64,000 nt of DNA from Catajapyx aquilonaris (GCA_000934665.2 KZ538356.1:1-64000), one strand, 5' to 3'. Shown: positions 1 through 64,000, counted from the first letter of the stretch. Made by a program: numbers and translations. The notes: generated by a model not told the origin, from the letters alone.

Positions 1-464
1 GAGCACCTCGCACTGTAGGGAAACTACAGCCTGCCCTCCTAGCCCCCCCTCTTTTTCCCCCCCTTTTCCCCCCCACTTCTTCTACATTTTTTTTCTTTTT
101 TTTCCTTTCCAGACTTGCTCCTCTCCCCCTCCTCCTCCATACCCCTCTACTCGAACAGAGCCTACAGGGTATGGTACGGGGACGATGATTGGCTGGGAAG
201 TGGCGTCCTATTCGCCGGGTACTGATGCGGGTTGGACCAATGGTAGAGGGGGGCTCATGAGGTTGGGGATTATGGCTGGGCCAATGGGAGCCCAGGGGGG
301 TTCCAGCTGGCGGAACGTGGACGCACTAGCGGCTGGTGATGCAACAGCCTACTTCGGATGAAGATCGCCAGGTGCGCTGCTGTGCATGGAGCCACGCAGC
401 GCCATCTGTTGGCTGGTGCGGAACTAGCAGCAGGAAAGTACAAACCGCGGTTTTGTACGATCAA

Positions 465-596
465 AGCCTGTTCCTAAAGCAGTTTTTTTTGCTCAAAATC
501 GAGGTGTGACAGCTCCTCCGAGACAGCTGGCTCAGGAGCTGTCAGGCTGTCACAGAGCTATTTGGTGCACAAAAAAAACTGCTTTGGGAACAGGCT
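465..596. mobile_element. ~130-bp MITE-like inverted-repeat element, copy 1
   Basis: Ends AGCCTGTTCCTAAAGCAGTTTTTTTT and AAAAAAAACTGCTTTGGGAACAGGCT are near-perfect inverted repeats; homologous to 877-1010. No clear target-site duplication. Confidence 0.7.
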
Positions 597-876
597 CCCG
601 ATGGTTTCTGCACCTTGTCGTGGTGGTGGGGGGGGGGCTTGCGTTTCTCCCATGACCACAAGAGCTATGCCGGCGGTAGTTTCGTCTACTGGTAGGGCGA
701 CCCTAGTCGGACAAGTCTTTGGGATAGGAGAGATAGGTAGAGAGATACTCGCCTTTCATCTCTTCTTTTTCTCTTCGTCTCTGCCTCCATTTGTTCCACC
801 TTTTTATGTCTTCTTACAGCCAGATAGACATAGGCCTAGTTGTCAGCCTGCATGGTAGGTTAGCAGCGATTGTGAA

Positions 877-1010
877 GGCTGTTTCCCAAGCAGGTTTTTT
901 TAAATATATATATAAAATCTCTCTGTGACAGCTCAGAGCTCCTTCCCAGCTGTCGCAGAGGAGCTGCCACAGCTCGATTTTTGAGCAAAATAGCTGCTTT
1001 GGGAACAGGC
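877..1010. mobile_element. ~130-bp MITE-like element, copy 2, inverted relative to copy 1
   Basis: Its reverse complement (GCCTGTTCCCAAAGCAGCTATTTTGCTCAAAAATCGAGCTGTGGCAGCTCCTCTGCGACAGCTGGG...) aligns along the whole of 465-596. Confidence 0.7.
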
Positions 1011-1020
1011 GATGTGATTG

Positions 1021-1031
1021 AAGATGGCGGC
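1021..1031 (+). promoter_or_regulatory. YY1/Pho-type motif AAGATGGCGGC just upstream of the DENND11 start
   Basis: Exact match to the YY1 core, about 40 bp before the ATG at 1063. Confidence 0.5.
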
Positions 1032-1062
1032 GCCCTGGTGACGGGGGGGGGGAGGAGTCGAA

Positions 1063-2220
1063 ATGTCATTCTCGATGACGGAGGAGCGGCACTGGGGCGA
1101 ACCGGCCCAGGGGCAGGGGGATGAGGATAAGGTGGATGGGATCGTTGGGGTGTTCGTCACGTCGTTTGACGCCAGGGCCGGCAACATGACGGAGTGGGTG
1201 TGGCCCCCGGGTCTGCCCAGGGCCGGACTCGAGTTCAAGTCTATTCCGAGTGGAGCACATTCCCTGCACACTGACCATGTGCTGTTCTCGCATTCACCAA
1301 CCACGTCGTACGGACTGGCTTGCTACCATCTGATACGGCTCCAGAGCGCCTCGGATCCAGCGTGGCCACAAGCGGAGAGGGGCGCACGGCTTAAGTCAGC
1401 GGGCATCCTGTCCAGGGACCACACCAGGTTGCGTTGGGCCACAGCTTTCCTGCAAACACAAGCTAGGCACCTTCTGGCTCATCCTGGAAGCTACACAGCG
1501 TTGAAGGACTTCTATGAGAGGGCACAGGGAAGACCCACACCTGAGATTGGCTTGGAGGCTTGTCCAGGGATGGATGCTGCATGCGTTGCATTTGTGGCGA
1601 TGATGGGCCCCAAGCTGATGGCCCTGTGGAAGATGGCACTGCTGAGGAGCCGCATGATGGTGCTGGGTCAGACGGTGGGGCAAGGCTGCTGTTGGGTCGA
1701 CCTGCTCACCGGGATGGCTGCCACTGGGATTCTACCTGTGGGAGAACGGCCCCTCCGCCCACTATTCTACACCTCCCTTGCCGAGTCAGACCAAATTGAG
1801 GCAACAACCTTCGTCACATGCGTCTCAGATCGCATCCTGGCATCCAAGCCGCAACTGTGGGATGTGTGGGTGGACACTGGGGCTGGCATCGGAACAGTGG
1901 TAGTGTCTGACCAATCCCTCCGTAGCCTCAGCCGCGCTACAGTCAGCGACCGACGCCGGATGGTTGATCTACGAGCCACGATCGAGTCTGCTGCCGACCC
2001 ATTCGCTGCTTTCCAGTCCTTCTTTCTCCGACTTAATGATGCCCTGTTCTCTGCTCTCTATGCCCAAGCAGGGGCAACTGGGGGACCCTTGGCTTGTGAC
2101 ACAGTGTTACACCTAGGACTGAACCCAAAGGCAGACCGCCACTTCCTTCGTCTCTTGATCTCCGCATACGGGTTTGATTTAGAGCCACCCCAACTCAACC
2201 TGTGCTGCTTCCCGTATTAG
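1063..2220 (+). CDS. DENND11: DENN domain-containing protein 11 (LCHN)-like, 385 aa, single coding exon
   Basis: IVGVFVTSFDARAGNMTEW..P....GLEFKSIPSGAH....D, YGLACY, ERGARLKSAGILS, RPLFY, KPQLWDVWVD and the C-terminal CC match LCHN family motifs; AATAAA at 2265-2270. Confidence 0.88.
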   Translation: MSFSMTEERHWGEPAQGQGDEDKVDGIVGVFVTSFDARAGNMTEWVWPPGLPRAGLEFKSIPSGAHSLHTDHVLFSHSPTTSYGLACYHLIRLQSASDPAWPQAERGARLKSAGILSRDHTRLRWATAFLQTQARHLLAHPGSYTALKDFYERAQGRPTPEIGLEACPGMDAACVAFVAMMGPKLMALWKMALLRSRMMVLGQTVGQGCCWVDLLTGMAATGILPVGERPLRPLFYTSLAESDQIEATTFVTCVSDRILASKPQLWDVWVDTGAGIGTVVVSDQSLRSLSRATVSDRRRMVDLRATIESAADPFAAFQSFFLRLNDALFSALYAQAGATGGPLACDTVLHLGLNPKADRHFLRLLISAYGFDLEPPQLNLCCFPY

Positions 2221-2913
2221 CTGTGATTTTGCTTACCCAGTCAAACTTGGTGTACAAACATGTAAATAAAGCACTCGATGTTGCATACAAAATTCTTTCT
2301 TTATAATCTCACAGTCCATGATTGAAAAACAGAAGATGAAGATACAGCCAGCTCATGCCAAATTGCCTGCATGTCAATGCAGGGAAAGGGAGGCTAAGGT
2401 AATCTACCCCATCTCATGACACAGCATTGGGCATATTAATTATAGTAACGATAATAATGCTTCTCTTTAATCCAATGAAACTATGGCCTTCCCAAGGTTC
2501 ATGCATCCCTTGTCATTCTGCAGCACTGATTTTTATTTAAACGATCAGGAGGAAGAGCATGTGTATGTCAGCTGTTACCATTACCACCCACTCATCATTG
2601 GCACATTTTTGTGTGCTTCAGCCAGCCCTCACAGTTGTAGGTAAACATTATAATCATCAATCAGTGCTGCAGAAAATCCTTACATTAGAGTGGCACAAAT
2701 CTTAGGAAAGCTACACCTTCCTTACAAGACTGGTTGGACTTAGCTCATTCCCTGCCTCCCACTTACAAAATGAACCAATTCAATGTGAACCAGCTAAAGG
2801 GAGGGGCCATACTTCCTTAAACAAAACAAAAAAATGATGAAAAATTTAAATCATTGCGCTCAAAAGCATTTGTCTGCATAATTGTAATAATATTAATAAG
2901 ACATGCTCAGTCT

Positions 2914-5900
2914 TTAGTTCTGCACAAAGGATTGTGCAGCCATGATGAGCATCCGCATTTTCTTTGCCATCTTGTCTTGGGGGTTCTGAGTCAGGAATGT
3001 CCGCAGCTGCAGCTGCAGAGCTGACAGTACGACAGGTGCATGCTCTCTCGTGATGGGCTGCTTAATGTCCAGGTTGAGTATGGCTTCCTCAAGGTACTGA
3101 CATTTGAGGTGTGTCTTGTCCGAGAGGTCAGCTGACAACTGCTGCACAAGTGAGAGCAGAACATGTTGTTGCAGAGGGCAAGCAGCCCCAGCTCCAAAGA
3201 CATCCTGTGGATTAAGCCGCTCACACAGGAAAGTGACCAGGTTTAGATCAGATGCAGACAATGCTTGTTGGAATGCAGTGTTGGTCTGCCCTTGGGAAAG
3301 CAGGTGCAGGAGTTGCTTCTGGAGATCTGGCCCTGAAGCAGCGCCTGGTGACTGATGTGGTGCAGGGGTGGCTGCACCCGAGCGAAGTACAGCAGCTGCC
3401 ACACTGCTTTCAATGGCAGACTGCTGCTCCTGAAATCCCCTCTTGAGCTCTTCTTTGACACCTTTGCCAAGGCCATCACCCCAACAAGAGATGACGGACT
3501 GCACATCCTGAGTTATTCGCTCCCCGATGCGAGCTTCCCATCCACTTACTTTGCCTACTTCTCTGGTCACTTCTTGGCCCACTTCTGTTACTTTCCTGGC
3601 CACCTCATCCAATTTTGCAATTGGTGGCTCACAAGCTTTTCTGTTCTGTTCCAAGTGTTGATCAAGTGCTGCTATATACTCTCCAGTGCCTCTGTTGAAC
3701 GTCTGAGTCATGTCATTGAACACCTTGCTAAATGCCTTTTCCATCTGGGTTGCAAGGGTACTTGCTAATGCCTTTCGGGCCGTCTCCACCCGCGCAGCTT
3801 CTTCTGCCCTGCTCTCATCCACCACATCATGATATGCCTTTCGTGATGTTGCTGTCACAGTCTCATTCAGTACCTGCAGCAGTTGAATCTTAACCTGCTC
3901 AATGACCCCCCAAAATATGCATAGGTAAAATATTCAAGAAATTACAAAGAAGTCCCATTACATCAAGTTCCCCATGCACAAGTGCTAAATTATGCTGCAA
4001 CAACTGAGGAAAACGCAGAAGAAATTTTGCTCATGTCAAAAAATGTGGAAATTTAAAAAAACATGTGGTATGTACCTGGTCCATTGCCTGGCCCACTCCA
4101 TGTGAGGATGCAGTTGTGACTGCTCGCAACATCATTTCATTTGGAACCTGCTGCTGCATGGCATGTGTTCGCCAGGCACTCTCGAATGTCCACAGTGATT
4201 GGCGTTGCTTGGCGACTTCTTCTCTTAGCTCCTTCACCACTTCCATCACTTCTTCAGTAGTTGGGCGGCTTGGTGGTGGAAGTGCAGGGGGCATTGTCAC
4301 CACTGCCTTCACAGCCTGTATCTCCTTGTGCTGGTCACCTAATGCTGACCCGATGCCTTCTACAGCCTGAAGTACCGTGTCCAGTCGGTCCTCCAAGATC
4401 CTTAGGCGCTCGTCACTCTGCCAGTTTGGCTGGACTGAAGGGCTGCAAGAAATTTGGTGTAAAAGACAGCAACCCAAGCATACAGGAAAACTCCTCATCC
4501 CATCCACCATTTTTAGTGCCGTCATTTCTCATTATTTTCTCAAATAGTAGGATGCCACCTCTTTAATCAGTTGGAAAGAACCCAGAACTTACTGCAGTAC
4601 CATTTGCCACTGCCAAAATAGGTTTTACCATCTGAGCTACACCAATGGTAATCAGACTTGACAAGATAATTGCACAAAAATTTATGTCCATATAAAATTA
4701 TTGAACATCCTGCCCCTGTAACACACTCCTGCAAGAAAACTGAGGTTGCCAACTCACCTATGCTTGTCCATGACCTGCTTCGCCTGCTGCATTTCTCCTT
4801 TGCTTGGATACACGGACGCTGCTTCTTCCCTGGAAAACAAAATTGCCTTTAGCCCAGCAATGACTAACAACACAGTATACAATTGAGGACTCTGTACTTA
4901 CAGAAGATCTTGTGGAATCTGTGGCCAATTAGTCTGGGGAGTTGAGCAAGTAGGGGCAGCATCTCTTGCATCCTGCACTGGAATGGCTGACTTCACAATG
5001 GCCACTGATGATGGTGTGGTGGAAGGAGATACAGAAGTTGGAGGCTCTGTCTTTATGGGTGTGTTGGCAGAAACAACTGGGGGAATTGGAGGGGGCGATG
5101 GGAACTCCACCTTTCCTTCAGAGTTTTCAGCACTACGAAAAAGAAAAAGCAAACATTCTTGAACTTGACTCTTTTAACATCTTCTCACACCAGCATGAAA
5201 TTGTTTGCATGACCTCAGCTTTTAATTATAATTGCTCAGCAACAATTTAATAACTAAATTGCAGGTCTTCTACTGAATCATATGGTAGTGAGAGCTTGGA
5301 TGATGCAACATGTAGTTTCGTCCAAAGACTTTCAGCATCTATGGAGGACCCACTGTACAAGTGCTTCCACAAATATCGACATAGTTACCACCTGTGATGC
5401 AACACAAGAGTTCTAGCTGTGATTTGTTTAACTTAATCAGTTAACCAATTTAATATATTATTCTGTAACCAATAGGATCAACAATATTTTGATACTTGCA
5501 GTTGTGATACGAGACATATGGCACATCTGTGAGGTAGTTACAGAAAGTATTCAGTTACAGTGGAATGAGTGGATGCCGGTGGCATAAGCACCAATGTAAT
5601 TCTTCCCCTCACCTTATAACTTTAGTCTCTTCTTCAGGTATTGCTTCTACATCAGGTTCACCCTGTTCCACATAACTAGCAACATCTGTGAATGAAATAC
5701 AATCGCTGAGTTAGATGTTGTCATGCAATGCACGATGATTACTTTGCAAGGACACTAACCCTCCCTCTGGCTGGGGGACAAAATCTCCTCCACTTCTCGG
5801 CTGGGACTACTTCCAGTGCTCCTTAGGGGTTCCTTCTTATTGCTAGTTGCCACTATTGGGGGAGCTGGAGGTGGGGAAGGAAGGGGAGCTAGTCTGGGAT

Positions 5901-8900
5901 CACTCACTCTCTGAGCAGGGGATGTCAAGGGTGGTAAGGGAAGGGGAGGTAAAGGTGTTGCGGTTGTAGTTGATCCTGCAACTCCACTTGCCAGAATGTT
6001 TGCACCCACGTTGACACTCACCTAGAGAAAAAATGATTTGCATCAACTTATAATTACGCCAAATCACTGAAATCTGTTGTTTTACCCCCTGCTAAAAAGG
6101 CATGCCAATTACACTATTTTATGAGTCTTGCCAGTTAATTGCCAACAGTCTAGAATGCCAATCTGACTACCACAGCCTGGAAGAGGAACTTACACCATTC
6201 AGCATGTATGACAAGTCAAATATCTATGCAGTTACAGAAGAGAGTAATAATTCTATCTCCCATTAGCAACCTTTCATAAAGCACACTTATAGGTGATGCT
6301 AATATCCGACCTGTGAAAAAGAGAGGTCATCCTCATGCCCATTTGTTGGTCTTCCAGGTGAACTGAATGCATCCGGAGTCATCAAATTGAAGTGTGGTGT
6401 TGAAGCATTTGCACTGGTATTGGCTGCAGCAGGAGGTGAGGAAGGCGGTGGCGGAAGAGGCACCAGTGGAGCTGGTAAGGATGCCTTCTCTACATCTGAT
6501 TGGTGCTCTCCGTTTCCTGTTGGAGCTGTCAATGAGGTGTCGGAGAACCCTTCCAGAAAGCCTAATGACGATGACTCTTCACCAGAAGGTGCTACCATTC
6601 CACCAACCCCTGCCATAGCTGCCACACTTGGCTGGTATGTCACATGACACTCCTGTAAGCTTTTAGGCTGCACCATGTACATTCGTATTACGACATTCTC
6701 TGCCAGAGTTTCTTGACCAGTGATGCTGCATGAATCACCATCTGATTCAGAATCATCCTCAACCTGATCGCTCTCAATCTTCCCATTATCTGGTGTTGCC
6801 TTCCTTACCTGCAACAAGGAACATTCCCAAATATTGTCCATTTCAGTAAAACAATTCTAAACATATTCTTATTCCCAGTGAATGACACAAAGGTGTTCAC
6901 AAGGTTGCCTTGAGACTTCTAGTCAAGTATTTTAAGTACAATGCTTTTAAAAATTCACAATAAAACCACATAAGAAGTTATAACTGCATGGAGACGGACA
7001 AGAACATTGCATGCAGAAATTCTGCTTACGTAGCTGTTTTCCTGTCAGCAAAAAATATTAATTAGTTGTACAAAGTAACTGCTATGCACTTCAGGCCTGA
7101 TTCTGTACCTGCAAAAAAAAGGTGGATGGTCAGCATCCTCTTGACCTTTGACCCCACATACATGTTTGTAACACTCCTAGCTATGGAATAAGTTGCCGAA
7201 AATGGCAAAATGCAGTATCCAAAATTCTATATGATCAACATCCTACAAGCAACCCAATATTTCTTGCTTTATGGATAACAGAAAAGTAAGCAGAATTTCT
7301 CTAAGTACCGCTCCTTATTTGTTCCTGTATATTGTCTTCATAAGAGTATAATCAATCTTAGCTCTCCCTGTAAATCCAATCATTAAGCATGCCTAGTTGT
7401 GCTTACTTGGACATCAACGATGGCGAAGTAAATAATATGGCAAGGGAAGATAAATTCTGAGATGGATCGGAAACAGGCCCACTTGTCTTCAAGTCCATGC
7501 TGGATGTGGATGACATAGAGGGCCTGGTGAAATATATCTGACAGCAGGAGGTAACCTGCCCCAAGATCCAAATGAGTCTTGAAGCAGCATTTTTTCCTGC
7601 CTGCCTGCTGCTGGGGTGACGCAGACATGAGGTCGCTGTTTGAGTTCGAAGAGGAAGGGTCTGAGAAGCGGAGTGTTTGAAGGCACACCCACGACTCACA
7701 AGACCACACCTTCAGCTCAGTGTTGTTATCTGAACCAGTAACAGCAAACTTCCAAAACTGGGCCCTGAAACAGCAAAAAAAATGTTAAAATACTCACTCC
7801 TCCCACTTGACTGACGGACCTTTCATACATCAGGTTAGCATATGTTGAAGCCCAATTATGTAAAGCAAATTCATGCATTGGAATTACGAGGCAATTCACA
7901 CATACCTAACTTTTACCTTATAAAACCAAGAAAATAAATGCTAATAATTTACTAACTCTGGAGAGGGAACACGGTGATTATCAAGGAAGAACAAGCTGGA
8001 CACAGGCCTCCCATCATGTGGGGACCACTCATGGAGGCACCTAGCCTTGTGGCTTGGCTGGCGCAGATACACCTGGAAGAACTTGACCTGGCCATCCAGG
8101 CTAGCCGTGGCTATGGCTGTTCCATCTGGAGAGAAGGCTGCATCCACTACATCTGCCTGGTGATCATCAATCAGCGCACATCCAGTCTCAATAGCGCTTG
8201 GCAAATGGGGGCCTGACCCATTGTTGCGCACTACCGTTGGAATATGCCACAGTTCCACTCGATGAAAATGGGTCACTGCAAGCAGTTGGTTTGGGTCCTC
8301 CCCACCACCCTCCATGCTTGCGCTTTTTCCACTCACTGACGATAGGGAGGTGGATACAGTTGTGCTAACTTCAGTGTCACTGTCACTGTCTGTTGCATTG
8401 TCGTCAGGGATCCAGGGGCACCACACTACACGATGGTTCTCGCTGGAGGTCATCGGCTCAGGCTGGTTAATCTGCAATATCAATCCACATCTGGGAAAAG
8501 GTGAGTCAAGGAAAACTTGTTGCCATGCAGCAAGCAATATCATACACATATAGGGCAGTCTTGAAAATTAAAACCATACACCTAGGACCTAGTCCTATGT
8601 GATTAATTCAGTACCTATGAACTGTAGCTAAGATTAAACCATTATTTAGGGCAGCTACCATGAACAGTGCTCCTGTTATGTGCACACCAAGGCAATACTC
8701 CTACAGAAAGCCCAAAAACTTCTCTGAGTTTGAGTTCTGGTTGCAAAACTAGCAATAATCTATGGAATATCCTGAATAATATTTAAAAATTATATTGCAC
8801 ATTTATCCAGCAGGTGCCACAACCTTAGTGACAGTCATTCTTCAACCTGATGCTATTCTTTAAGACAATGCAATCACTTCCTGTACAACCTTAACATTGC

Positions 8901-10648
8901 AATGTGACTGGTTGCACAGGGAGCGCTTGCACAGTACGTCTATTGTTTCATTTATGTTGACTCAAGAAACACACAATTGCATGTGTTACCTACCCTAGAA
9001 TATAATCATATTTACAAAATACTAATTATATCCACATGGGATCTTGAAAACTGACCACCAGAAATTAATTCTTAAATATTCCAGATGGGAAAAAGGATAC
9101 AGAAGCAGAGAGTCATGAGATTCACTGATTTTGTAGACAAATAGGTTCCCCAGGTCATCCACGACAGCCAGCAACACTTGGGACATAATGTGTGCAAAAG
9201 AAAGATCTGTGATCATTCCCAGCATCCCTTTAAGGAGTGCTCGTTGTTCTGTTCGCCGATTCACCACTCGAACGACACCAAGCGCCTTCCCCACAGCTGG
9301 AAACATGGTTTAGTCAGAGGATCAATAAGAATGTGAATTGCAACTTGTACAGCATACCTTTAATCCCATAGGCAAGGTAGGTTCCAGAGATGTGAACAGT
9401 GACAAGTGTCCCACTAGTGTACTTATGCTCCCAGGCAAAGTCCACTATGTTCTTAAGCTTGAGGTTGGACGATGAGAAGGATGATGCCACCCCTAATTTT
9501 GAATGCTGCCCCAATGTGGGGGTAGGAGTCACCGTCACATCTTCTCCAAAAATCAGGTAGCTGTTGGCTTCATCATCAACACCCTGAAAGTTTCTGTCAA
9601 GAATTGGAAAGGGATTAGACATTCAGTGTGCATTAGGGCTCATCCACAAAGGTTACATAAACAGCTGCTGCCAGAAGTTACAGTTTGTCACTCATCACCT
9701 GTTGTGCACATGCTGTCAGATAACTTATATGCACTACCACACTGTGCAACTGGAGTGAAATATGCTGCATCAATTTGAACCTGTCTATTTCAGCCTTGAG
9801 GAAATGTATGAGTGTTAGATAGGACTCGTGAGGGTTTCTGAAGTGGGTAGTGGTAATGGCTGGTTTTCTCTTGCCCATCTTACATACGTGCATGAAATTA
9901 CGTTGTGGAATTGGACCACGACACAATAGTAGCCTACAGTATACTTGCTTATGTGTGATGCAGACTGAAGAAGTTCTCATTGGCATCATCATGCACTACA
10001 CAAGCCTGACTACATCAGATGCGAATGTAGGGTTAATACTGCCTGTGGAAAGCAATGAAAAGGCAGCCCTGTCCAACCATCAGACACCATCTTTAAATAA
10101 CTTTACCATAGTATCAAATAGACAATCAAGCTTGTTAATCCCCCCAGGGCCGAGTTGCACCTTACACATATCACAACCCCAAACGTGTCTAGTACTCTGT
10201 AAATGCACATACAGTTAGCCTGTTGGATGGTTGACTCCCCCATTTGACAAGCTTCATCAGACATCACTCCCAAATGTGCATACCCAGCTAGGTGACATTT
10301 CCGACCTTCCCACACTGAACAAGTCTTTCATAAAATTAACTCTCTGAAACAGACCCACACCATGCAAAGTGCATGAACCCCATTTTGCTCAACTTGACTG
10401 GCTGGCCAACCCAGCAGTAGCCACTTGAAAGGTATGCACACAATTTCCCTAGCTGGAACCACTGAGACCTGACTCTGCTGAAACAGTGTCAGCTTGGTAT
10501 GCGTGGTTTTGTGTTGTTGGTCCCCAGTCCCCCTGTGTGTATGTATGTCCCCCCACCGAACTCACATCTTCTGCACCCCAGCCGGCATGTCGGCGAGGGC
10601 GGACTCCGACCGGCCCTTCTTCCCGGCGCCGCTGCTGACGCCGAACAT
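2914..10648 (-). CDS. EDC4: Enhancer of mRNA decapping 4 (Ge-1), ~1296 aa, 12 coding exons
   Basis: Exons 10648-10566, 9593-9358, 9296-9101, 8490-7957, 7764-7407, 6808-6311, 6021-5760, 5685-5613, 5132-4902, 4829-4758, 4442-4076, 3894-2914 total 3891 nt in frame. WD40 propeller (AFSPDGTAIATASLDGQVKFFQ, RCLHEWSPHDGRPVSSLFFLDN, FWKFAVTGSDNNTELKVW), Ser/Pro linker, C-terminal AFQQALSASDL..LLSLVQQLSADL..YLEEA domain. The 3894 acceptor could instead be 3873. Confidence 0.93.
8491..9100 (-). other. U12-type GT-AG intron (EDC4 intron 3)
   Basis: Donor GTATCCTTT at 9100; branch TTCCTTGAC at 8513-8505 with the branch A 15 nt before the intron end; splicing preserves the frame (SLL-L-CGLILQIN). Confidence 0.9.
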
Positions 10649-11038
10649 GCTTCTTTTCAAACCGGAGAATCCTCCCCTCCTCGGATCAGGCTGCGGTACC
10701 CGTGCTGCAGGACGCCGCCGATCGGTCCTGCATGTGCCGAGGCCTCTCTCGGGTCCACCCTGGGTGCTGCGTGGGGTCTAGCTAGGGCCGGATTGAGTGA
10801 GTGACGGCGGCGGTGGTACACTTCTAAGCGCTTCTTCTAAGCATTCTCTAGCAGGCAAGCGGTGCCGTCTGGTGGCCACCGCACGCCTATACGATGTTGC
10901 CGGATTTCAGAAAGTCATAAACGGGGCTTGCACCCACAAAATTTGCACGGAACGAAGCGCATAATTTCGCATTGTGCACTTACGACAAGTACGGTCATGT
11001 CAAGTACGATTATGGACGTGTCTAAAGTTGCGTTGATC

Positions 11039-11049
11039 TGCGCATGCGC
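11039..11049. promoter_or_regulatory. NRF1/Ewg-type motif TGCGCATGCGC upstream of EDC4
   Basis: Consensus match in a CpG-rich patch about 400 bp upstream of the EDC4 ATG. Confidence 0.45.
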
Positions 11050-12336
11050 GTGGCGCTATGTACAAATGGAATGCATTGTATACATTATGCATGTGTGGCA
11101 TGTGGCTCAGTTATTCAAGAGCACAAAGAAGATGCCGGTCTCGTTGCAGGAAGTACATCGATTGGATGGAATTTGCTGCCTGTGTCAATTAGAAGCGCAG
11201 GGGGGAAGTACCTTGAACGTTCATAATTATCTCATATGCGAACTATGCATGTATATGAAGACCTGAAATGTAAGTCATGCTTCGTTTGGTCTAAATTGAG
11301 GTAGACAATGGAATGTAGCCTACTCTTGTTAGACGCGTGTTTGCAATCTAAAGATTAGGCCAATGAAATTATTGACGGATTACCGAACCAAGTGTGTACC
11401 GGCATGTACCGGTATCACATGCACCAGCATGAGACCCTTATTGATGAGACCACCTTGGTTGAACTATTATTCAACTACAAAAAACATGACAAATTTTTAT
11501 ATGTATAAAAACTACATATAGTTCTACCTTCTACATAAGTTCTTATTAACCCTGGAACCCTTCTCTCTTAGTGCACCCCTCTACTTTTATCTAGATGGAA
11601 TGCATTATGAAAATATGTACTAAGATATATTTATGCATGCCTATTCATAGCACTTGCAGCATTGCAGATGTACGGCACTTGCTTCCCAGGTCCCTTTGTG
11701 GGTATGGGCCTCTGTACCTATCCCACCCCTTCACCCCACTTTCTCCAGTCGTGATGACAGGCACCTGTTAAAGAGGTCTACCACACGGTCTACCATATCT
11801 GGGATGAAAACAACAATTTTCTCTGGATATTTATTGACCAGAAACAAGTCCCCTCATAAACATACAACAGATATACTCCCAAGTATCAAATGTTTTTCAG
11901 GCACAAGTTGTCAGGCCTCAGCCAACACTCACCCCGAAAAAAACAATAAACAGGAAGAATAAAAATAATACAAGGAAAACAAAGGAAACCCTTTTAGGGC
12001 AAGGAACACTTGACTTATAACATAGTGCACCTGAAAATGTGCGTGGACTGAACAGGTAATCAGCTTGGAACACATACGTACTGTATAGTGGGCTGACTAG
12101 ATATGTTGCTCCTGTCTTTTTGCCTCCATGACTGAACCTTGAGCTTTATACACAATATTTTAAAAGAACAATTTGGTCACAAACCTTCACTTGGGTAATG
12201 GATAATTAAATGACATTTTAGCATTACATAAGTGGAGCAAACAAAACACTTCCCTACTGAACATCCTTGTGGAATGTGTGGTGAAAATTAGTAAAAGTTA
12301 AGTTTCACATTATGTAAGTGTAAAACCAATGTGATT

Positions 12337-15300
12337 TTACTCTTGTTCTCCACCTATGACTGCTTCCTTGAAGCCAAAAATGCGTCCCTCTGCATCTTCC
12401 TCTGATGCAACTTCAGGGACGCTTGGTCCTGGATCAGGGGCAGAATCAGGACTACTACCCTTTCGCCTCTTCTTCCGTTTCTTGCGTGGTGACTCTCCTG
12501 ATGAACTCGAGGGAAGCCCCATCAGAGATTTGCTGCGACGCTTTCTCTTCTTCCGCTTTGGTTCTGGTACCTCAGTGGGCAATCCATCTACTCCATCAAT
12601 AAGTGATGATGAACTCTTTCGCCTTGGGGGACTTTTGGCCCACTCTGGCATTGTCACTGGCTCACCAGTGTTTATGTCAACCAGCATTTTGTCTTTCTCA
12701 TCTTCATCTTCCAGTGTTTGGACCTCTTCTTCACCATCCTTAAACACAAGCATTTTCTCTGCATTTTCCACTAAGCCATGCTCTTCAGGGTCAGCCCACA
12801 GCTCCATCCTCTGGCATCGAAGAAAAGCATCAGGTCGCATATATCGGGCTGGTTTAAAATGCAGCTTGAGATGTTCTCGCAAAAAGTGCTGCTGTGGCAC
12901 AGAGTAGTCGCAAAACGGACAAATGTGTGTGCCAGCAGTGGCACCACTGACACACGCATGGCGCTGACGGTGTGATTCAACTGCGTCTCGTCGCTGGTTG
13001 CTATACGGGCAATACTCGCATTGGTAAGCTGCACTCTCCTTGGTTGAATTTGCTGGTGCTGGAGATGGATCTGACCGTCGCTTCTGTTGTATAAGCAGCT
13101 GTTGACGTTCTGCAGTTGTAAGCTCAGGGCCTAGTACTGGTGCAGGGGTTTCTGCTGTTGGTGTCTCTTCTACAGGGGCTGCACTGGGTGCTGGTGGCAA
13201 TCCTAGGGTCCGATGGGCATCCTCATTTCTTCGGTGCTTCCGCATATGCTGCACATAATTAGCATAATACTTCACAGAGTAATCACACTTGTCACACCGA
13301 TATTTCTGACGTGAACCATGTAATGCTACATGGATTTTATACTGTTCGTATTTCTCAAATGCTGATGGACATTTCTGGCATTTGTATCTCTTCTCCTTAA
13401 CCTTCCCATTCTTCACGCAGGTTGGGTACACAAATGCTGGGTTACCCCTACGGGCTACTTCAGAGTCAAGCAGATCGGCACCAGGGGTTGCTTCTGAGAA
13501 TGAACCAAGGGCAGGACCAGAAGTTTGGCTTGGTGGTGACACCATTCTGTGACGCTCTTCCTCCTGCCTGGCCTGCTTCTGCCGGAACAAATCTGTTCCT
13601 GACAACGGTATCTCATCTTCTTCAGCTGCTGCACCTGCCGCCAACAACATTGATGCCCGATCTTGGGTTTCAGGTTCTGCACCACCTTGATGCAATGCCT
13701 GATGGCGCACAAGATTTCCATACGTCTTCACACGGTAGTCACAATGACTGCAGCTGTAAGGACCCTTCCCACCATGCAGTGATTGATGATACTGAAGTGC
13801 AACTGATTTGACAAATTTAGCTGGACACCGCCCACAAGAAAATGGCTTGTGATTGGCAACAGCAGCTGCCTGAAAGTCTTCCAGTTCCTCCATATCTGCC
13901 TTCTTATCAGGAACTTCTGAAGCCTTCACTGCAAACACTTTTGGCTGTGGATGCTCGTCAGAAGCTTGGTATGTTTGCAGTAGAGATGCAGTACGCTCTT
14001 GGTACTCCCGGGTATGCACCTTTACATGTGCCAACAAATGTGGCTTCTGCCGGGCAGCATATGAGCACATCTCGCATCTAAAAGCCAGGCGAATCCCATG
14101 AAACTTATGATGAATGGTGACTTCCTTTTGGTAAAAGAATCGAGCTGGGCATTGTTGGCAGAAGTAGAGGGTGCGATCATCTTCATCTCCATCACCGCAA
14201 CCCAAGACCATTCCTCCTCCCTCCCCCTCTGCTTTCTGGGAGGCCAGGAGAGCTAACAGGCGATTGCCAGAATTGCCCATGGCCTTGGCTCCAGTGGCAC
14301 CTACCCTAGTAATGGTCACTGAGGGAAGGGATGATGCCAAGGTTGTGGCTAAGATGGAGGCAGCTGTTGAATGTTGTTGCTGCTGCTGGAGATTATGAGA
14401 TTGAGTGCTACCCATTGGCTCTGGAGGAGATGATTCCAGGACTGCACCACCACTGATCTCTCGCAGCTGGTCCTCTTCCGAACGAGACGGGTCAACTAGG
14501 GCATGAACTTCACCCAGGATCTTCTGGTGGACCTGTGGATTTTTGTAGGAATTATAAATGTGCATGGCTCCTCTGTACACACTTAGGTTGACTAGCACTT
14601 CCCAGTATGCCTGGCACATTGGAGCATATTATTTCACCAAAAAACCATTAAAAGTCTGAAAATCACTTCACATTCTGAGCTTTCCCCATGAAAGGTGCAC
14701 ACATGTATTAAGTACCCAAAAAAGTGTCCCATGCACGTTTTAAATAACACATAAATTTGATTCCTGTTCATTCTAAGCTGAAATGGACTACGTGCTGTAT
14801 ATGGCAAATTAGCTGGGACGAGGTAGTGTGCTGCCCATAAATTCAGAAATTAGCTCAAGCTTTTAGAATGATCTTCCCATAAGATGTGCAGTATACTGAC
14901 CTTAAGATGAGCAGACAGCACGCCAGCATTGTTGCAGCAATAGCTGCAGTAGTAGCACCTGTGCAACTGCTCCATTCCACCAGTCCCTGCTGCACCACCG
15001 AGTCCCATAAGCAATGAGGCTGGGGACGACCTGCCCCTCTTGTCGTGCATCTTCTCATGCTCCTGTATGTTAACTTTCCTAAAGTTGACATGTGGACAGT
15101 ATCGGCACTTGAACATCTTGTAGAATTTTGTGCCTCTTGACACCCACACCAGAGGTATATCCTGAAGGTTGCAGGTCTCTGAATCTGGTAGTCTGTGCCA
15201 TAGCTGCTGCCTTCGACCTTTGGCTGCCTGCTTCTTAGCCCTTGGTGAAGGCTCTGGGATGTCAGTGGTGCCATCCTCCTGCATCCGAGAAAGATCACTG

Positions 15301-18300
15301 GCAGTCATCCCATGAACACGCAGATGCTGGTGGAGAAGGTGGCGTCTGGTCACGTTGTAACTGCATTGTGGGCACTTGAATGGGGCACCACGAGGGCGAT
15401 GGAACTGCTTGTGATACAGGAACTGACTCTTGCTGTCGCTCACATAGGGGCAGCTGCCGCACTTGTACTTCTTAGTCTCTCCCTTCTGGGATCGGACACC
15501 CTTGGTGGATAGGTCGTCTCCAGTCTCCTCCTCCTTCAGCTCCGGTGCACCACTGTCATCTGGATGGTCAGGTAGACTCAAGTCGAATCCGTCCCGATTG
15601 TAGTACCCAAACCCATCTGAAAGATACAAATTCATACCTCAATATAATATTCCATATTAATATCACTACTTCACTAGTATTAATATCACTAGATTTTCTC
15701 CCTTTAAATTATCTTTACTTCAATAACAAATAAATGTAATAAAACCAGTATTTTATTAATTTTAGCATTTCATAGCACCTCATAATGCCTCTCACTCTTT
15801 AGTCCCCTTGAATTTATATGAGGTTTTTAGTTAAATGGAATTTGATATTATATGGAGTGGTACAGTGAAAAGGCCAATATATTACAATAGCATCAGAAAT
15901 ACAAGTGATATGTTATGTACAAGTTATTCATGTTACATGACGCCCTAAGGGAAAAGAGATGAAATTCTCAATGTTGTGACATCTATTTGTTATAGTGAAG
16001 CACTGGGAAAATTGGAAACTCACTGCCTTCTTCAGTCTGATGTCCCATGTGGCTCAGCTGTTGCTGCAAATGACCCAGGGGATTTATTGGTCCGCACTCA
16101 TCTTCTGGCATAGCTTCTGGGGCATCATCCTCATGTGGCTTGTTCTCCACCACCCGTATGTCCCCATCATGCTTCAGCCTGCAGTGACGCTGAAAGAGCA
16201 ACAAGTAGTGTCACACATTGTTCTTACAAGACTTCCAAGTATTGCAGAACATATTTGAAGATCAGGTAATTCCCTTTGTAATAATGTCCACATATTTAAG
16301 CGTAATTAAAAAATTGCAAAGAAATTGCTGTGAACATGATCCAAAATCTTGCAATTGAATAGCTAGGCATTTATTATCACTTTAAACCTCATTCTTAACT
16401 TTGCTCAAAATGACAAATAATGAATAGAGTGGCTAATTATTATTTCTTCCCATGAGCTATTTGAAATATAACCACGAATAGGAACATTTTGGCACAAAAT
16501 ATCGGGGTCAATTCCACTATGTCCCACTTTGCCTGCACTCATGGCTAAAGAATCCGCCTTATCATGAAATGAATGAATTGTGCCAGCCTTCCAAGATTGA
16601 CAGTAACTTGACAGAAGCTGATAAAATATCAGATCCAACTACAACATAATGGCCTGTGTGATTCCATATACTGTATATTCTTTGTGAATTCATTGGGCCT
16701 GTCAGTCAAGCTTCTTCACATTAGTTTGGAACTAGCTTCTTGGCTCCAATTGGTCCATTGCCATGAACAAGGCCAATGCAAGTGTGAGAGACCAGTCCCA
16801 CACTAATTAGAAGCAGACAAAATATATAATATAGCCTACATGCAGTATTCCTCTCACAACCACGATTTCAGTTTTCCACGATTTGAAAATATTAACAAAA
16901 TATCAAATATTAATAATCCAATATATGTTTTCAGTACAGTACAGCACTATATCATTAGACATATTTTATTTGATTGCTTATTGTTTTTGCTGATGTCTTT
17001 AATTTTTCAGCATATCATGTGTATCATATGTTTCGATGTGTTTCATAGGTATGTATGATAATATAATTTATGTGCATTATATTATGGGGTTCAGTATTAC
17101 CCCCAGTTTCAAGCATCTGCAGATGGGCTTGGAACCTATTCCCCATGGATATGAGGGGAATACTGTACATGTAATCCATTCTGTTGGAATTGCAACAACT
17201 GCGATTTTAAGAAATATATGTTCTGTTCATTCCTCTTGATTTACATGTAAACAAGTCTATGCTTAGGGGTCATCCATAACATACTTCACATTGCTGAGGC
17301 AGAAAGGAAGGGTTAAAAGGTTGGGAGGTGGTCCAGGACATGGTAGGAAGAAAATTGAACTGATTCAGTCCACCATGACATGATTCCAAAGAATAGAAGA
17401 ATGCATGGTGGGGGGGGGGGGGGGGGGGGNGGGGGGTCCCTTTTTTTTCTTCAAATCCCTTTTCTATAAATTCGTCCTGACCTAGCAAAAAACAAGTTCT
17501 TGCTGATGCAATCATGACTTGACAAAAAATATTTGAATTGGGAATTATTGTTACAGAGAAATAAAATGCAAGCTTATGTTACTGAAAAACTGTGAAGTCA
17601 ATATGGTCTGTTCGTGGCAGTAACAATCAGTGCTACGGGTATCTCAAGGCAGAAAAAAGTGTGACATTGGGATAAAGGGAATGAAAAATCCTTACATCAT
17701 TACAGATGGCCCCTAAACTTAAATGTAAAAAATTCAAGCAAAAAGTCAAACTAATTATGAAATTGCAAATCAACAAATGGCCAGGTTCTATGTTGCAAAA
17801 GGAGAGAGCATACTACCTCACTTGCAGAAAGAGAGAGACCCTAGTACACATTACTTACATGCAACTTAGGCACACAAAATACACATACTCAAAATTCTAT
17901 CTAGCAAAATAATAAATAAAAATAAGATCAAAGGTGGGTTGGGATAGATGGATGATATAGGTCAGGGGGATTTGTAAGTTGCATCGTCATGAGCAGCATC
18001 AGCATCAGCAGCAGCACATTATCTCATGCCATGCGTCTTGGTTTCCAATCACAAGAGTGGGGAGGAGAGCAGTGGAAAGATGTACCTGAATGACATGTTT
18101 CCAATTTGATACCTGAGCACAGTGGCCACACTGGAAGGGTGGTTGGGGTAACCCAACCTCGGAAGAAGTAGAAGAGGCAGGCGCTTTCATCTGCTGGCCC
18201 CGGTAGTGTTCCTTGATGTGTGCTACTACTACATCCTTGTTAGTGTCCCTGCAAGAAGCAAGGTACCCAACCACCACTGTTACCCTCAGTTCCAAATACT

Positions 18301-21300
18301 CTGCTGGATACCCAGCTGAAACAACCCAGTCTACTTTAAAACCTTACAGAGAGGATCGGCATGCAAAAGAAACATCCATCACCACTGCTAACTGGAAAAA
18401 AGAGAAGATCCACCTGGAAGAGTCCCTCCAATATGTTAATCAGTAACCCAACAGTTGTCATCCGTCCCCTTCCAATCATCCATCCATCCAACCCACCTGA
18501 CCTATCTACAGGAGCGCTACATGGCCAATCAAAATTACGCAAGATTTGTGTGGGGAGGAACCTAGCATTACCCTGATGACAGACTGCCAGCGGGATCCTT
18601 TTCCGCAGATACCACACAAAAAGTTTTCATGGTTGGTGTGCTTGGCAATATGAGCCATCACCATCCGCTTGTCCTTGTGCCTGTGGTTTAATAGAAAAAA
18701 AGACATGTTTGTGATCCACAAAATCTAACACTCGGGAATATGCCACACTCTGAAAATGAAATTTCATTAATTAATGACACAAATATGAAAATGCAGCGAG
18801 TAACTCTTGCAACTGAATAAATAATTCATAATGTGCTGAACCTGTTTGAAATCATTCAGCATTATATGAAATGTCATGTATTGATTTATAGAATTATCTA
18901 TTCATTAATTCATTCACCTTTGCTCCTTTTGTCAGTGATATTCATGCATTATGTAACTTGAGTGGCTGCAGAGCCCAAGTTTTGCAAGAAAAATATCCAG
19001 TAGTCTTAACCAGCAGCATATTAATTTTTAAAATTAAAGTTTGATATTGTCCCATAATCCTGAACCTGTCTGCAATGGAAAATTTCCACAAAACAAAGTG
19101 ATTCCACTGTATGCAAGTCTTACTGCATCAACAATTTTGTGCATTTCTTTATCTACAACCAAGCTACTTCTGATTCTTAATAATGTGCCTCACAGTCTTA
19201 ATATAAATCTACTGCTATGCTCATTAAATTATTTTACCAGATAATTATATGCATGGCAATCAGTGCACCTATGCAAACACAGCAACTTATTGCAACCAAC
19301 CACTCGAGGCGGCACATTATACTAGTGGTGAAGAAAGGCAACATTTCTTCCCCAATGAGTCCTTGTGCAAGGAATAAGGCCTTGAAAGAATTACCCATTA
19401 TAAACTCAATCTAACCCAGCAATAACAGTTTATCCTATGTGAAAAGTTTTTTCGAAAACTCTGCAGTTAATCAGGGCGGGATATGGGTGTTTACGCAGCA
19501 ACTTGCGTGGAGGTGGGGTGGCTATGCTCTCATTATTCTGCCCACTCCTGCTTCCTGTCAGCAGAGTTTGTGAAACAGCTTTACAAAAATTATACATCAG
19601 ACTAGCTTTTTCTTATAAATTATGATCAAATGTGATGGCAAAATGGCCTTTTCCATACTTCTATGTAAAAAAAAAAAAAATTTAACGCAGCTACCACTAT
19701 TTGTATTTCTCTTGTCATGTACAATAGGAATTGAACTCCTCCATACCATTGCTCATCCCTATTTCTGAATTCATGCAGAAATTAACACACACAAGACTTC
19801 CATAATTCAGCCTCCCAAAAGTGCCTGAACATTACCCCAAAACACATACCAAAATTACAATTTGCGTACATCTCCCGAGAGAGTGACAAATTTTAAAATA
19901 GTTCCCTTGATAGACTGAGTTATGAAAGTTCTCCAATGCTGTTTGTCAATTAAACAATTTTCGCCTTAGAAATTAACCACTTTAGAGATAAAGCAACATT
20001 TACAATGTAAAAAGTTTTTTTTACTGACCTAAAAGCACACTTCTTGCATTTCCACACTGTCTTTCTTGAGTCTGGCAGAACAGGGATCTGCAAAGGTGGT
20101 GGTGGCGGTGGCGGCGGCGGAGGAGGAGGAGGTGGAAGAGGCGGGGAGTCAGGTGGTTGGGCATTGGTAGGGAATGCAGACAATGACCCAGTCCCGCCAA
20201 TTACACCAGGAGACCCCGATGAAATGCCGGTCATGCTATTTCTCCTGCGCTCAGGTTTCTTCTCCCAGTGGTAGTCCTGCTTCTCATTGAACAGTAGTTT
20301 GGCAGACTTCTTCAAAGTTCGTCTCGGCCTCTTTACCTCCTGTGAACCATCAGACATTGCATCTGTCCCGTACACTATGGCTGTCTTGCCATTGCCTAGG
20401 TTCATCCTGGTGGCAGTTGATGATGAAGGCTTGGCACCACTTCTCCATGTATGTGCGTACAAAGGTGGAGGAGGTGGGAGTGACCGGAGAGCTGTCAGTG
20501 GTGGTGGTGGCCTCAGTGATGGTGCCTTATTTCGTAGTACTGATTGGCCCACACGTACTGGTGCCCTTGTCAGGGGTGGCGGCAATGGCAGCTTTGGAGG
20601 CGAAGGTGTTGGACGGAGTGAGTATGGGGCTTCTGGTGTTGTTGATCGGCTACTTTTAGATGATGCTGATGGACATGGTGATGGTGTGGCAGATCTGAAT
20701 TTGGCTCTCTTTCCAGCACCACTACTCTCAGGTGTCTTCCCCTGAGCTGCTTGTCGTAATTCCATAGCAACTAGATACCGGTCATACTTCTCATAGTTGC
20801 GCTCTCCCGTCTCGTCTGTCATCAACACCTTGGCACTTGAAGCATGCTGTGGATCTCTAGCTGACTTCAACTTGATATGCTTAGTAATATCCCATCGCCA
20901 ATTGGAACGATATGCACACTGAGAGCATTCAAATGGCTTCTTGTTAAAATGCCCGACAATGTGCACATGAAATCGTGATGCTGTGGTTGCCCAGAAGGGG
21001 CACTGTGGGCACTTGTAGACTTTCTTCACTGTGGTGGTGCCTGTTGGTGACGTCTTGGCAGGTGTGCTTCGGCCTTGTGAACTGCCTCGGCCATGGCCCC
21101 GTCCAGCTCTGCCACCACGTCTTCGGGATCCCCCACTGACTGCACCTATTCCAGGAGCTGTCTCAAAACCGACCAGGCTGGCCTCAGAAGGTGATTTGCT
21201 GCGGACTGAACTGGCCTCATAGCTCTCTTCACCTAGGGAGCGAACAGAGTGGCCATCATCTTGGCACAGTGGGCCATCCTCCTCCTCGTCAATGTCAGCA

Positions 21301-24300
21301 TCATCATTTTCGCTATCTCTCATGCTTATCATCAGCTCGGGTTCCAGATCTGTCTCTGTCTCCGGTTCTGGTGCTTCTGTCTCAGGAAGGTGATTCCACA
21401 CAAACACCTGAGGAAAACCAACATTATCACATGTAACACCAAGTACCTTCAAGAAGTCTAATTCAAACAGGCCAGCACCTTGACCAAAAGATATCCCTTG
21501 AATTTGAGGTAGTTGTACTTCTAGTATGATACAAGAGCAGATTGAATTATCTTGGCAAAATTTCAGCTCATGCAGCAGCACAACATGTGAAACTATCATA
21601 TGGAATTCCCCACTCAACATTCCTTAACAAACAAAACATACTGTATTTACCAAATATGAAGACAAGTATTTCATGTGTTCACACAATACCTTATTTTCCA
21701 TGGGATGTGTTCCAGAATTGTTGTCATCCTCTTCCACTTCCTCCAATTCCTTCTTGATCACCACAGGTTCCTCTTCCTTTCCCTCCTCATCGGCTTCACC
21801 TTCTTCACCTTCCACAATCTCACTCTTAACTTCTACCATGGGTTCCTCTTCATTTGCACCATCATCATTGTCCTCTCGCTCCTCCTCATCCTCCTCTTTC
21901 CTCTTCCCTCCTGCACTTTTCTTTCGTCCTCCGCCCTTTCGGTTGTTGATGGGCCTTTGCATGTCCTTTCCGCCTTTAGGCTGCAAGCTCTTTTTAGCCT
22001 CTTCACATCCTTTCAGGTGCTTAACCAAATGAGCACTGGTTTTGCATCGTTGTCGACAAAACTGGCATCTGGTGGAGGAAGGTTTTGACACAAAGCTTGA
22101 GGAAGCTTGAGGATTAACAACGGCAGTTGGACTGTTTGGGTTGTAGCAACAATTCAATCCACTATTGCTGCTGGAGGAGGCAGCAGCAGCACTCAGGTGA
22201 AGCTTCTGGTGTCTAACTGACTCAGACAGGCATTTGGACTCATGCCCACAGTAATTGCAGATCAGGTTTTGCACATCTGTGGTGGACAATCTCTCTTTGA
22301 GGCGTTCGAAGAAGGATGACACTGGCTGGCGCTTCTGGGGCGCCACTGGCGAAGGTGCCTCCTCAACTGGCAGATCAGCAGCCACTTCCTCAGGCTTGTG
22401 CTCTTCTTCTTCACGATCACCCTCAATGGAAGCTGTTGAATCTGCTGGTGCTGATTTGCACTCGGCCTCCTCCGGCTCTTCTCCACCTGACCTCCTCCTT
22501 GGTACCTGGGGTATCTTCAATATTGTGGGTTTGGCTTGTTCAGACACCGTCTGGATTGGAATCAGATTGGGAATAGGCTTGACCACCTTTCCTCCCTTTC
22601 CTGCTGTGGAAAAGGGTAATGGTGCTGTAGGCAAGGAGATAACCCCATGTGTCTTCTGCTCATGCCGCACAATCTCACTGTCCCACACAGCCTTGTAGTT
22701 ACAGAATCGACACTTCAGGTTCTTGATGTACACCTTCCCATTTTTGTGGATGATGTCATCAGGGTGGATAAAATCCTGACGAAAATTGTGACGCTCATGC
22801 TGCTGGTTCTGTCCTGCTGGCCTGCCCACTGGGCGCATCTTCTTCAAAGTCAGCTTTATTTTGGGGCGGCGGTGAGAGGGTGATGGCAAATCATCGGCAG
22901 GTGGTGCTACATCTTCCTCAGGGGCCTCTGGAGTTACCACAACAGTATTGGCATCTTCAGGAACATCCTCCTGGCTTGATACCTGGAAGGCATCTGTCGA
23001 CTCCTCCTCAGCACCCTTTGAATCCACCTCTTCTTCGTCGTCGTCATCATCATCGTCGTCGTCATCATCCACATTGTTATCCTCACGCTCCATCCTCAAC
23101 AGCTCCATCTCTTCTCTGTCAATTTCAGCCTCAGCTTCGTCACTTGCCCCAACCTGCAATTAAATGTGGTCAACAATCTCCAAGCAACCAAAAACACCCA
23201 AAACATTCCCAAATGACGTCAGCAATTCTAGTGAGGTCACTACATTAGTATCATAATGGCTGAGTAATAACATGTCAGTCATCATGCAACCAGTAGTGGA
23301 ATGACACATTACTGAAAGTTTGACACATTTTGCACTTCCTTTCGCAATTATAACAGCAAATAATGACTAATTAGTAATACACATTAAGAATTTATTGCAT
23401 TATATTCAATTAAACCGTTTAAAGACTACTTTCTTTTAAAGGAGGGCTTTTTGTTTGCAAATTGTGCTTGGGGATCAATCACTATAAAATTGTGCAACTG
23501 CATAAATATTTAAACAACTTATTTTAAATATTTAAATGCAAAAATTAAAGGAATGAAAAGGCAGAATTCTAGTGATCATCTCTCACTACTGCATTTCAAG
23601 TTTTAGCTTCACGGGAAAGGTACTTGGTATAGACTGAATACTGGAAATATATGGTCACAAACACCACAAACTTCATCAAACATAAAATATTGGTGACATC
23701 ACTTGACAACCACTTGTAGACATGCAGCAACATGGAGCAAGCACAAAGACATGCAAGGCAAACACAAGCCTCGCAGGGTGGACTACTCACACACTGGACA
23801 CTACTGGACAACAGCGGACAGCGGTCAGCAGCAGGCTTTTTAGCTGCTGGTACACCACCAGCCTCACGAACCTTGTTCCGCCTGCGGGCGGCCTTTGACC
23901 TCCCTGGACTCAGATGATGATTCTGGATGTGCACTGTGAGGCTCTGCTTAATATGGGCTGTGAAGTTGCACACGTCACACTTGAATGTCCCATCTCCCAT
24001 ATGGTTCTTGTAGTGGCGATCAAGGTTCCACTTGTAGGGTGTCCTGAAGTCACACATGTCACACTTGATCATCGGCATGGAGTGATACTTGACATGCTTG
24101 GTATAACGGGCCTTGACGTGAGTCACATAATTGCACTTGTTGCAGCGAAAGAATTTTTTCTTCAGATGTGCGACCTGCTCATGTCGTTGGACCAAAATCT
24201 TGCTTTTGCTGCTGAAGTAGCACACGGAGCACTTGTAGTCACTGATCTCACGATGGTGGTGCCGACGATGGTGTTGCAGTCGACTTGTGGCTGCTTCTAG

Positions 24301-25119
24301 AAGGCTGCCCTTACCGGTTGGTATTACCACCATCGGTGGTACCTCCTCTTGCTCCTCTATTTCTTCACCGACATCTTCTGGTTGTGGTTCTTCTTCGGGC
24401 AGCTCCTCCATCTCCAAATCACCATCAACATCCATCTCGTCTACGTTTCGTCCACATGCCACATCCTCCATCAGGCGAAATGCAGCAGCAGCTTTTGATG
24501 GTGACTTGCGCCCATTACTCCTCCTCATTGTCTTCCTGGCTGACTTGGGCTTTGCTGGTGTAGTAGAAGCACCAATTGGTGGCAACCTTGGGGTTGGTCC
24601 TGGAATGTGTACCATACGTATGTGCCTCTGCAGCTTCTGGCTGTGCTTTGAGGCATAGATGCAATGAGGGCACTCGTATATGCGAATCTTCTCCCCATGA
24701 GTGTCCTTCTGGTGGTACAGAAAGTTTCGGGGATTCTGCGTGTAGTATGTGCAGTGACCACAGGTGTAGTTACGCTTGATTTTGCAATCAGGTAGTGCTG
24801 CCGCAGGGGTACTGGAGCCACCCGGGAGAAACAAGCCCGAGGCACTGGTATCCATCTCAAGGTCATGTTCAAAAAGGTCAGAGGAGTCATGCTCCCCACC
24901 CATTTCATCCAGGTCTTCATGATCTTCCCCAATGTCATCCCGATCACCAGAACCCTCGTCACCATCTTCACTTGCCTGTTCATCAGTGTCATAGAGACGG
25001 TTGCCACTAACAACACTCTTGACAACTAGACTGTCCCCATTCCTATGGACCATGGACAGCGGGGAGCTGTATGAGGACAGGTGCAGCGGCAGTCGCGCTG
25101 ACTTCTTCAACTTCTCCAT
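12337..25119 (-). CDS. Large multi-cluster C2H2 zinc-finger protein (REST/spr-4-like paired fingers, possibly the Drosophila CG9932 group), 2425 or 2443 aa
   Basis: Exons 25119-23872, 23153-21690, 21407-20029, then 18680-18572 OR 18248-18086, then 16189-16024, 15616-14901, 14532-12337; all GT-AG; 7278 or 7332 nt in frame. More than 20 CxxC-x12-HxxxH fingers, acidic and Pro-rich linkers, C-terminal basic NLS-like runs. An acceptor near 25161 implies an upstream non-coding exon. Confidence 0.9.
16843..17165. mobile_element. Tigger/pogo-like non-autonomous DNA transposon
   Basis: Ends CAGTATTCCTCTCA and TGAGGGGAATACTG followed by TA; the right subterminal region resembles MER2/Tigger-type ends; AT-rich interior. 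Confidence 0.65.
18086..18248 (-). other. Zinc-finger gene alternative exon B (163 nt)
   Basis: CTTGCAG acceptor and GTACAT donor; encodes DTNKDVVVAHIKEH...FQCGHCAQVSNWKHVIQ. Confidence 0.85.
18572..18680 (-). other. Zinc-finger gene alternative exon A (109 nt)
   Basis: CCACAG acceptor and GTAATG donor; encodes HKDKRMVMAHIAKHTNHENFLCGICGKGSRWQSVIR. Confidence 0.8.
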
Positions 25120-25339
25120 TGTTTAAGTCCTAATCCAAATCACTAGGATGCATCCTCAACTGTAATGAAAGAGACATCATGTTGTATAATACTGGAAATC
25201 TCCACATGGAAATGCACCATTTTGCCTAGACACACACCCTAAGCAAAATTTTGTCATTTGGACATGTCCAATTAAGAACGTCACTTTTTGATCACTGGTC
25301 CACTTTATTGTGACTGAGAACCACTGCTTTTGCAATTAC

Positions 25340-25760
25340 TCAGCTAAAAATATGTGGTGTGTGTGCTGACAACAACTAACAATGCAACCATCCACCGAAG
25401 TCCTACAAATTAACAGGTTTTGTTCTGTACAACGAAAAAAAAAAAAGCATTGAAAACTATCTGGTAGGGCCAATGGTAATTGTCCTGTAATGGATAACTG
25501 TAGTCTGCAACTTTGTACAGTCAACAGTGTGCAAATACCAATCAGCAACACACCAACACCATACCTCCTGCAAGAAGTGGCTGGAAAATTCTATGAAACA
25601 AACAGCACTGGCCAAGACCTCTGCAATAAGAACTGGAACACCACCCAACCAAAATCAACAACCCCCATCCCAACCAGGTTCCCAACAACCAAACAAGTGA
25701 CACCAACCCTGCCAAGAATCCTCCTCCACAGCCTACAACAACCCACCATCAAGTAAACAC
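25340..25760 (+). mobile_element. Degenerate 3' fragment of a non-LTR retrotransposon ORF2 (Jockey/I-like)
   Basis: Broken frames read QINRFCSVQRK / ALKTIW*GQW* / LLQEVAGKFYE...LPRILL, resembling the post-RT 'lq.vQNkalR.i..apWy...a.kFy' region. Confidence 0.5.
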
Positions 25761-28700
25761 CCCTGTCGCCCATGGACACCCCTCGAGCCCCACCCTCCAA
25801 CTAGGCGAAAGAACCTTCCTCTAGAACTCTGCGTCACGTGTGTGACACCCCCCAAAAGATGGCGGCCGGAAGAACGTCGGTGGGCAGCTGCTGCCAGAGG
25901 GGCGGTGGTGCAGACCTTTCCAAAAGCCAGCAGGCTTCGATTGGCTTCCCGGCCAGAAGTAGGTTACCGCTGCTGTTGCCAGCAACAGTGGTCGACCCGT
26001 GGTATATATAAACAAGAGCAAGGCCGTATTTTTAGCTCCATCCAGCACCACCAAAGGCGACTGCCCTCTTCCAACCAATTTTTTTAAAACAATGCTGATG
26101 GTCCCCTTTGAGGAACAGACGATGGCCTTGACTTGCCCATCCACCTGTAAGTGGTGCCCCATCCCCAGAAAAACATATCCTCAATGTCTTCCAACCGATA
26201 ATAATGTTTCATCATCATCATATACGGCCACAATGTCACCGTCGCTCCCTTCCAGTCGCTATGCCCCACTTTCTATACTACCCTACACAAGAAGGAAGAA
26301 GCAGCAGCGTGGGAAGACACTCCGGAACTTTCTAGCGACGGTTTAGGGCAAAAACACAACGCGTGTTGCTCGATCCTCGCAAATATTTAACCTTCACAAC
26401 TCGTGAAGGAATCGCAGGGAAGGCCGCAAAAATTGCGCAATGCCACTTTTGTTATGCTGCTTGCTAACTGGCCGTGCACATTTTTCTGTCAGCAGCAGCA
26501 TATACCCTTGCAACCCTTGAAGCAGAAACATACAGCAGCAGCAACACACACGTGACTCCCCCTGAGCCCTGACTAAAAGGTGCTATCAGCCCACGAGATA
26601 ACCACGTATCGTATATATCTGTAAGAGTCAAGAGCGATGCGTCTTCCTCCTCCCCAGAAATAAATAACATGACATCACACCTGAGTCAACCAGTGGTTTT
26701 TCACAACCGAAAAGGCCGCGCACTGAAACACACTCCATAATGGAGCAAGTGGTCGGCCCCCTAACGATCCACCGGCGACGTCGACAAAAGCAGCAAAGGG
26801 CAAGAATGTTACGTCACCAAAGCCCCAGTCAAACAGCACCCGCGAGCCCTACTTTTTTTTTTCCGTGTCTGTCGCCATTCACCAACGTCACCAGCGTCAC
26901 TAGTGATAAGGCAAGCTGGCACCATTCCATCCTGCACCACTATAACGATCCTCCTCCAGCCCGGTTTCGGCCTATCCCAGCAGCACAAACCTGCGCCGAC
27001 CAGCTCACCATCCGAGCACGCACCACGCATACACACCTTATTGCAACAATCCCTCTTTGCCAACAATTGTCCACACTAGGGCTCCACGAGTTGGTCGTTC
27101 CGCCGAGGCCGCCCGGCGGAAACTGCGCAAGAAGCGAAGGACAGCTAGAAGCAGAGAGCTAGAGGAGGGTATATGGGAAGAGAGGAGGGGGGGTTCTGGG
27201 GGATGGGACTCTCTGGGTGGGTGGTTGGGTGGGTGGGTTGGCGGAGAGCCTGTTGGGGCTGGCTTTGGTTGGCGGTGGCAAGCAGCGGCAACAAGCAGAT
27301 GAAGCAGCAATGCCAGCTGTACCATACGACGTGGGGTATCCTCCAGAGCCTATAGGCACATTTCCTTCTTCCTGCAGACATGACCAAGGACGACTTGCGG
27401 AATTCCACCTCATTTTCTTCCTCCTCAGTATACGTGGATGGCGGGGGAAAAAATTATTGCGTCATTCTGGCCTCACTTTTGACTACACTTCTTCTGGAGA
27501 AGGCCTATTTGATCCAACCACAACGCGCTCGAGACGCAACAACCAACATGGATGACACGTCTCTAATCACACCCGGGTCTATCTCGAACGGAGGCGACAG
27601 TACCGTATTGTATATACGCTATTCAGCGATAAGTTCCCAGGCACGGTTCTGCAAAAATAGCAATTCCGCCATTGTCCATTGAACACAATGTCCTTCAGCC
27701 AAAAAAAGGAGGTCAGCTTGACCCAGACCACCCCAAGTTCATGTCCATGTAACCAATTGTGCGATACTGTACATTCATCATGGACGGAGATGCATCGGGT
27801 ATCTCAATAAGGCTCAGCAGGGAGGCAGTACTGCAGTGCGGTTGCTGGGATACAGCATCGTGACTGCAATCAATCGGAAGAACTTGTCATGTACCGACCA
27901 TTCACTGGAAAGTTTCGTATAGGAGAAACCATGATGATTTCGGTGAGGATGATGCGGGGGTGGTTGGGATTTTTGAATTTTTCTTGGCAAGGATGGGGAG
28001 AGAGGACGAAGGAGCAGTGTCGTGCAGTTGGGAACGAATTCTGAATGAGGTGAAGGACGCGAGGCGAGCGCCTTGACCGGATACGGCAGCCGGGACAAGA
28101 TCATGTCCACATGGAAGACCCTCTCTTCGTGCTGGACCTCAGCCATCATTCAAAAACCTCAAAACCGGATGGTCCCTAACATTGAGCGACACTCGCACAA
28201 AATTCGAATTATATGGTTGTTATACATTGTCAGGCATTGTCACACGACCACTGCACTCGTCATGAGTCACTGTTACGTCACGGCCTGTAACAATGACATC
28301 AACAAATTTGTCCAAACTTGCCATCATGTGACTCATAAATTCGTGATTTTTACCATTATTGCACTGGTACCTCTCACCCACCCGACTCATACGCGCGGAA
28401 AGGATACGCCCCACCGCATACATTACCTTGTATGTCATACTTTTCTTGCATGAACGGGGCGCGATACCGTATCGCTGTTCCTTGTACAATTATCTCCAGC
28501 AATGTCGGAGGTTAATCGACGTATTGCATTTCCGTCCTGCATAGTATCACCTCAGGCCCTCAGCAGTTGTGGGTCTTTTAAAGGGTCACCTCCATTACTC
28601 GCTCACACACTCATACACACGCACTCGCGAAACCATCACAAGAAGCCCAGCCAGCTTATGAAACGATTGTTTCATGGGACATTATCTTCAGGGTGTGAAT

Positions 28701-31700
28701 GATACTGTGCACAGCTCCTCGACCAATAGCGCTCACATGATACGCCACAGTTGGAGCCGAGGTCAGCCTCATGCGATTCTCTAGCTGCCACACTAGCCAC
28801 ATACAGTATACTATCATGCATTCATACGCAACTGCCGAGGTGCCTAGTGCAAACAGGTGGTAACCTACAAATTCGTGCAGTTTTTTCTCTCTAGAATTTG
28901 CCTATGCGTATCACACACATGAGCACCTGCGGGATGGTATTCACCATTGGTTAATAACCTGGTATGCCTACATGACAGTCATACCGTATGTATAGTTGGT
29001 GGGGAGATCTTCATATCAGTTGAATACTGCAAGGTAGGCTTTTGCTCCTGATTGCCCGAGACCTGACAATGGTCATCATCTGTACGCGATAAAAGGACAA
29101 AGTCCACGCAGTTCTTACGGTGTCTTGGGGTCACGCGCTTTCCTGGTAATCCCGAGTAAAATAGAGTCATGAACATCATTATCAGGAGGAAAGTATGTCG
29201 CCCAGAGTTTCCTTTATTCAAGGAAATTAACTAGCTACATAAACTGAAGGGGCCACAATCAGACGGAGAAGAAATCATGCGAAACCGAAACGGATAACGA
29301 ATAGTCTAAATCATTAAGTATATAACAAGAGCACATGAGCCAGTTTGCATCACATTACTATACACGGCAGCACTATGGCAGTATACTTGAGAATCGGTGA
29401 TGACACAATCTGCCATCTATCGATGATATATTGGTCGCAGAGAGTTGACAGACAGCAATAAGTGATTCGAACGTAAATGCGGAGTATACTTCTCTGCAAG
29501 GAGAAAACCGATATATAGTTTCTGAAGTAACCATCTGAAATCAATGTTCTGGTTTTGGCCCATAAAAAAATAAATGTCCTACTGGTTCTGAGTAAGTCCG
29601 AAATGTGACGATTTCTACTTGAAACCGACCAAAACCACTCCAACCATCAGTGCTGCTCTCGGTTTCAGGAAAACTCGCGCAATGAAAATGCCTTTTCCAC
29701 TTTGTCCTTTGATGCGCACGGATCCTGTGGTCTGACCTCACATGTCGCATCAAATGCCGGGAGAATCCCAGCCTGCAGACGAATCCGGTTGTTTATCAAA
29801 CGCGCAGATTGACCCGGTGCTAAATCTGGATTCAAGCCTATGTTACGCCCCTATATTAAAGCACAATGTGGAAATGTCAACAACTTTTTTTATTATTCCT
29901 CCGCAGTAAAAATCGCACTCGGCCTATTGATCAAAATTGTCTGTTACCTATATGTTGGCAATGGACATTTTCTGCCACTACCAACTCACACAACCACATT
30001 TCCGCTGTCATAGTACGGATATATTTATAAGGAGCTACAAGGCTACAAAACAGGTGAAGCTACATATTTTGTAGTCTGCACGGGGCTGACGGATGGATGT
30101 ATCGTGCCTGGGCTCTTCCTCTTCAGGGCCCCGTTACGTGTGGCAGAATATAGAGCACGCATACCCTATAATATACGTAACACAGCCTGGACTTGTCCAT
30201 AGAGTCATATCGACCACCGAGGACGCCCTCAAGAAGGCCCAAGTTCTGGTTGGTGGCTGCCTGCTCCCCCCACTGCTCCCTCCCCTGTCTACCTCCCTCT
30301 CTATCTACCCACCCACCCACCGCCGAAGCAGCAGCAGCAGCAGCCAGCCGTGTCTCCCGAGTTGCCTTGAGACACATTACTTTTTCAGGAGCAAAAGTTG
30401 CTTGATATAGGACCCCGGGTCAAAGAATGAACAGGGTGTTCCAACATGCCCTTCATTATATTACTCTCCGAGCGTCGAGGTCGGATAGGCTTTAGCATGC
30501 AACCTACTCACAGTCGGTGTGACCTCGACCTCTTCGACAGCCTCTCTGTCCCTCCTACCCTACAAGCACAGCTGCACTCTTCTGCTCGCTCGCCCTCTCC
30601 CTTCTTCTTCTTCAACCTCTCCCCCCATACACACCTTCCCCACCTCATCTCTCCCAACCCTTTCGTTTTCCCCTCAAGAGTCCTGCGTGTCATCTCCAAC
30701 TCGGGCCCAGTCCTCTCGTCATGTCTGCTGTAACATGCCATATGAATCCCACTCGTGAGCAATATATGTGGTGACCCCTGCGCTTATCCCATCGGGCCTG
30801 TCTATTGCTGACTTCAGGGGGAGGTAGGCACGTGAAAGAGGCCTGGTATCACCGACCTCAGCCCGACCTGACGCGCTTATATACAGGGTGGTCCAATATA
30901 CCTGTTGTAATGAGAAAAACCCACGGGCCTCAACAATGACCGCCAAAAATTGCTTCGAGCCGGAAATGCATGCTCCAAGCCTGTATCCTGATTTCGACAC
31001 ATAATGGAAAGTCCAGGGTCGCAATTTCTTTTTCGGCCACATAATGAAAGCGGACAATTTACTTTCAACTACTACAGGTAACCCGGCTCAAGTTGCACCA
31101 CCCTGTACACATCCTCTCAAGACAAAAATGAGCACGCCTCGCAAATTTGACTATGCACATGTTGGCCAGGTGTTTCTGACCGGCCAATATGTCGGTGGGC
31201 CGAGTTCTCCAGAGACCTTCAGACAGCGTGACCGACAGATCGATGTAGTTGCCTGCCTACTCCGTACGTAGGCTACTGCCCAGCCTCCTCCTCCACCACC
31301 ACCCCTCGTCGTCCTTTTGCTGTGTGCTTCGCCCCCAATGTTCCCAACCTGCGCAGCCTCACCTTCACCTCGAGGCCTCCCCCTCCTCTGCCTTCTCTCT
31401 TCCCTGTCTCCCCCATCTCCCCAAGTCGCATCCATCCAACCCTACGGAACCAACCAAGCAAGCATGGAAGCAACCAACAGCAGACTCCGCCGCCCAACAT
31501 ACAGCCGGGGTCTATTTTGGGCTCAAGCTGCAGCCTCCGTACCAAAGGCTTCACCTTTTGATGCTCCACCACCCACCAGCATCCTATACAACACTCCTCC
31601 CGGTCCATATCATTTAATGCAGGTGATTCACCCTGTAGTGCGGGCAATTTATCTGTATGCGGCTTATCAGATTGATGCTTTTTTCGCCTGGTAAACAATA

Positions 31701-34700
31701 ACAGAGTCTACTTTTTCCGTATATGACCACGTTGTTGCTAGTATATGCACCGGGTGTTTCATATCAATGGCAAGTACCACTACAGGCGCTCTTTGCCTAT
31801 CTGCTGACCTATATAGTGGCCTACGCCTACCCGTCCATATCTCGCCTGCCTACGCTGCAGGACCATAGGACACATCTCTTTGCGATCGATCCACAATCCC
31901 AAGTCCAACTTTGGGTCCATCACCCGGCCAATCTTCTGAACCCACACTTTTGTGTCCGGAGTGCACTGCGGATAGCCACAGTACTGATGGGGGCCTCTTC
32001 TGCCAAAGGTGATGACCCTGACCCTTCGTCTGCCCGGCATTAGAAGCCTCGTTAGTTAGATCTGAAAATCACTTATGAGGCAGCGTACTTATCGTATGAG
32101 GCCGACTGATAAGGCAAAGCGTGGAAGACTCCAAAGGTAAGTTTTGTGAACCACGCACGCACACTACGCAACCTGAAGAAAAAATGGGCAGTTATGTCAA
32201 GAGGCCAGACGCTTTCTATTGTGTCCATTCTCACGGACAGGACGCAATTTTTGACCACAACGCATTATAGCGATGTACTGTAAATACCACGACGCATTTA
32301 TTGATCTCCGCATCGCTTTCCAAGCATATTCCGGACCTATTTCTAGTTCGGCATTTCCACTAAAAAGAGTTTAATGTATATATCCCTGGGAAGAAAAATC
32401 GACCTTGATGATGTCGCCCAAGTATGTCCCAACTATCTAGTTCATAGTGGCGCGTACCACACAGAATAATAGAGCAGCTTGGCGCACAACGAAAATCGTT
32501 TCGCATTGTGACACGTAGACCATTGTGCTCTTTCACAAGAATATAGCCAATGTCGTACGCCCTATCAACTTTCTTGTCTCCAACGTCCTGCTATAAACGT
32601 ATCACATGAAAAAAAGAAAAAAAACGCCACCACCGCGATTAGACCCGAAAGAATATAGGTACTGTACGCACAGTGCAGAATGAGCCCATTGAGCAATCCA
32701 TCTATAAAAGTTCTGGCGTTCTGCGACCTTGTGTTTCATGATCTCAGTATGTGTCTAAAAAAGGGCCCAAATCGCATCCTTATCATTTCGAGGAATGCAG
32801 AAATATGCATTGCATTCTGGACTGGTAGCTGTTGACTTCAATGTGGCAACCACATTGTCTGCAATGATGGGACGTATGGCAATATATGTTCCCGGGGATT
32901 GGGATAATAGTGAATGATGCACTCTGGCGTGGGCGGGTTGATGGACCGATGGGACGGATGGAATCTTGTACGGTAGCTACTGCTGCTGGTATAGTGTATA
33001 TCTGGTTGCCCGGGAGAAAATCGATGGTTGGTTGGTTGGGTTCGGCTGCACGAGCTAGGGCTGGGCTGCGAGAGGTGAGGAGCAGGAGGGTGTGGTGGGG
33101 GATGTCAGTGAAAGAGGGGTGGTGCTGGCTGGCCTGGGCTCTCTGATGATGGGGTTGGTTTGTACTCTAGCTGGGAAACAGGCTGTTGGTGTCACTCGAC
33201 GACATTTGACCCACTGCAAGCTATGCACGAGCACGAGTCCAGAATGTCAAGTGTGGCCTCCCAGGCATTCCGTCACACGCCATGAGACATTAGCGACAAC
33301 CTCCCCGTCGAGAGCTACTTTTATTTCCAACCCTACTCCTTTTGCCCTTGCTCCTTGTCACCTGAAGTAGCGCAGGTGTTTCCGACCCGGCATATGCTGT
33401 GTATTATAATGCGAGTGGTCCTTCGCCCTTTTGGACTTTGCATCCCAACACTCCACCTGCTCTTCGGCAACACCGACAGAAGCAGCGTCGGTGGCGTCGG
33501 GGGCGTCGCGGGGCAGCAGAAGCATCGATTGGTTGTGAGCTGCAGCATCAGGGGCAGAGAGAGTGAAGCTGCAAGCTCGGCGCAAGAAGGACGAAGCCCC
33601 CGGACAGCCAGCCAGCCAGCCAGCAGAGGATGGATCAATGCGAGGACCTCTTTGCCTGCAGCAGCTGCTAGAGAGGACTTTGACTCCGCAGATGGAACAG
33701 GACACCATCCGGCGACCACAGAAGTGGGAGTACCGCCAGGGCATGCAACATGCTGGATGGGCCACCCACCCTCCAGGTCAGCAACCCCGGGTCCTGTCCA
33801 ACCTGCATTCTTCCTCCTTTGACGAGGACTACAAGATTCATCCATAAAAGATGCATCCGGTGGTACCGCGTACGTCGAAATTGCATAAGTGCACATGCGT
33901 ACGCCTGTTTCATCCTGGGAACTTGCGAAAGTTGCAAAGTCCTTGAAGCCACGTCCCACGGTACCAGCACGCACGATTTTTCTACCAAACAGTACATATG
34001 TAATGTCACGTGGCTTTACTGAATATTATTATCAGCCACAAGCACTCATTGACATTATTGAAAATTAAGTACGGCTAAGTACGTTATTCCGATGGTTAGA
34101 TTTTTGGGTGCCAACGCAGCGGAACGGGTAGATTACAGGAGACCACGGATACGCCACCACCAATGCCCTGCGAGTGAGTCACCCGTCTGGTATATGGTAT
34201 ACCGGAGGGTGACGTGCATCCAGGTGAGGTGTGGTCGCCTGAATAAAGGCCTTCGCTGCCTGCGCCAAATTTTTACGTAACCGACGTCTCCCCGTCAATA
34301 CCACGCCGTTTCTAACAATTCAATTCCTCCTGAACCACCCTGCGCTAGCTCCCTTGAACCAGACTGTACAGCAACCTTTACTGTAAATATAGCGCCCAAG
34401 AGTTTGCGCCGACGCAACTTTGAGCATGATCCCAACTGCCCAGACAGGTAGGACGGAAACATGGGGAAGAAATGAATGACCTTCCCGACAAACAGCTGCT
34501 TCCCAGATATATATTTTTTGTTGCCCACCATCTACTTCCTCCAAATCTCAACAACAATGCGGTAGAAGCAGTCAAGTGGTCCAATCTTCCATCTTCCCCC
34601 AGCATATACGCGGATGGTAAAAAATAGAGATAGAAACTGTACAGGTCACGTACAAGTGTACAAGGCCGCCCTGGTGCTGCAGAAAACACAGTTATTGCTT

Positions 34701-37700
34701 AATCACTTGTTGCTTAGGCAAGGATATACCAGCAGGGAAGGAAGAAGCGGATCTCTTTTCTACCTGATCGATACACACTTCTTTCTCCTCTCTCACAAGC
34801 TGCAGAGGGTTTTTGGTCAAACCGCCCCAAGTAGGCTGGGGGAATGCAAGACCAGCAACCTGGCCCCCTATGTTATTCTGGGGAGGACCAGGAAGGGTGC
34901 AAAGGTCTTCATCACCTGCCAGGTTCATGCCTGTTTCGCCGGATTTAAAACGCGTAGTTACGTGTATAGGCGGAGGCTACATAGGATGTAGCGTAGTTCT
35001 GTGGACTGCAAGTTCTTGAGGGGACCTTGGCTTGGTTGGGCAATGGTTGGGTAGGTTGGTTACATAACCGGCAGGGGGTTGCGTTACTGACTGAGTGTCG
35101 CTTTTGCACGTCAACAGTTGCAAGTCCACCTTCTGGGTTGGACTACTGCCAGCTAGCTACCTTGATGGTTGTCCCGGGTTCGACTCCTGAATCCGACATG
35201 CTTGGGTGAACCACGCTATCTCACGCAATTGCGCATCATTTTATTCGCAATTCCGAAAATTGGCCAATATATTTTTAGGGTCCTTGTTTTTGGGGGCAGA
35301 GGCGGAACTCCCATGGTGGGTAGCAGCAGCAACAGCGGCGTCGTCAGCGCCTATTGATTTTACGAGTGGGCCCATCCGCGGACACACACCTACGTACAGC
35401 AGTGCTATAGCCCTAGGGTCAACTTCCCCATAGGGGATGTCCAGTCCCCCAGAATTTCTATCTGCCTGACCCAGCATACTGCTGATTCCCTCACTCGCTC
35501 GAAGGTCAAGCCAGAAGCCATAATTAACCCTGCCGTGCAGCAACTACTTGACTTCCGCCCACCATCATCCGTCCGCTGCAAGAAAACCATCCGAAGCATC
35601 AGGCGGAGAAAGCAGTGGCAAACCGAATTCCTCAGCATGATAGGCCAAGGATGTTTTTCCCTTCAGTGGCCTCCCCGCCTGCCGGTACCAGCTTCTTCAG
35701 CATGTGCGTCATCAGAAGAATGTGATGCGATGGGAACAATGGAGATGGGCCGCTTTTGCTCGACTTGGTGGCTCATGTCCCACTTGACTCGACCCACACG
35801 GCTATTTATACGGCTCCGAATAATGGGCCTTGAGGGATCCTTCCTTGGCTCTTGATTGAGGAGATCCAATACATCGTGTAGTTATGCCCGTCGCATCCCT
35901 GCACTTTCGGAACCAGATTTTCGGACGGGATTTATGACTCACCCTGCCAACTTTCATATTCGGCTTGTACGCTGCTGAATGCAGATGGTCAGCAGCTGTA
36001 CCAGCAGTTGCAACATTTGATTCCATCTGTACTGCACTTGTTGCTGGAGGGAACAGTCTATAATTTCCAACCTGAACATTAAGCGTCGACGGCACGTGAT
36101 ACTTCAGAAGTGACTTTTGTCCCACTGTAAGCAACCTTATTTCCTCTCTCCCGACCGGCGATATCTTGTCGTCTCTTCTCCTTGCTGGCTCGAGGCCAAG
36201 CAGGCAAGTTCCCAGCCAGCCCCAAAGGGACATTCATCGCCTTCTTATGCTGGCGCCCAGAAACAAACCAAGCCAGTTCTCCTTGACCATCCTCCGCACC
36301 CCTTGTAAGCCATGCATGTCTTCCAGCCAGCAGCAGCATCCGCGGATAACTGGACCCTCGATGGACGGAGGTCACCTTGCCTACATATCCAGTTCCCATC
36401 CGTCACACTTATTGACGTCGGGGGGCCATCGCCAACTGCAATACGTCACTCACTTGAGGCCAACCAGCTCGGTTAGGTCGGGGGCAAAAACAAGGTGACA
36501 TTTACGCCTATCCAGAAACATGTTATCGGAGAAGGCAGACGGGCGAAGGAGGATTGGATGATGATAATATATGCGGGGTATGAACCTTTCAAAAAGTGCC
36601 ATCAACAGCACATGCAGACGTTTGGCGTCACAGACTGTAGTCGCCGCCACAAAAGCTTCCACAGCTGCGGTACAGTATAAATACAGTACGTGTGGCAAGC
36701 ATCGCGACCTTCTTCGGCGACCCACTTTCGAGTGAACCAACTAAAGCAGCCCAGCCAACCAACCAGCAGTTTCAGCAACATTGCTCCGTCGAGCCATTTT
36801 GTACACACACAAAAAAGAGAATTCGCGCACCTCCCCAGAGATAACATGATCCTGTGTGTACGTGGCCACATATATCCTTTTCCCCGACAGATAAGCCTAT
36901 CTGGCCCGCAGACTGCTGCTGCTGCCACCCCCCTCTCTCATGCCACCCATTCATCTATCCATCCATCCCCCCTCTCTGCATAAGCAGAAGGCCACGGAAG
37001 AAAGCTCTGGTGACGTGGATGGCGCCTGTTCCTCTTCATCACGTGCCTTACACCCCCCCCCTCCGCCTAGTACCTGCCGCGGATATGCCCCCTACCAATA
37101 AGACGTGTTCCACATACCCGGTTCGAACATGCCGCCAAATGCAGTCACCTATTGAAGGACATTGCAAAATGTTAAAGAGCGGTGATGCCCACCGTCGACC
37201 GCATGAGTCCAAGGCCGACTGCCTGGCCTTATATGCATGCCCCCCCTTTTTTTTTAATGTTCCCAGGACTCACCCGCTCCTGGACCACCGGACGTGTAGC
37301 TGCGGAGGATGCGAAAGATGGCTGCCCTGTCGGTTGCTGCTGCTGTTGCCAGTGGGCGGCTCCCTCCTCCTCCTGTTTTGAGGTCGTGGGTTGGGGGCTG
37401 ATGACGAGTGTTGGGCCTGCGTCCAACTATCGTGCTCCGCCGCGAGAGAGCCCGCCAGCTGCTGCTGCTCTCTGCTTCTGCTCCAACGGCTCAACTGAAG
37501 CACTGAACCTCCGGTGGCAGCAGCGGCCCCCAACTAGGACGCAACCACCGCAACGCAGCAGCAGCGACGCCCGATTGTTGGGACGACAGCCCAACCCTCC
37601 TCGAATGTTATGTGCGATGATGAAACATGACCGCAGCCTTCGGAGGGCGCGGAGAGGGGCTGAAGCAACGGCAATAATCTTTGTTCCCGCACCTGGCGAG

Positions 37701-40700
37701 ACCGACCGATGATACGGCCCTTAATGGATTTACCACCTCAGCGGGGGGCGTCGCAGCACAGGGTGAATGAGCCTCGCCCACGTCCACCGACAGACGTCAA
37801 TGACGTCGCTCAACATGTAGAGAGACGTTGCATTGTATATGTCTGTGGTTAGCCAGAGAAGGTGGCCTGATGAATACTAATGGGGGGAGGGGGGGGGGGC
37901 AATAGTGTTTTCACCAGACAGAACAGGAAATGGCCTTGCCTGCAGCCAAAATAATTCTTTCTGGAGCATTAGCTGGGGCTTGTATGCTGTGGCAGTCAAC
38001 ATCACACAAAACTCCTTGTCTTCACTCCCCATCATGAATTGTAGGCCAACCTCTTCCATGTTGATGGCATCAAGTGTTACACCACATGGCAATGCTAATC
38101 ACCCACTAATGGTTGGGTTGATTTACATGAATTATATTTTCATACCCCTTTAAAAAAGTAATCACCTTACTGGTTACTGCACTTATATTACCACACTTTA
38201 AAAGGCCATACTCACCTGTTATTGAAGGGAAGTGTTGACAAGGCCTGTATGACTTTTTGCTTTTATAGTTGCCCAGGGGCCATAGTTATGTGCAAAGAAT
38301 CTTCCTTGGTATGTAACATTTAGTTACGGATTTAAGTGCAGAAAAACATGAGTGGCATTTCCATTGTTCAGCATTCATTGACATATTTGGTCATGCACAT
38401 CTAGCACTTCCATGCTGTTGCCACATTTTACACACATCTGAATTGTTGATGTACAGTTAGTTGCAGGAGTATCTTAGCAGACCAGACCAAAAAATTTCGC
38501 GGTCTGGTCTGGTAAGATACTCCTTTAACCAACTGTACAGCATCTCTGCTTATAGCATGGCATGTCAAGTTGATGGAAATATTCACCTGCTTCTCACTTT
38601 CAACTATATTATCCAAATTTTAATGTCACAATTGGGAACAATGCAATTTTGAAAATGCTACCTCTGTGAATGACTTCTTTTTTATTCTTTCATCCAATAT
38701 CTAACTAGTGTAATGCTACAGACTGCTTTATAAACTGCCAACTTTATCCTAAATATGGGGCTAAAATGCAAAATCACAGCTTGTAAGGGGGTTATGACTG
38801 ACAACCACTTGCAACAACCCTCCATTAAGCACAAATCCCATCCACAACTGAGCAATGTCCATTTTGTTACACAAAACTGCTCCAATTGAAAATAGGGGCG
38901 GGAATTGCTAGGGAGACACGTGTTTCACGCTTTTGTGGTAATTACAAGCAAATGGTCGGGTACTCCTGATTATGCTTCAAGAGGTTTCCTGTACATTGGT
39001 AAACCATAGTAGTAGTACCAAATTTCAGAACATTACTAAACACAACACAGTTTCAATCTTTGTAATTTTATCAGAACCAAACGTCTTTTCCATCCAGTCA
39101 CCATCAGACGTGTGTTTAAGACCTAATTGGTTCAAAATTGACTTACTAGCTTCTAACATGTACAGGAAATATATTCGTTTAGTAGTACTAATTATGATCC
39201 AGTCTAGAACAGTTGTGGAGGTTTGGAAACCCCCCTGAAGTGGTAAAACATGCTTACAAGGACAGAGAAGAAGCAGAGCCATTGGCCAGCTGAGAAATGT
39301 ACAAAAAATACACCATATTCAGCTAGACACTTCTGCATAATAAGGAAGAGAAGAAACTCTACTCAAAATAGTATGATTACAAGACAAGTGTTCACTTTTA
39401 GATGTGTTTTAACCCCTGGAAAAAATTCTGGATTACATGTTGCCTTTGCGAAGGCCCACTGCAATTCCTCTAATCGAGATAATCTCAGGTTATAAATGCA
39501 GAACCAGCTCTGTTTTGCCACAGGATAAATTGCACATCCATGAGGCGAAAGAAACTGAGCTAAACTTAAAAAGTCACTTCTGATACTCAAGCATTTTTAG
39601 ACTCTGCTTCCACCTTCCAAAAATAATTTGAATGCACTGCAGAAAAGTGCACAAACTCCCGTTCCAAAGGCAGCAAGCAAGTATACATCCTTCTTATGCC
39701 GCATGTAACATTAAGCTCTATGCCACAGCCTCTATCCGAGTTCATGATATACACCATTCCAAAGATTAGAACTTGGCTGTAAATTTTTTGTTCAAATATT
39801 GTCCAAAATCCAACATAGCAACAAGCATATCTTTAGCTACCACAGCTAAACCCCACATCGATTTAAGCATTTTTTCGAAGCTTCATACCATATTTTGCAA
39901 ATCTCTGTGGAGCATTCTTGCCTCCAAAAATTGCCTTCAGGTGGTGCAAAAAGTGAAGGTCACTTGGTGCAAGAGCTGACAATGAGTGGCCAAGGGACGA
40001 AAGGATGGGAGTGCGCCACAAAAGCTTACAAAATGTGGTACCAGAATTTGAGAAATGTATTGATCAGCATGGAGTTCGTGTGCAATGGTAGATCAAGAAT
40101 GTAGCTAGGTTGAATTGGGTGGAAGATTCCTTAAAAAAACATTTACTTTCCAACCGTATTTACTTTTGGAATGTAGCAATATAAAATAACTTCCACATCA
40201 CGCAAGGGCCCTATAACGATCCCTACAATCAATCATGTCTCATGCAATTCAAAGACAATAAACACACCACTTTCCATCATACATTCTTACATACGTCTTT
40301 TATTATATCCCCCCCCATTTACTTTTATCCCTGTCGAAAAAACAAAGAGTGCACCGCTGAATTACATACAACGAACACGACTGGGTAAAAGAAACTAAAC
40401 AAAACAGACTTCAATCATGTTGAGTCTCAATTATAATACGTGGTTTGCAAAAAATAATAATTGGGTGACAAAATTGGGTCCGGCTAAATTCACAGGCGCC
40501 TGGAAAAACTCCACATACGGGGGCTGCTGCCACGGCACATCCCTATCGGATCTTTAATAGGCAGCTAAATTGTTGGGATGTAAAGGTGGGAAATGGGTAA
40601 AGGTCAGGATGTAAAAGATGAGTGTGAAGAAAGGAGAGATGGGAGTGGGAAGGGAGAGGGCTTAAAGCGAATAACTTATGGTTTCCTCCTTCTGGATTCC

Positions 40701-40703
40701 CCT

Positions 40704-43700
40704 CTACTGAGTTGCACATGGTATTCCCCCTGGACCACCCCGATGCCCCTCATCATCATCTGAGTCGTATGCCTCCTGTCTGTGACCTGATGACCCTTCT
40801 CCAGGGCCAAACCCATCACGGCCTGGAGTGTAATCGTGAAGGTCCACCTCCTCCACATCGTCGCCTTCCGGACGGACAAATTCGGGTCGCTCTGGGAGAA
40901 TCTTCTCTAACTCCTAAAACCAGTAGATGCAAAGCATTAATTACTGAACAGTAGGTACAACCCTGAACCCCAAAGAGTAGCCATAAAAAATGAAGTGAAT
41001 CAAGTCCATAAAATTATAAGGCTGTAGAAACAAGTGCAATGCACTTAACTACATTTGTTGGAGTACGTCAACAGAAGACTCTATGTAGATTGGAAGGAAG
41101 GATTACACTATCCCGCAATGATTTCGTGGCACGGGTTTGATTAGTGACCTAACCTAACCCAACGGCGCTGATTTCCATTTTTCCTTGTCACATGTACGGC
41201 TTTCTTGCAATGATAGCATTAATTTGATTACATTCTACAAATGCATACAATTTACCAAACAATATATAAAACAACTAGCCTAACCTTCCAAATGATACCT
41301 CACGTGTCGAGATAACACAAAACCATATCTAGTGCATTCTTTTTTTTTTTTTGGGGGNGGGGCGCACATTTTCCACACACATAATAATCAAAGCTAACTA
41401 GGGGAATTTTTTGGCTGCATACCCAAAAATTTGTGATCTTGGCATTTCCTCAACACTCCGGTAAAATTGGGATGATTAGGTTGTTTTATTCATTATTCAG
41501 TAACTTTCATTGTAATTAATTGCAGTATTTAATCAAATAATCACATTATCATTGCAAGAAAACTGTATGTGAATGTGATAAGGAAAAATAGATATAAGAT
41601 CTACCATCAGAGCCCTCGTGTTAGGTTAAGTCACTCATCAAATCCTGTACCACAGAAAATACACCATGTTCATTGCAGTTTGTCAGTGTGTGTGACCACA
41701 TTTTGCAAGCATCCATCAAATGCACTTGCCCTCATGCAGATTACTGGTAAGCCTCTCCCTTGAGCCTAGTTCCATTAGAAGTTATTTTTGGTATGTAGAG
41801 CTATTACAGGATCATGCATGTAATGCACACCAAGGAAACAACCTAGCACAGCATGCTTAGTGCTTACACAGTACATTATTAGCTACCAGGGGATGGTAAG
41901 TTACAAACACTGATTCAAGTTCATTTCATATTCCTAAAAATACGGATATATATATATATCAGGTGGTACAGCAAGTGTTTCACAAAAGTAAACCTTCTGG
42001 TACAGTACTGGCCAATAATCGAGGCAACGACTAGCGACATTTTCCAGAAGCGGCAGAAGAATGAATCTTGCTCGCCCGGCTTCTAGTATGCTTATCTTCG
42101 ATTCCTTCTTCTGCCGCTTCGGGAAAATGTCGCTAGTCGTTGCCTCGATTATTGGCCAGTACTGTACATAACACAGATGCCAAAATCAGGAGGAAACATT
42201 AAGTGGCACACCATTTGGTTGTGGTCCCTGTCAATATGAAGGGAAGCCAAATTTTAAAGTTACCCCAAATGTTATTGCTGGTACCATAATTTTCACTGCT
42301 AATAAATCAAGATCACTGATTCCACTCAGTCAATTTCCTTTCAAAATTCAAAAGCCACTTTTGTTGGTGTCACAAATGCAACCTTGATCACGGCATAATT
42401 AAGCCATGGTGTAAGCCAGTGTTAGAGAGTCTTATTTACACCAGACCTAAATATTTGATTGTGTGTGTGCAGCCAGTGCTACACAGGTGTCACATCAGAA
42501 CTTCTACCAAATAAGTGCTGCTAGACCATGGCTCTGCTACCTTTGCACTGGAACAAATGCAGTGCTTCCACTTGTGTTACACTATGGTAGACATTAGCCA
42601 AGATTTGAATTGGCCTGATGATTCTCAGAGTCAGCTGTACCTGATGCCAAAATAAGATATCATCTCTTATAGCATTTTTGTTCTACAAGCTCAATCAGTT
42701 TTACATCCGATAAAACAAATTTAATCTCTCAACAGTACTGGTTAAAAATTTTCACTCTCTTCTGTGTCACCGTGGTTGTCAAGTATCTAAGCAAGAATCT
42801 ACTTGCTATAGCAGGGTAACCAAAGGTACAGCCCCGAGCATAAAGTTGGAGACGCTGAGGGCCTTCTCTGACTTTACTTTATCCGACTCAAATTAATGGT
42901 CTACTTTTTGGCGAGTTAGCTGCTTTAGGCTTGCGTTCGTGTATTTATAACTGTATATTTGATATTGTAATGGCTGGGATTGGCAGAGCACCCAGCCAAA
43001 GGGGAGGGCCAAGGAGTTAGCAACTCCCTGGAACCGGGGTACACACTGGCCAAGGAACACGCCCGGAACCAGGTGGAACCATCCGGTTCCAGGATCAGGT
43101 GTACAATTTTTTGGGGAGTTGCTAACCCCTTGGGGAGGGCCTGCTGTCACCAACTTTATGCTCGGGATTGTACATTCTCCTGCAAGCAACCTCCTTCCCT
43201 GCGGCTAGGAAGCCAACATGACTCATTATGTGAATCCGTGACATTTCCATCAATGCAGATGTGAGCTGAAATCACTCACATGAAGAAAAACAATCTTGTA
43301 AGAATGTCCTTGTAATAAAGAGAAAAAAAAATCTACTCAATGTTTAAAACTTTTATGTAAAAAATTGTTATGTCAACATCTACCACAAAAATCCCCATAG
43401 CCAAATTACCTGCTGGGTAGGAACAATGGCAGGTAAGCACTGAGCAGTGACATCACCTTCCTCATCTTTACACTAATGTAACTGGTGTTTCTTAAGTCTA
43501 ATTTGTTGTCAAACATATGGAACCTTCTCTGTCAATCGGTCATATTTGACTAAAACCAGATATGTTGTAATACCCATGTATTCATGTTATGGAGTTCATC
43601 TATCCATGCTTGACTGCAAAACTACAACTTTTCATGCATCTTTGGTCCGCAAGGTGTTATCTGGAGGCTCATAACTCCTCAAGCACATTGTCAAATCCAA

Positions 43701-46700
43701 AATGGGTTTGAAACTACTTTACTGCCAAGCCTAGCATCAAGTAAGCGTCAATTAAAATTTTCTGATTCGAAATGGGTTTGAAAAATTAAATATTAAGGCT
43801 GATGAAAGTTGGCCCATTATAAAAATCTCCCATTGGCCTTCAATGTTTACAAGAGATATTCACAAGATCTGGAGGGCAAACTGGCACTTTAGATATGTTG
43901 TTGCCATTATTTTGTCATAATCAGCCTCTGTCGACCAGTCCTCCCTCAGAAACCACAAAATATAAGCAAATCAAAAAAATATCAATGGTTTTGAAAGCTC
44001 TTTGCAGGATCTGTCAGGTAGGGAATCCAAAATTTCATAGATGCACAATATTTGTATGCAAAATGACATCCGAGGTTTTGTTTTTAATGTTTCCCAAATT
44101 GTGGAACATTTCCGACTGCCCCTTAAAATGAAACCTGCTAAGTCTACTTGAAGCATCCATAAAATGTTGAAATTTAAAATGCCATTTAAAAAATAGAACT
44201 AACACAGCATCTCGATAGTCAAAAAAGTAGCTTCCAAACTCTCACGCTACTTTTTTTCTTAGAGAAGGCGGGGTAAGAAGTCAATGGATGAGAGGTATGC
44301 AAGTTGGCTCCTTGTTCTCGCTACAACAGTTTCTTGCAAGCTTGTGAACACACCTTTAGTGACTCGACCAGAGAATGGTGCCGACATCACAAGCTGTTCG
44401 TTGTCACTTTATTGTGATGTCAGTGCCATTCTCTGGTAAAAACAATAATACCGTGGCACTTAAGAACAGTGTCGCAGGGTAACACTAAAAATGCACCATT
44501 TCAAAAAACATGCAGCCCGAAATGAAATCTGCGCTTACCTTAAGCTGATCCTCTGTAGTGAAATGTGAGTCCGGGAAGACAACATCAAACTTGAGGTAGA
44601 GGTTCCCCTTGTCAAAAGGGTTTCGGTGCCTTGGCATCCCCTCCCCAATCACTGACTTCACCTGCCCTGGCTGCACGACCTGTCCAGGGGGATGTTTGAC
44701 CACCAAGTCACGCCCATCCAAGTGCTTCACAGTCAGGCAAAACCCACAGAGGGCCTCGGTCAATGTCAGCGAATGTGTCATAAATAGGTCATCTCCAGAG
44801 CGCTTGAAACGCTCATGAGGTTTCAATTGCAGGACAATGATAACGTCGCCTGGTTCAACACCTGGCGCCTGGTCACCCTCCCCTCTGAAGTTTATCCGCT
44901 GTCCATCAGACATCCCCTGTTCCACATGCACCTCCAGGATCTTGCTCTCAGAGCCAACCTTCTTCCCCTTGCATGACTGACACCGGTCCTTCTCAGCCAC
45001 AACTTCTCCTTCTCCAGCGCACTCTGGGCATACCCGCTGTATCTGCTGGGCCATACCCGGGGCCAGCTGGTGATAGGTCACCTTGATTCCATGGCCCCGA
45101 CATGACTTGCACGTCTGCTGTGCCCCAGCAGTGCCTCCCCGACCGTCACATGATTTGCATAGGACATTCTTGCTCAGCTGCAGCTTAGATGTTTTCCCAT
45201 TGTAGAGGTCTTCAAGAGTCACCCTGTCAGGAAGGGTTTTATGAGTGAATGTGATAAGCTGATCATAAATAATGCACATGACAAGTGAAGGGTTAGAAGT
45301 GCAGCAAATGAAAGCACATAATGTGCTGATCATCGTAGAGTAGGAGATATAATAATGTCTCAACCTGTATGACACTTTAGTTGCTACTGTGATTATTTGT
45401 GATTGCAACATGTCTTCCCTTCCCTAACCTTCTCCGCACATGGGCATCTACAAGCTTAAACCAGATCCAATGCAAATCTCTTGAACATTTCCGAGACTCT
45501 AAGGTTGACTCAGCATTACACATTCTACTGTTCAGCCCTCTCACTCACCTCAATGGATGCACTGTGTCCTCTCCTTTCTGTCTCCTCCTCCTCCCAGGCC
45601 CTCCACCCCCACCCATCCCAAAGAGGCCTCCGCCAAACAAGTGGGACAGTAGATCTTCCCCTCCAAATGCATGGTCCATTCCTCCTCCACCTTCTTGAAG
45701 ACCCTTGAGGCCATACTTGTCATATATCTGTCGCTTCTTGGAATCAGACAGCACCTCATAGGCAAACGAGATCTCCTTAAACTTGTCTCCAGCCTCTGGG
45801 TTTTTGTCTGGATGGTACTCCTTAGCTAAGCGACGGTATGACTAGGGGGAAAAACAACACCAAAAATTAAACATCATTGCTAAATTTTTGCCTGATCACA
45901 CCCATTTTCTTCGAAATGTTCTAGAGTCAAAATTCAACCTTTGTCTCAGCCATGGCTCATCATATTTCAGAAATAATGCCTTGATGGGCCTGCCTTGGGA
46001 AAATTCTAAATAGTAAAGACGACATACAACCTTGAAACAAAAGAGGTTATATTCGCATAACACAAACCTTGAGAATGGCATTGAAAAATTGCAGTCACAA
46101 TAATTTCTTAACTGAAAACCTTTGACGTCTCCGCCAGAATTGTACTCAATCTTGTGCAACCAATGGATGAGATATCAAATTCAGGTGGTGGCTCGTACTC
46201 CCCCGAGTCCCTAACAGGACAGTCAATTACACTTTTAAAAATCTAGGGGCATAATTATGTGAAGCTGCATTTCGTTTGGAAATGTGAACAGACTTCACTA
46301 GGAATGTGAACAGCTAATTTTTATGCGGACTATCTTGATATTGGATGATAAACATTTTACAGGCTTACACAGCTGCATTATTCCATGATTTATAAACCTG
46401 CCAGGGGCAATTTATTCTAGGTGATTATAATCTTCTGTTCCAAAAACAAACAAAAAAAGGGTACATCTTTGCAATAGGCAACTGCATTAAGAACAAAAGG
46501 CTGAGTCCAAGCTGTTTGTAATTAGGGAAAGGCGTGAAAGATGAAGACTTTAAACTCTTTAACAGTGTGAGGTGCACTGCATGACCAAAATGCAGCGTTA
46601 CATGTAAAACATAAGCTTCATCTATTTGGACCAGTCTATTTCTGCCCTGAGTGGAGATTAGGCGGATCAGTTCTTGCTTGGGTGGTCGTAATGACTGGCC

Positions 46701-47987
46701 TTCGCAGGCCCTTATCTCCTCTGAATGAAACAGGCAAGTCCAACACAGCATTGCATAATTTTACCTGGTACCACTACACATTAGCTGCCCAGTAAAGTGC
46801 CATGTCATACCAGGTGTAGGGAGAACCATTGTTGAAGCCTACATTCTTCCCAGAAGTAACCACAATGCAAGTCGCATTTACCAGGAACGCAACTGGCACT
46901 TCCCCCAAAAAGACAACAAAACTGGGAACAGATGAGTGTACATTTTGAAAGTTGACATCTCATGTTTTATACAACATTTTGGCAATAAAAATTTGGCCAT
47001 TTCTGATTACCAGGATGCAAATGCAGCACGAGTGGTTCATGTCACACCTGTTTACGCTACATATTCGCTCGACTCATGTAAGTACAGTAAAACCCCGATT
47101 ATCTGACTCCTCGGTTGATCCGATTGTCCCACTCCAGCAATAACTTGTTTTTCTCATCAAATACTGTAATGACTAATGTACTACACATTTGTTTCATATT
47201 GCCTTCGTTAAATTGTAAATACAGAAGTGTGTAATATATAAATACTGCACTATTTCTGAGAAAATCATAATATTGTACATTATTTCATGCTTTTATGTAT
47301 TTTATTGTGTTTTATTAAAAGTTTTATTTGCTCCTCGGATTATTCAACCTTTGTTGTGTTCCGACCATGCCCTGGTCCCATGGGATAATCTGGGTTATAC
47401 CGTACGTTAACATGAAATGCATCTGTAACATTCTGCCCCATTGGCGTGGAGCCTTTATGGTCTGGTCGCCGTAACTCCCGACACAGTTGTGCTGCCCCAA
47501 GTTGCATTATGAAACCCTCGACCACCTCCGTTCTTTTCACCGGTTAACCACACCATTCCATCCCAACCAAAACACTTCTGTAGGTTCACCAGACAAAAAG
47601 ACATGCCTCAAGATCATGAAGTGGCCATGAATTGCATAATACCCGCCTTGTTTACTCTCCAAGGCCACCATTCAGATTACCTCGCCCCTGTTCCACACAC
47701 AAAAAGGAATCTCCCACCCCCAGAGAGGGCCCCATCGGAACCCTCCGCACACCCAAAAATCCGCCCCGAAAACACCCAAGGCCTTTCTTTCTTCCCCTCC
47801 CTCCGTCCCCCCACCACCGTCCTCCATGTGGTTTATTTCTGGCCCCGTGCCCGCCCCTGGTCCGCTCAACCCCCCCACATGCTTTCGACCAAGCCCCAGT
47901 GGGGGGACCCAAACCCACCTTCTTGAGCTCCGCGTCCGTGGCGGTCTTGGACACCTCCAGGATGTCGTACAGATTGATGTCCGCCAT
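40704..47987 (-). CDS. DNAJA2: DnaJ homolog subfamily A (DNAJA2/Droj2-like), 418 aa, 4 coding exons
   Basis: Exons 47987-47919, 45841-45549, 45223-44539, 40913-40704 total 1257 nt. J domain with YHPDKNP, G/F region, four CxxCxGx(G) repeats, GEGDQAPG and GEGMP motifs, C-terminal CaaX box CATQ. Confidence 0.95.
42003..42164. mobile_element. 162-bp Tc1/mariner-type MITE
   Basis: TA flanks; ~65-bp inverted arms starting CAGTACTGGCCAATAATCGAGGC with two mismatches. Confidence 0.85.
43010..43132. mobile_element. 123-bp hAT-type MITE
   Basis: 19-bp TIR CAAGG(A/G)GTTAGCAACTCCC; exact 8-bp target duplication GGGAGGGC at 43002-43009 and 43133-43140; internal GGAACC repeats. Confidence 0.88.
44367..44437. 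repeat. 71-nt hairpin (26-bp arms, 19-nt loop) in DnaJA intron 3
   Basis: ACCAGAGAATGGTGCCGACATCACAA pairs with TTGTGATGTCAGTGCCATTCTCTGGT. Confidence 0.75.
47085..47402. mobile_element. Tigger/pogo-like MITE
   Basis: TA-CAGTAAAACCCCGATTATC ... GATAATCTGGGTTATACCG-TA with an AT-rich interior. Confidence 0.7.
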
Positions 47988-48180
47988 GTTGACGGCCCCG
48001 AGAGCTCCAGCGAAAAGGAAGGAAGGCGATGCGGGGCTCGACTCGAGCTAGTGGTGGTGGGGTCAGGTAGGTGGTGGTGGGGGTGGCTGGGGGGATGGGG
48101 AGGGGGGGAGCCAAAAGGAACAAGGGTACCAGGTGGACACAAAGATACGGTGTCGCGGACAGTGTCCGGTAACCAGGGAG

Positions 48181-48644
48181 TGACTCAGCACGAGAACACG
48201 CTGCGTCTGGTAACACCGGAATGACGTCACAACGACCGCGTGGTTGCCACATCGCTTCAGAACAACCAAAAAAAATGTAAATTGCAAATGACAAAATCGA
48301 GCAAAATTGTGTAGCATTTTCGCACAAAAATTGACTGGAAATGTGATTGATTGCGGTGACGTCATTAAATTAATACCGACTGATTACGTCACAAAGGAGC
48401 GGGAGGTACGAATGGAACTTCCGGTTCGTTCACCTCACTGCAGCTCACAAATGGCCTAAAAAATACAGACAATAATTGTGCGGTAAATGTACCGGAAATG
48501 TGTCGATGATGATAATAATAATAAACTGGGGCTATGATGCAACAAGGACAAAAGGATACGCTTTCTATTATTCTTAGCATCCGACCCTTTTCCAGTTCTT
48601 TCACCCAGTATAAATACGGGTCGGTTGGAGATCACTTGTCATTT
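48181..48644. promoter_or_regulatory. Divergent promoter region between DnaJA and the pacifastin gene
   Basis: TGACTCA at 48181; TGACGTCA at 48222 and 48357; TTACGTCA at 48384; CCGGAA cores; TATAAATA at 48609-48616 with Inr-like TCATTT at 48639-48644 at appropriate spacing for the + gene. Confidence 0.65.
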
Positions 48645-48687
48645 TTGTGGGTGTTTTGGGGAAGTGCAGAGTTGCAGCATTGCAGTT

Positions 48688-50006
48688 ATGGCTGGGACCT
48701 TCCTGCTGATTGTTGTGGCTTGTTGCGTAGTCAGTGGAAGCACTAGGAGCATCATATTTGAGGAAGATCCAGGTAATGTAAATATGTAATACCTGAGCCA
48801 ATTCTTTCTGCATGAAAAGCACGGCAGGAAAATGCATACCTTCCTTCAATGCTTAAAACTAATTTAATTAATATAAAGGACCATTAATTGGATGGTGTTA
48901 TGCAATAATGAGTCATCCCACAAAAATGTCAAAATTATTGAGTTAAGCCCAGCAACATATACCTAAAGGATCGTACTTCATTCAGTTAAAATCACACTTG
49001 TGAAATCTGCATACTTCTGCCTTAAATGACCAAAAAGAACACAGAATTTATTTCACAGGTATGACCTTCAAAGCCCCCTTTCTCAAAAGGTCTCATGTGG
49101 GTTGACTCATTATTACGTAACACGGTCGAATTACATACAGTATTGTAATAATTACAGCACTACAATGTACTCCCAATAATTATCCATGCTAATGAGTGCA
49201 AGGGTTATGTACGGATAATCAGAAAACACAGCTTTTACAATAATGGTAATAGATACTGTAGAAAGGAGCTATTCACAAGTTTTCACTACTCTGCCGTCAG
49301 TTGTAAGAAGACCGTAACTCAAAAACTAGCAAGGGCGAAAGTCGCATGCATGCCGTGCACTAATCCACCCTGGCTCAGAGGGGATTAGTGCAGGGCGTGC
49401 ATGCGACTTTCGCCCTTACTGGTTTTCGAGTTACGGTCTTCTTACATCAGACGGCAGTACTGTATATACTACATCTTACTTTAAATTAAATTAAAATAAT
49501 AAAACTTACTATAGCTTTTTAGTTTTTATTCTGGAATAAGTCTAACATTTCTCTGTTTGCAAGATATATTGACAGTCTCTCGGACTTGTTACTTCTAAAA
49601 TTTTTTTTGGGGTGATGCACAGATAATCCGTACCTAGATAATAATTGGGAATAGTGTCGTTGAATACCCATTTTTATCAGAACTAACTAGAGATGTACTT
49701 TTCCACTTCCTCCAAGCGGATCGTTGCCAACCTGGCGAGACAATAAAGCGAGAGTGCAACATATGCACCTGCAGCAATGGCGCCTTAAATTGTACTAAAA
49801 TGTACTGTTTCCCGGAGGAGGTTGCGGATGAAGAAAAAAGTGGTAAGAGTCTTGCCTCACCGTTTATTTATGAAATACTGTACAGCATTTTCTTTCTTAT
49901 TGCAGAAACCTGCATACCTGGATCGACTCGAAAAATTGCTTGCAACACCTGCAAGTGCAACGGTCGTGAGTGGCATTGTACCAAGAAATACTGTGGTGAC
50001 AATTGA
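48688..50006 (+). CDS. Secreted pacifastin-family serine protease inhibitor, 103 aa, two inhibitor domains
   Basis: Exons 48688-48772, 49717-49842, 49906-50006 (312 nt, phase-1 introns). Signal peptide MAGTFLLIVVACCVVSG; domains CQPGETIKRECNICTCSNGALNCTKMYC and CIPGSTRKIACNTCKCNGREWHCTKKYC fit C-x9-CNxCxC-x1-2-G-x3-4-CT-x3-C. Confidence 0.88.
49284..49462. mobile_element. ~180-bp foldback MITE in pacifastin intron 1
   Basis: ~75-bp inverted arms (CTGCCGTC.G.TGTAAGAAGACCGTAACTC...GCACTAATCC); right end CAGTACTG-TA, left end decayed. Confidence 0.8.
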
Positions 50007-50030
50007 GATAGTACACCCACTTGAAAACAA

Positions 50031-53000
50031 TTAGCTGATGGCCAGCGCATCACTCTGCAACTCATGGCTCAGCTGCGTCTGCAAGTCCGACAGCTTCTTT
50101 TTTAGGATTGATATCCCAGTCATGACAATATTTTCAGGCCGTAGAGCTCCACTGCTCTCCACATTTAAGTAGAACTTGTTTGGCTTGCCATCCCAGCTGT
50201 ATGAAGCTTGAACTGTAAAGATATATTGCTTGTTAGTATCAAATGAAACTAAAGGTGGGTTTATACTCCGCCGTAAGGGGCGAGAAGCAGCAGTAGCGCC
50301 GTAAAGAAAGCAAGCCTGCTACTGCAAGCGGTTTATACTAGCTATTGTATGTGTACTGTATGTCAAGCATTGCCGGATTCCTAGTACCCACGGTGTCCGC
50401 CAGGTGTCCGCACCTCCGGTCTGCCACGGATTTTGGGACTTACATTTTTTAATACTAAAAACGTCCATGGGTCTCGGCAATGATCATATTAGCTGGCCAA
50501 AAATCAAATCGTTCCGGGAATATGCCTAATGAGCCAGCTTTCGGACACATACGGCAAGCAGCGCGGCGCTTTGCGGAGCCACCATTTTTTTTTGCCGTAG
50601 TGGCCTTATGACGTAGCTGAAAAGTTGAATTTCGTTCAACTTTTGCAGCGGCCGTAGGGAGTTGAAATTCACGCCGTAGTGCGCTGGCGATACCGCAGCA
50701 GCGTGCCGTAAGCTGCCGTAGTGCCCCTTACGGCGGAGTATAAACCCACCTTTATGGTGCATGCAGCCAAGATTTGAGGAGAAAAATTATTCACATTTCT
50801 ATTAAAACCTGACATAGCATCCCTTACCAAAGTAATTATACTATAGTTGGGTAAATCAATCAGGAGTTTAGTCTAACATGACTTAGAAGTAACGAACCCT
50901 GAGGAACCATGTTAAATTCAGTGTGCATTCAAAGACCTGTTGGATTGAAACACAACATTTCTTGAGAGTCAAATGAAAATGAAATGAAACTCAAAATATC
51001 ATGAAAGTTCATCATTGTAAGCTCCGTACTAAATAATATTGTGAAGTGCATATTCCAATGACTTAAAAATTTAGTCACAATGAGAGTAAATTCATGGCAA
51101 ACCATCATTACATGAACCCCTTGATAAAAGGGCAGGATGGATAATGGCAGTGCTTTTTTATCTAGAGTCTAGACTACTACTGACATGATGCAATGTAATG
51201 ATGAGGTTACCGCTTCTCATTTATGAAAGGAAAATTGGCAGTTTTTGGTATAAATGCCCATCACTTTCTGTGCTCACTGATGCGATCACACCCTAATTGC
51301 AATGCATTGCAACCACAAGGCCACTTGATGCCTGGCGTTAAATTTTTAACACCAACATTGTATAGAAAGAGCAATGCGTCTTCATTCTTTCTGGCAGGCA
51401 GTCAAAATCTTGCCAAATTATTCTTTCTTGTTTACGGAATTTAGAAACTGTATTGTCCTCAGTGGAAAATTATTGGCCATAAATTTCTGCCAAAAACTGA
51501 CGAAAATATGGCAATATTCAGCAACAAAATACCACTTTAATATTGAATAGTTCCAGTGTTTGGGTCTAACAAATATCCAGCTGGGTGATGGCAAATTGAC
51601 ATGGATTCTACATAATTATGACCATCCCTGTCTTTTCTCATGGATGTGGCTGGAAGCATGAACTACACCGATAATTATATTTATGCACTGACATGACACT
51701 GCTGATACTCACAGGAATCATCTGAGAGGCTAGTGTGCTCTGATTTGGGCCACTCATCTGGCTTTGGGAAGAGGGTGTGGCGGAGAGCATTGTCTGGGTC
51801 ATACTCAAAGGCAACTCCTGCAGTTGGGTTCCACTTTGCATGCTCCTTTCCAAAGCCTTTCTTGGCGTATGCCCGCAGCTTGAGCTCCTGCCCCTTCCGC
51901 AGCTTCACAATGAGGATGTCATCCGTCTCTCCGTAGTCGGAAGCCTCATCCTCTCTGTGACGGGAGGTTACAGGCACCACCCGGGGGTCGGTTGACTTCA
52001 GATCAGCAGTCGTCACATGGCGCGTTTGCTCATCAGTGCATTTCACGTCCAGGGTGAATTCCGTGCTGCAGTCTGGGCAGAAGTCAGTGCAGGTGCAGTC
52101 CTAGGTTTAGAGACAGTTATTATTCCAGATTGCCAGGAAGTAAATTGGCATTGCAGCTGGTGAAGGGTCCTCTCCTCGGTCCCCTCAAGGTGTAACCAAG
52201 TCTTTTGAGATAAGATACTACAGTTTGTTGTAACTCTGACAAAAGGACAATTTCGACATTTTCGCTAAAATCGGATTATGGCCTCTGCTAGCACCATCAA
52301 GTGTTGGGTCACATTCTGACAAAACGACAAACACGTGGGACAAGTGGCATCAGAGTTATAATGGAAAATCAAAAGGTCATCCTATGTTTTTGTATACAAG
52401 GTGGTCGGTAAATGGCGGACAAGCTTCAGGTAGCGAGATTCCTTGTGAAAAACCAGTATATGGAAGTGAAGGTCATATTGCTCTACGAGGCCTGGTTAGG
52501 GCTCACGAGGTCTCCAAAGTTTGGGCCCAATCATGACGTCACATCCGCCCGCGAAATTCAAACACTACAGTATCGCTACCATCCGCGGTGCGTTGCCAGG
52601 GGTTGCCAAGTTGACATCCCCCACATTTCCACACAACAATGGAACCGTATAAACTGGCTGGGACGTTGCCAGTCATTGCCATACCGTCGTCGCCGCGTGC
52701 CTGGCAACGTCCGAGGGAGTTTATACGGTTCCATTGTTTGGTGAAAATGTGGGGGATGTCAACATGGCAACAAACCGTGTACTGTAGCGATACGGTATTG
52801 TTTAAATTTTGCGGGCGGATGTGACGTCATGATTTGGTCCAAACTTTGGAGACCTTGTGAACCCTAACCGGGCCTCGTAGAGCAATATGACCTTCACTTC
52901 CATATACTGGTTTTTCACTAGGAATCTCGCTACCTGAAGCTTGTCCGCCATTTACCGACCACCCTGTATAGCGGTTCGCAGGTTTCTGTTAGCTCTCCTG

Positions 53001-53635
53001 TAAAATTTGGAAAAGGTTGAATTCGTCGTTTTGTCAGATCACCGACGAGTTAGGAATCCTAATTTTGCACATCAAGACCCCTGCCTCTTGTTGACTTAGT
53101 CAAACTCATTCACACTTCTGCAAGAGATGGCCAAATGCCATGCTGAAAATTGCTCAAAGTATTCCAGTATGTGGCAGTGCGACCTGGGAACTCTCTGTAC
53201 CAGTACTTGAACGTTTGTTCAAGCAAATTCCAGACATTTCAGTGCTGGCATGAAAAGCCATTGCACCGATATACCGCCACCCACACTTTTGGCAATATCA
53301 ACTACATGCTCACCCTTGTGTACTGCATCCTGTCAACCACATCGTCCGAGGTAAGCGGAATCAATCCAATCCTGCTGGCCAGAAACTCATCGCTGAGGAC
53401 AGTGGAATTGGCTTCAAACTGTACCCAATCGATGGCCATCGTCGGAGTCTCCGCAATGAACATGCGACGTAGGCTGTTCGCAACACTAGTGACAAAGACA
53501 TGAGGTCAAACCAACTCCTGATTACAACGAGTGTTTCAGACTAAGTCACCTGAGGTCCGTGTCCTCGATCTGGAACTTGACGTTCTCCTCCGTCAGGTCG
53601 GTGATGTGCACCGAGGGCTGGTTGGCGTACGGCAT
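50031..53635 (-). CDS. POLR2C: RNA polymerase II subunit RPB3, 275 aa, 4 coding exons
   Basis: Exons 53635-53550, 53485-53314, 52100-51713, 50212-50031 total 828 nt. MPYANQP start, [11 protein letters not shown] zinc site, [56 protein letters not shown]. Confidence 0.97.
50250..50754. mobile_element. ~500-bp MITE (PIF/Harbinger-like or TA-targeting) in RPB3 intron 3
   Basis: Perfect 32-bp inverted ends TAAAGGTGGGTTTATACTCCGCCGTAAGGGGC; repeated GCCGTA subterminal motifs. Confidence 0.85.
52397..52966. mobile_element. 570-bp foldback Tc1/mariner-type MITE in RPB3 intron 2
   Basis: TA-CA(A/G)GGTGGTCGGTAAATGGCGGACAAGC ends; arms pair for roughly 270 bp around a ~30-nt loop. Confidence 0.92.
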
Positions 53636-54945
53636 CTCTTGTTGCTGTGCTGCGGACAATTCTCTCGAGAAGAACGGGGAGAAACGACACCGCGAGCGAT
53701 ACTTCGCAGTTGTTGCTGCCTGCTTGAAAATCAAAGATGGCGACCAGGCCCTCTTGTCAGCGCTGCCACCTGCCGAGTGCCGATCAAAACTGTCGGCTTC
53801 ATTATTACCGGTTATTACATTAAAAGCGTGTACGCCCCTTCTGTACACATCACTACAGTTGTAAAATATATTAACGGTAAAATTAATTCTTACTGACTTG
53901 TTAGCTGATAACACGGTTGAAAGCGTAAAATGTGTTGGCTCCACTGCTGTGACGTCACACTACCGCCAATTTTAAACAGCCAGAAGAGGACTAGAAAACT
54001 TTTATTTCCTTTTCACTGAGCTGACATTTTTTTGTGCCGTGTTGTACCATCTCATCATCTTTCAGCCCCTCTGGAAGAAACGTGGGGGAGACGAGATGAA
54101 AATATAATCTGTGCTGAATCCGGCCGAATGAGGTCCTTAATCGAGTGGGCGTGGCCTCTTCTAATGAAGACGGTGTGTGGGCAACAAGAGACTTTTTTTT
54201 CCCCGTATACCCTTAGACTGCTTAGAGAGAGAAAGAAAAAAAAAATGGAAGTGTGTAGCAGAATGCAAGGTAAAAGAGGCAGTGCAGTTTAATCCTGATG
54301 AGGGAAAGAAAAGGTGGAGGGGAAGGAGGTTCGGGGGGAGGTTCGGTGTTTAGAGTCGCGGGGCGTGCCTTCATTTCCCTCTTAGTAGTTAACTATATTA
54401 GATCCATTTAGGACATAACTTGGAGTAGAGTTCAGTGCTGGCAAACACGGCAATAACTTCAGATTATTCCGTGCCGAAAACTTTGCCGACTTTGTGCGCC
54501 GCCACATTTATCTCACTTCATCTGCATACGAAAAGAGTGGAGGTAATTACGCCCGCGGAAAAAGATGAATACTAATTACGATGGAGTATATTATTTGCGT
54601 CTGTGCAGACCTCTATTGGGAATAAATCTGCCAAAGCGGCCGTTATGAGTGGGTTATGAAAGGAAGTAGCTGGCATGTCAGCTGCTTTATGAGGAAATAT
54701 GCACCAGAGGGGGGGAAGGTTATAGAGGGGTGGGTGGGGAGGGTGTGGTTTTAAGGGGCTGGCTGGGTGGGTGGGGGGCACCTTCTTGTTCCTTTTATGC
54801 TGCACCACTCCTCTTATTTCTCATCGTTTGCAAGGGTACTTGGGACATTCGCTAGTGTGTAGCTGACGGTGCACCTGTGCAACCTGGCAGCTGCTCTCAA
54901 ATCAAATGTACTGCAGTAAAGTGTCGTATGGGGGCATCTAACTCA

Positions 54946-55081
54946 AGATTGTACCGGAAGTAAAATATGAGTACAGTGAAACCAGCTAATTATTTTAATA
55001 TATTTTTATATGCCAATATTGACAATATGCAAATTCGTGATTGGTTAGCGCCAACTTCCGCCTACACTTCCGCTACAATCT
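54946..55081. repeat. Short degenerate inverted repeat, possible MITE remnant
   Basis: AGATTGTACCGGAAGT ... ACTTCCGCTACAATCT, 15 of 16 matching. Confidence 0.45.
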
Positions 55082-55598
55082 CCCAGACATGATTCAGCTA
55101 CATTTCCTACAGTGAACGTGCAAGTAAGCAATTTACCCATCGAAGCACCGTACTTCTACAAAAAATCCCCCCTGAATCGATACATGCTCCATAATTACGA
55201 GCGTATAGCTACATGAGCAAACACCTGGAACTCATTATTTTAGACTTGGTCGTCAAATAGGTAATTAATTAACCAATTTCATTTACACTGAGTATGATGA
55301 TGCACTTCAAGATTGCTTAATAATGAATTGCGCCCAGCTCAGCGTGGAGGCCCACGTTTAAAAAAACAATAAAAAAAAACACTCCATACCTGCTGATTGT
55401 ATGGATTGAACAAATCCAATCTATTTAATCGAATATTAGAGTGGAAAATTAGCACCCCCGGACTGTTGAGTGACAATTTTGGGTCTTGGCATTGATTCCA
55501 TGACTTTGCATTTGAAGCAGAATTGCGCATGTACTGTATAACTTCATTCTGTATACATCTCCCCATATTACTCCCCTTCCTCTATTCTCTTCCTCTCT

Positions 55599-55600
<2 letters not shown>

Positions 55601-55652
<52 letters not shown>
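55601..55652. repeat. (AG)26 microsatellite
   Basis: Directly visible. Confidence 0.95.
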
Positions 55653-55653
<1 letters not shown>

Positions 55654-56953
55654 ACATTAAAACTGTTATTAGTCACTGACAAAATCTAATTATTTCGTAA
55701 TGTTTCTTCATTAGCATTTATATAGAGGCTGCAAACAAGTAATGGTGAAGGATAATCATTGCCGGAGTGATCCTGGAGGACGGGCCTTGTTGGGAGGGGT
55801 TTGGGACATGTCTTTTTACATAAGACCGGTACCGTTATTGCAGGTATACATAATTACATGTTACAGGGTGTGTTTTTGTTCATTTATTTATCCAATCGAA
55901 AGTGGAAGAAGGAAGGAAGGAAGAAAAAAAGGAGGGCAGGGCACAGGGGCCGGAAGCCAGGAAGGTTCATTTCGAGTTTGCAGATAAAAATAAATAAATA
56001 ATTGCGAGGCAGGTTGGTGCCAAAGAATAGATTACATGGGGCGAGGGAAGGAGGAACCATTTGCCTCGGCCTTTTTGTCTCTTCGCAATTGCCATCTGGG
56101 GAACTTTTCCATGGCGTAGAACAATCCCCCTTTTTCCCTCTCTCTCCTCCCTCCTACTCCCTCTCCCTCTCTCTCTTCCGTGTTAAAAGAATAATTAAAC
56201 TTCTCTTCAGGCATTGGCGCATTTCCTCCAGCAGAACCTCGGAGCAAGGAGCAAGCATTTGTTCTTAAAAAGTGCAATTTCATTGGGAATTGCTAATTAA
56301 TTTCTTATCACAAAAATTATGTTGCACTGTCGCATGATACGACACAAAAATCACAGGGATTTTTTTTTAAAGGAAAAAAGGGAGAAGGGGGAGGGGGAAA
56401 AAAAATCCAATTTCTGGCTGGCAAGTTGCACAAAGAAAAGACCGAGCTGTAAACAAGCCGTTTTCATTCCTCACAAATCAGTGAGGCGTAATATCGGGGA
56501 ATTGCATCGTATATAGAGGAAAGGAAGGAAGGGTGGGTTGGGTGGGGGGTGGGGGGAAGAAAAGGAAGGGTAGGGAGGGGGGGGGTGAGCCCACCTCCAG
56601 TGCAAATTCGAATTCCTGAGCCACAAGGCGAGCCCCGTAAATACATCAAAGGCGAGAATGGGAAGGACAGCAGCAGGCAATCCAAACCAAGACTAAATCG
56701 CGTCTAAGTCGCCCTTTGCTCCAAACGCCATCTCCACCCTTCCCACCCACCCCTCCCCATGCAAACGGCCCAATAGAGGAACCCACCTAACATCGACCTC
56801 CATTCTCTCACTCTGTTCTATTCCTCCCCAACCCGATTGCTAAGCAACCAAACGGGACAACCGGGTGTATCAGAAAACATCAGCAAAATAGTCTCAAAAT
56901 CAAACGCGAACGTGATTCGAGTTGACTTTTTCTGATTGCCACGAAAATTTGAC

Positions 56954-57250
56954 AGCGACATATGGAATGTTGTCAGTCATTTCTCGTTGCCAAGTAACCT
57001 AAGGGAAAAATTTTACAAAATCATGTAGATTTGACATTGTAGGATCGAACCTGGAAAACCGGAAGTTGATCATGAAACCTATGTATACATAGGTTTCATG
57101 ATCAACTTCCGGTTTTCCAGGTACATGATTTTGTAAATTTTTCCATTAGGTTACTTGGCAACGAGAAATGACTGACAACAAGTTTTCGGATTCGGATTCA
57201 GCGTACCCTATAGGGTACACTGAATCCGAATCCGAAAACCGTTTGTCGCT
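56954..57250. repeat. Branched palindrome with two spacer-less hairpins
   Basis: Perfect 74-bp palindrome 57049-57122 inside outer arms 56968-57027 / 57122-57180; second 58-bp palindrome 57182-57239 with one mismatch; closing AGCGACA/TGTCGCT. Confidence 0.9.
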
Positions 57251-57879
57251 ATCTCTTGAGGTTTGGGCCCTCATACCAGTCCACAGACGGTCGGACGAAC
57301 TTTTTTGATGAGAAAAATCTAAAAATCAAAATGCAACCTTTTTTGCTAACTTTGTATTTTATTTCTACACTAAAAGGATTACACATAATATAGCATAGAT
57401 ATACGGCTGTGCATGACCACAATACAACATCTGTACATGTTCAAAAAAGAGGGTGAGAGAGGAGGTTGGGGGAGAGGGTACATTACATGAGAGGGCATGC
57501 AAGTTTGCACCTATGTACGCACTGCCAAATTTGGGTGGGATAAGTGGGTGGGGAAATAAAGTACACTCATTCATAAAGTTCGGTCAATGTCTTTTTTTAT
57601 CCCTTTGACCAGTGGTCAATCCAGTGCTTCCAAACAGTCCCACTGGTTGCATGCACACACTTTTTCCGTCTTCTCTGCATCCATTCCTTCTCTCTCTTTT
57701 ACTCATTCCTTACCTCTTCTTTCGCCCCGCCAAAAAATGAGCACTTTTGAGCCTCAGTTAAGTGGCCTAGTAGTGGACACAAAAAAAAAATCTTCCAATT
57801 TGGTTTTTTTCTTAAAAATCCTTATCATTTACAAGGGTTTGAAGAAGGGGTCAGGATGCTAGGAAGGGGGGGGGGGGGG

Positions 57880-58024
57880 NNNNNNNNNNNNNNNNNNNNN
57901 NNNNNNNNNNNNNNNNNNNNNNNNNNNNNNNNNNNNNNNNNNNNNNNNNNNNNNNNNNNNNNNNNNNNNNNNNNNNNNNNNNNNNNNNNNNNNNNNNNNN
58001 NNNNNNNNNNNNNNNNNNNNNNNN
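57880..58024. other. Assembly gap (N run) after a poly-G tract
   Basis: 145 N bases. Confidence 0.99.
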
Positions 58025-58777
58025 GCGGACTTTGGGAGCTAAGAAACACCGAAATTACAGTTCTGAACGAAAGGAGTGCTGCAATATTGTGTCGGGTATT
58101 CCTTTGGGGGGCATCGGCTACCCTAAGGAAGACCCCTCAAAAAGGATTAGCGTCACACCCCTCGTTACCATTAGTATTATTTTTTTCTCTTTAAAAACAA
58201 ACAACACCGACTTTTTTTTTTTTTGGTTGCCATTGTTGGCACACATCAACTGGGAGGGAAAGCTTAGATTTGCTTGAGACGTAGACTCGTTAACGGGTTT
58301 TACATAGAGCAATTGGGGGGGTCATTCGGTTTTTATTAAATAATGGAGAGGAAAGGATGTGGAGGGGTAGGAGAAGGTGGTCTACTGTTTTTATCCAAAA
58401 AAAAACAGTATTTATTTATTTTTCTTAGAAAATCTACTGGTGGCGTATTGGTCGCTTGCTGCTGGTCAAAAACTGGTGCCCTAAGTTGGTGGATTTTATT
58501 TAGGGTGAGAGAAAAGGGCAGCATGCAGCAAGCACCGGAGCCAGCATTTTAAACAAAAAAACAACAACAAAAAAAAACAAAAAAGCGATTACACTTAACC
58601 CTATAGTTTCTGATATAATAATTAGGTAGCCTTGTCCGTTGGGAAAGCCCGAAGAGCCAGACCAAAATGAGCTCTTCCAGAATTCCATCCCAGCAGGGTC
58701 GACGGCTCGTTTTTCTGTATTTTCTTTTTTGCATTCTAGCAAATTTTTCTCTGTTGTCTGGTTTATTCGAAATTGTT

Positions 58778-60448
58778 TTACTTGACGGAGGCCGAGTAGT
58801 TTGGAGCCGAGGTGTTTTGATTAGATGCTACCCATGTGTTGAACACGTCCCTGAAATTGACACACAGATGTGACATTTTGCTTTTCGTATCACTTTTTGA
58901 CAAGATCAAACTACGACTGCATTCAAATATTAACGTTAGGTTAAAAGTACGCACCTGTTGATTGGCAACATTCCGGTTAATACAGGCCATGCTGAAGGTT
59001 CAACCCCGAGTGAAAAAGTACAGCCCAAAAAATGATCACTTACCAGACCCACTCTGATTACACTCATATGCGACCGAGCCCCATATAAGTTACATCTACC
59101 CGGAAAGAAAATTTTCGTGCAGAGTGGATTGTTAGTTACATGCCTTGTGAGGTGCGCCGGAGAGCAGAATCTACGAGTGGTAGTTCTTCTAATGCAGCGT
59201 ACAAAAAAACACAAGTGGAGCATGTAGATCAGTATATGAAGTGAGAGTACCTGCAGTGCGAGACAACGCACTCGTTGCTGCAGTACTCATCCTCCCACTC
59301 GGCGTTGTGGACGCCTGGATTGGTGCAGCCGTTGCGGATGCACTGGCCCGGGGGCTGCCCCTGGGGTTGCCCCTGCTGGGATTGGGGCGGCTGCTGTGGA
59401 GGACCCTGGGGCGGACCCTGAGGCGGCCCTTGGGGTGGTCCCTGAGGTGGGGGCTGCGGCTGCTGCCCCTGTTGCTGCTGCTGTCCTTGTTGCTGCTGTT
59501 GCTGCTGCTGCTGTTGCTGTTGCTGCTGGGATTGCTGTTGTTGCTGTTGAGACGTTGGCGGTCCCTGTGATGGCCCCTGCCCTTGCCCCTGTCCCTGTTG
59601 GCCCTGAGGCGGGGTCGGAGCCTGCTGGTTGTGTCCGTGCATTGGGAGTTGTTGCTGCTGGTGTGGATGTGGATGTGGGTGTGGATGGGGATGAGGATGC
59701 TGCTGCTGGTGTGGATGCTGCTGCTGTTGGTGGGGATGTTGCTGCTGGTGTGGGTGTTGTAGGGGGTGTGGGTGGTGGGGATGCTGTGGGTGTGGGTGTT
59801 GGTGTTGGTGCTGTTGAAGGTGTGGATGAGGGTGCTGGTGGTGATGCATGGGCGGTCCCAGGGGCGGGCTGCTCACGGGCGGGCTGCCCAGTGGTCCTTC
59901 TCCTGGGCTGGATATGTGCGGCCCGTTCACCTGCTGCATGTAGGAGTTGGGTGGCGAGGACAGGGGCGGCCTCGGGGCCATCTGCATCCCGGGAGGGGCC
60001 ATCTGACCGTTGGGCGAGTCCGTCATGAGCGAGGTCAGAAGCGGGGACTTTTTGACCAGAGGAGACATTTGCTGAGAAGCGGCTGCTGAGACCGCACCTG
60101 CAGCTGCAGCCGCCGCAGCAGCCGCAGCCGCAGCGGCCGCAGAGTAGCCACCGTACCCTCCGTAGCTGCCGTAAGCGCCGTACATGCCATCCGCGTCGCT
60201 CGCTCCCTGCGTGCATAACAACCGTTCTAATTACGAACCAAGGTCACAGATGCAGCATGTTATTGCACCGTGAATACACAGGTGGCTAACCGAATGATTG
60301 ACAGCCACCAGTGGTAAACATATCAGTAATGCATCCGCGTAAATGGCAACAAGAAAATTATACCAACCTTGGAGACTAGGCTGGCCCGGTATGCAGCCAA
60401 CGCCTTCAGGTACTCCTTCTTGGCAGCTTCCGTCTTCTTCTTGTACAC
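58778..60448 (-). CDS. TOX: TOX-family HMG-box protein (TOX4-like), last three coding exons; 5' part not found in the window
   Basis: Exons 60448-60368 ([27 protein letters not shown], end of the TOX HMG box), 60206-59251 (Ala/His-Pro/Gln-rich, then CIRNGCTNP...[16 protein letters not shown]) and 58850-58778 (DVFNTWV...stop). Confidence 0.92.
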
Positions 60449-61546
60449 CTAAAAAATAATCAAATTTTTTTCTTAACAAACACCTGCAGTGACAAACAGC
60501 CGGACATTTTCTTTTTGTCAACACAAGACTGGCTCCGTAGTTAATTCTAACACACGGTTTACCAACCACTTAGAGCGTATAATAACCTGAAACTGAAACC
60601 CGAGTCCATTTTTATTTTACTGCACCGTACCGGCAGTCCTGATATTAAAATGTGCCGCACATCCTTTCACGCATCCCCGAATCCTTGTCGGTGAAAAGCA
60701 GGGTGTGTGAGAGTATCCCCGCATGATGATGAAGGCGTGTGTCGGAATCAGGCAGAGTGAAACGTTTCGAATGCGGGCAGATCGCGAGAGAAGAGGCCGA
60801 CGCGCTACGACCAAACTGGCAATCGATCCCCTCCGGAGAGAGAGAGAGAGAGGGTAGAGAGAGAGAGAGAGTATAGAGGGGGAGGTTGGGAGGAGAAGAG
60901 AGAACACTGGCAAAATTGGCCATAAATTGGACGGGGAGCTGCAGCATTTGCAAAATATTTGTCGTGTGCCCGGAGACAAAAGGGGAGGCTGCGCAGCCAA
61001 CTGATGCCACAGCTTTCCTCTTTCATCCCCCCACTCTACTCTATTTGAGCAAATAATAATAAAAAAATCCGGCAAAAAAGGTTGATGCCGCAGCATGACT
61101 CAATAAGTGCATATAGTGGACAGGTAATAAAATGCAACAACCAAGTGAGTACTTAAGATGCGTGTGCCTTCTCGCTCTTTCCTTCATCCTCACTCTAACT
61201 CCAGGCCATTTGCATCTCATCCCAGTAATCATCTTCCCCTCCCTACCAACAAGCGGCACCCAAACTTTCCTATCTCATCCTCCTATCCTCTCTCTCCCAA
61301 CCCACTTTCACACAAACCCAACCCATTCTATCCCGTGCCATATATTATACCCGCCTTTATGCGTCCTGCATGCGGGATAATCATTCCAATCTCCGCGCAG
61401 CCATTGCTTTATGCATCCTCTCCTGTCCCGGTGGTGCCTACAACGTCAATTCATACCATCCCATGCATTAGTGGCCTAAGCGCCAAAATATCATCTCAAA
61501 TACTTGCACTGTGCAATTAAATATCTTAAAAGTCGTCAAAATTGGC

Positions 61547-61700
61547 CAGGTGGGGTGAGATTGTGCCGGCGTATTTTTGGACAACAGTGCGCCGTACTGG
61601 CAGCATATTTCACTACATTGAGGGATGGTCAAGGTTGGCAATGATGGTAGGGCGCACTGTTGTCCAAAAAAAATGAGTTGGCACAATCTCACCCCAACTG
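61547..61700. mobile_element. ~155-bp inverted-repeat element in a TOX intron
   Basis: Arms TGGGGTGAGATTGTGCC...TTTTTGGACAACAGTGCGCC and their reverse complement; no target duplication seen. Confidence 0.7.
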
Positions 61701-63338
61701 ACAGTATGGCTCCCATCTCTCTTCCGGTCGAATTACCCAAAAGAATTGACTCGTAGAAATGTCAAAAACGGGGGAGGGGGAAGATCCGAATAGATGAGAT
61801 GTAGATTGATTGGATTTCCGTCCCGGCAGCAAATGGCACAAAAGCCAGTTCCGGTTCTTGAGGGTGCGCACCTAAATTCATCAGGAAGCGTCTCCTCCGG
61901 CTCGTTACTATACCCCCGAAAAGGTTGGCCTGCTATCGAGGCCCCCTTGCGAACTTTGTAGGCCACGGTGCAGATTTGGAGAGGAGTCGGCTTCCGGCTG
62001 GCATTGAACTTGGTAGTGCTTGGCTGCGGTCAATGTTTGGCGGAAGCGCCTTCGGGGAGAGGATGAAGTGAGTGTGCCGCGGTCGGAGGGGGGGGGAGAG
62101 GCGGGGATGNGAAAGAGCCGGGGGTTGGGGGAGGGAGGGGAGGGAGGATGAGAGTTAAGCCGCCCGCCTGCCAAGCTATACGTAGCTCAGGTCTGGTCGG
62201 GGTCGAGAGAGAGGAAAGTGAGGCAGTCGGCCAATCCGCACTTTCGCGACCCAAAAACCTCGAAAGCACCCTGGAGAGACAAAAAGAGGGGGGCGAATTG
62301 CGTAATGGTTTTACAAATAGCGTGACCTGCCCTCCCACCATCACAGCTGGCACGCGACCTTGCTTCATCCCGTGCGCTAACGTTGTCAACAACCCCTGTC
62401 TGATGGGACGATTTCCACCCCCCTCTCTTTTCAGAGGAGTGGCAGCCACGAGTGCAAGGTCAACCCGGGGCAGTTTTGTCACTGTTGACCCCCCAACAAC
62501 CATACCCCTTTGTCTTCCAGGACAGGGTCAAACAGGCGGGTTCTCATTAGGGCGGATACCCGATACGGCGCTGTTTGAGTGACTTCTGTCATGTCGCTTT
62601 GTACCGTTCAGGCTGACTCAAACCATGACATTTATCTACAGGCTGTCCAGGAAAAGGGATTTCTGGGGGGTTTGCAAATGGAACCCGAAATATCCACGTG
62701 GAAAATTTTTCCCACCTGGCACCGGTACAGTACACTGAAGGGCGGTTCATCCTGGCCTAGACGGCCTCCCGTAAGCATTTCCTGTGCACAGGGCAGCCTG
62801 ACTGCAGGGGCACAGACTAGCAGGACAAAAATTCCTGATTTTGATGAATGCTCTTCCCAGGTTTGGAAATGAAGAGGCTGTTTGTTGTGGGAGAGGTAGT
62901 TGAAAGAGAAGCTCAGACAGAAGGTAGTAATTGATGAGGCAGCGACAAAGAGGCAGCTGCAGCTCAGTTCAATCCCGGGGAAAACAATTTGAGCAATTCA
63001 TCCATTGCACAGGCCTCAAAATGGCGGTGCCAACATCAACCCAAGCCGGCTTATTCCTACCACCACACCCAAAGGTAGGGTGGTGGTGGGGGAATCCTCG
63101 TTCAGCCGCACATCAATTACTCTGACAAATGCAACAACACAAGGCGTCGTCGGAAAGCGGCAATGGCTTCATTCCAAGCGATTGCTTCCCCACCTGGGAA
63201 GACAATCCGCCTCGCCTTATTATTAGTATTATTGTTATAATAATAATAAAGGCCATCTGTAGTGTGGGGATGGCGCCAGCTATGGCTGGTTTTAGAAATC
63301 TACCGCGGGGAAGTGATTAATAGCGCTTTTCGTGCTCG

Positions 63339-63340
<2 letters not shown>

Positions 63341-63388
<48 letters not shown>
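63341..63388. repeat. (AG)24 microsatellite
   Basis: Directly visible. Confidence 0.95.
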
Positions 63389-63391
<3 letters not shown>

Positions 63392-64000
63392 GCCGACGAC
63401 GCCGGCCTCGGCATGAAAGCCAAAAGTGCCCGCAATGCAAACAGGCCATGAATCTCACATTGTGCTCCTTTATGAAGTTGCGGTCGAACATCGTCAAATT
63501 CAAACCCCCCTCATTCCCTCCCTCCTCCCAAAACCTCATTCCCTCACTCTTCGAGATTAATTCAATAACTTAGCAACACCATTGTACTTTGGTATTCATA
63601 ATTAATTCCATTATTAAACTCCATTTAGAGGCGCCTTCACACTAGGCGCGAGCTCACCGAGGCGCAAATTAGGTTTTTCTTGGCGGTTTCAAAGGGATCG
63701 ATCGCTTCATCATCCTTCCTCTTCTCTTGCTTTTGTCCTGGGTCGCCACCACCCAACTTGCTTGACTTTGGCCCACGATCCAATCTAAACCCCCCTCTCT
63801 ACCCTAGACCTACCCCACCTCCCCCCCTACCAACTCTGCTTGCTCTACTCACACTATCTTGTCACCGCCGAGAAGATTTACTCGAGTGGCATCGCGGATA
63901 TACGACTGGAGCAAGAGACCTCTTTACTGCTATGCAACGCCCCGAAATAATTGCGTCTGGGTTGCTTTGGGGAGTGGATTATGTGGGCTACTCACGTTCT

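Follow-up and report, generated by a model that had tools for sequence, protein, structure and literature searches.

Introduction

Arthropod genes often contain mutually exclusive exons, and fewer cases are of the kind that re-cuts a transcription factor's DNA-binding module, as in serpent (srp) and FoxP. The zinc-finger consequence of srp exon choice was reportedly treated by Waltzer and colleagues in 2002. In the BTB-zinc-finger genes lola, fruitless and Broad, alternative 3' exons each bring their own finger pair, and in WT1 (+/-KTS) an alternative 5' splice site inserts 3 residues into a linker. Exons 4.1 and 4.2 of Drosophila srp are mutually exclusive through bidirectional long-range RNA pairing, the stem II pairing is required for inclusion of the first exon, and the exon duplication is reported to be specific to Drosophila (Yue et al., 2016, PMC4691838). 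In FoxP/FoxP1, the duplicated exons that alternate with each other fall within the forkhead domain, which binds DNA (Santos et al., 2011, PMC3002244). Ate1 exons 7a/7b and U2AF1 exons 3/Ab form two-exon mutually exclusive clusters, and competing intronic RNA structures are described for Ate1 (PMC7797038, PMC5224494).

In this study, we analysed a 64,000-nucleotide stretch of Catajapyx aquilonaris DNA (GCA_000934665.2 KZ538356.1:1-64000), hereafter the window, and two adjacent exons in it, A and B. Most likely they are genuinely mutually exclusive, with the choice enforced by the reading frame, and a short form of exon B makes a third variant. A full-text literature search found no paper on this zinc-finger gene or exon pair, which adds one more case to a familiar class of splicing switches. 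The locus resembles srp in that a zinc-finger transcription factor has a neighbouring pair of alternative exons; the fingers are GATA in srp and C2H2 here. The likeness to FoxP lies in an ancient tandem exon duplication inside a transcription factor's DNA-binding domain, in isoforms that differ at residues critical for DNA contact, and in lineages or paralogues that retain one exon only, whereas FoxP has a forkhead fold, no change of linker length and no third, finger-destroying form. With Ate1 and U2AF1 it shares a tandem pair of homologous exons from which a single one is spliced in, but those are vertebrate genes with other protein domains. As in lola, fruitless and Broad, splicing picks among C2H2 finger pairs on a common protein body; those genes swap whole terminal pairs, whereas here an internal exon swaps half a finger, the linker and half a finger, and the reading frame enforces the choice. 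WT1 is similar in that an in-frame alternative donor alters a finger pair, as do the two donors of exon B described below, but WT1 gains three linker residues, whereas here nine finger residues are removed and the C2H2 spacing is lost.

Results

Exon anatomy and reading frame

The zinc-finger gene is a large multi-C2H2 gene conserved in arthropods and lies on the minus strand at about 11850-25122 of the window; the neighbouring gene is DENND11. The preliminary description had placed exons of 109 and 163 nt between two flanking exons that break off inside a finger, and its coordinates and phases were borne out by the minus-strand sequence and by splicing in silico. The upstream constitutive exon (20029..21405, minus strand), placed by sequence and by the RNA joints 21688->21405 and 20029->18248, has its donor after 20029 (TTT AG/GT) in phase 2 and ends in the middle of finger 1 (..WKCKKCAF + AG). 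The downstream constitutive exon (16024..16189, minus strand), placed by sequence and by the RNA joints 18113->16189 and 16024->15616, starts in phase 0 at 16189 with CGT CAC TGC (RHCRLKH) and supplies position +6 and both histidines of finger 2. Exons A and B both sit between these same two exons, whose facing borders, 20029 and 16189, are RNA-confirmed.

Exon A (18572..18680, minus strand) is 109 nt long, or 36 codons + 1 base, is bounded by AG before 18680 and GTAATG after 18572, and has an open frame with no stop in its translation. It carries the second half of finger 1, then a linker of 7 residues, the canonical length, and then the opening half of finger 2. The long form of exon B (18086..18248, minus strand; 163 nt) has AG before 18248 and GTACAT after 18086, likewise translates with no stop, and codes for the corresponding two half-fingers, the latter ending ..SNWKHVIQ, with a linker of 25 residues between them; its acceptor is RNA-confirmed and its donor at 18086 is probable. 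The short form (18113..18248, minus strand; 136 nt) ends at an internal donor, CAG/GTATCA, after 18113.

Since each of these exons starts in phase 2, ends in phase 0 and has a length (109, 163 or 136 nt) of 1 mod 3, the frame is kept when one, and no more than one, is spliced in. When spliced in silico, the translations with A, with B or with short B are open, whereas inclusion of both A and B brings a stop after the first two codons of exon B (GGA CAC TAA) and inclusion of neither a stop five codons into the downstream exon; the earlier claim that both or neither would shift the frame thus held, with early stops in each case. Transcripts with both exons or with no exon, which stop within a few codons, would presumably be degraded.

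Transcript evidence

The RNA data come from one run (X1) of assembled contigs, which is not registered as RNA yet contains spliced contigs; 17 pieces were placed, 12 of them at 99% or above. One contig joins 20029->18248, with exon B included and exon A skipped, and the spliced contigs of this run confirm donor 20029, acceptor 18248 and acceptor 16189. The only contig spliced out of exon B leaves it at 18113, 27 nt inside the 163-nt exon: the joint 18113->16189 is in contig record 1, and record 3 begins at 18113. The contig that runs through 18086 goes on unspliced to 17612. Depth in the bin 18010-18660 is 2177 depth-letters over 651 bases, or 3.34, and comes wholly from records 1, 2 and 3; over exon B it is about 3.5, in contigs that lose rare variants and yield no proportions, so a second exit junction would easily be missed.

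Among the X1 contigs, from one run at this depth over exon B, there was no joint 20029->18680 or 18572->16189, and no contig lies on exon A, a blank that does not count against the use of A. Of the junctions predicted in the preliminary description, 20029->18248 was therefore seen in these contigs, the exit from B fell at 18113 and not at 18086, and the two junctions of exon A were unseen. The two donors of exon B are 27 nt apart; that after 18113 is used, and that after 18086 is probably also used in this organism, as conservation of the encoded peptide in orthologues suggests.

Fingers and linkers of each form

As read from the translations, exon A alone and long exon B alone each give two full C-x2-C-x12-H-x3/4-H fingers. 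Between the last His of finger 1 and the first Cys of finger 2, the A form has a spacing of 7 residues and the B form one of 25, which agrees with the first account of a B linker 18 aa longer; this is the largest change between the two forms, and A has the canonical 7-residue His-to-Cys linker whereas B does not. The Daphnia A-type finger pair aligns gap-free through the linker to solved fingers of PRDM9, ZBTB24 and CTCF.

The DNA-contact positions of a C2H2 recognition helix were assigned by the usual numbering (-1 to +6). In finger 1, contact positions -1, +2 and +3 differ between A and B, whereas in finger 2 only +1, +2 and +5 differ, with W(-1), V(+3) and R(+6) unchanged. The proposal that one switch changes both helices and the linker is therefore upheld for the finger 1 helix and the linker, and is too strong for finger 2, whose retained residues make a rewriting of both helices an overstatement. 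Short B drops the nine residues VSNWKHVIQ and leaves C-x2-C-x3-H, which is not a finger, while finger 1 is kept. Because the internal donor at 18113 removes most of the finger 2 helix, the switch has at least three states.

Homology of the two exons

Exons A and B are homologous: they match by BLASTP with E 3e-5 (16/52 identical) and find each other by reciprocal tblastn within the window, and a six-frame search across all 64 kb of the window found no third copy. Over 31 finger columns, exon A of the window has 26 identities with Daphnia, 22 with Pollicipes and 10-14 with B-types, and exon B has 17-23 with insect B and 12-14 with A-types. A tree on the 31 columns splits A-types from B-types with support 98/97, and a tree on 27 columns that includes both exons of the cladoceran-like contig described below repeats the split (97/95). 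Exon A of the window is in the A-type group in both; the trees rest on just 27-31 columns and leave out decapod, stomatopod and other orthologues that fit neither motif.

Conservation in other arthropods

The listed orthologues (n = 120) were sorted by motif, and two Daphnia A-type proteins were added from a separate search. The long B form, with SNWKHVIQ directly followed by RHCRLKH, is present in 59/120, mostly insects. A further 34/120 have finger 1 only, 8/120 have RHCRxKH without the first half of finger 2, 3/120 are otherwise B-like, 2/120 are of the short B form (beetle models P0037 and P0098) and 1/120 is A-type (Pollicipes, P0026). The 13/120 with neither motif are decapods and stomatopods with a diverged single form, an ostracod (P0032) and a beetle (P0101).

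The preliminary description had called for both exons to be sought in arthropod relatives, and the pair was found in two lineages. In the first, the cladoceran-like contig L001, positions 2805-2913 make up exon A (109 nt) and positions 3119-3410 exon B (292 nt, 1 mod 3). Their order is that of the window, the flanks are ..WKCKRCVF+AA and RHCRLKH, the phases match, and inclusion of both or neither leads to a stop, as in the window. SNWKHVIQ directly followed by RHCRLKH is present there as well. The second is the barnacle Amphibalanus, whose model P0034 contains an A-like exon followed, by read-through, by a B-like one, as in the window order. The B-like exon is on a long branch and has only a few more identities with B-types (15-18/31) than with A-types (14-15/31).

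When exon A was compared with 1.84 billion representatives, multi-finger proteins dominated and 3 of the 150 matches listed were single-stretch, at 78-81% identity; these three are ORFs in which an A-type exon near-identical to that of Daphnia reads into unrelated flanks. A word-index search with a 40-aa reference from the window gave no candidate, a blank that is uninformative because P0123, one of the two Daphnia proteins, shares several 5-residue words with the reference and is within the length range. Loci L002-L004, in which exon A matched in part only (46-59% identity), were set aside; the matches of L002, the one locus of the three examined further, look like a different finger gene.

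Exon A might be an unused relic in this organism, a decaying duplicate still without a stop while only B mRNAs are made, and the available transcript evidence, which all includes B and joins across A, fits such a reading. We consider it unlikely. Exon A is identical at 28/36 positions to its counterpart in the Daphnia proteins P0123/P0124 and in L001, against some 25-33% for the HSPs of other window exons to P0123 (a rough figure, cross-finger matches included), and every zinc ligand in it is intact. Its 109-nt length, phases and AG/GT boundaries are the same in L001, and the protein models of Daphnia and Pollicipes carry an A-type exon. The dead exon duplicate that the preliminary description had named as the alternative thus finds little room, given the homology of the exons, the kept frame with shared phases, the tandem pair in two other lineages and the annotated proteins of both A and B type. 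Conservation suggests that exon A is used in this organism.

A second alternative, somewhat less probable than the first, is that the true exon B is the 136-nt form, with the 27 nt to 18086 intronic and finger 2 never made from B. It would account for 18113->16189 being the sole exit junction observed and for the contig through 18086 that is unspliced to 17612, but those 27 nt code for VSNWKHVIQ in frame, and the conservation of SNWKHVIQ-RHCRLKH in the 59 long-form orthologues and in L001 is hard to explain for untranslated sequence. Moreover, beetles have protein models of both the long and the short form, and the low depth over exon B would readily hide a second junction.

Very improbable is a pair that serves mainly as a poison device, lowering protein output through the premature stops that follow within a few codons from A+B or neither in both the window and L001 and not making two isoforms, since A alone codes for a complete finger pair, the A-type pair is the form in the Daphnia and Pollicipes proteins, that of Daphnia is gap-free against canonical solved finger pairs, and a poison exon needs no conservation at the amino-acid level.

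Intronic helix around exon B

Two intronic arms that enclose exon B are predicted to pair. The first (18459..18508, minus strand) starts 64 nt downstream of the exon A donor, within the A-B intron, and the second (17919..17972, minus strand) starts 114 nt downstream of donor 18086, within the intron that follows B. The helix has 43 bp (39 Watson-Crick, 4 G-U) with a duplex energy of -58.9 kcal/mol and is present in both the MFE fold and the centroid fold. With duplexes scored by windowed, seed-based folding, the observed value was reached by 0/150 shuffles and by 2/150 real adjacent segment pairs of the window, one of which is the helix locus itself. A high-copy repeat as the source of the arm was dropped, since no second copy of the arm occurs in the window when as many as 3 mismatches are allowed.

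In the window, a competing pairing of the upstream intron with the A-B intron, which would loop out exon A, scored -28.6, and 57/100 shuffles reached this. In L001, the only relative tested, the equivalent intron pair for the helix scored -18.4, reached by 142/200 shuffles. As a separate observation, the upstream intron and A-B intron of L001 scored -28.5, reached by 2/200 shuffles; this was one of three comparisons and is not relied on.

The 43-bp helix could loop out exon B and so favour exon A, and we regard it as a candidate regulator only. Its topology is that of srp, an element between the exons pairing with one downstream of the second exon. In srp there is also a second, upstream pairing, whereas none is significant in the window, and the srp pairing is shown to be needed, whereas that of the window is predicted by folding and has no significant counterpart at the corresponding site of L001. 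Nor did the window give evidence of competing structures like those described for Ate1.

Discussion

Considering the exon anatomy, the transcripts and the comparison with other arthropods together, we think it probable that A and B are ancient tandem-duplicated mutually exclusive exons, with short B as a third form and a candidate looping helix. Exon choice would set the linker together with the finger 1 half before it and the finger 2 half after it. In state A, the protein would have its two fingers in canonical tandem, 7 linker residues apart; in the long B state, two fingers held apart on a 25-residue flexible linker; and in the short B state, produced by the internal in-frame donor 18113, finger 1 would be kept and finger 2 lost. 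The isoforms may differ in function, a change of binding specificity being one possibility.

The srp duplication is reported to be Drosophila-specific, whereas the pair described here is common to the cladoceran-like L001 and barnacles and is intact in this organism. Insect protein models show B, long or short, and those of Daphnia and Pollicipes show A. We tentatively suggest, as a more doubtful extension, that a three-state switch is at least as old as the split of barnacles, cladocerans and insects, that in this lineage the 43-bp helix loops out exon B and so sets the A/B ratio, and that arthropod lineages have come to rely on different states. With different exons in the public protein models of different taxa, the locus is suited to studies of how an old splice switch is resolved. 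It also misleads gene predictors: P0034 reads through both exons, and P0057 retains an intron.

A single splice choice here alters the recognition helix of one finger together with the spacing between fingers, which makes the locus a natural experiment on the influence of linker length on how tandem C2H2 fingers read their targets. If the three-state switch is true, the same gene would read different targets across tissues or taxa.

Exon Borders and Reading Frames

The zinc-finger gene spans about 25122 to 11850 on the minus strand and encodes a large protein whose numerous C2H2 fingers lie far apart, according to stop-to-stop frames and Pfam. Downstream of it, Pfam placed a multi-exon EDC4-like gene (2914-9600, minus strand) and a DENND11-like gene with a single long frame (1042-2220, plus strand), the latter assigned to Arthropoda by Atlas; the window is eukaryotic DNA.

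The stretch 20300-15900 was read on the minus strand for exon borders, and the borders, phases and frames of the preliminary description proved accurate on this sequence and in in-silico splicing. The upstream exon ends in phase 2 at 20029 (..TGG AAA TGC AAG AAG TGT GCT TTT AG, followed by GTCAGT), and CGT CAC TGC opens the downstream exon at 16189. Between them lie exon A (18680-18572, 109 nt, AG before and GTAATG after) and exon B (18248-18086, 163 nt, AG before and GTACAT after), both stop-free on translation. Spliced in silico, either exon alone gave two complete fingers (C-x2-C-x12-H-x3/4-H), whereas the reading frame ended two codons into B when A was joined to it and five codons into the downstream exon when both were skipped. 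Measured between the final His of finger 1 and the initial Cys of finger 2, the linker has 7 residues in A vs. 25 in B, in agreement with the contrast drawn earlier. With the usual C2H2 helix numbering for positions -1 to +6, the finger 1 residues at -1, +2 and +3 are D, R and M in A vs. N, D and V in B, while the finger 2 helices are unlike at +1, +2 and +5 and have W(-1), V(+3) and R(+6) in common.

Exons A and B are homologous by BLASTP (E 3e-5, 16 of 52 positions identical), and each retrieved the other when the whole 64 kb was searched in six frames. That search found no third exon copy, and its only other good match was a paralogous finger within the upstream exon. A finger of the upstream exon at 20895-20936 (..PFECSQCAYRSNWR..), the top non-self match of exon B within the window, has an S-N-W motif in common with finger 2, which suggests that fingers were duplicated inside this gene at an earlier time.

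RNA Evidence and a Short Form of Exon B

The RNA sample was one public run, from which 17 contig pieces were placed, 12 with at least 99% likeness; its contigs are spliced, and the run is therefore RNA. Five joints were found on the minus strand, all GT..AG (21688->21405, 20029->18248, 18113->16189, 16024->15616 and 14898->14529), showing that donor 20029, the exon B acceptor and acceptor 16189 are real. The B-containing contig skips over exon A. Of the junctions proposed for checking in the preliminary description, 20029->18248 was seen; the exit from exon B was found at 18113 instead. None of the five joints of this run lies at the exon A borders or at donor 18086, and because depth over exon B was only about 3.5 and contigs lose rare variants, a junction at 18086 may have been missed and isoform proportions are not derivable.

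The sole exit from exon B in the RNA contigs is an in-frame internal donor (CAG/GTATCA) after 18113, 27 nt inside the exon as previously drawn. The resulting form (B-short, as opposed to B-long, which runs to donor 18086) is 136 nt long, again 1 mod 3, and lacks VSNWKHVIQ, so that the second "finger" becomes C-x2-C-x3-H and is not a finger. Besides A and B-long, the switch thus has a third state, one that the preliminary description had not noticed.

Several other features of the RNA data and the assembly were observed at this locus. A second RNA contig, which is unspliced, extends from 18142 past 18086 as far as 17612 at a depth of 4.45, similar to that of exon B, with almost empty adjoining intron bins, and could represent a retained intron or an alternative 3' end; translation continuing beyond 18086 would add 26 residues after ..VIQ before a stop. 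Contig depth was 3-9 over the upstream exons (20028-25170) vs. about 37 in the final three exons (11850-16189), which could come from a 3'-biased library or from a shorter transcript with an internal start. The intron at 21406-21687 (282 nt) lies between two long open frames, and in the raw sequence a stop at 21623/21624 is the sole break between them. A poly-C run with one N (17397-17429) in the intron after exon B, skipped as a repeat in read placement, is probably an assembly weak point.

Orthologues and Conservation of the Tandem Pair

When the last exon was used as query, 120 longer insect and crustacean proteins were listed, all with identity of at most 42% and annotated only as uncharacterised or as "Xfin-like," "ZNF91-like" or "ZNF142-like," and these were classed by the region following finger 1. 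The long-B form, with SNWKHVIQ directly before RHCRLKH, was present in 59 of the 120 and the short-B form in two beetle models, Tribolium madens X2 (P0037) and Diabrotica (P0098). Eight models (six beetle, one hemipteran and one lacewing) keep RHCRxKH and skip the first half of finger 2. One protein, from Pollicipes (P0026), was A-type, and three were otherwise B-like (Amphibalanus P0030 and P0034; Asbolus P0057); finger 1 was present and RHCRxKH absent in 34, and neither motif was found in 13, mostly decapods with a diverged single form. The B linker is longer still, and variable, in insects.

Two A-type proteins from Daphnia, identical to window exon A at 28 of 36 positions, came from a further region search that used the Pollicipes segment. 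Over 31 finger columns, window A is identical to Daphnia at 26, to Pollicipes at 22 and to B-types at 10-14, and window B to insect B exons at 17-23 and to A-types at 12-14. A maximum-likelihood tree of these columns supported the A-type/B-type split at 98/97.

An alignment of A-type exons, scanned against metagenome contigs, retrieved L001, a cladoceran-like contig of 4047 bp, with exon A identical to that of Daphnia pulex and flanking exons at 70-80% identity to that species. Its upstream exon ends in phase 2 at 2688, followed by exon A (2805-2913, 109 nt), a B-type exon (3119-3410, 292 nt, 1 mod 3, ending ..CNQVSNWKHVIQ) and the downstream exon starting at 3552 with RHCRLKH. The frame behaves just as it does in the window: with both exons included, translation ends two codons into B, and with neither it also stops early. 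When both L001 exons were added to the tree, the A/B split had support of 97/95 and L001 B was placed among the window B and insect B exons. Sequence comparison thus indicates that the tandem pair is kept, with its order, phases and frame logic, in at least Catajapyx aquilonaris and a cladoceran.

The barnacle model P0034 has an A-like and then a B-like segment in the same order, as known from the protein model rather than from exon borders or phases. It is unlikely that exon A is a dead duplicate, as such an exon would not be expected to remain intact in all three lineages. Public gene models are sometimes wrong at this locus: P0034 reads through the A-like exon, the intron between and the B-like exon, and P0057 keeps the intron after exon B.

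A Candidate Regulatory Helix

Duplex folding on the minus strand paired 18508-18459, in the intron between A and B, with 17972-17919, in the intron after B, in a helix of 43 base pairs (39 Watson-Crick, 4 G-U; -58.9 kcal/mol) that encloses exon B. Its seed-and-window value of -53.5 was reached by 0 of 150 dinucleotide shuffles (mean -31.7, sd 3.0) and by two of 150 real adjacent segment pairs of the window, one being the helix locus itself. The helix is present in the MFE and centroid folds of a 681-nt stretch, and no second occurrence of its arm was found elsewhere within the window. A competing upstream pairing was not significant in the window (57 of 100 shuffles reached the observed value), nor was a helix found at the equivalent place in L001 (142 of 200). 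We regard the helix as a candidate lead, for which a function is possible but rather doubtful. In L001, the first part of the intron that follows the upstream exon (2689-2730) can pair with a G-rich stretch (3038-3077) lying 40-80 nt ahead of exon B (-28.5, a value reached by 2 of 200 shuffles, in one of three comparisons); if formed, this pairing would place exon A in the loop, a topology opposite to that of the window helix.

Relation to Known Systems

Full-text literature searches found no paper on this zinc-finger gene or its exon pair. The closest cases are srp, FoxP/FoxP1, WT1, with an in-frame alternative donor, and BTB-zinc-finger genes, with alternative exons carrying finger pairs. 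The window helix shares the topology of the "downstream pairing" of Drosophila srp exons 4.1/4.2, which is required there for including the first exon (PMC4691838). The alternative exons inside the forkhead domain of FoxP/FoxP1 are likewise ascribed to an old tandem duplication, with one exon later lost in some paralogues (PMC3002244).

Proposed Working of the Switch

The preliminary description is confirmed as to the sequence, and its interpretation is supported in part; the third state, B-short, was not among its isoforms. For the mutually exclusive architecture, comparison across genomes gives good support and RNA gives partial support. From sequence conservation, exon A and donor 18086 are probably used in Catajapyx aquilonaris. 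The frame is kept only with exactly one of A or B spliced in; products with both or neither meet early stops and would presumably be removed by nonsense-mediated decay. Exon A would place the finger pair on a canonical 7-residue linker; the Daphnia A-type pair aligns gap-free, linker included, to the solved PRDM9, ZBTB24 and CTCF tandem pairs. B-long would hold these two fingers apart by a linker of 25 residues, and B-short would remove finger 2. Considering the 18113 donor in RNA together with the beetle short forms and the eight models that skip half of the finger, finger 2 appears to be a hotspot of alternative splicing in different taxa.
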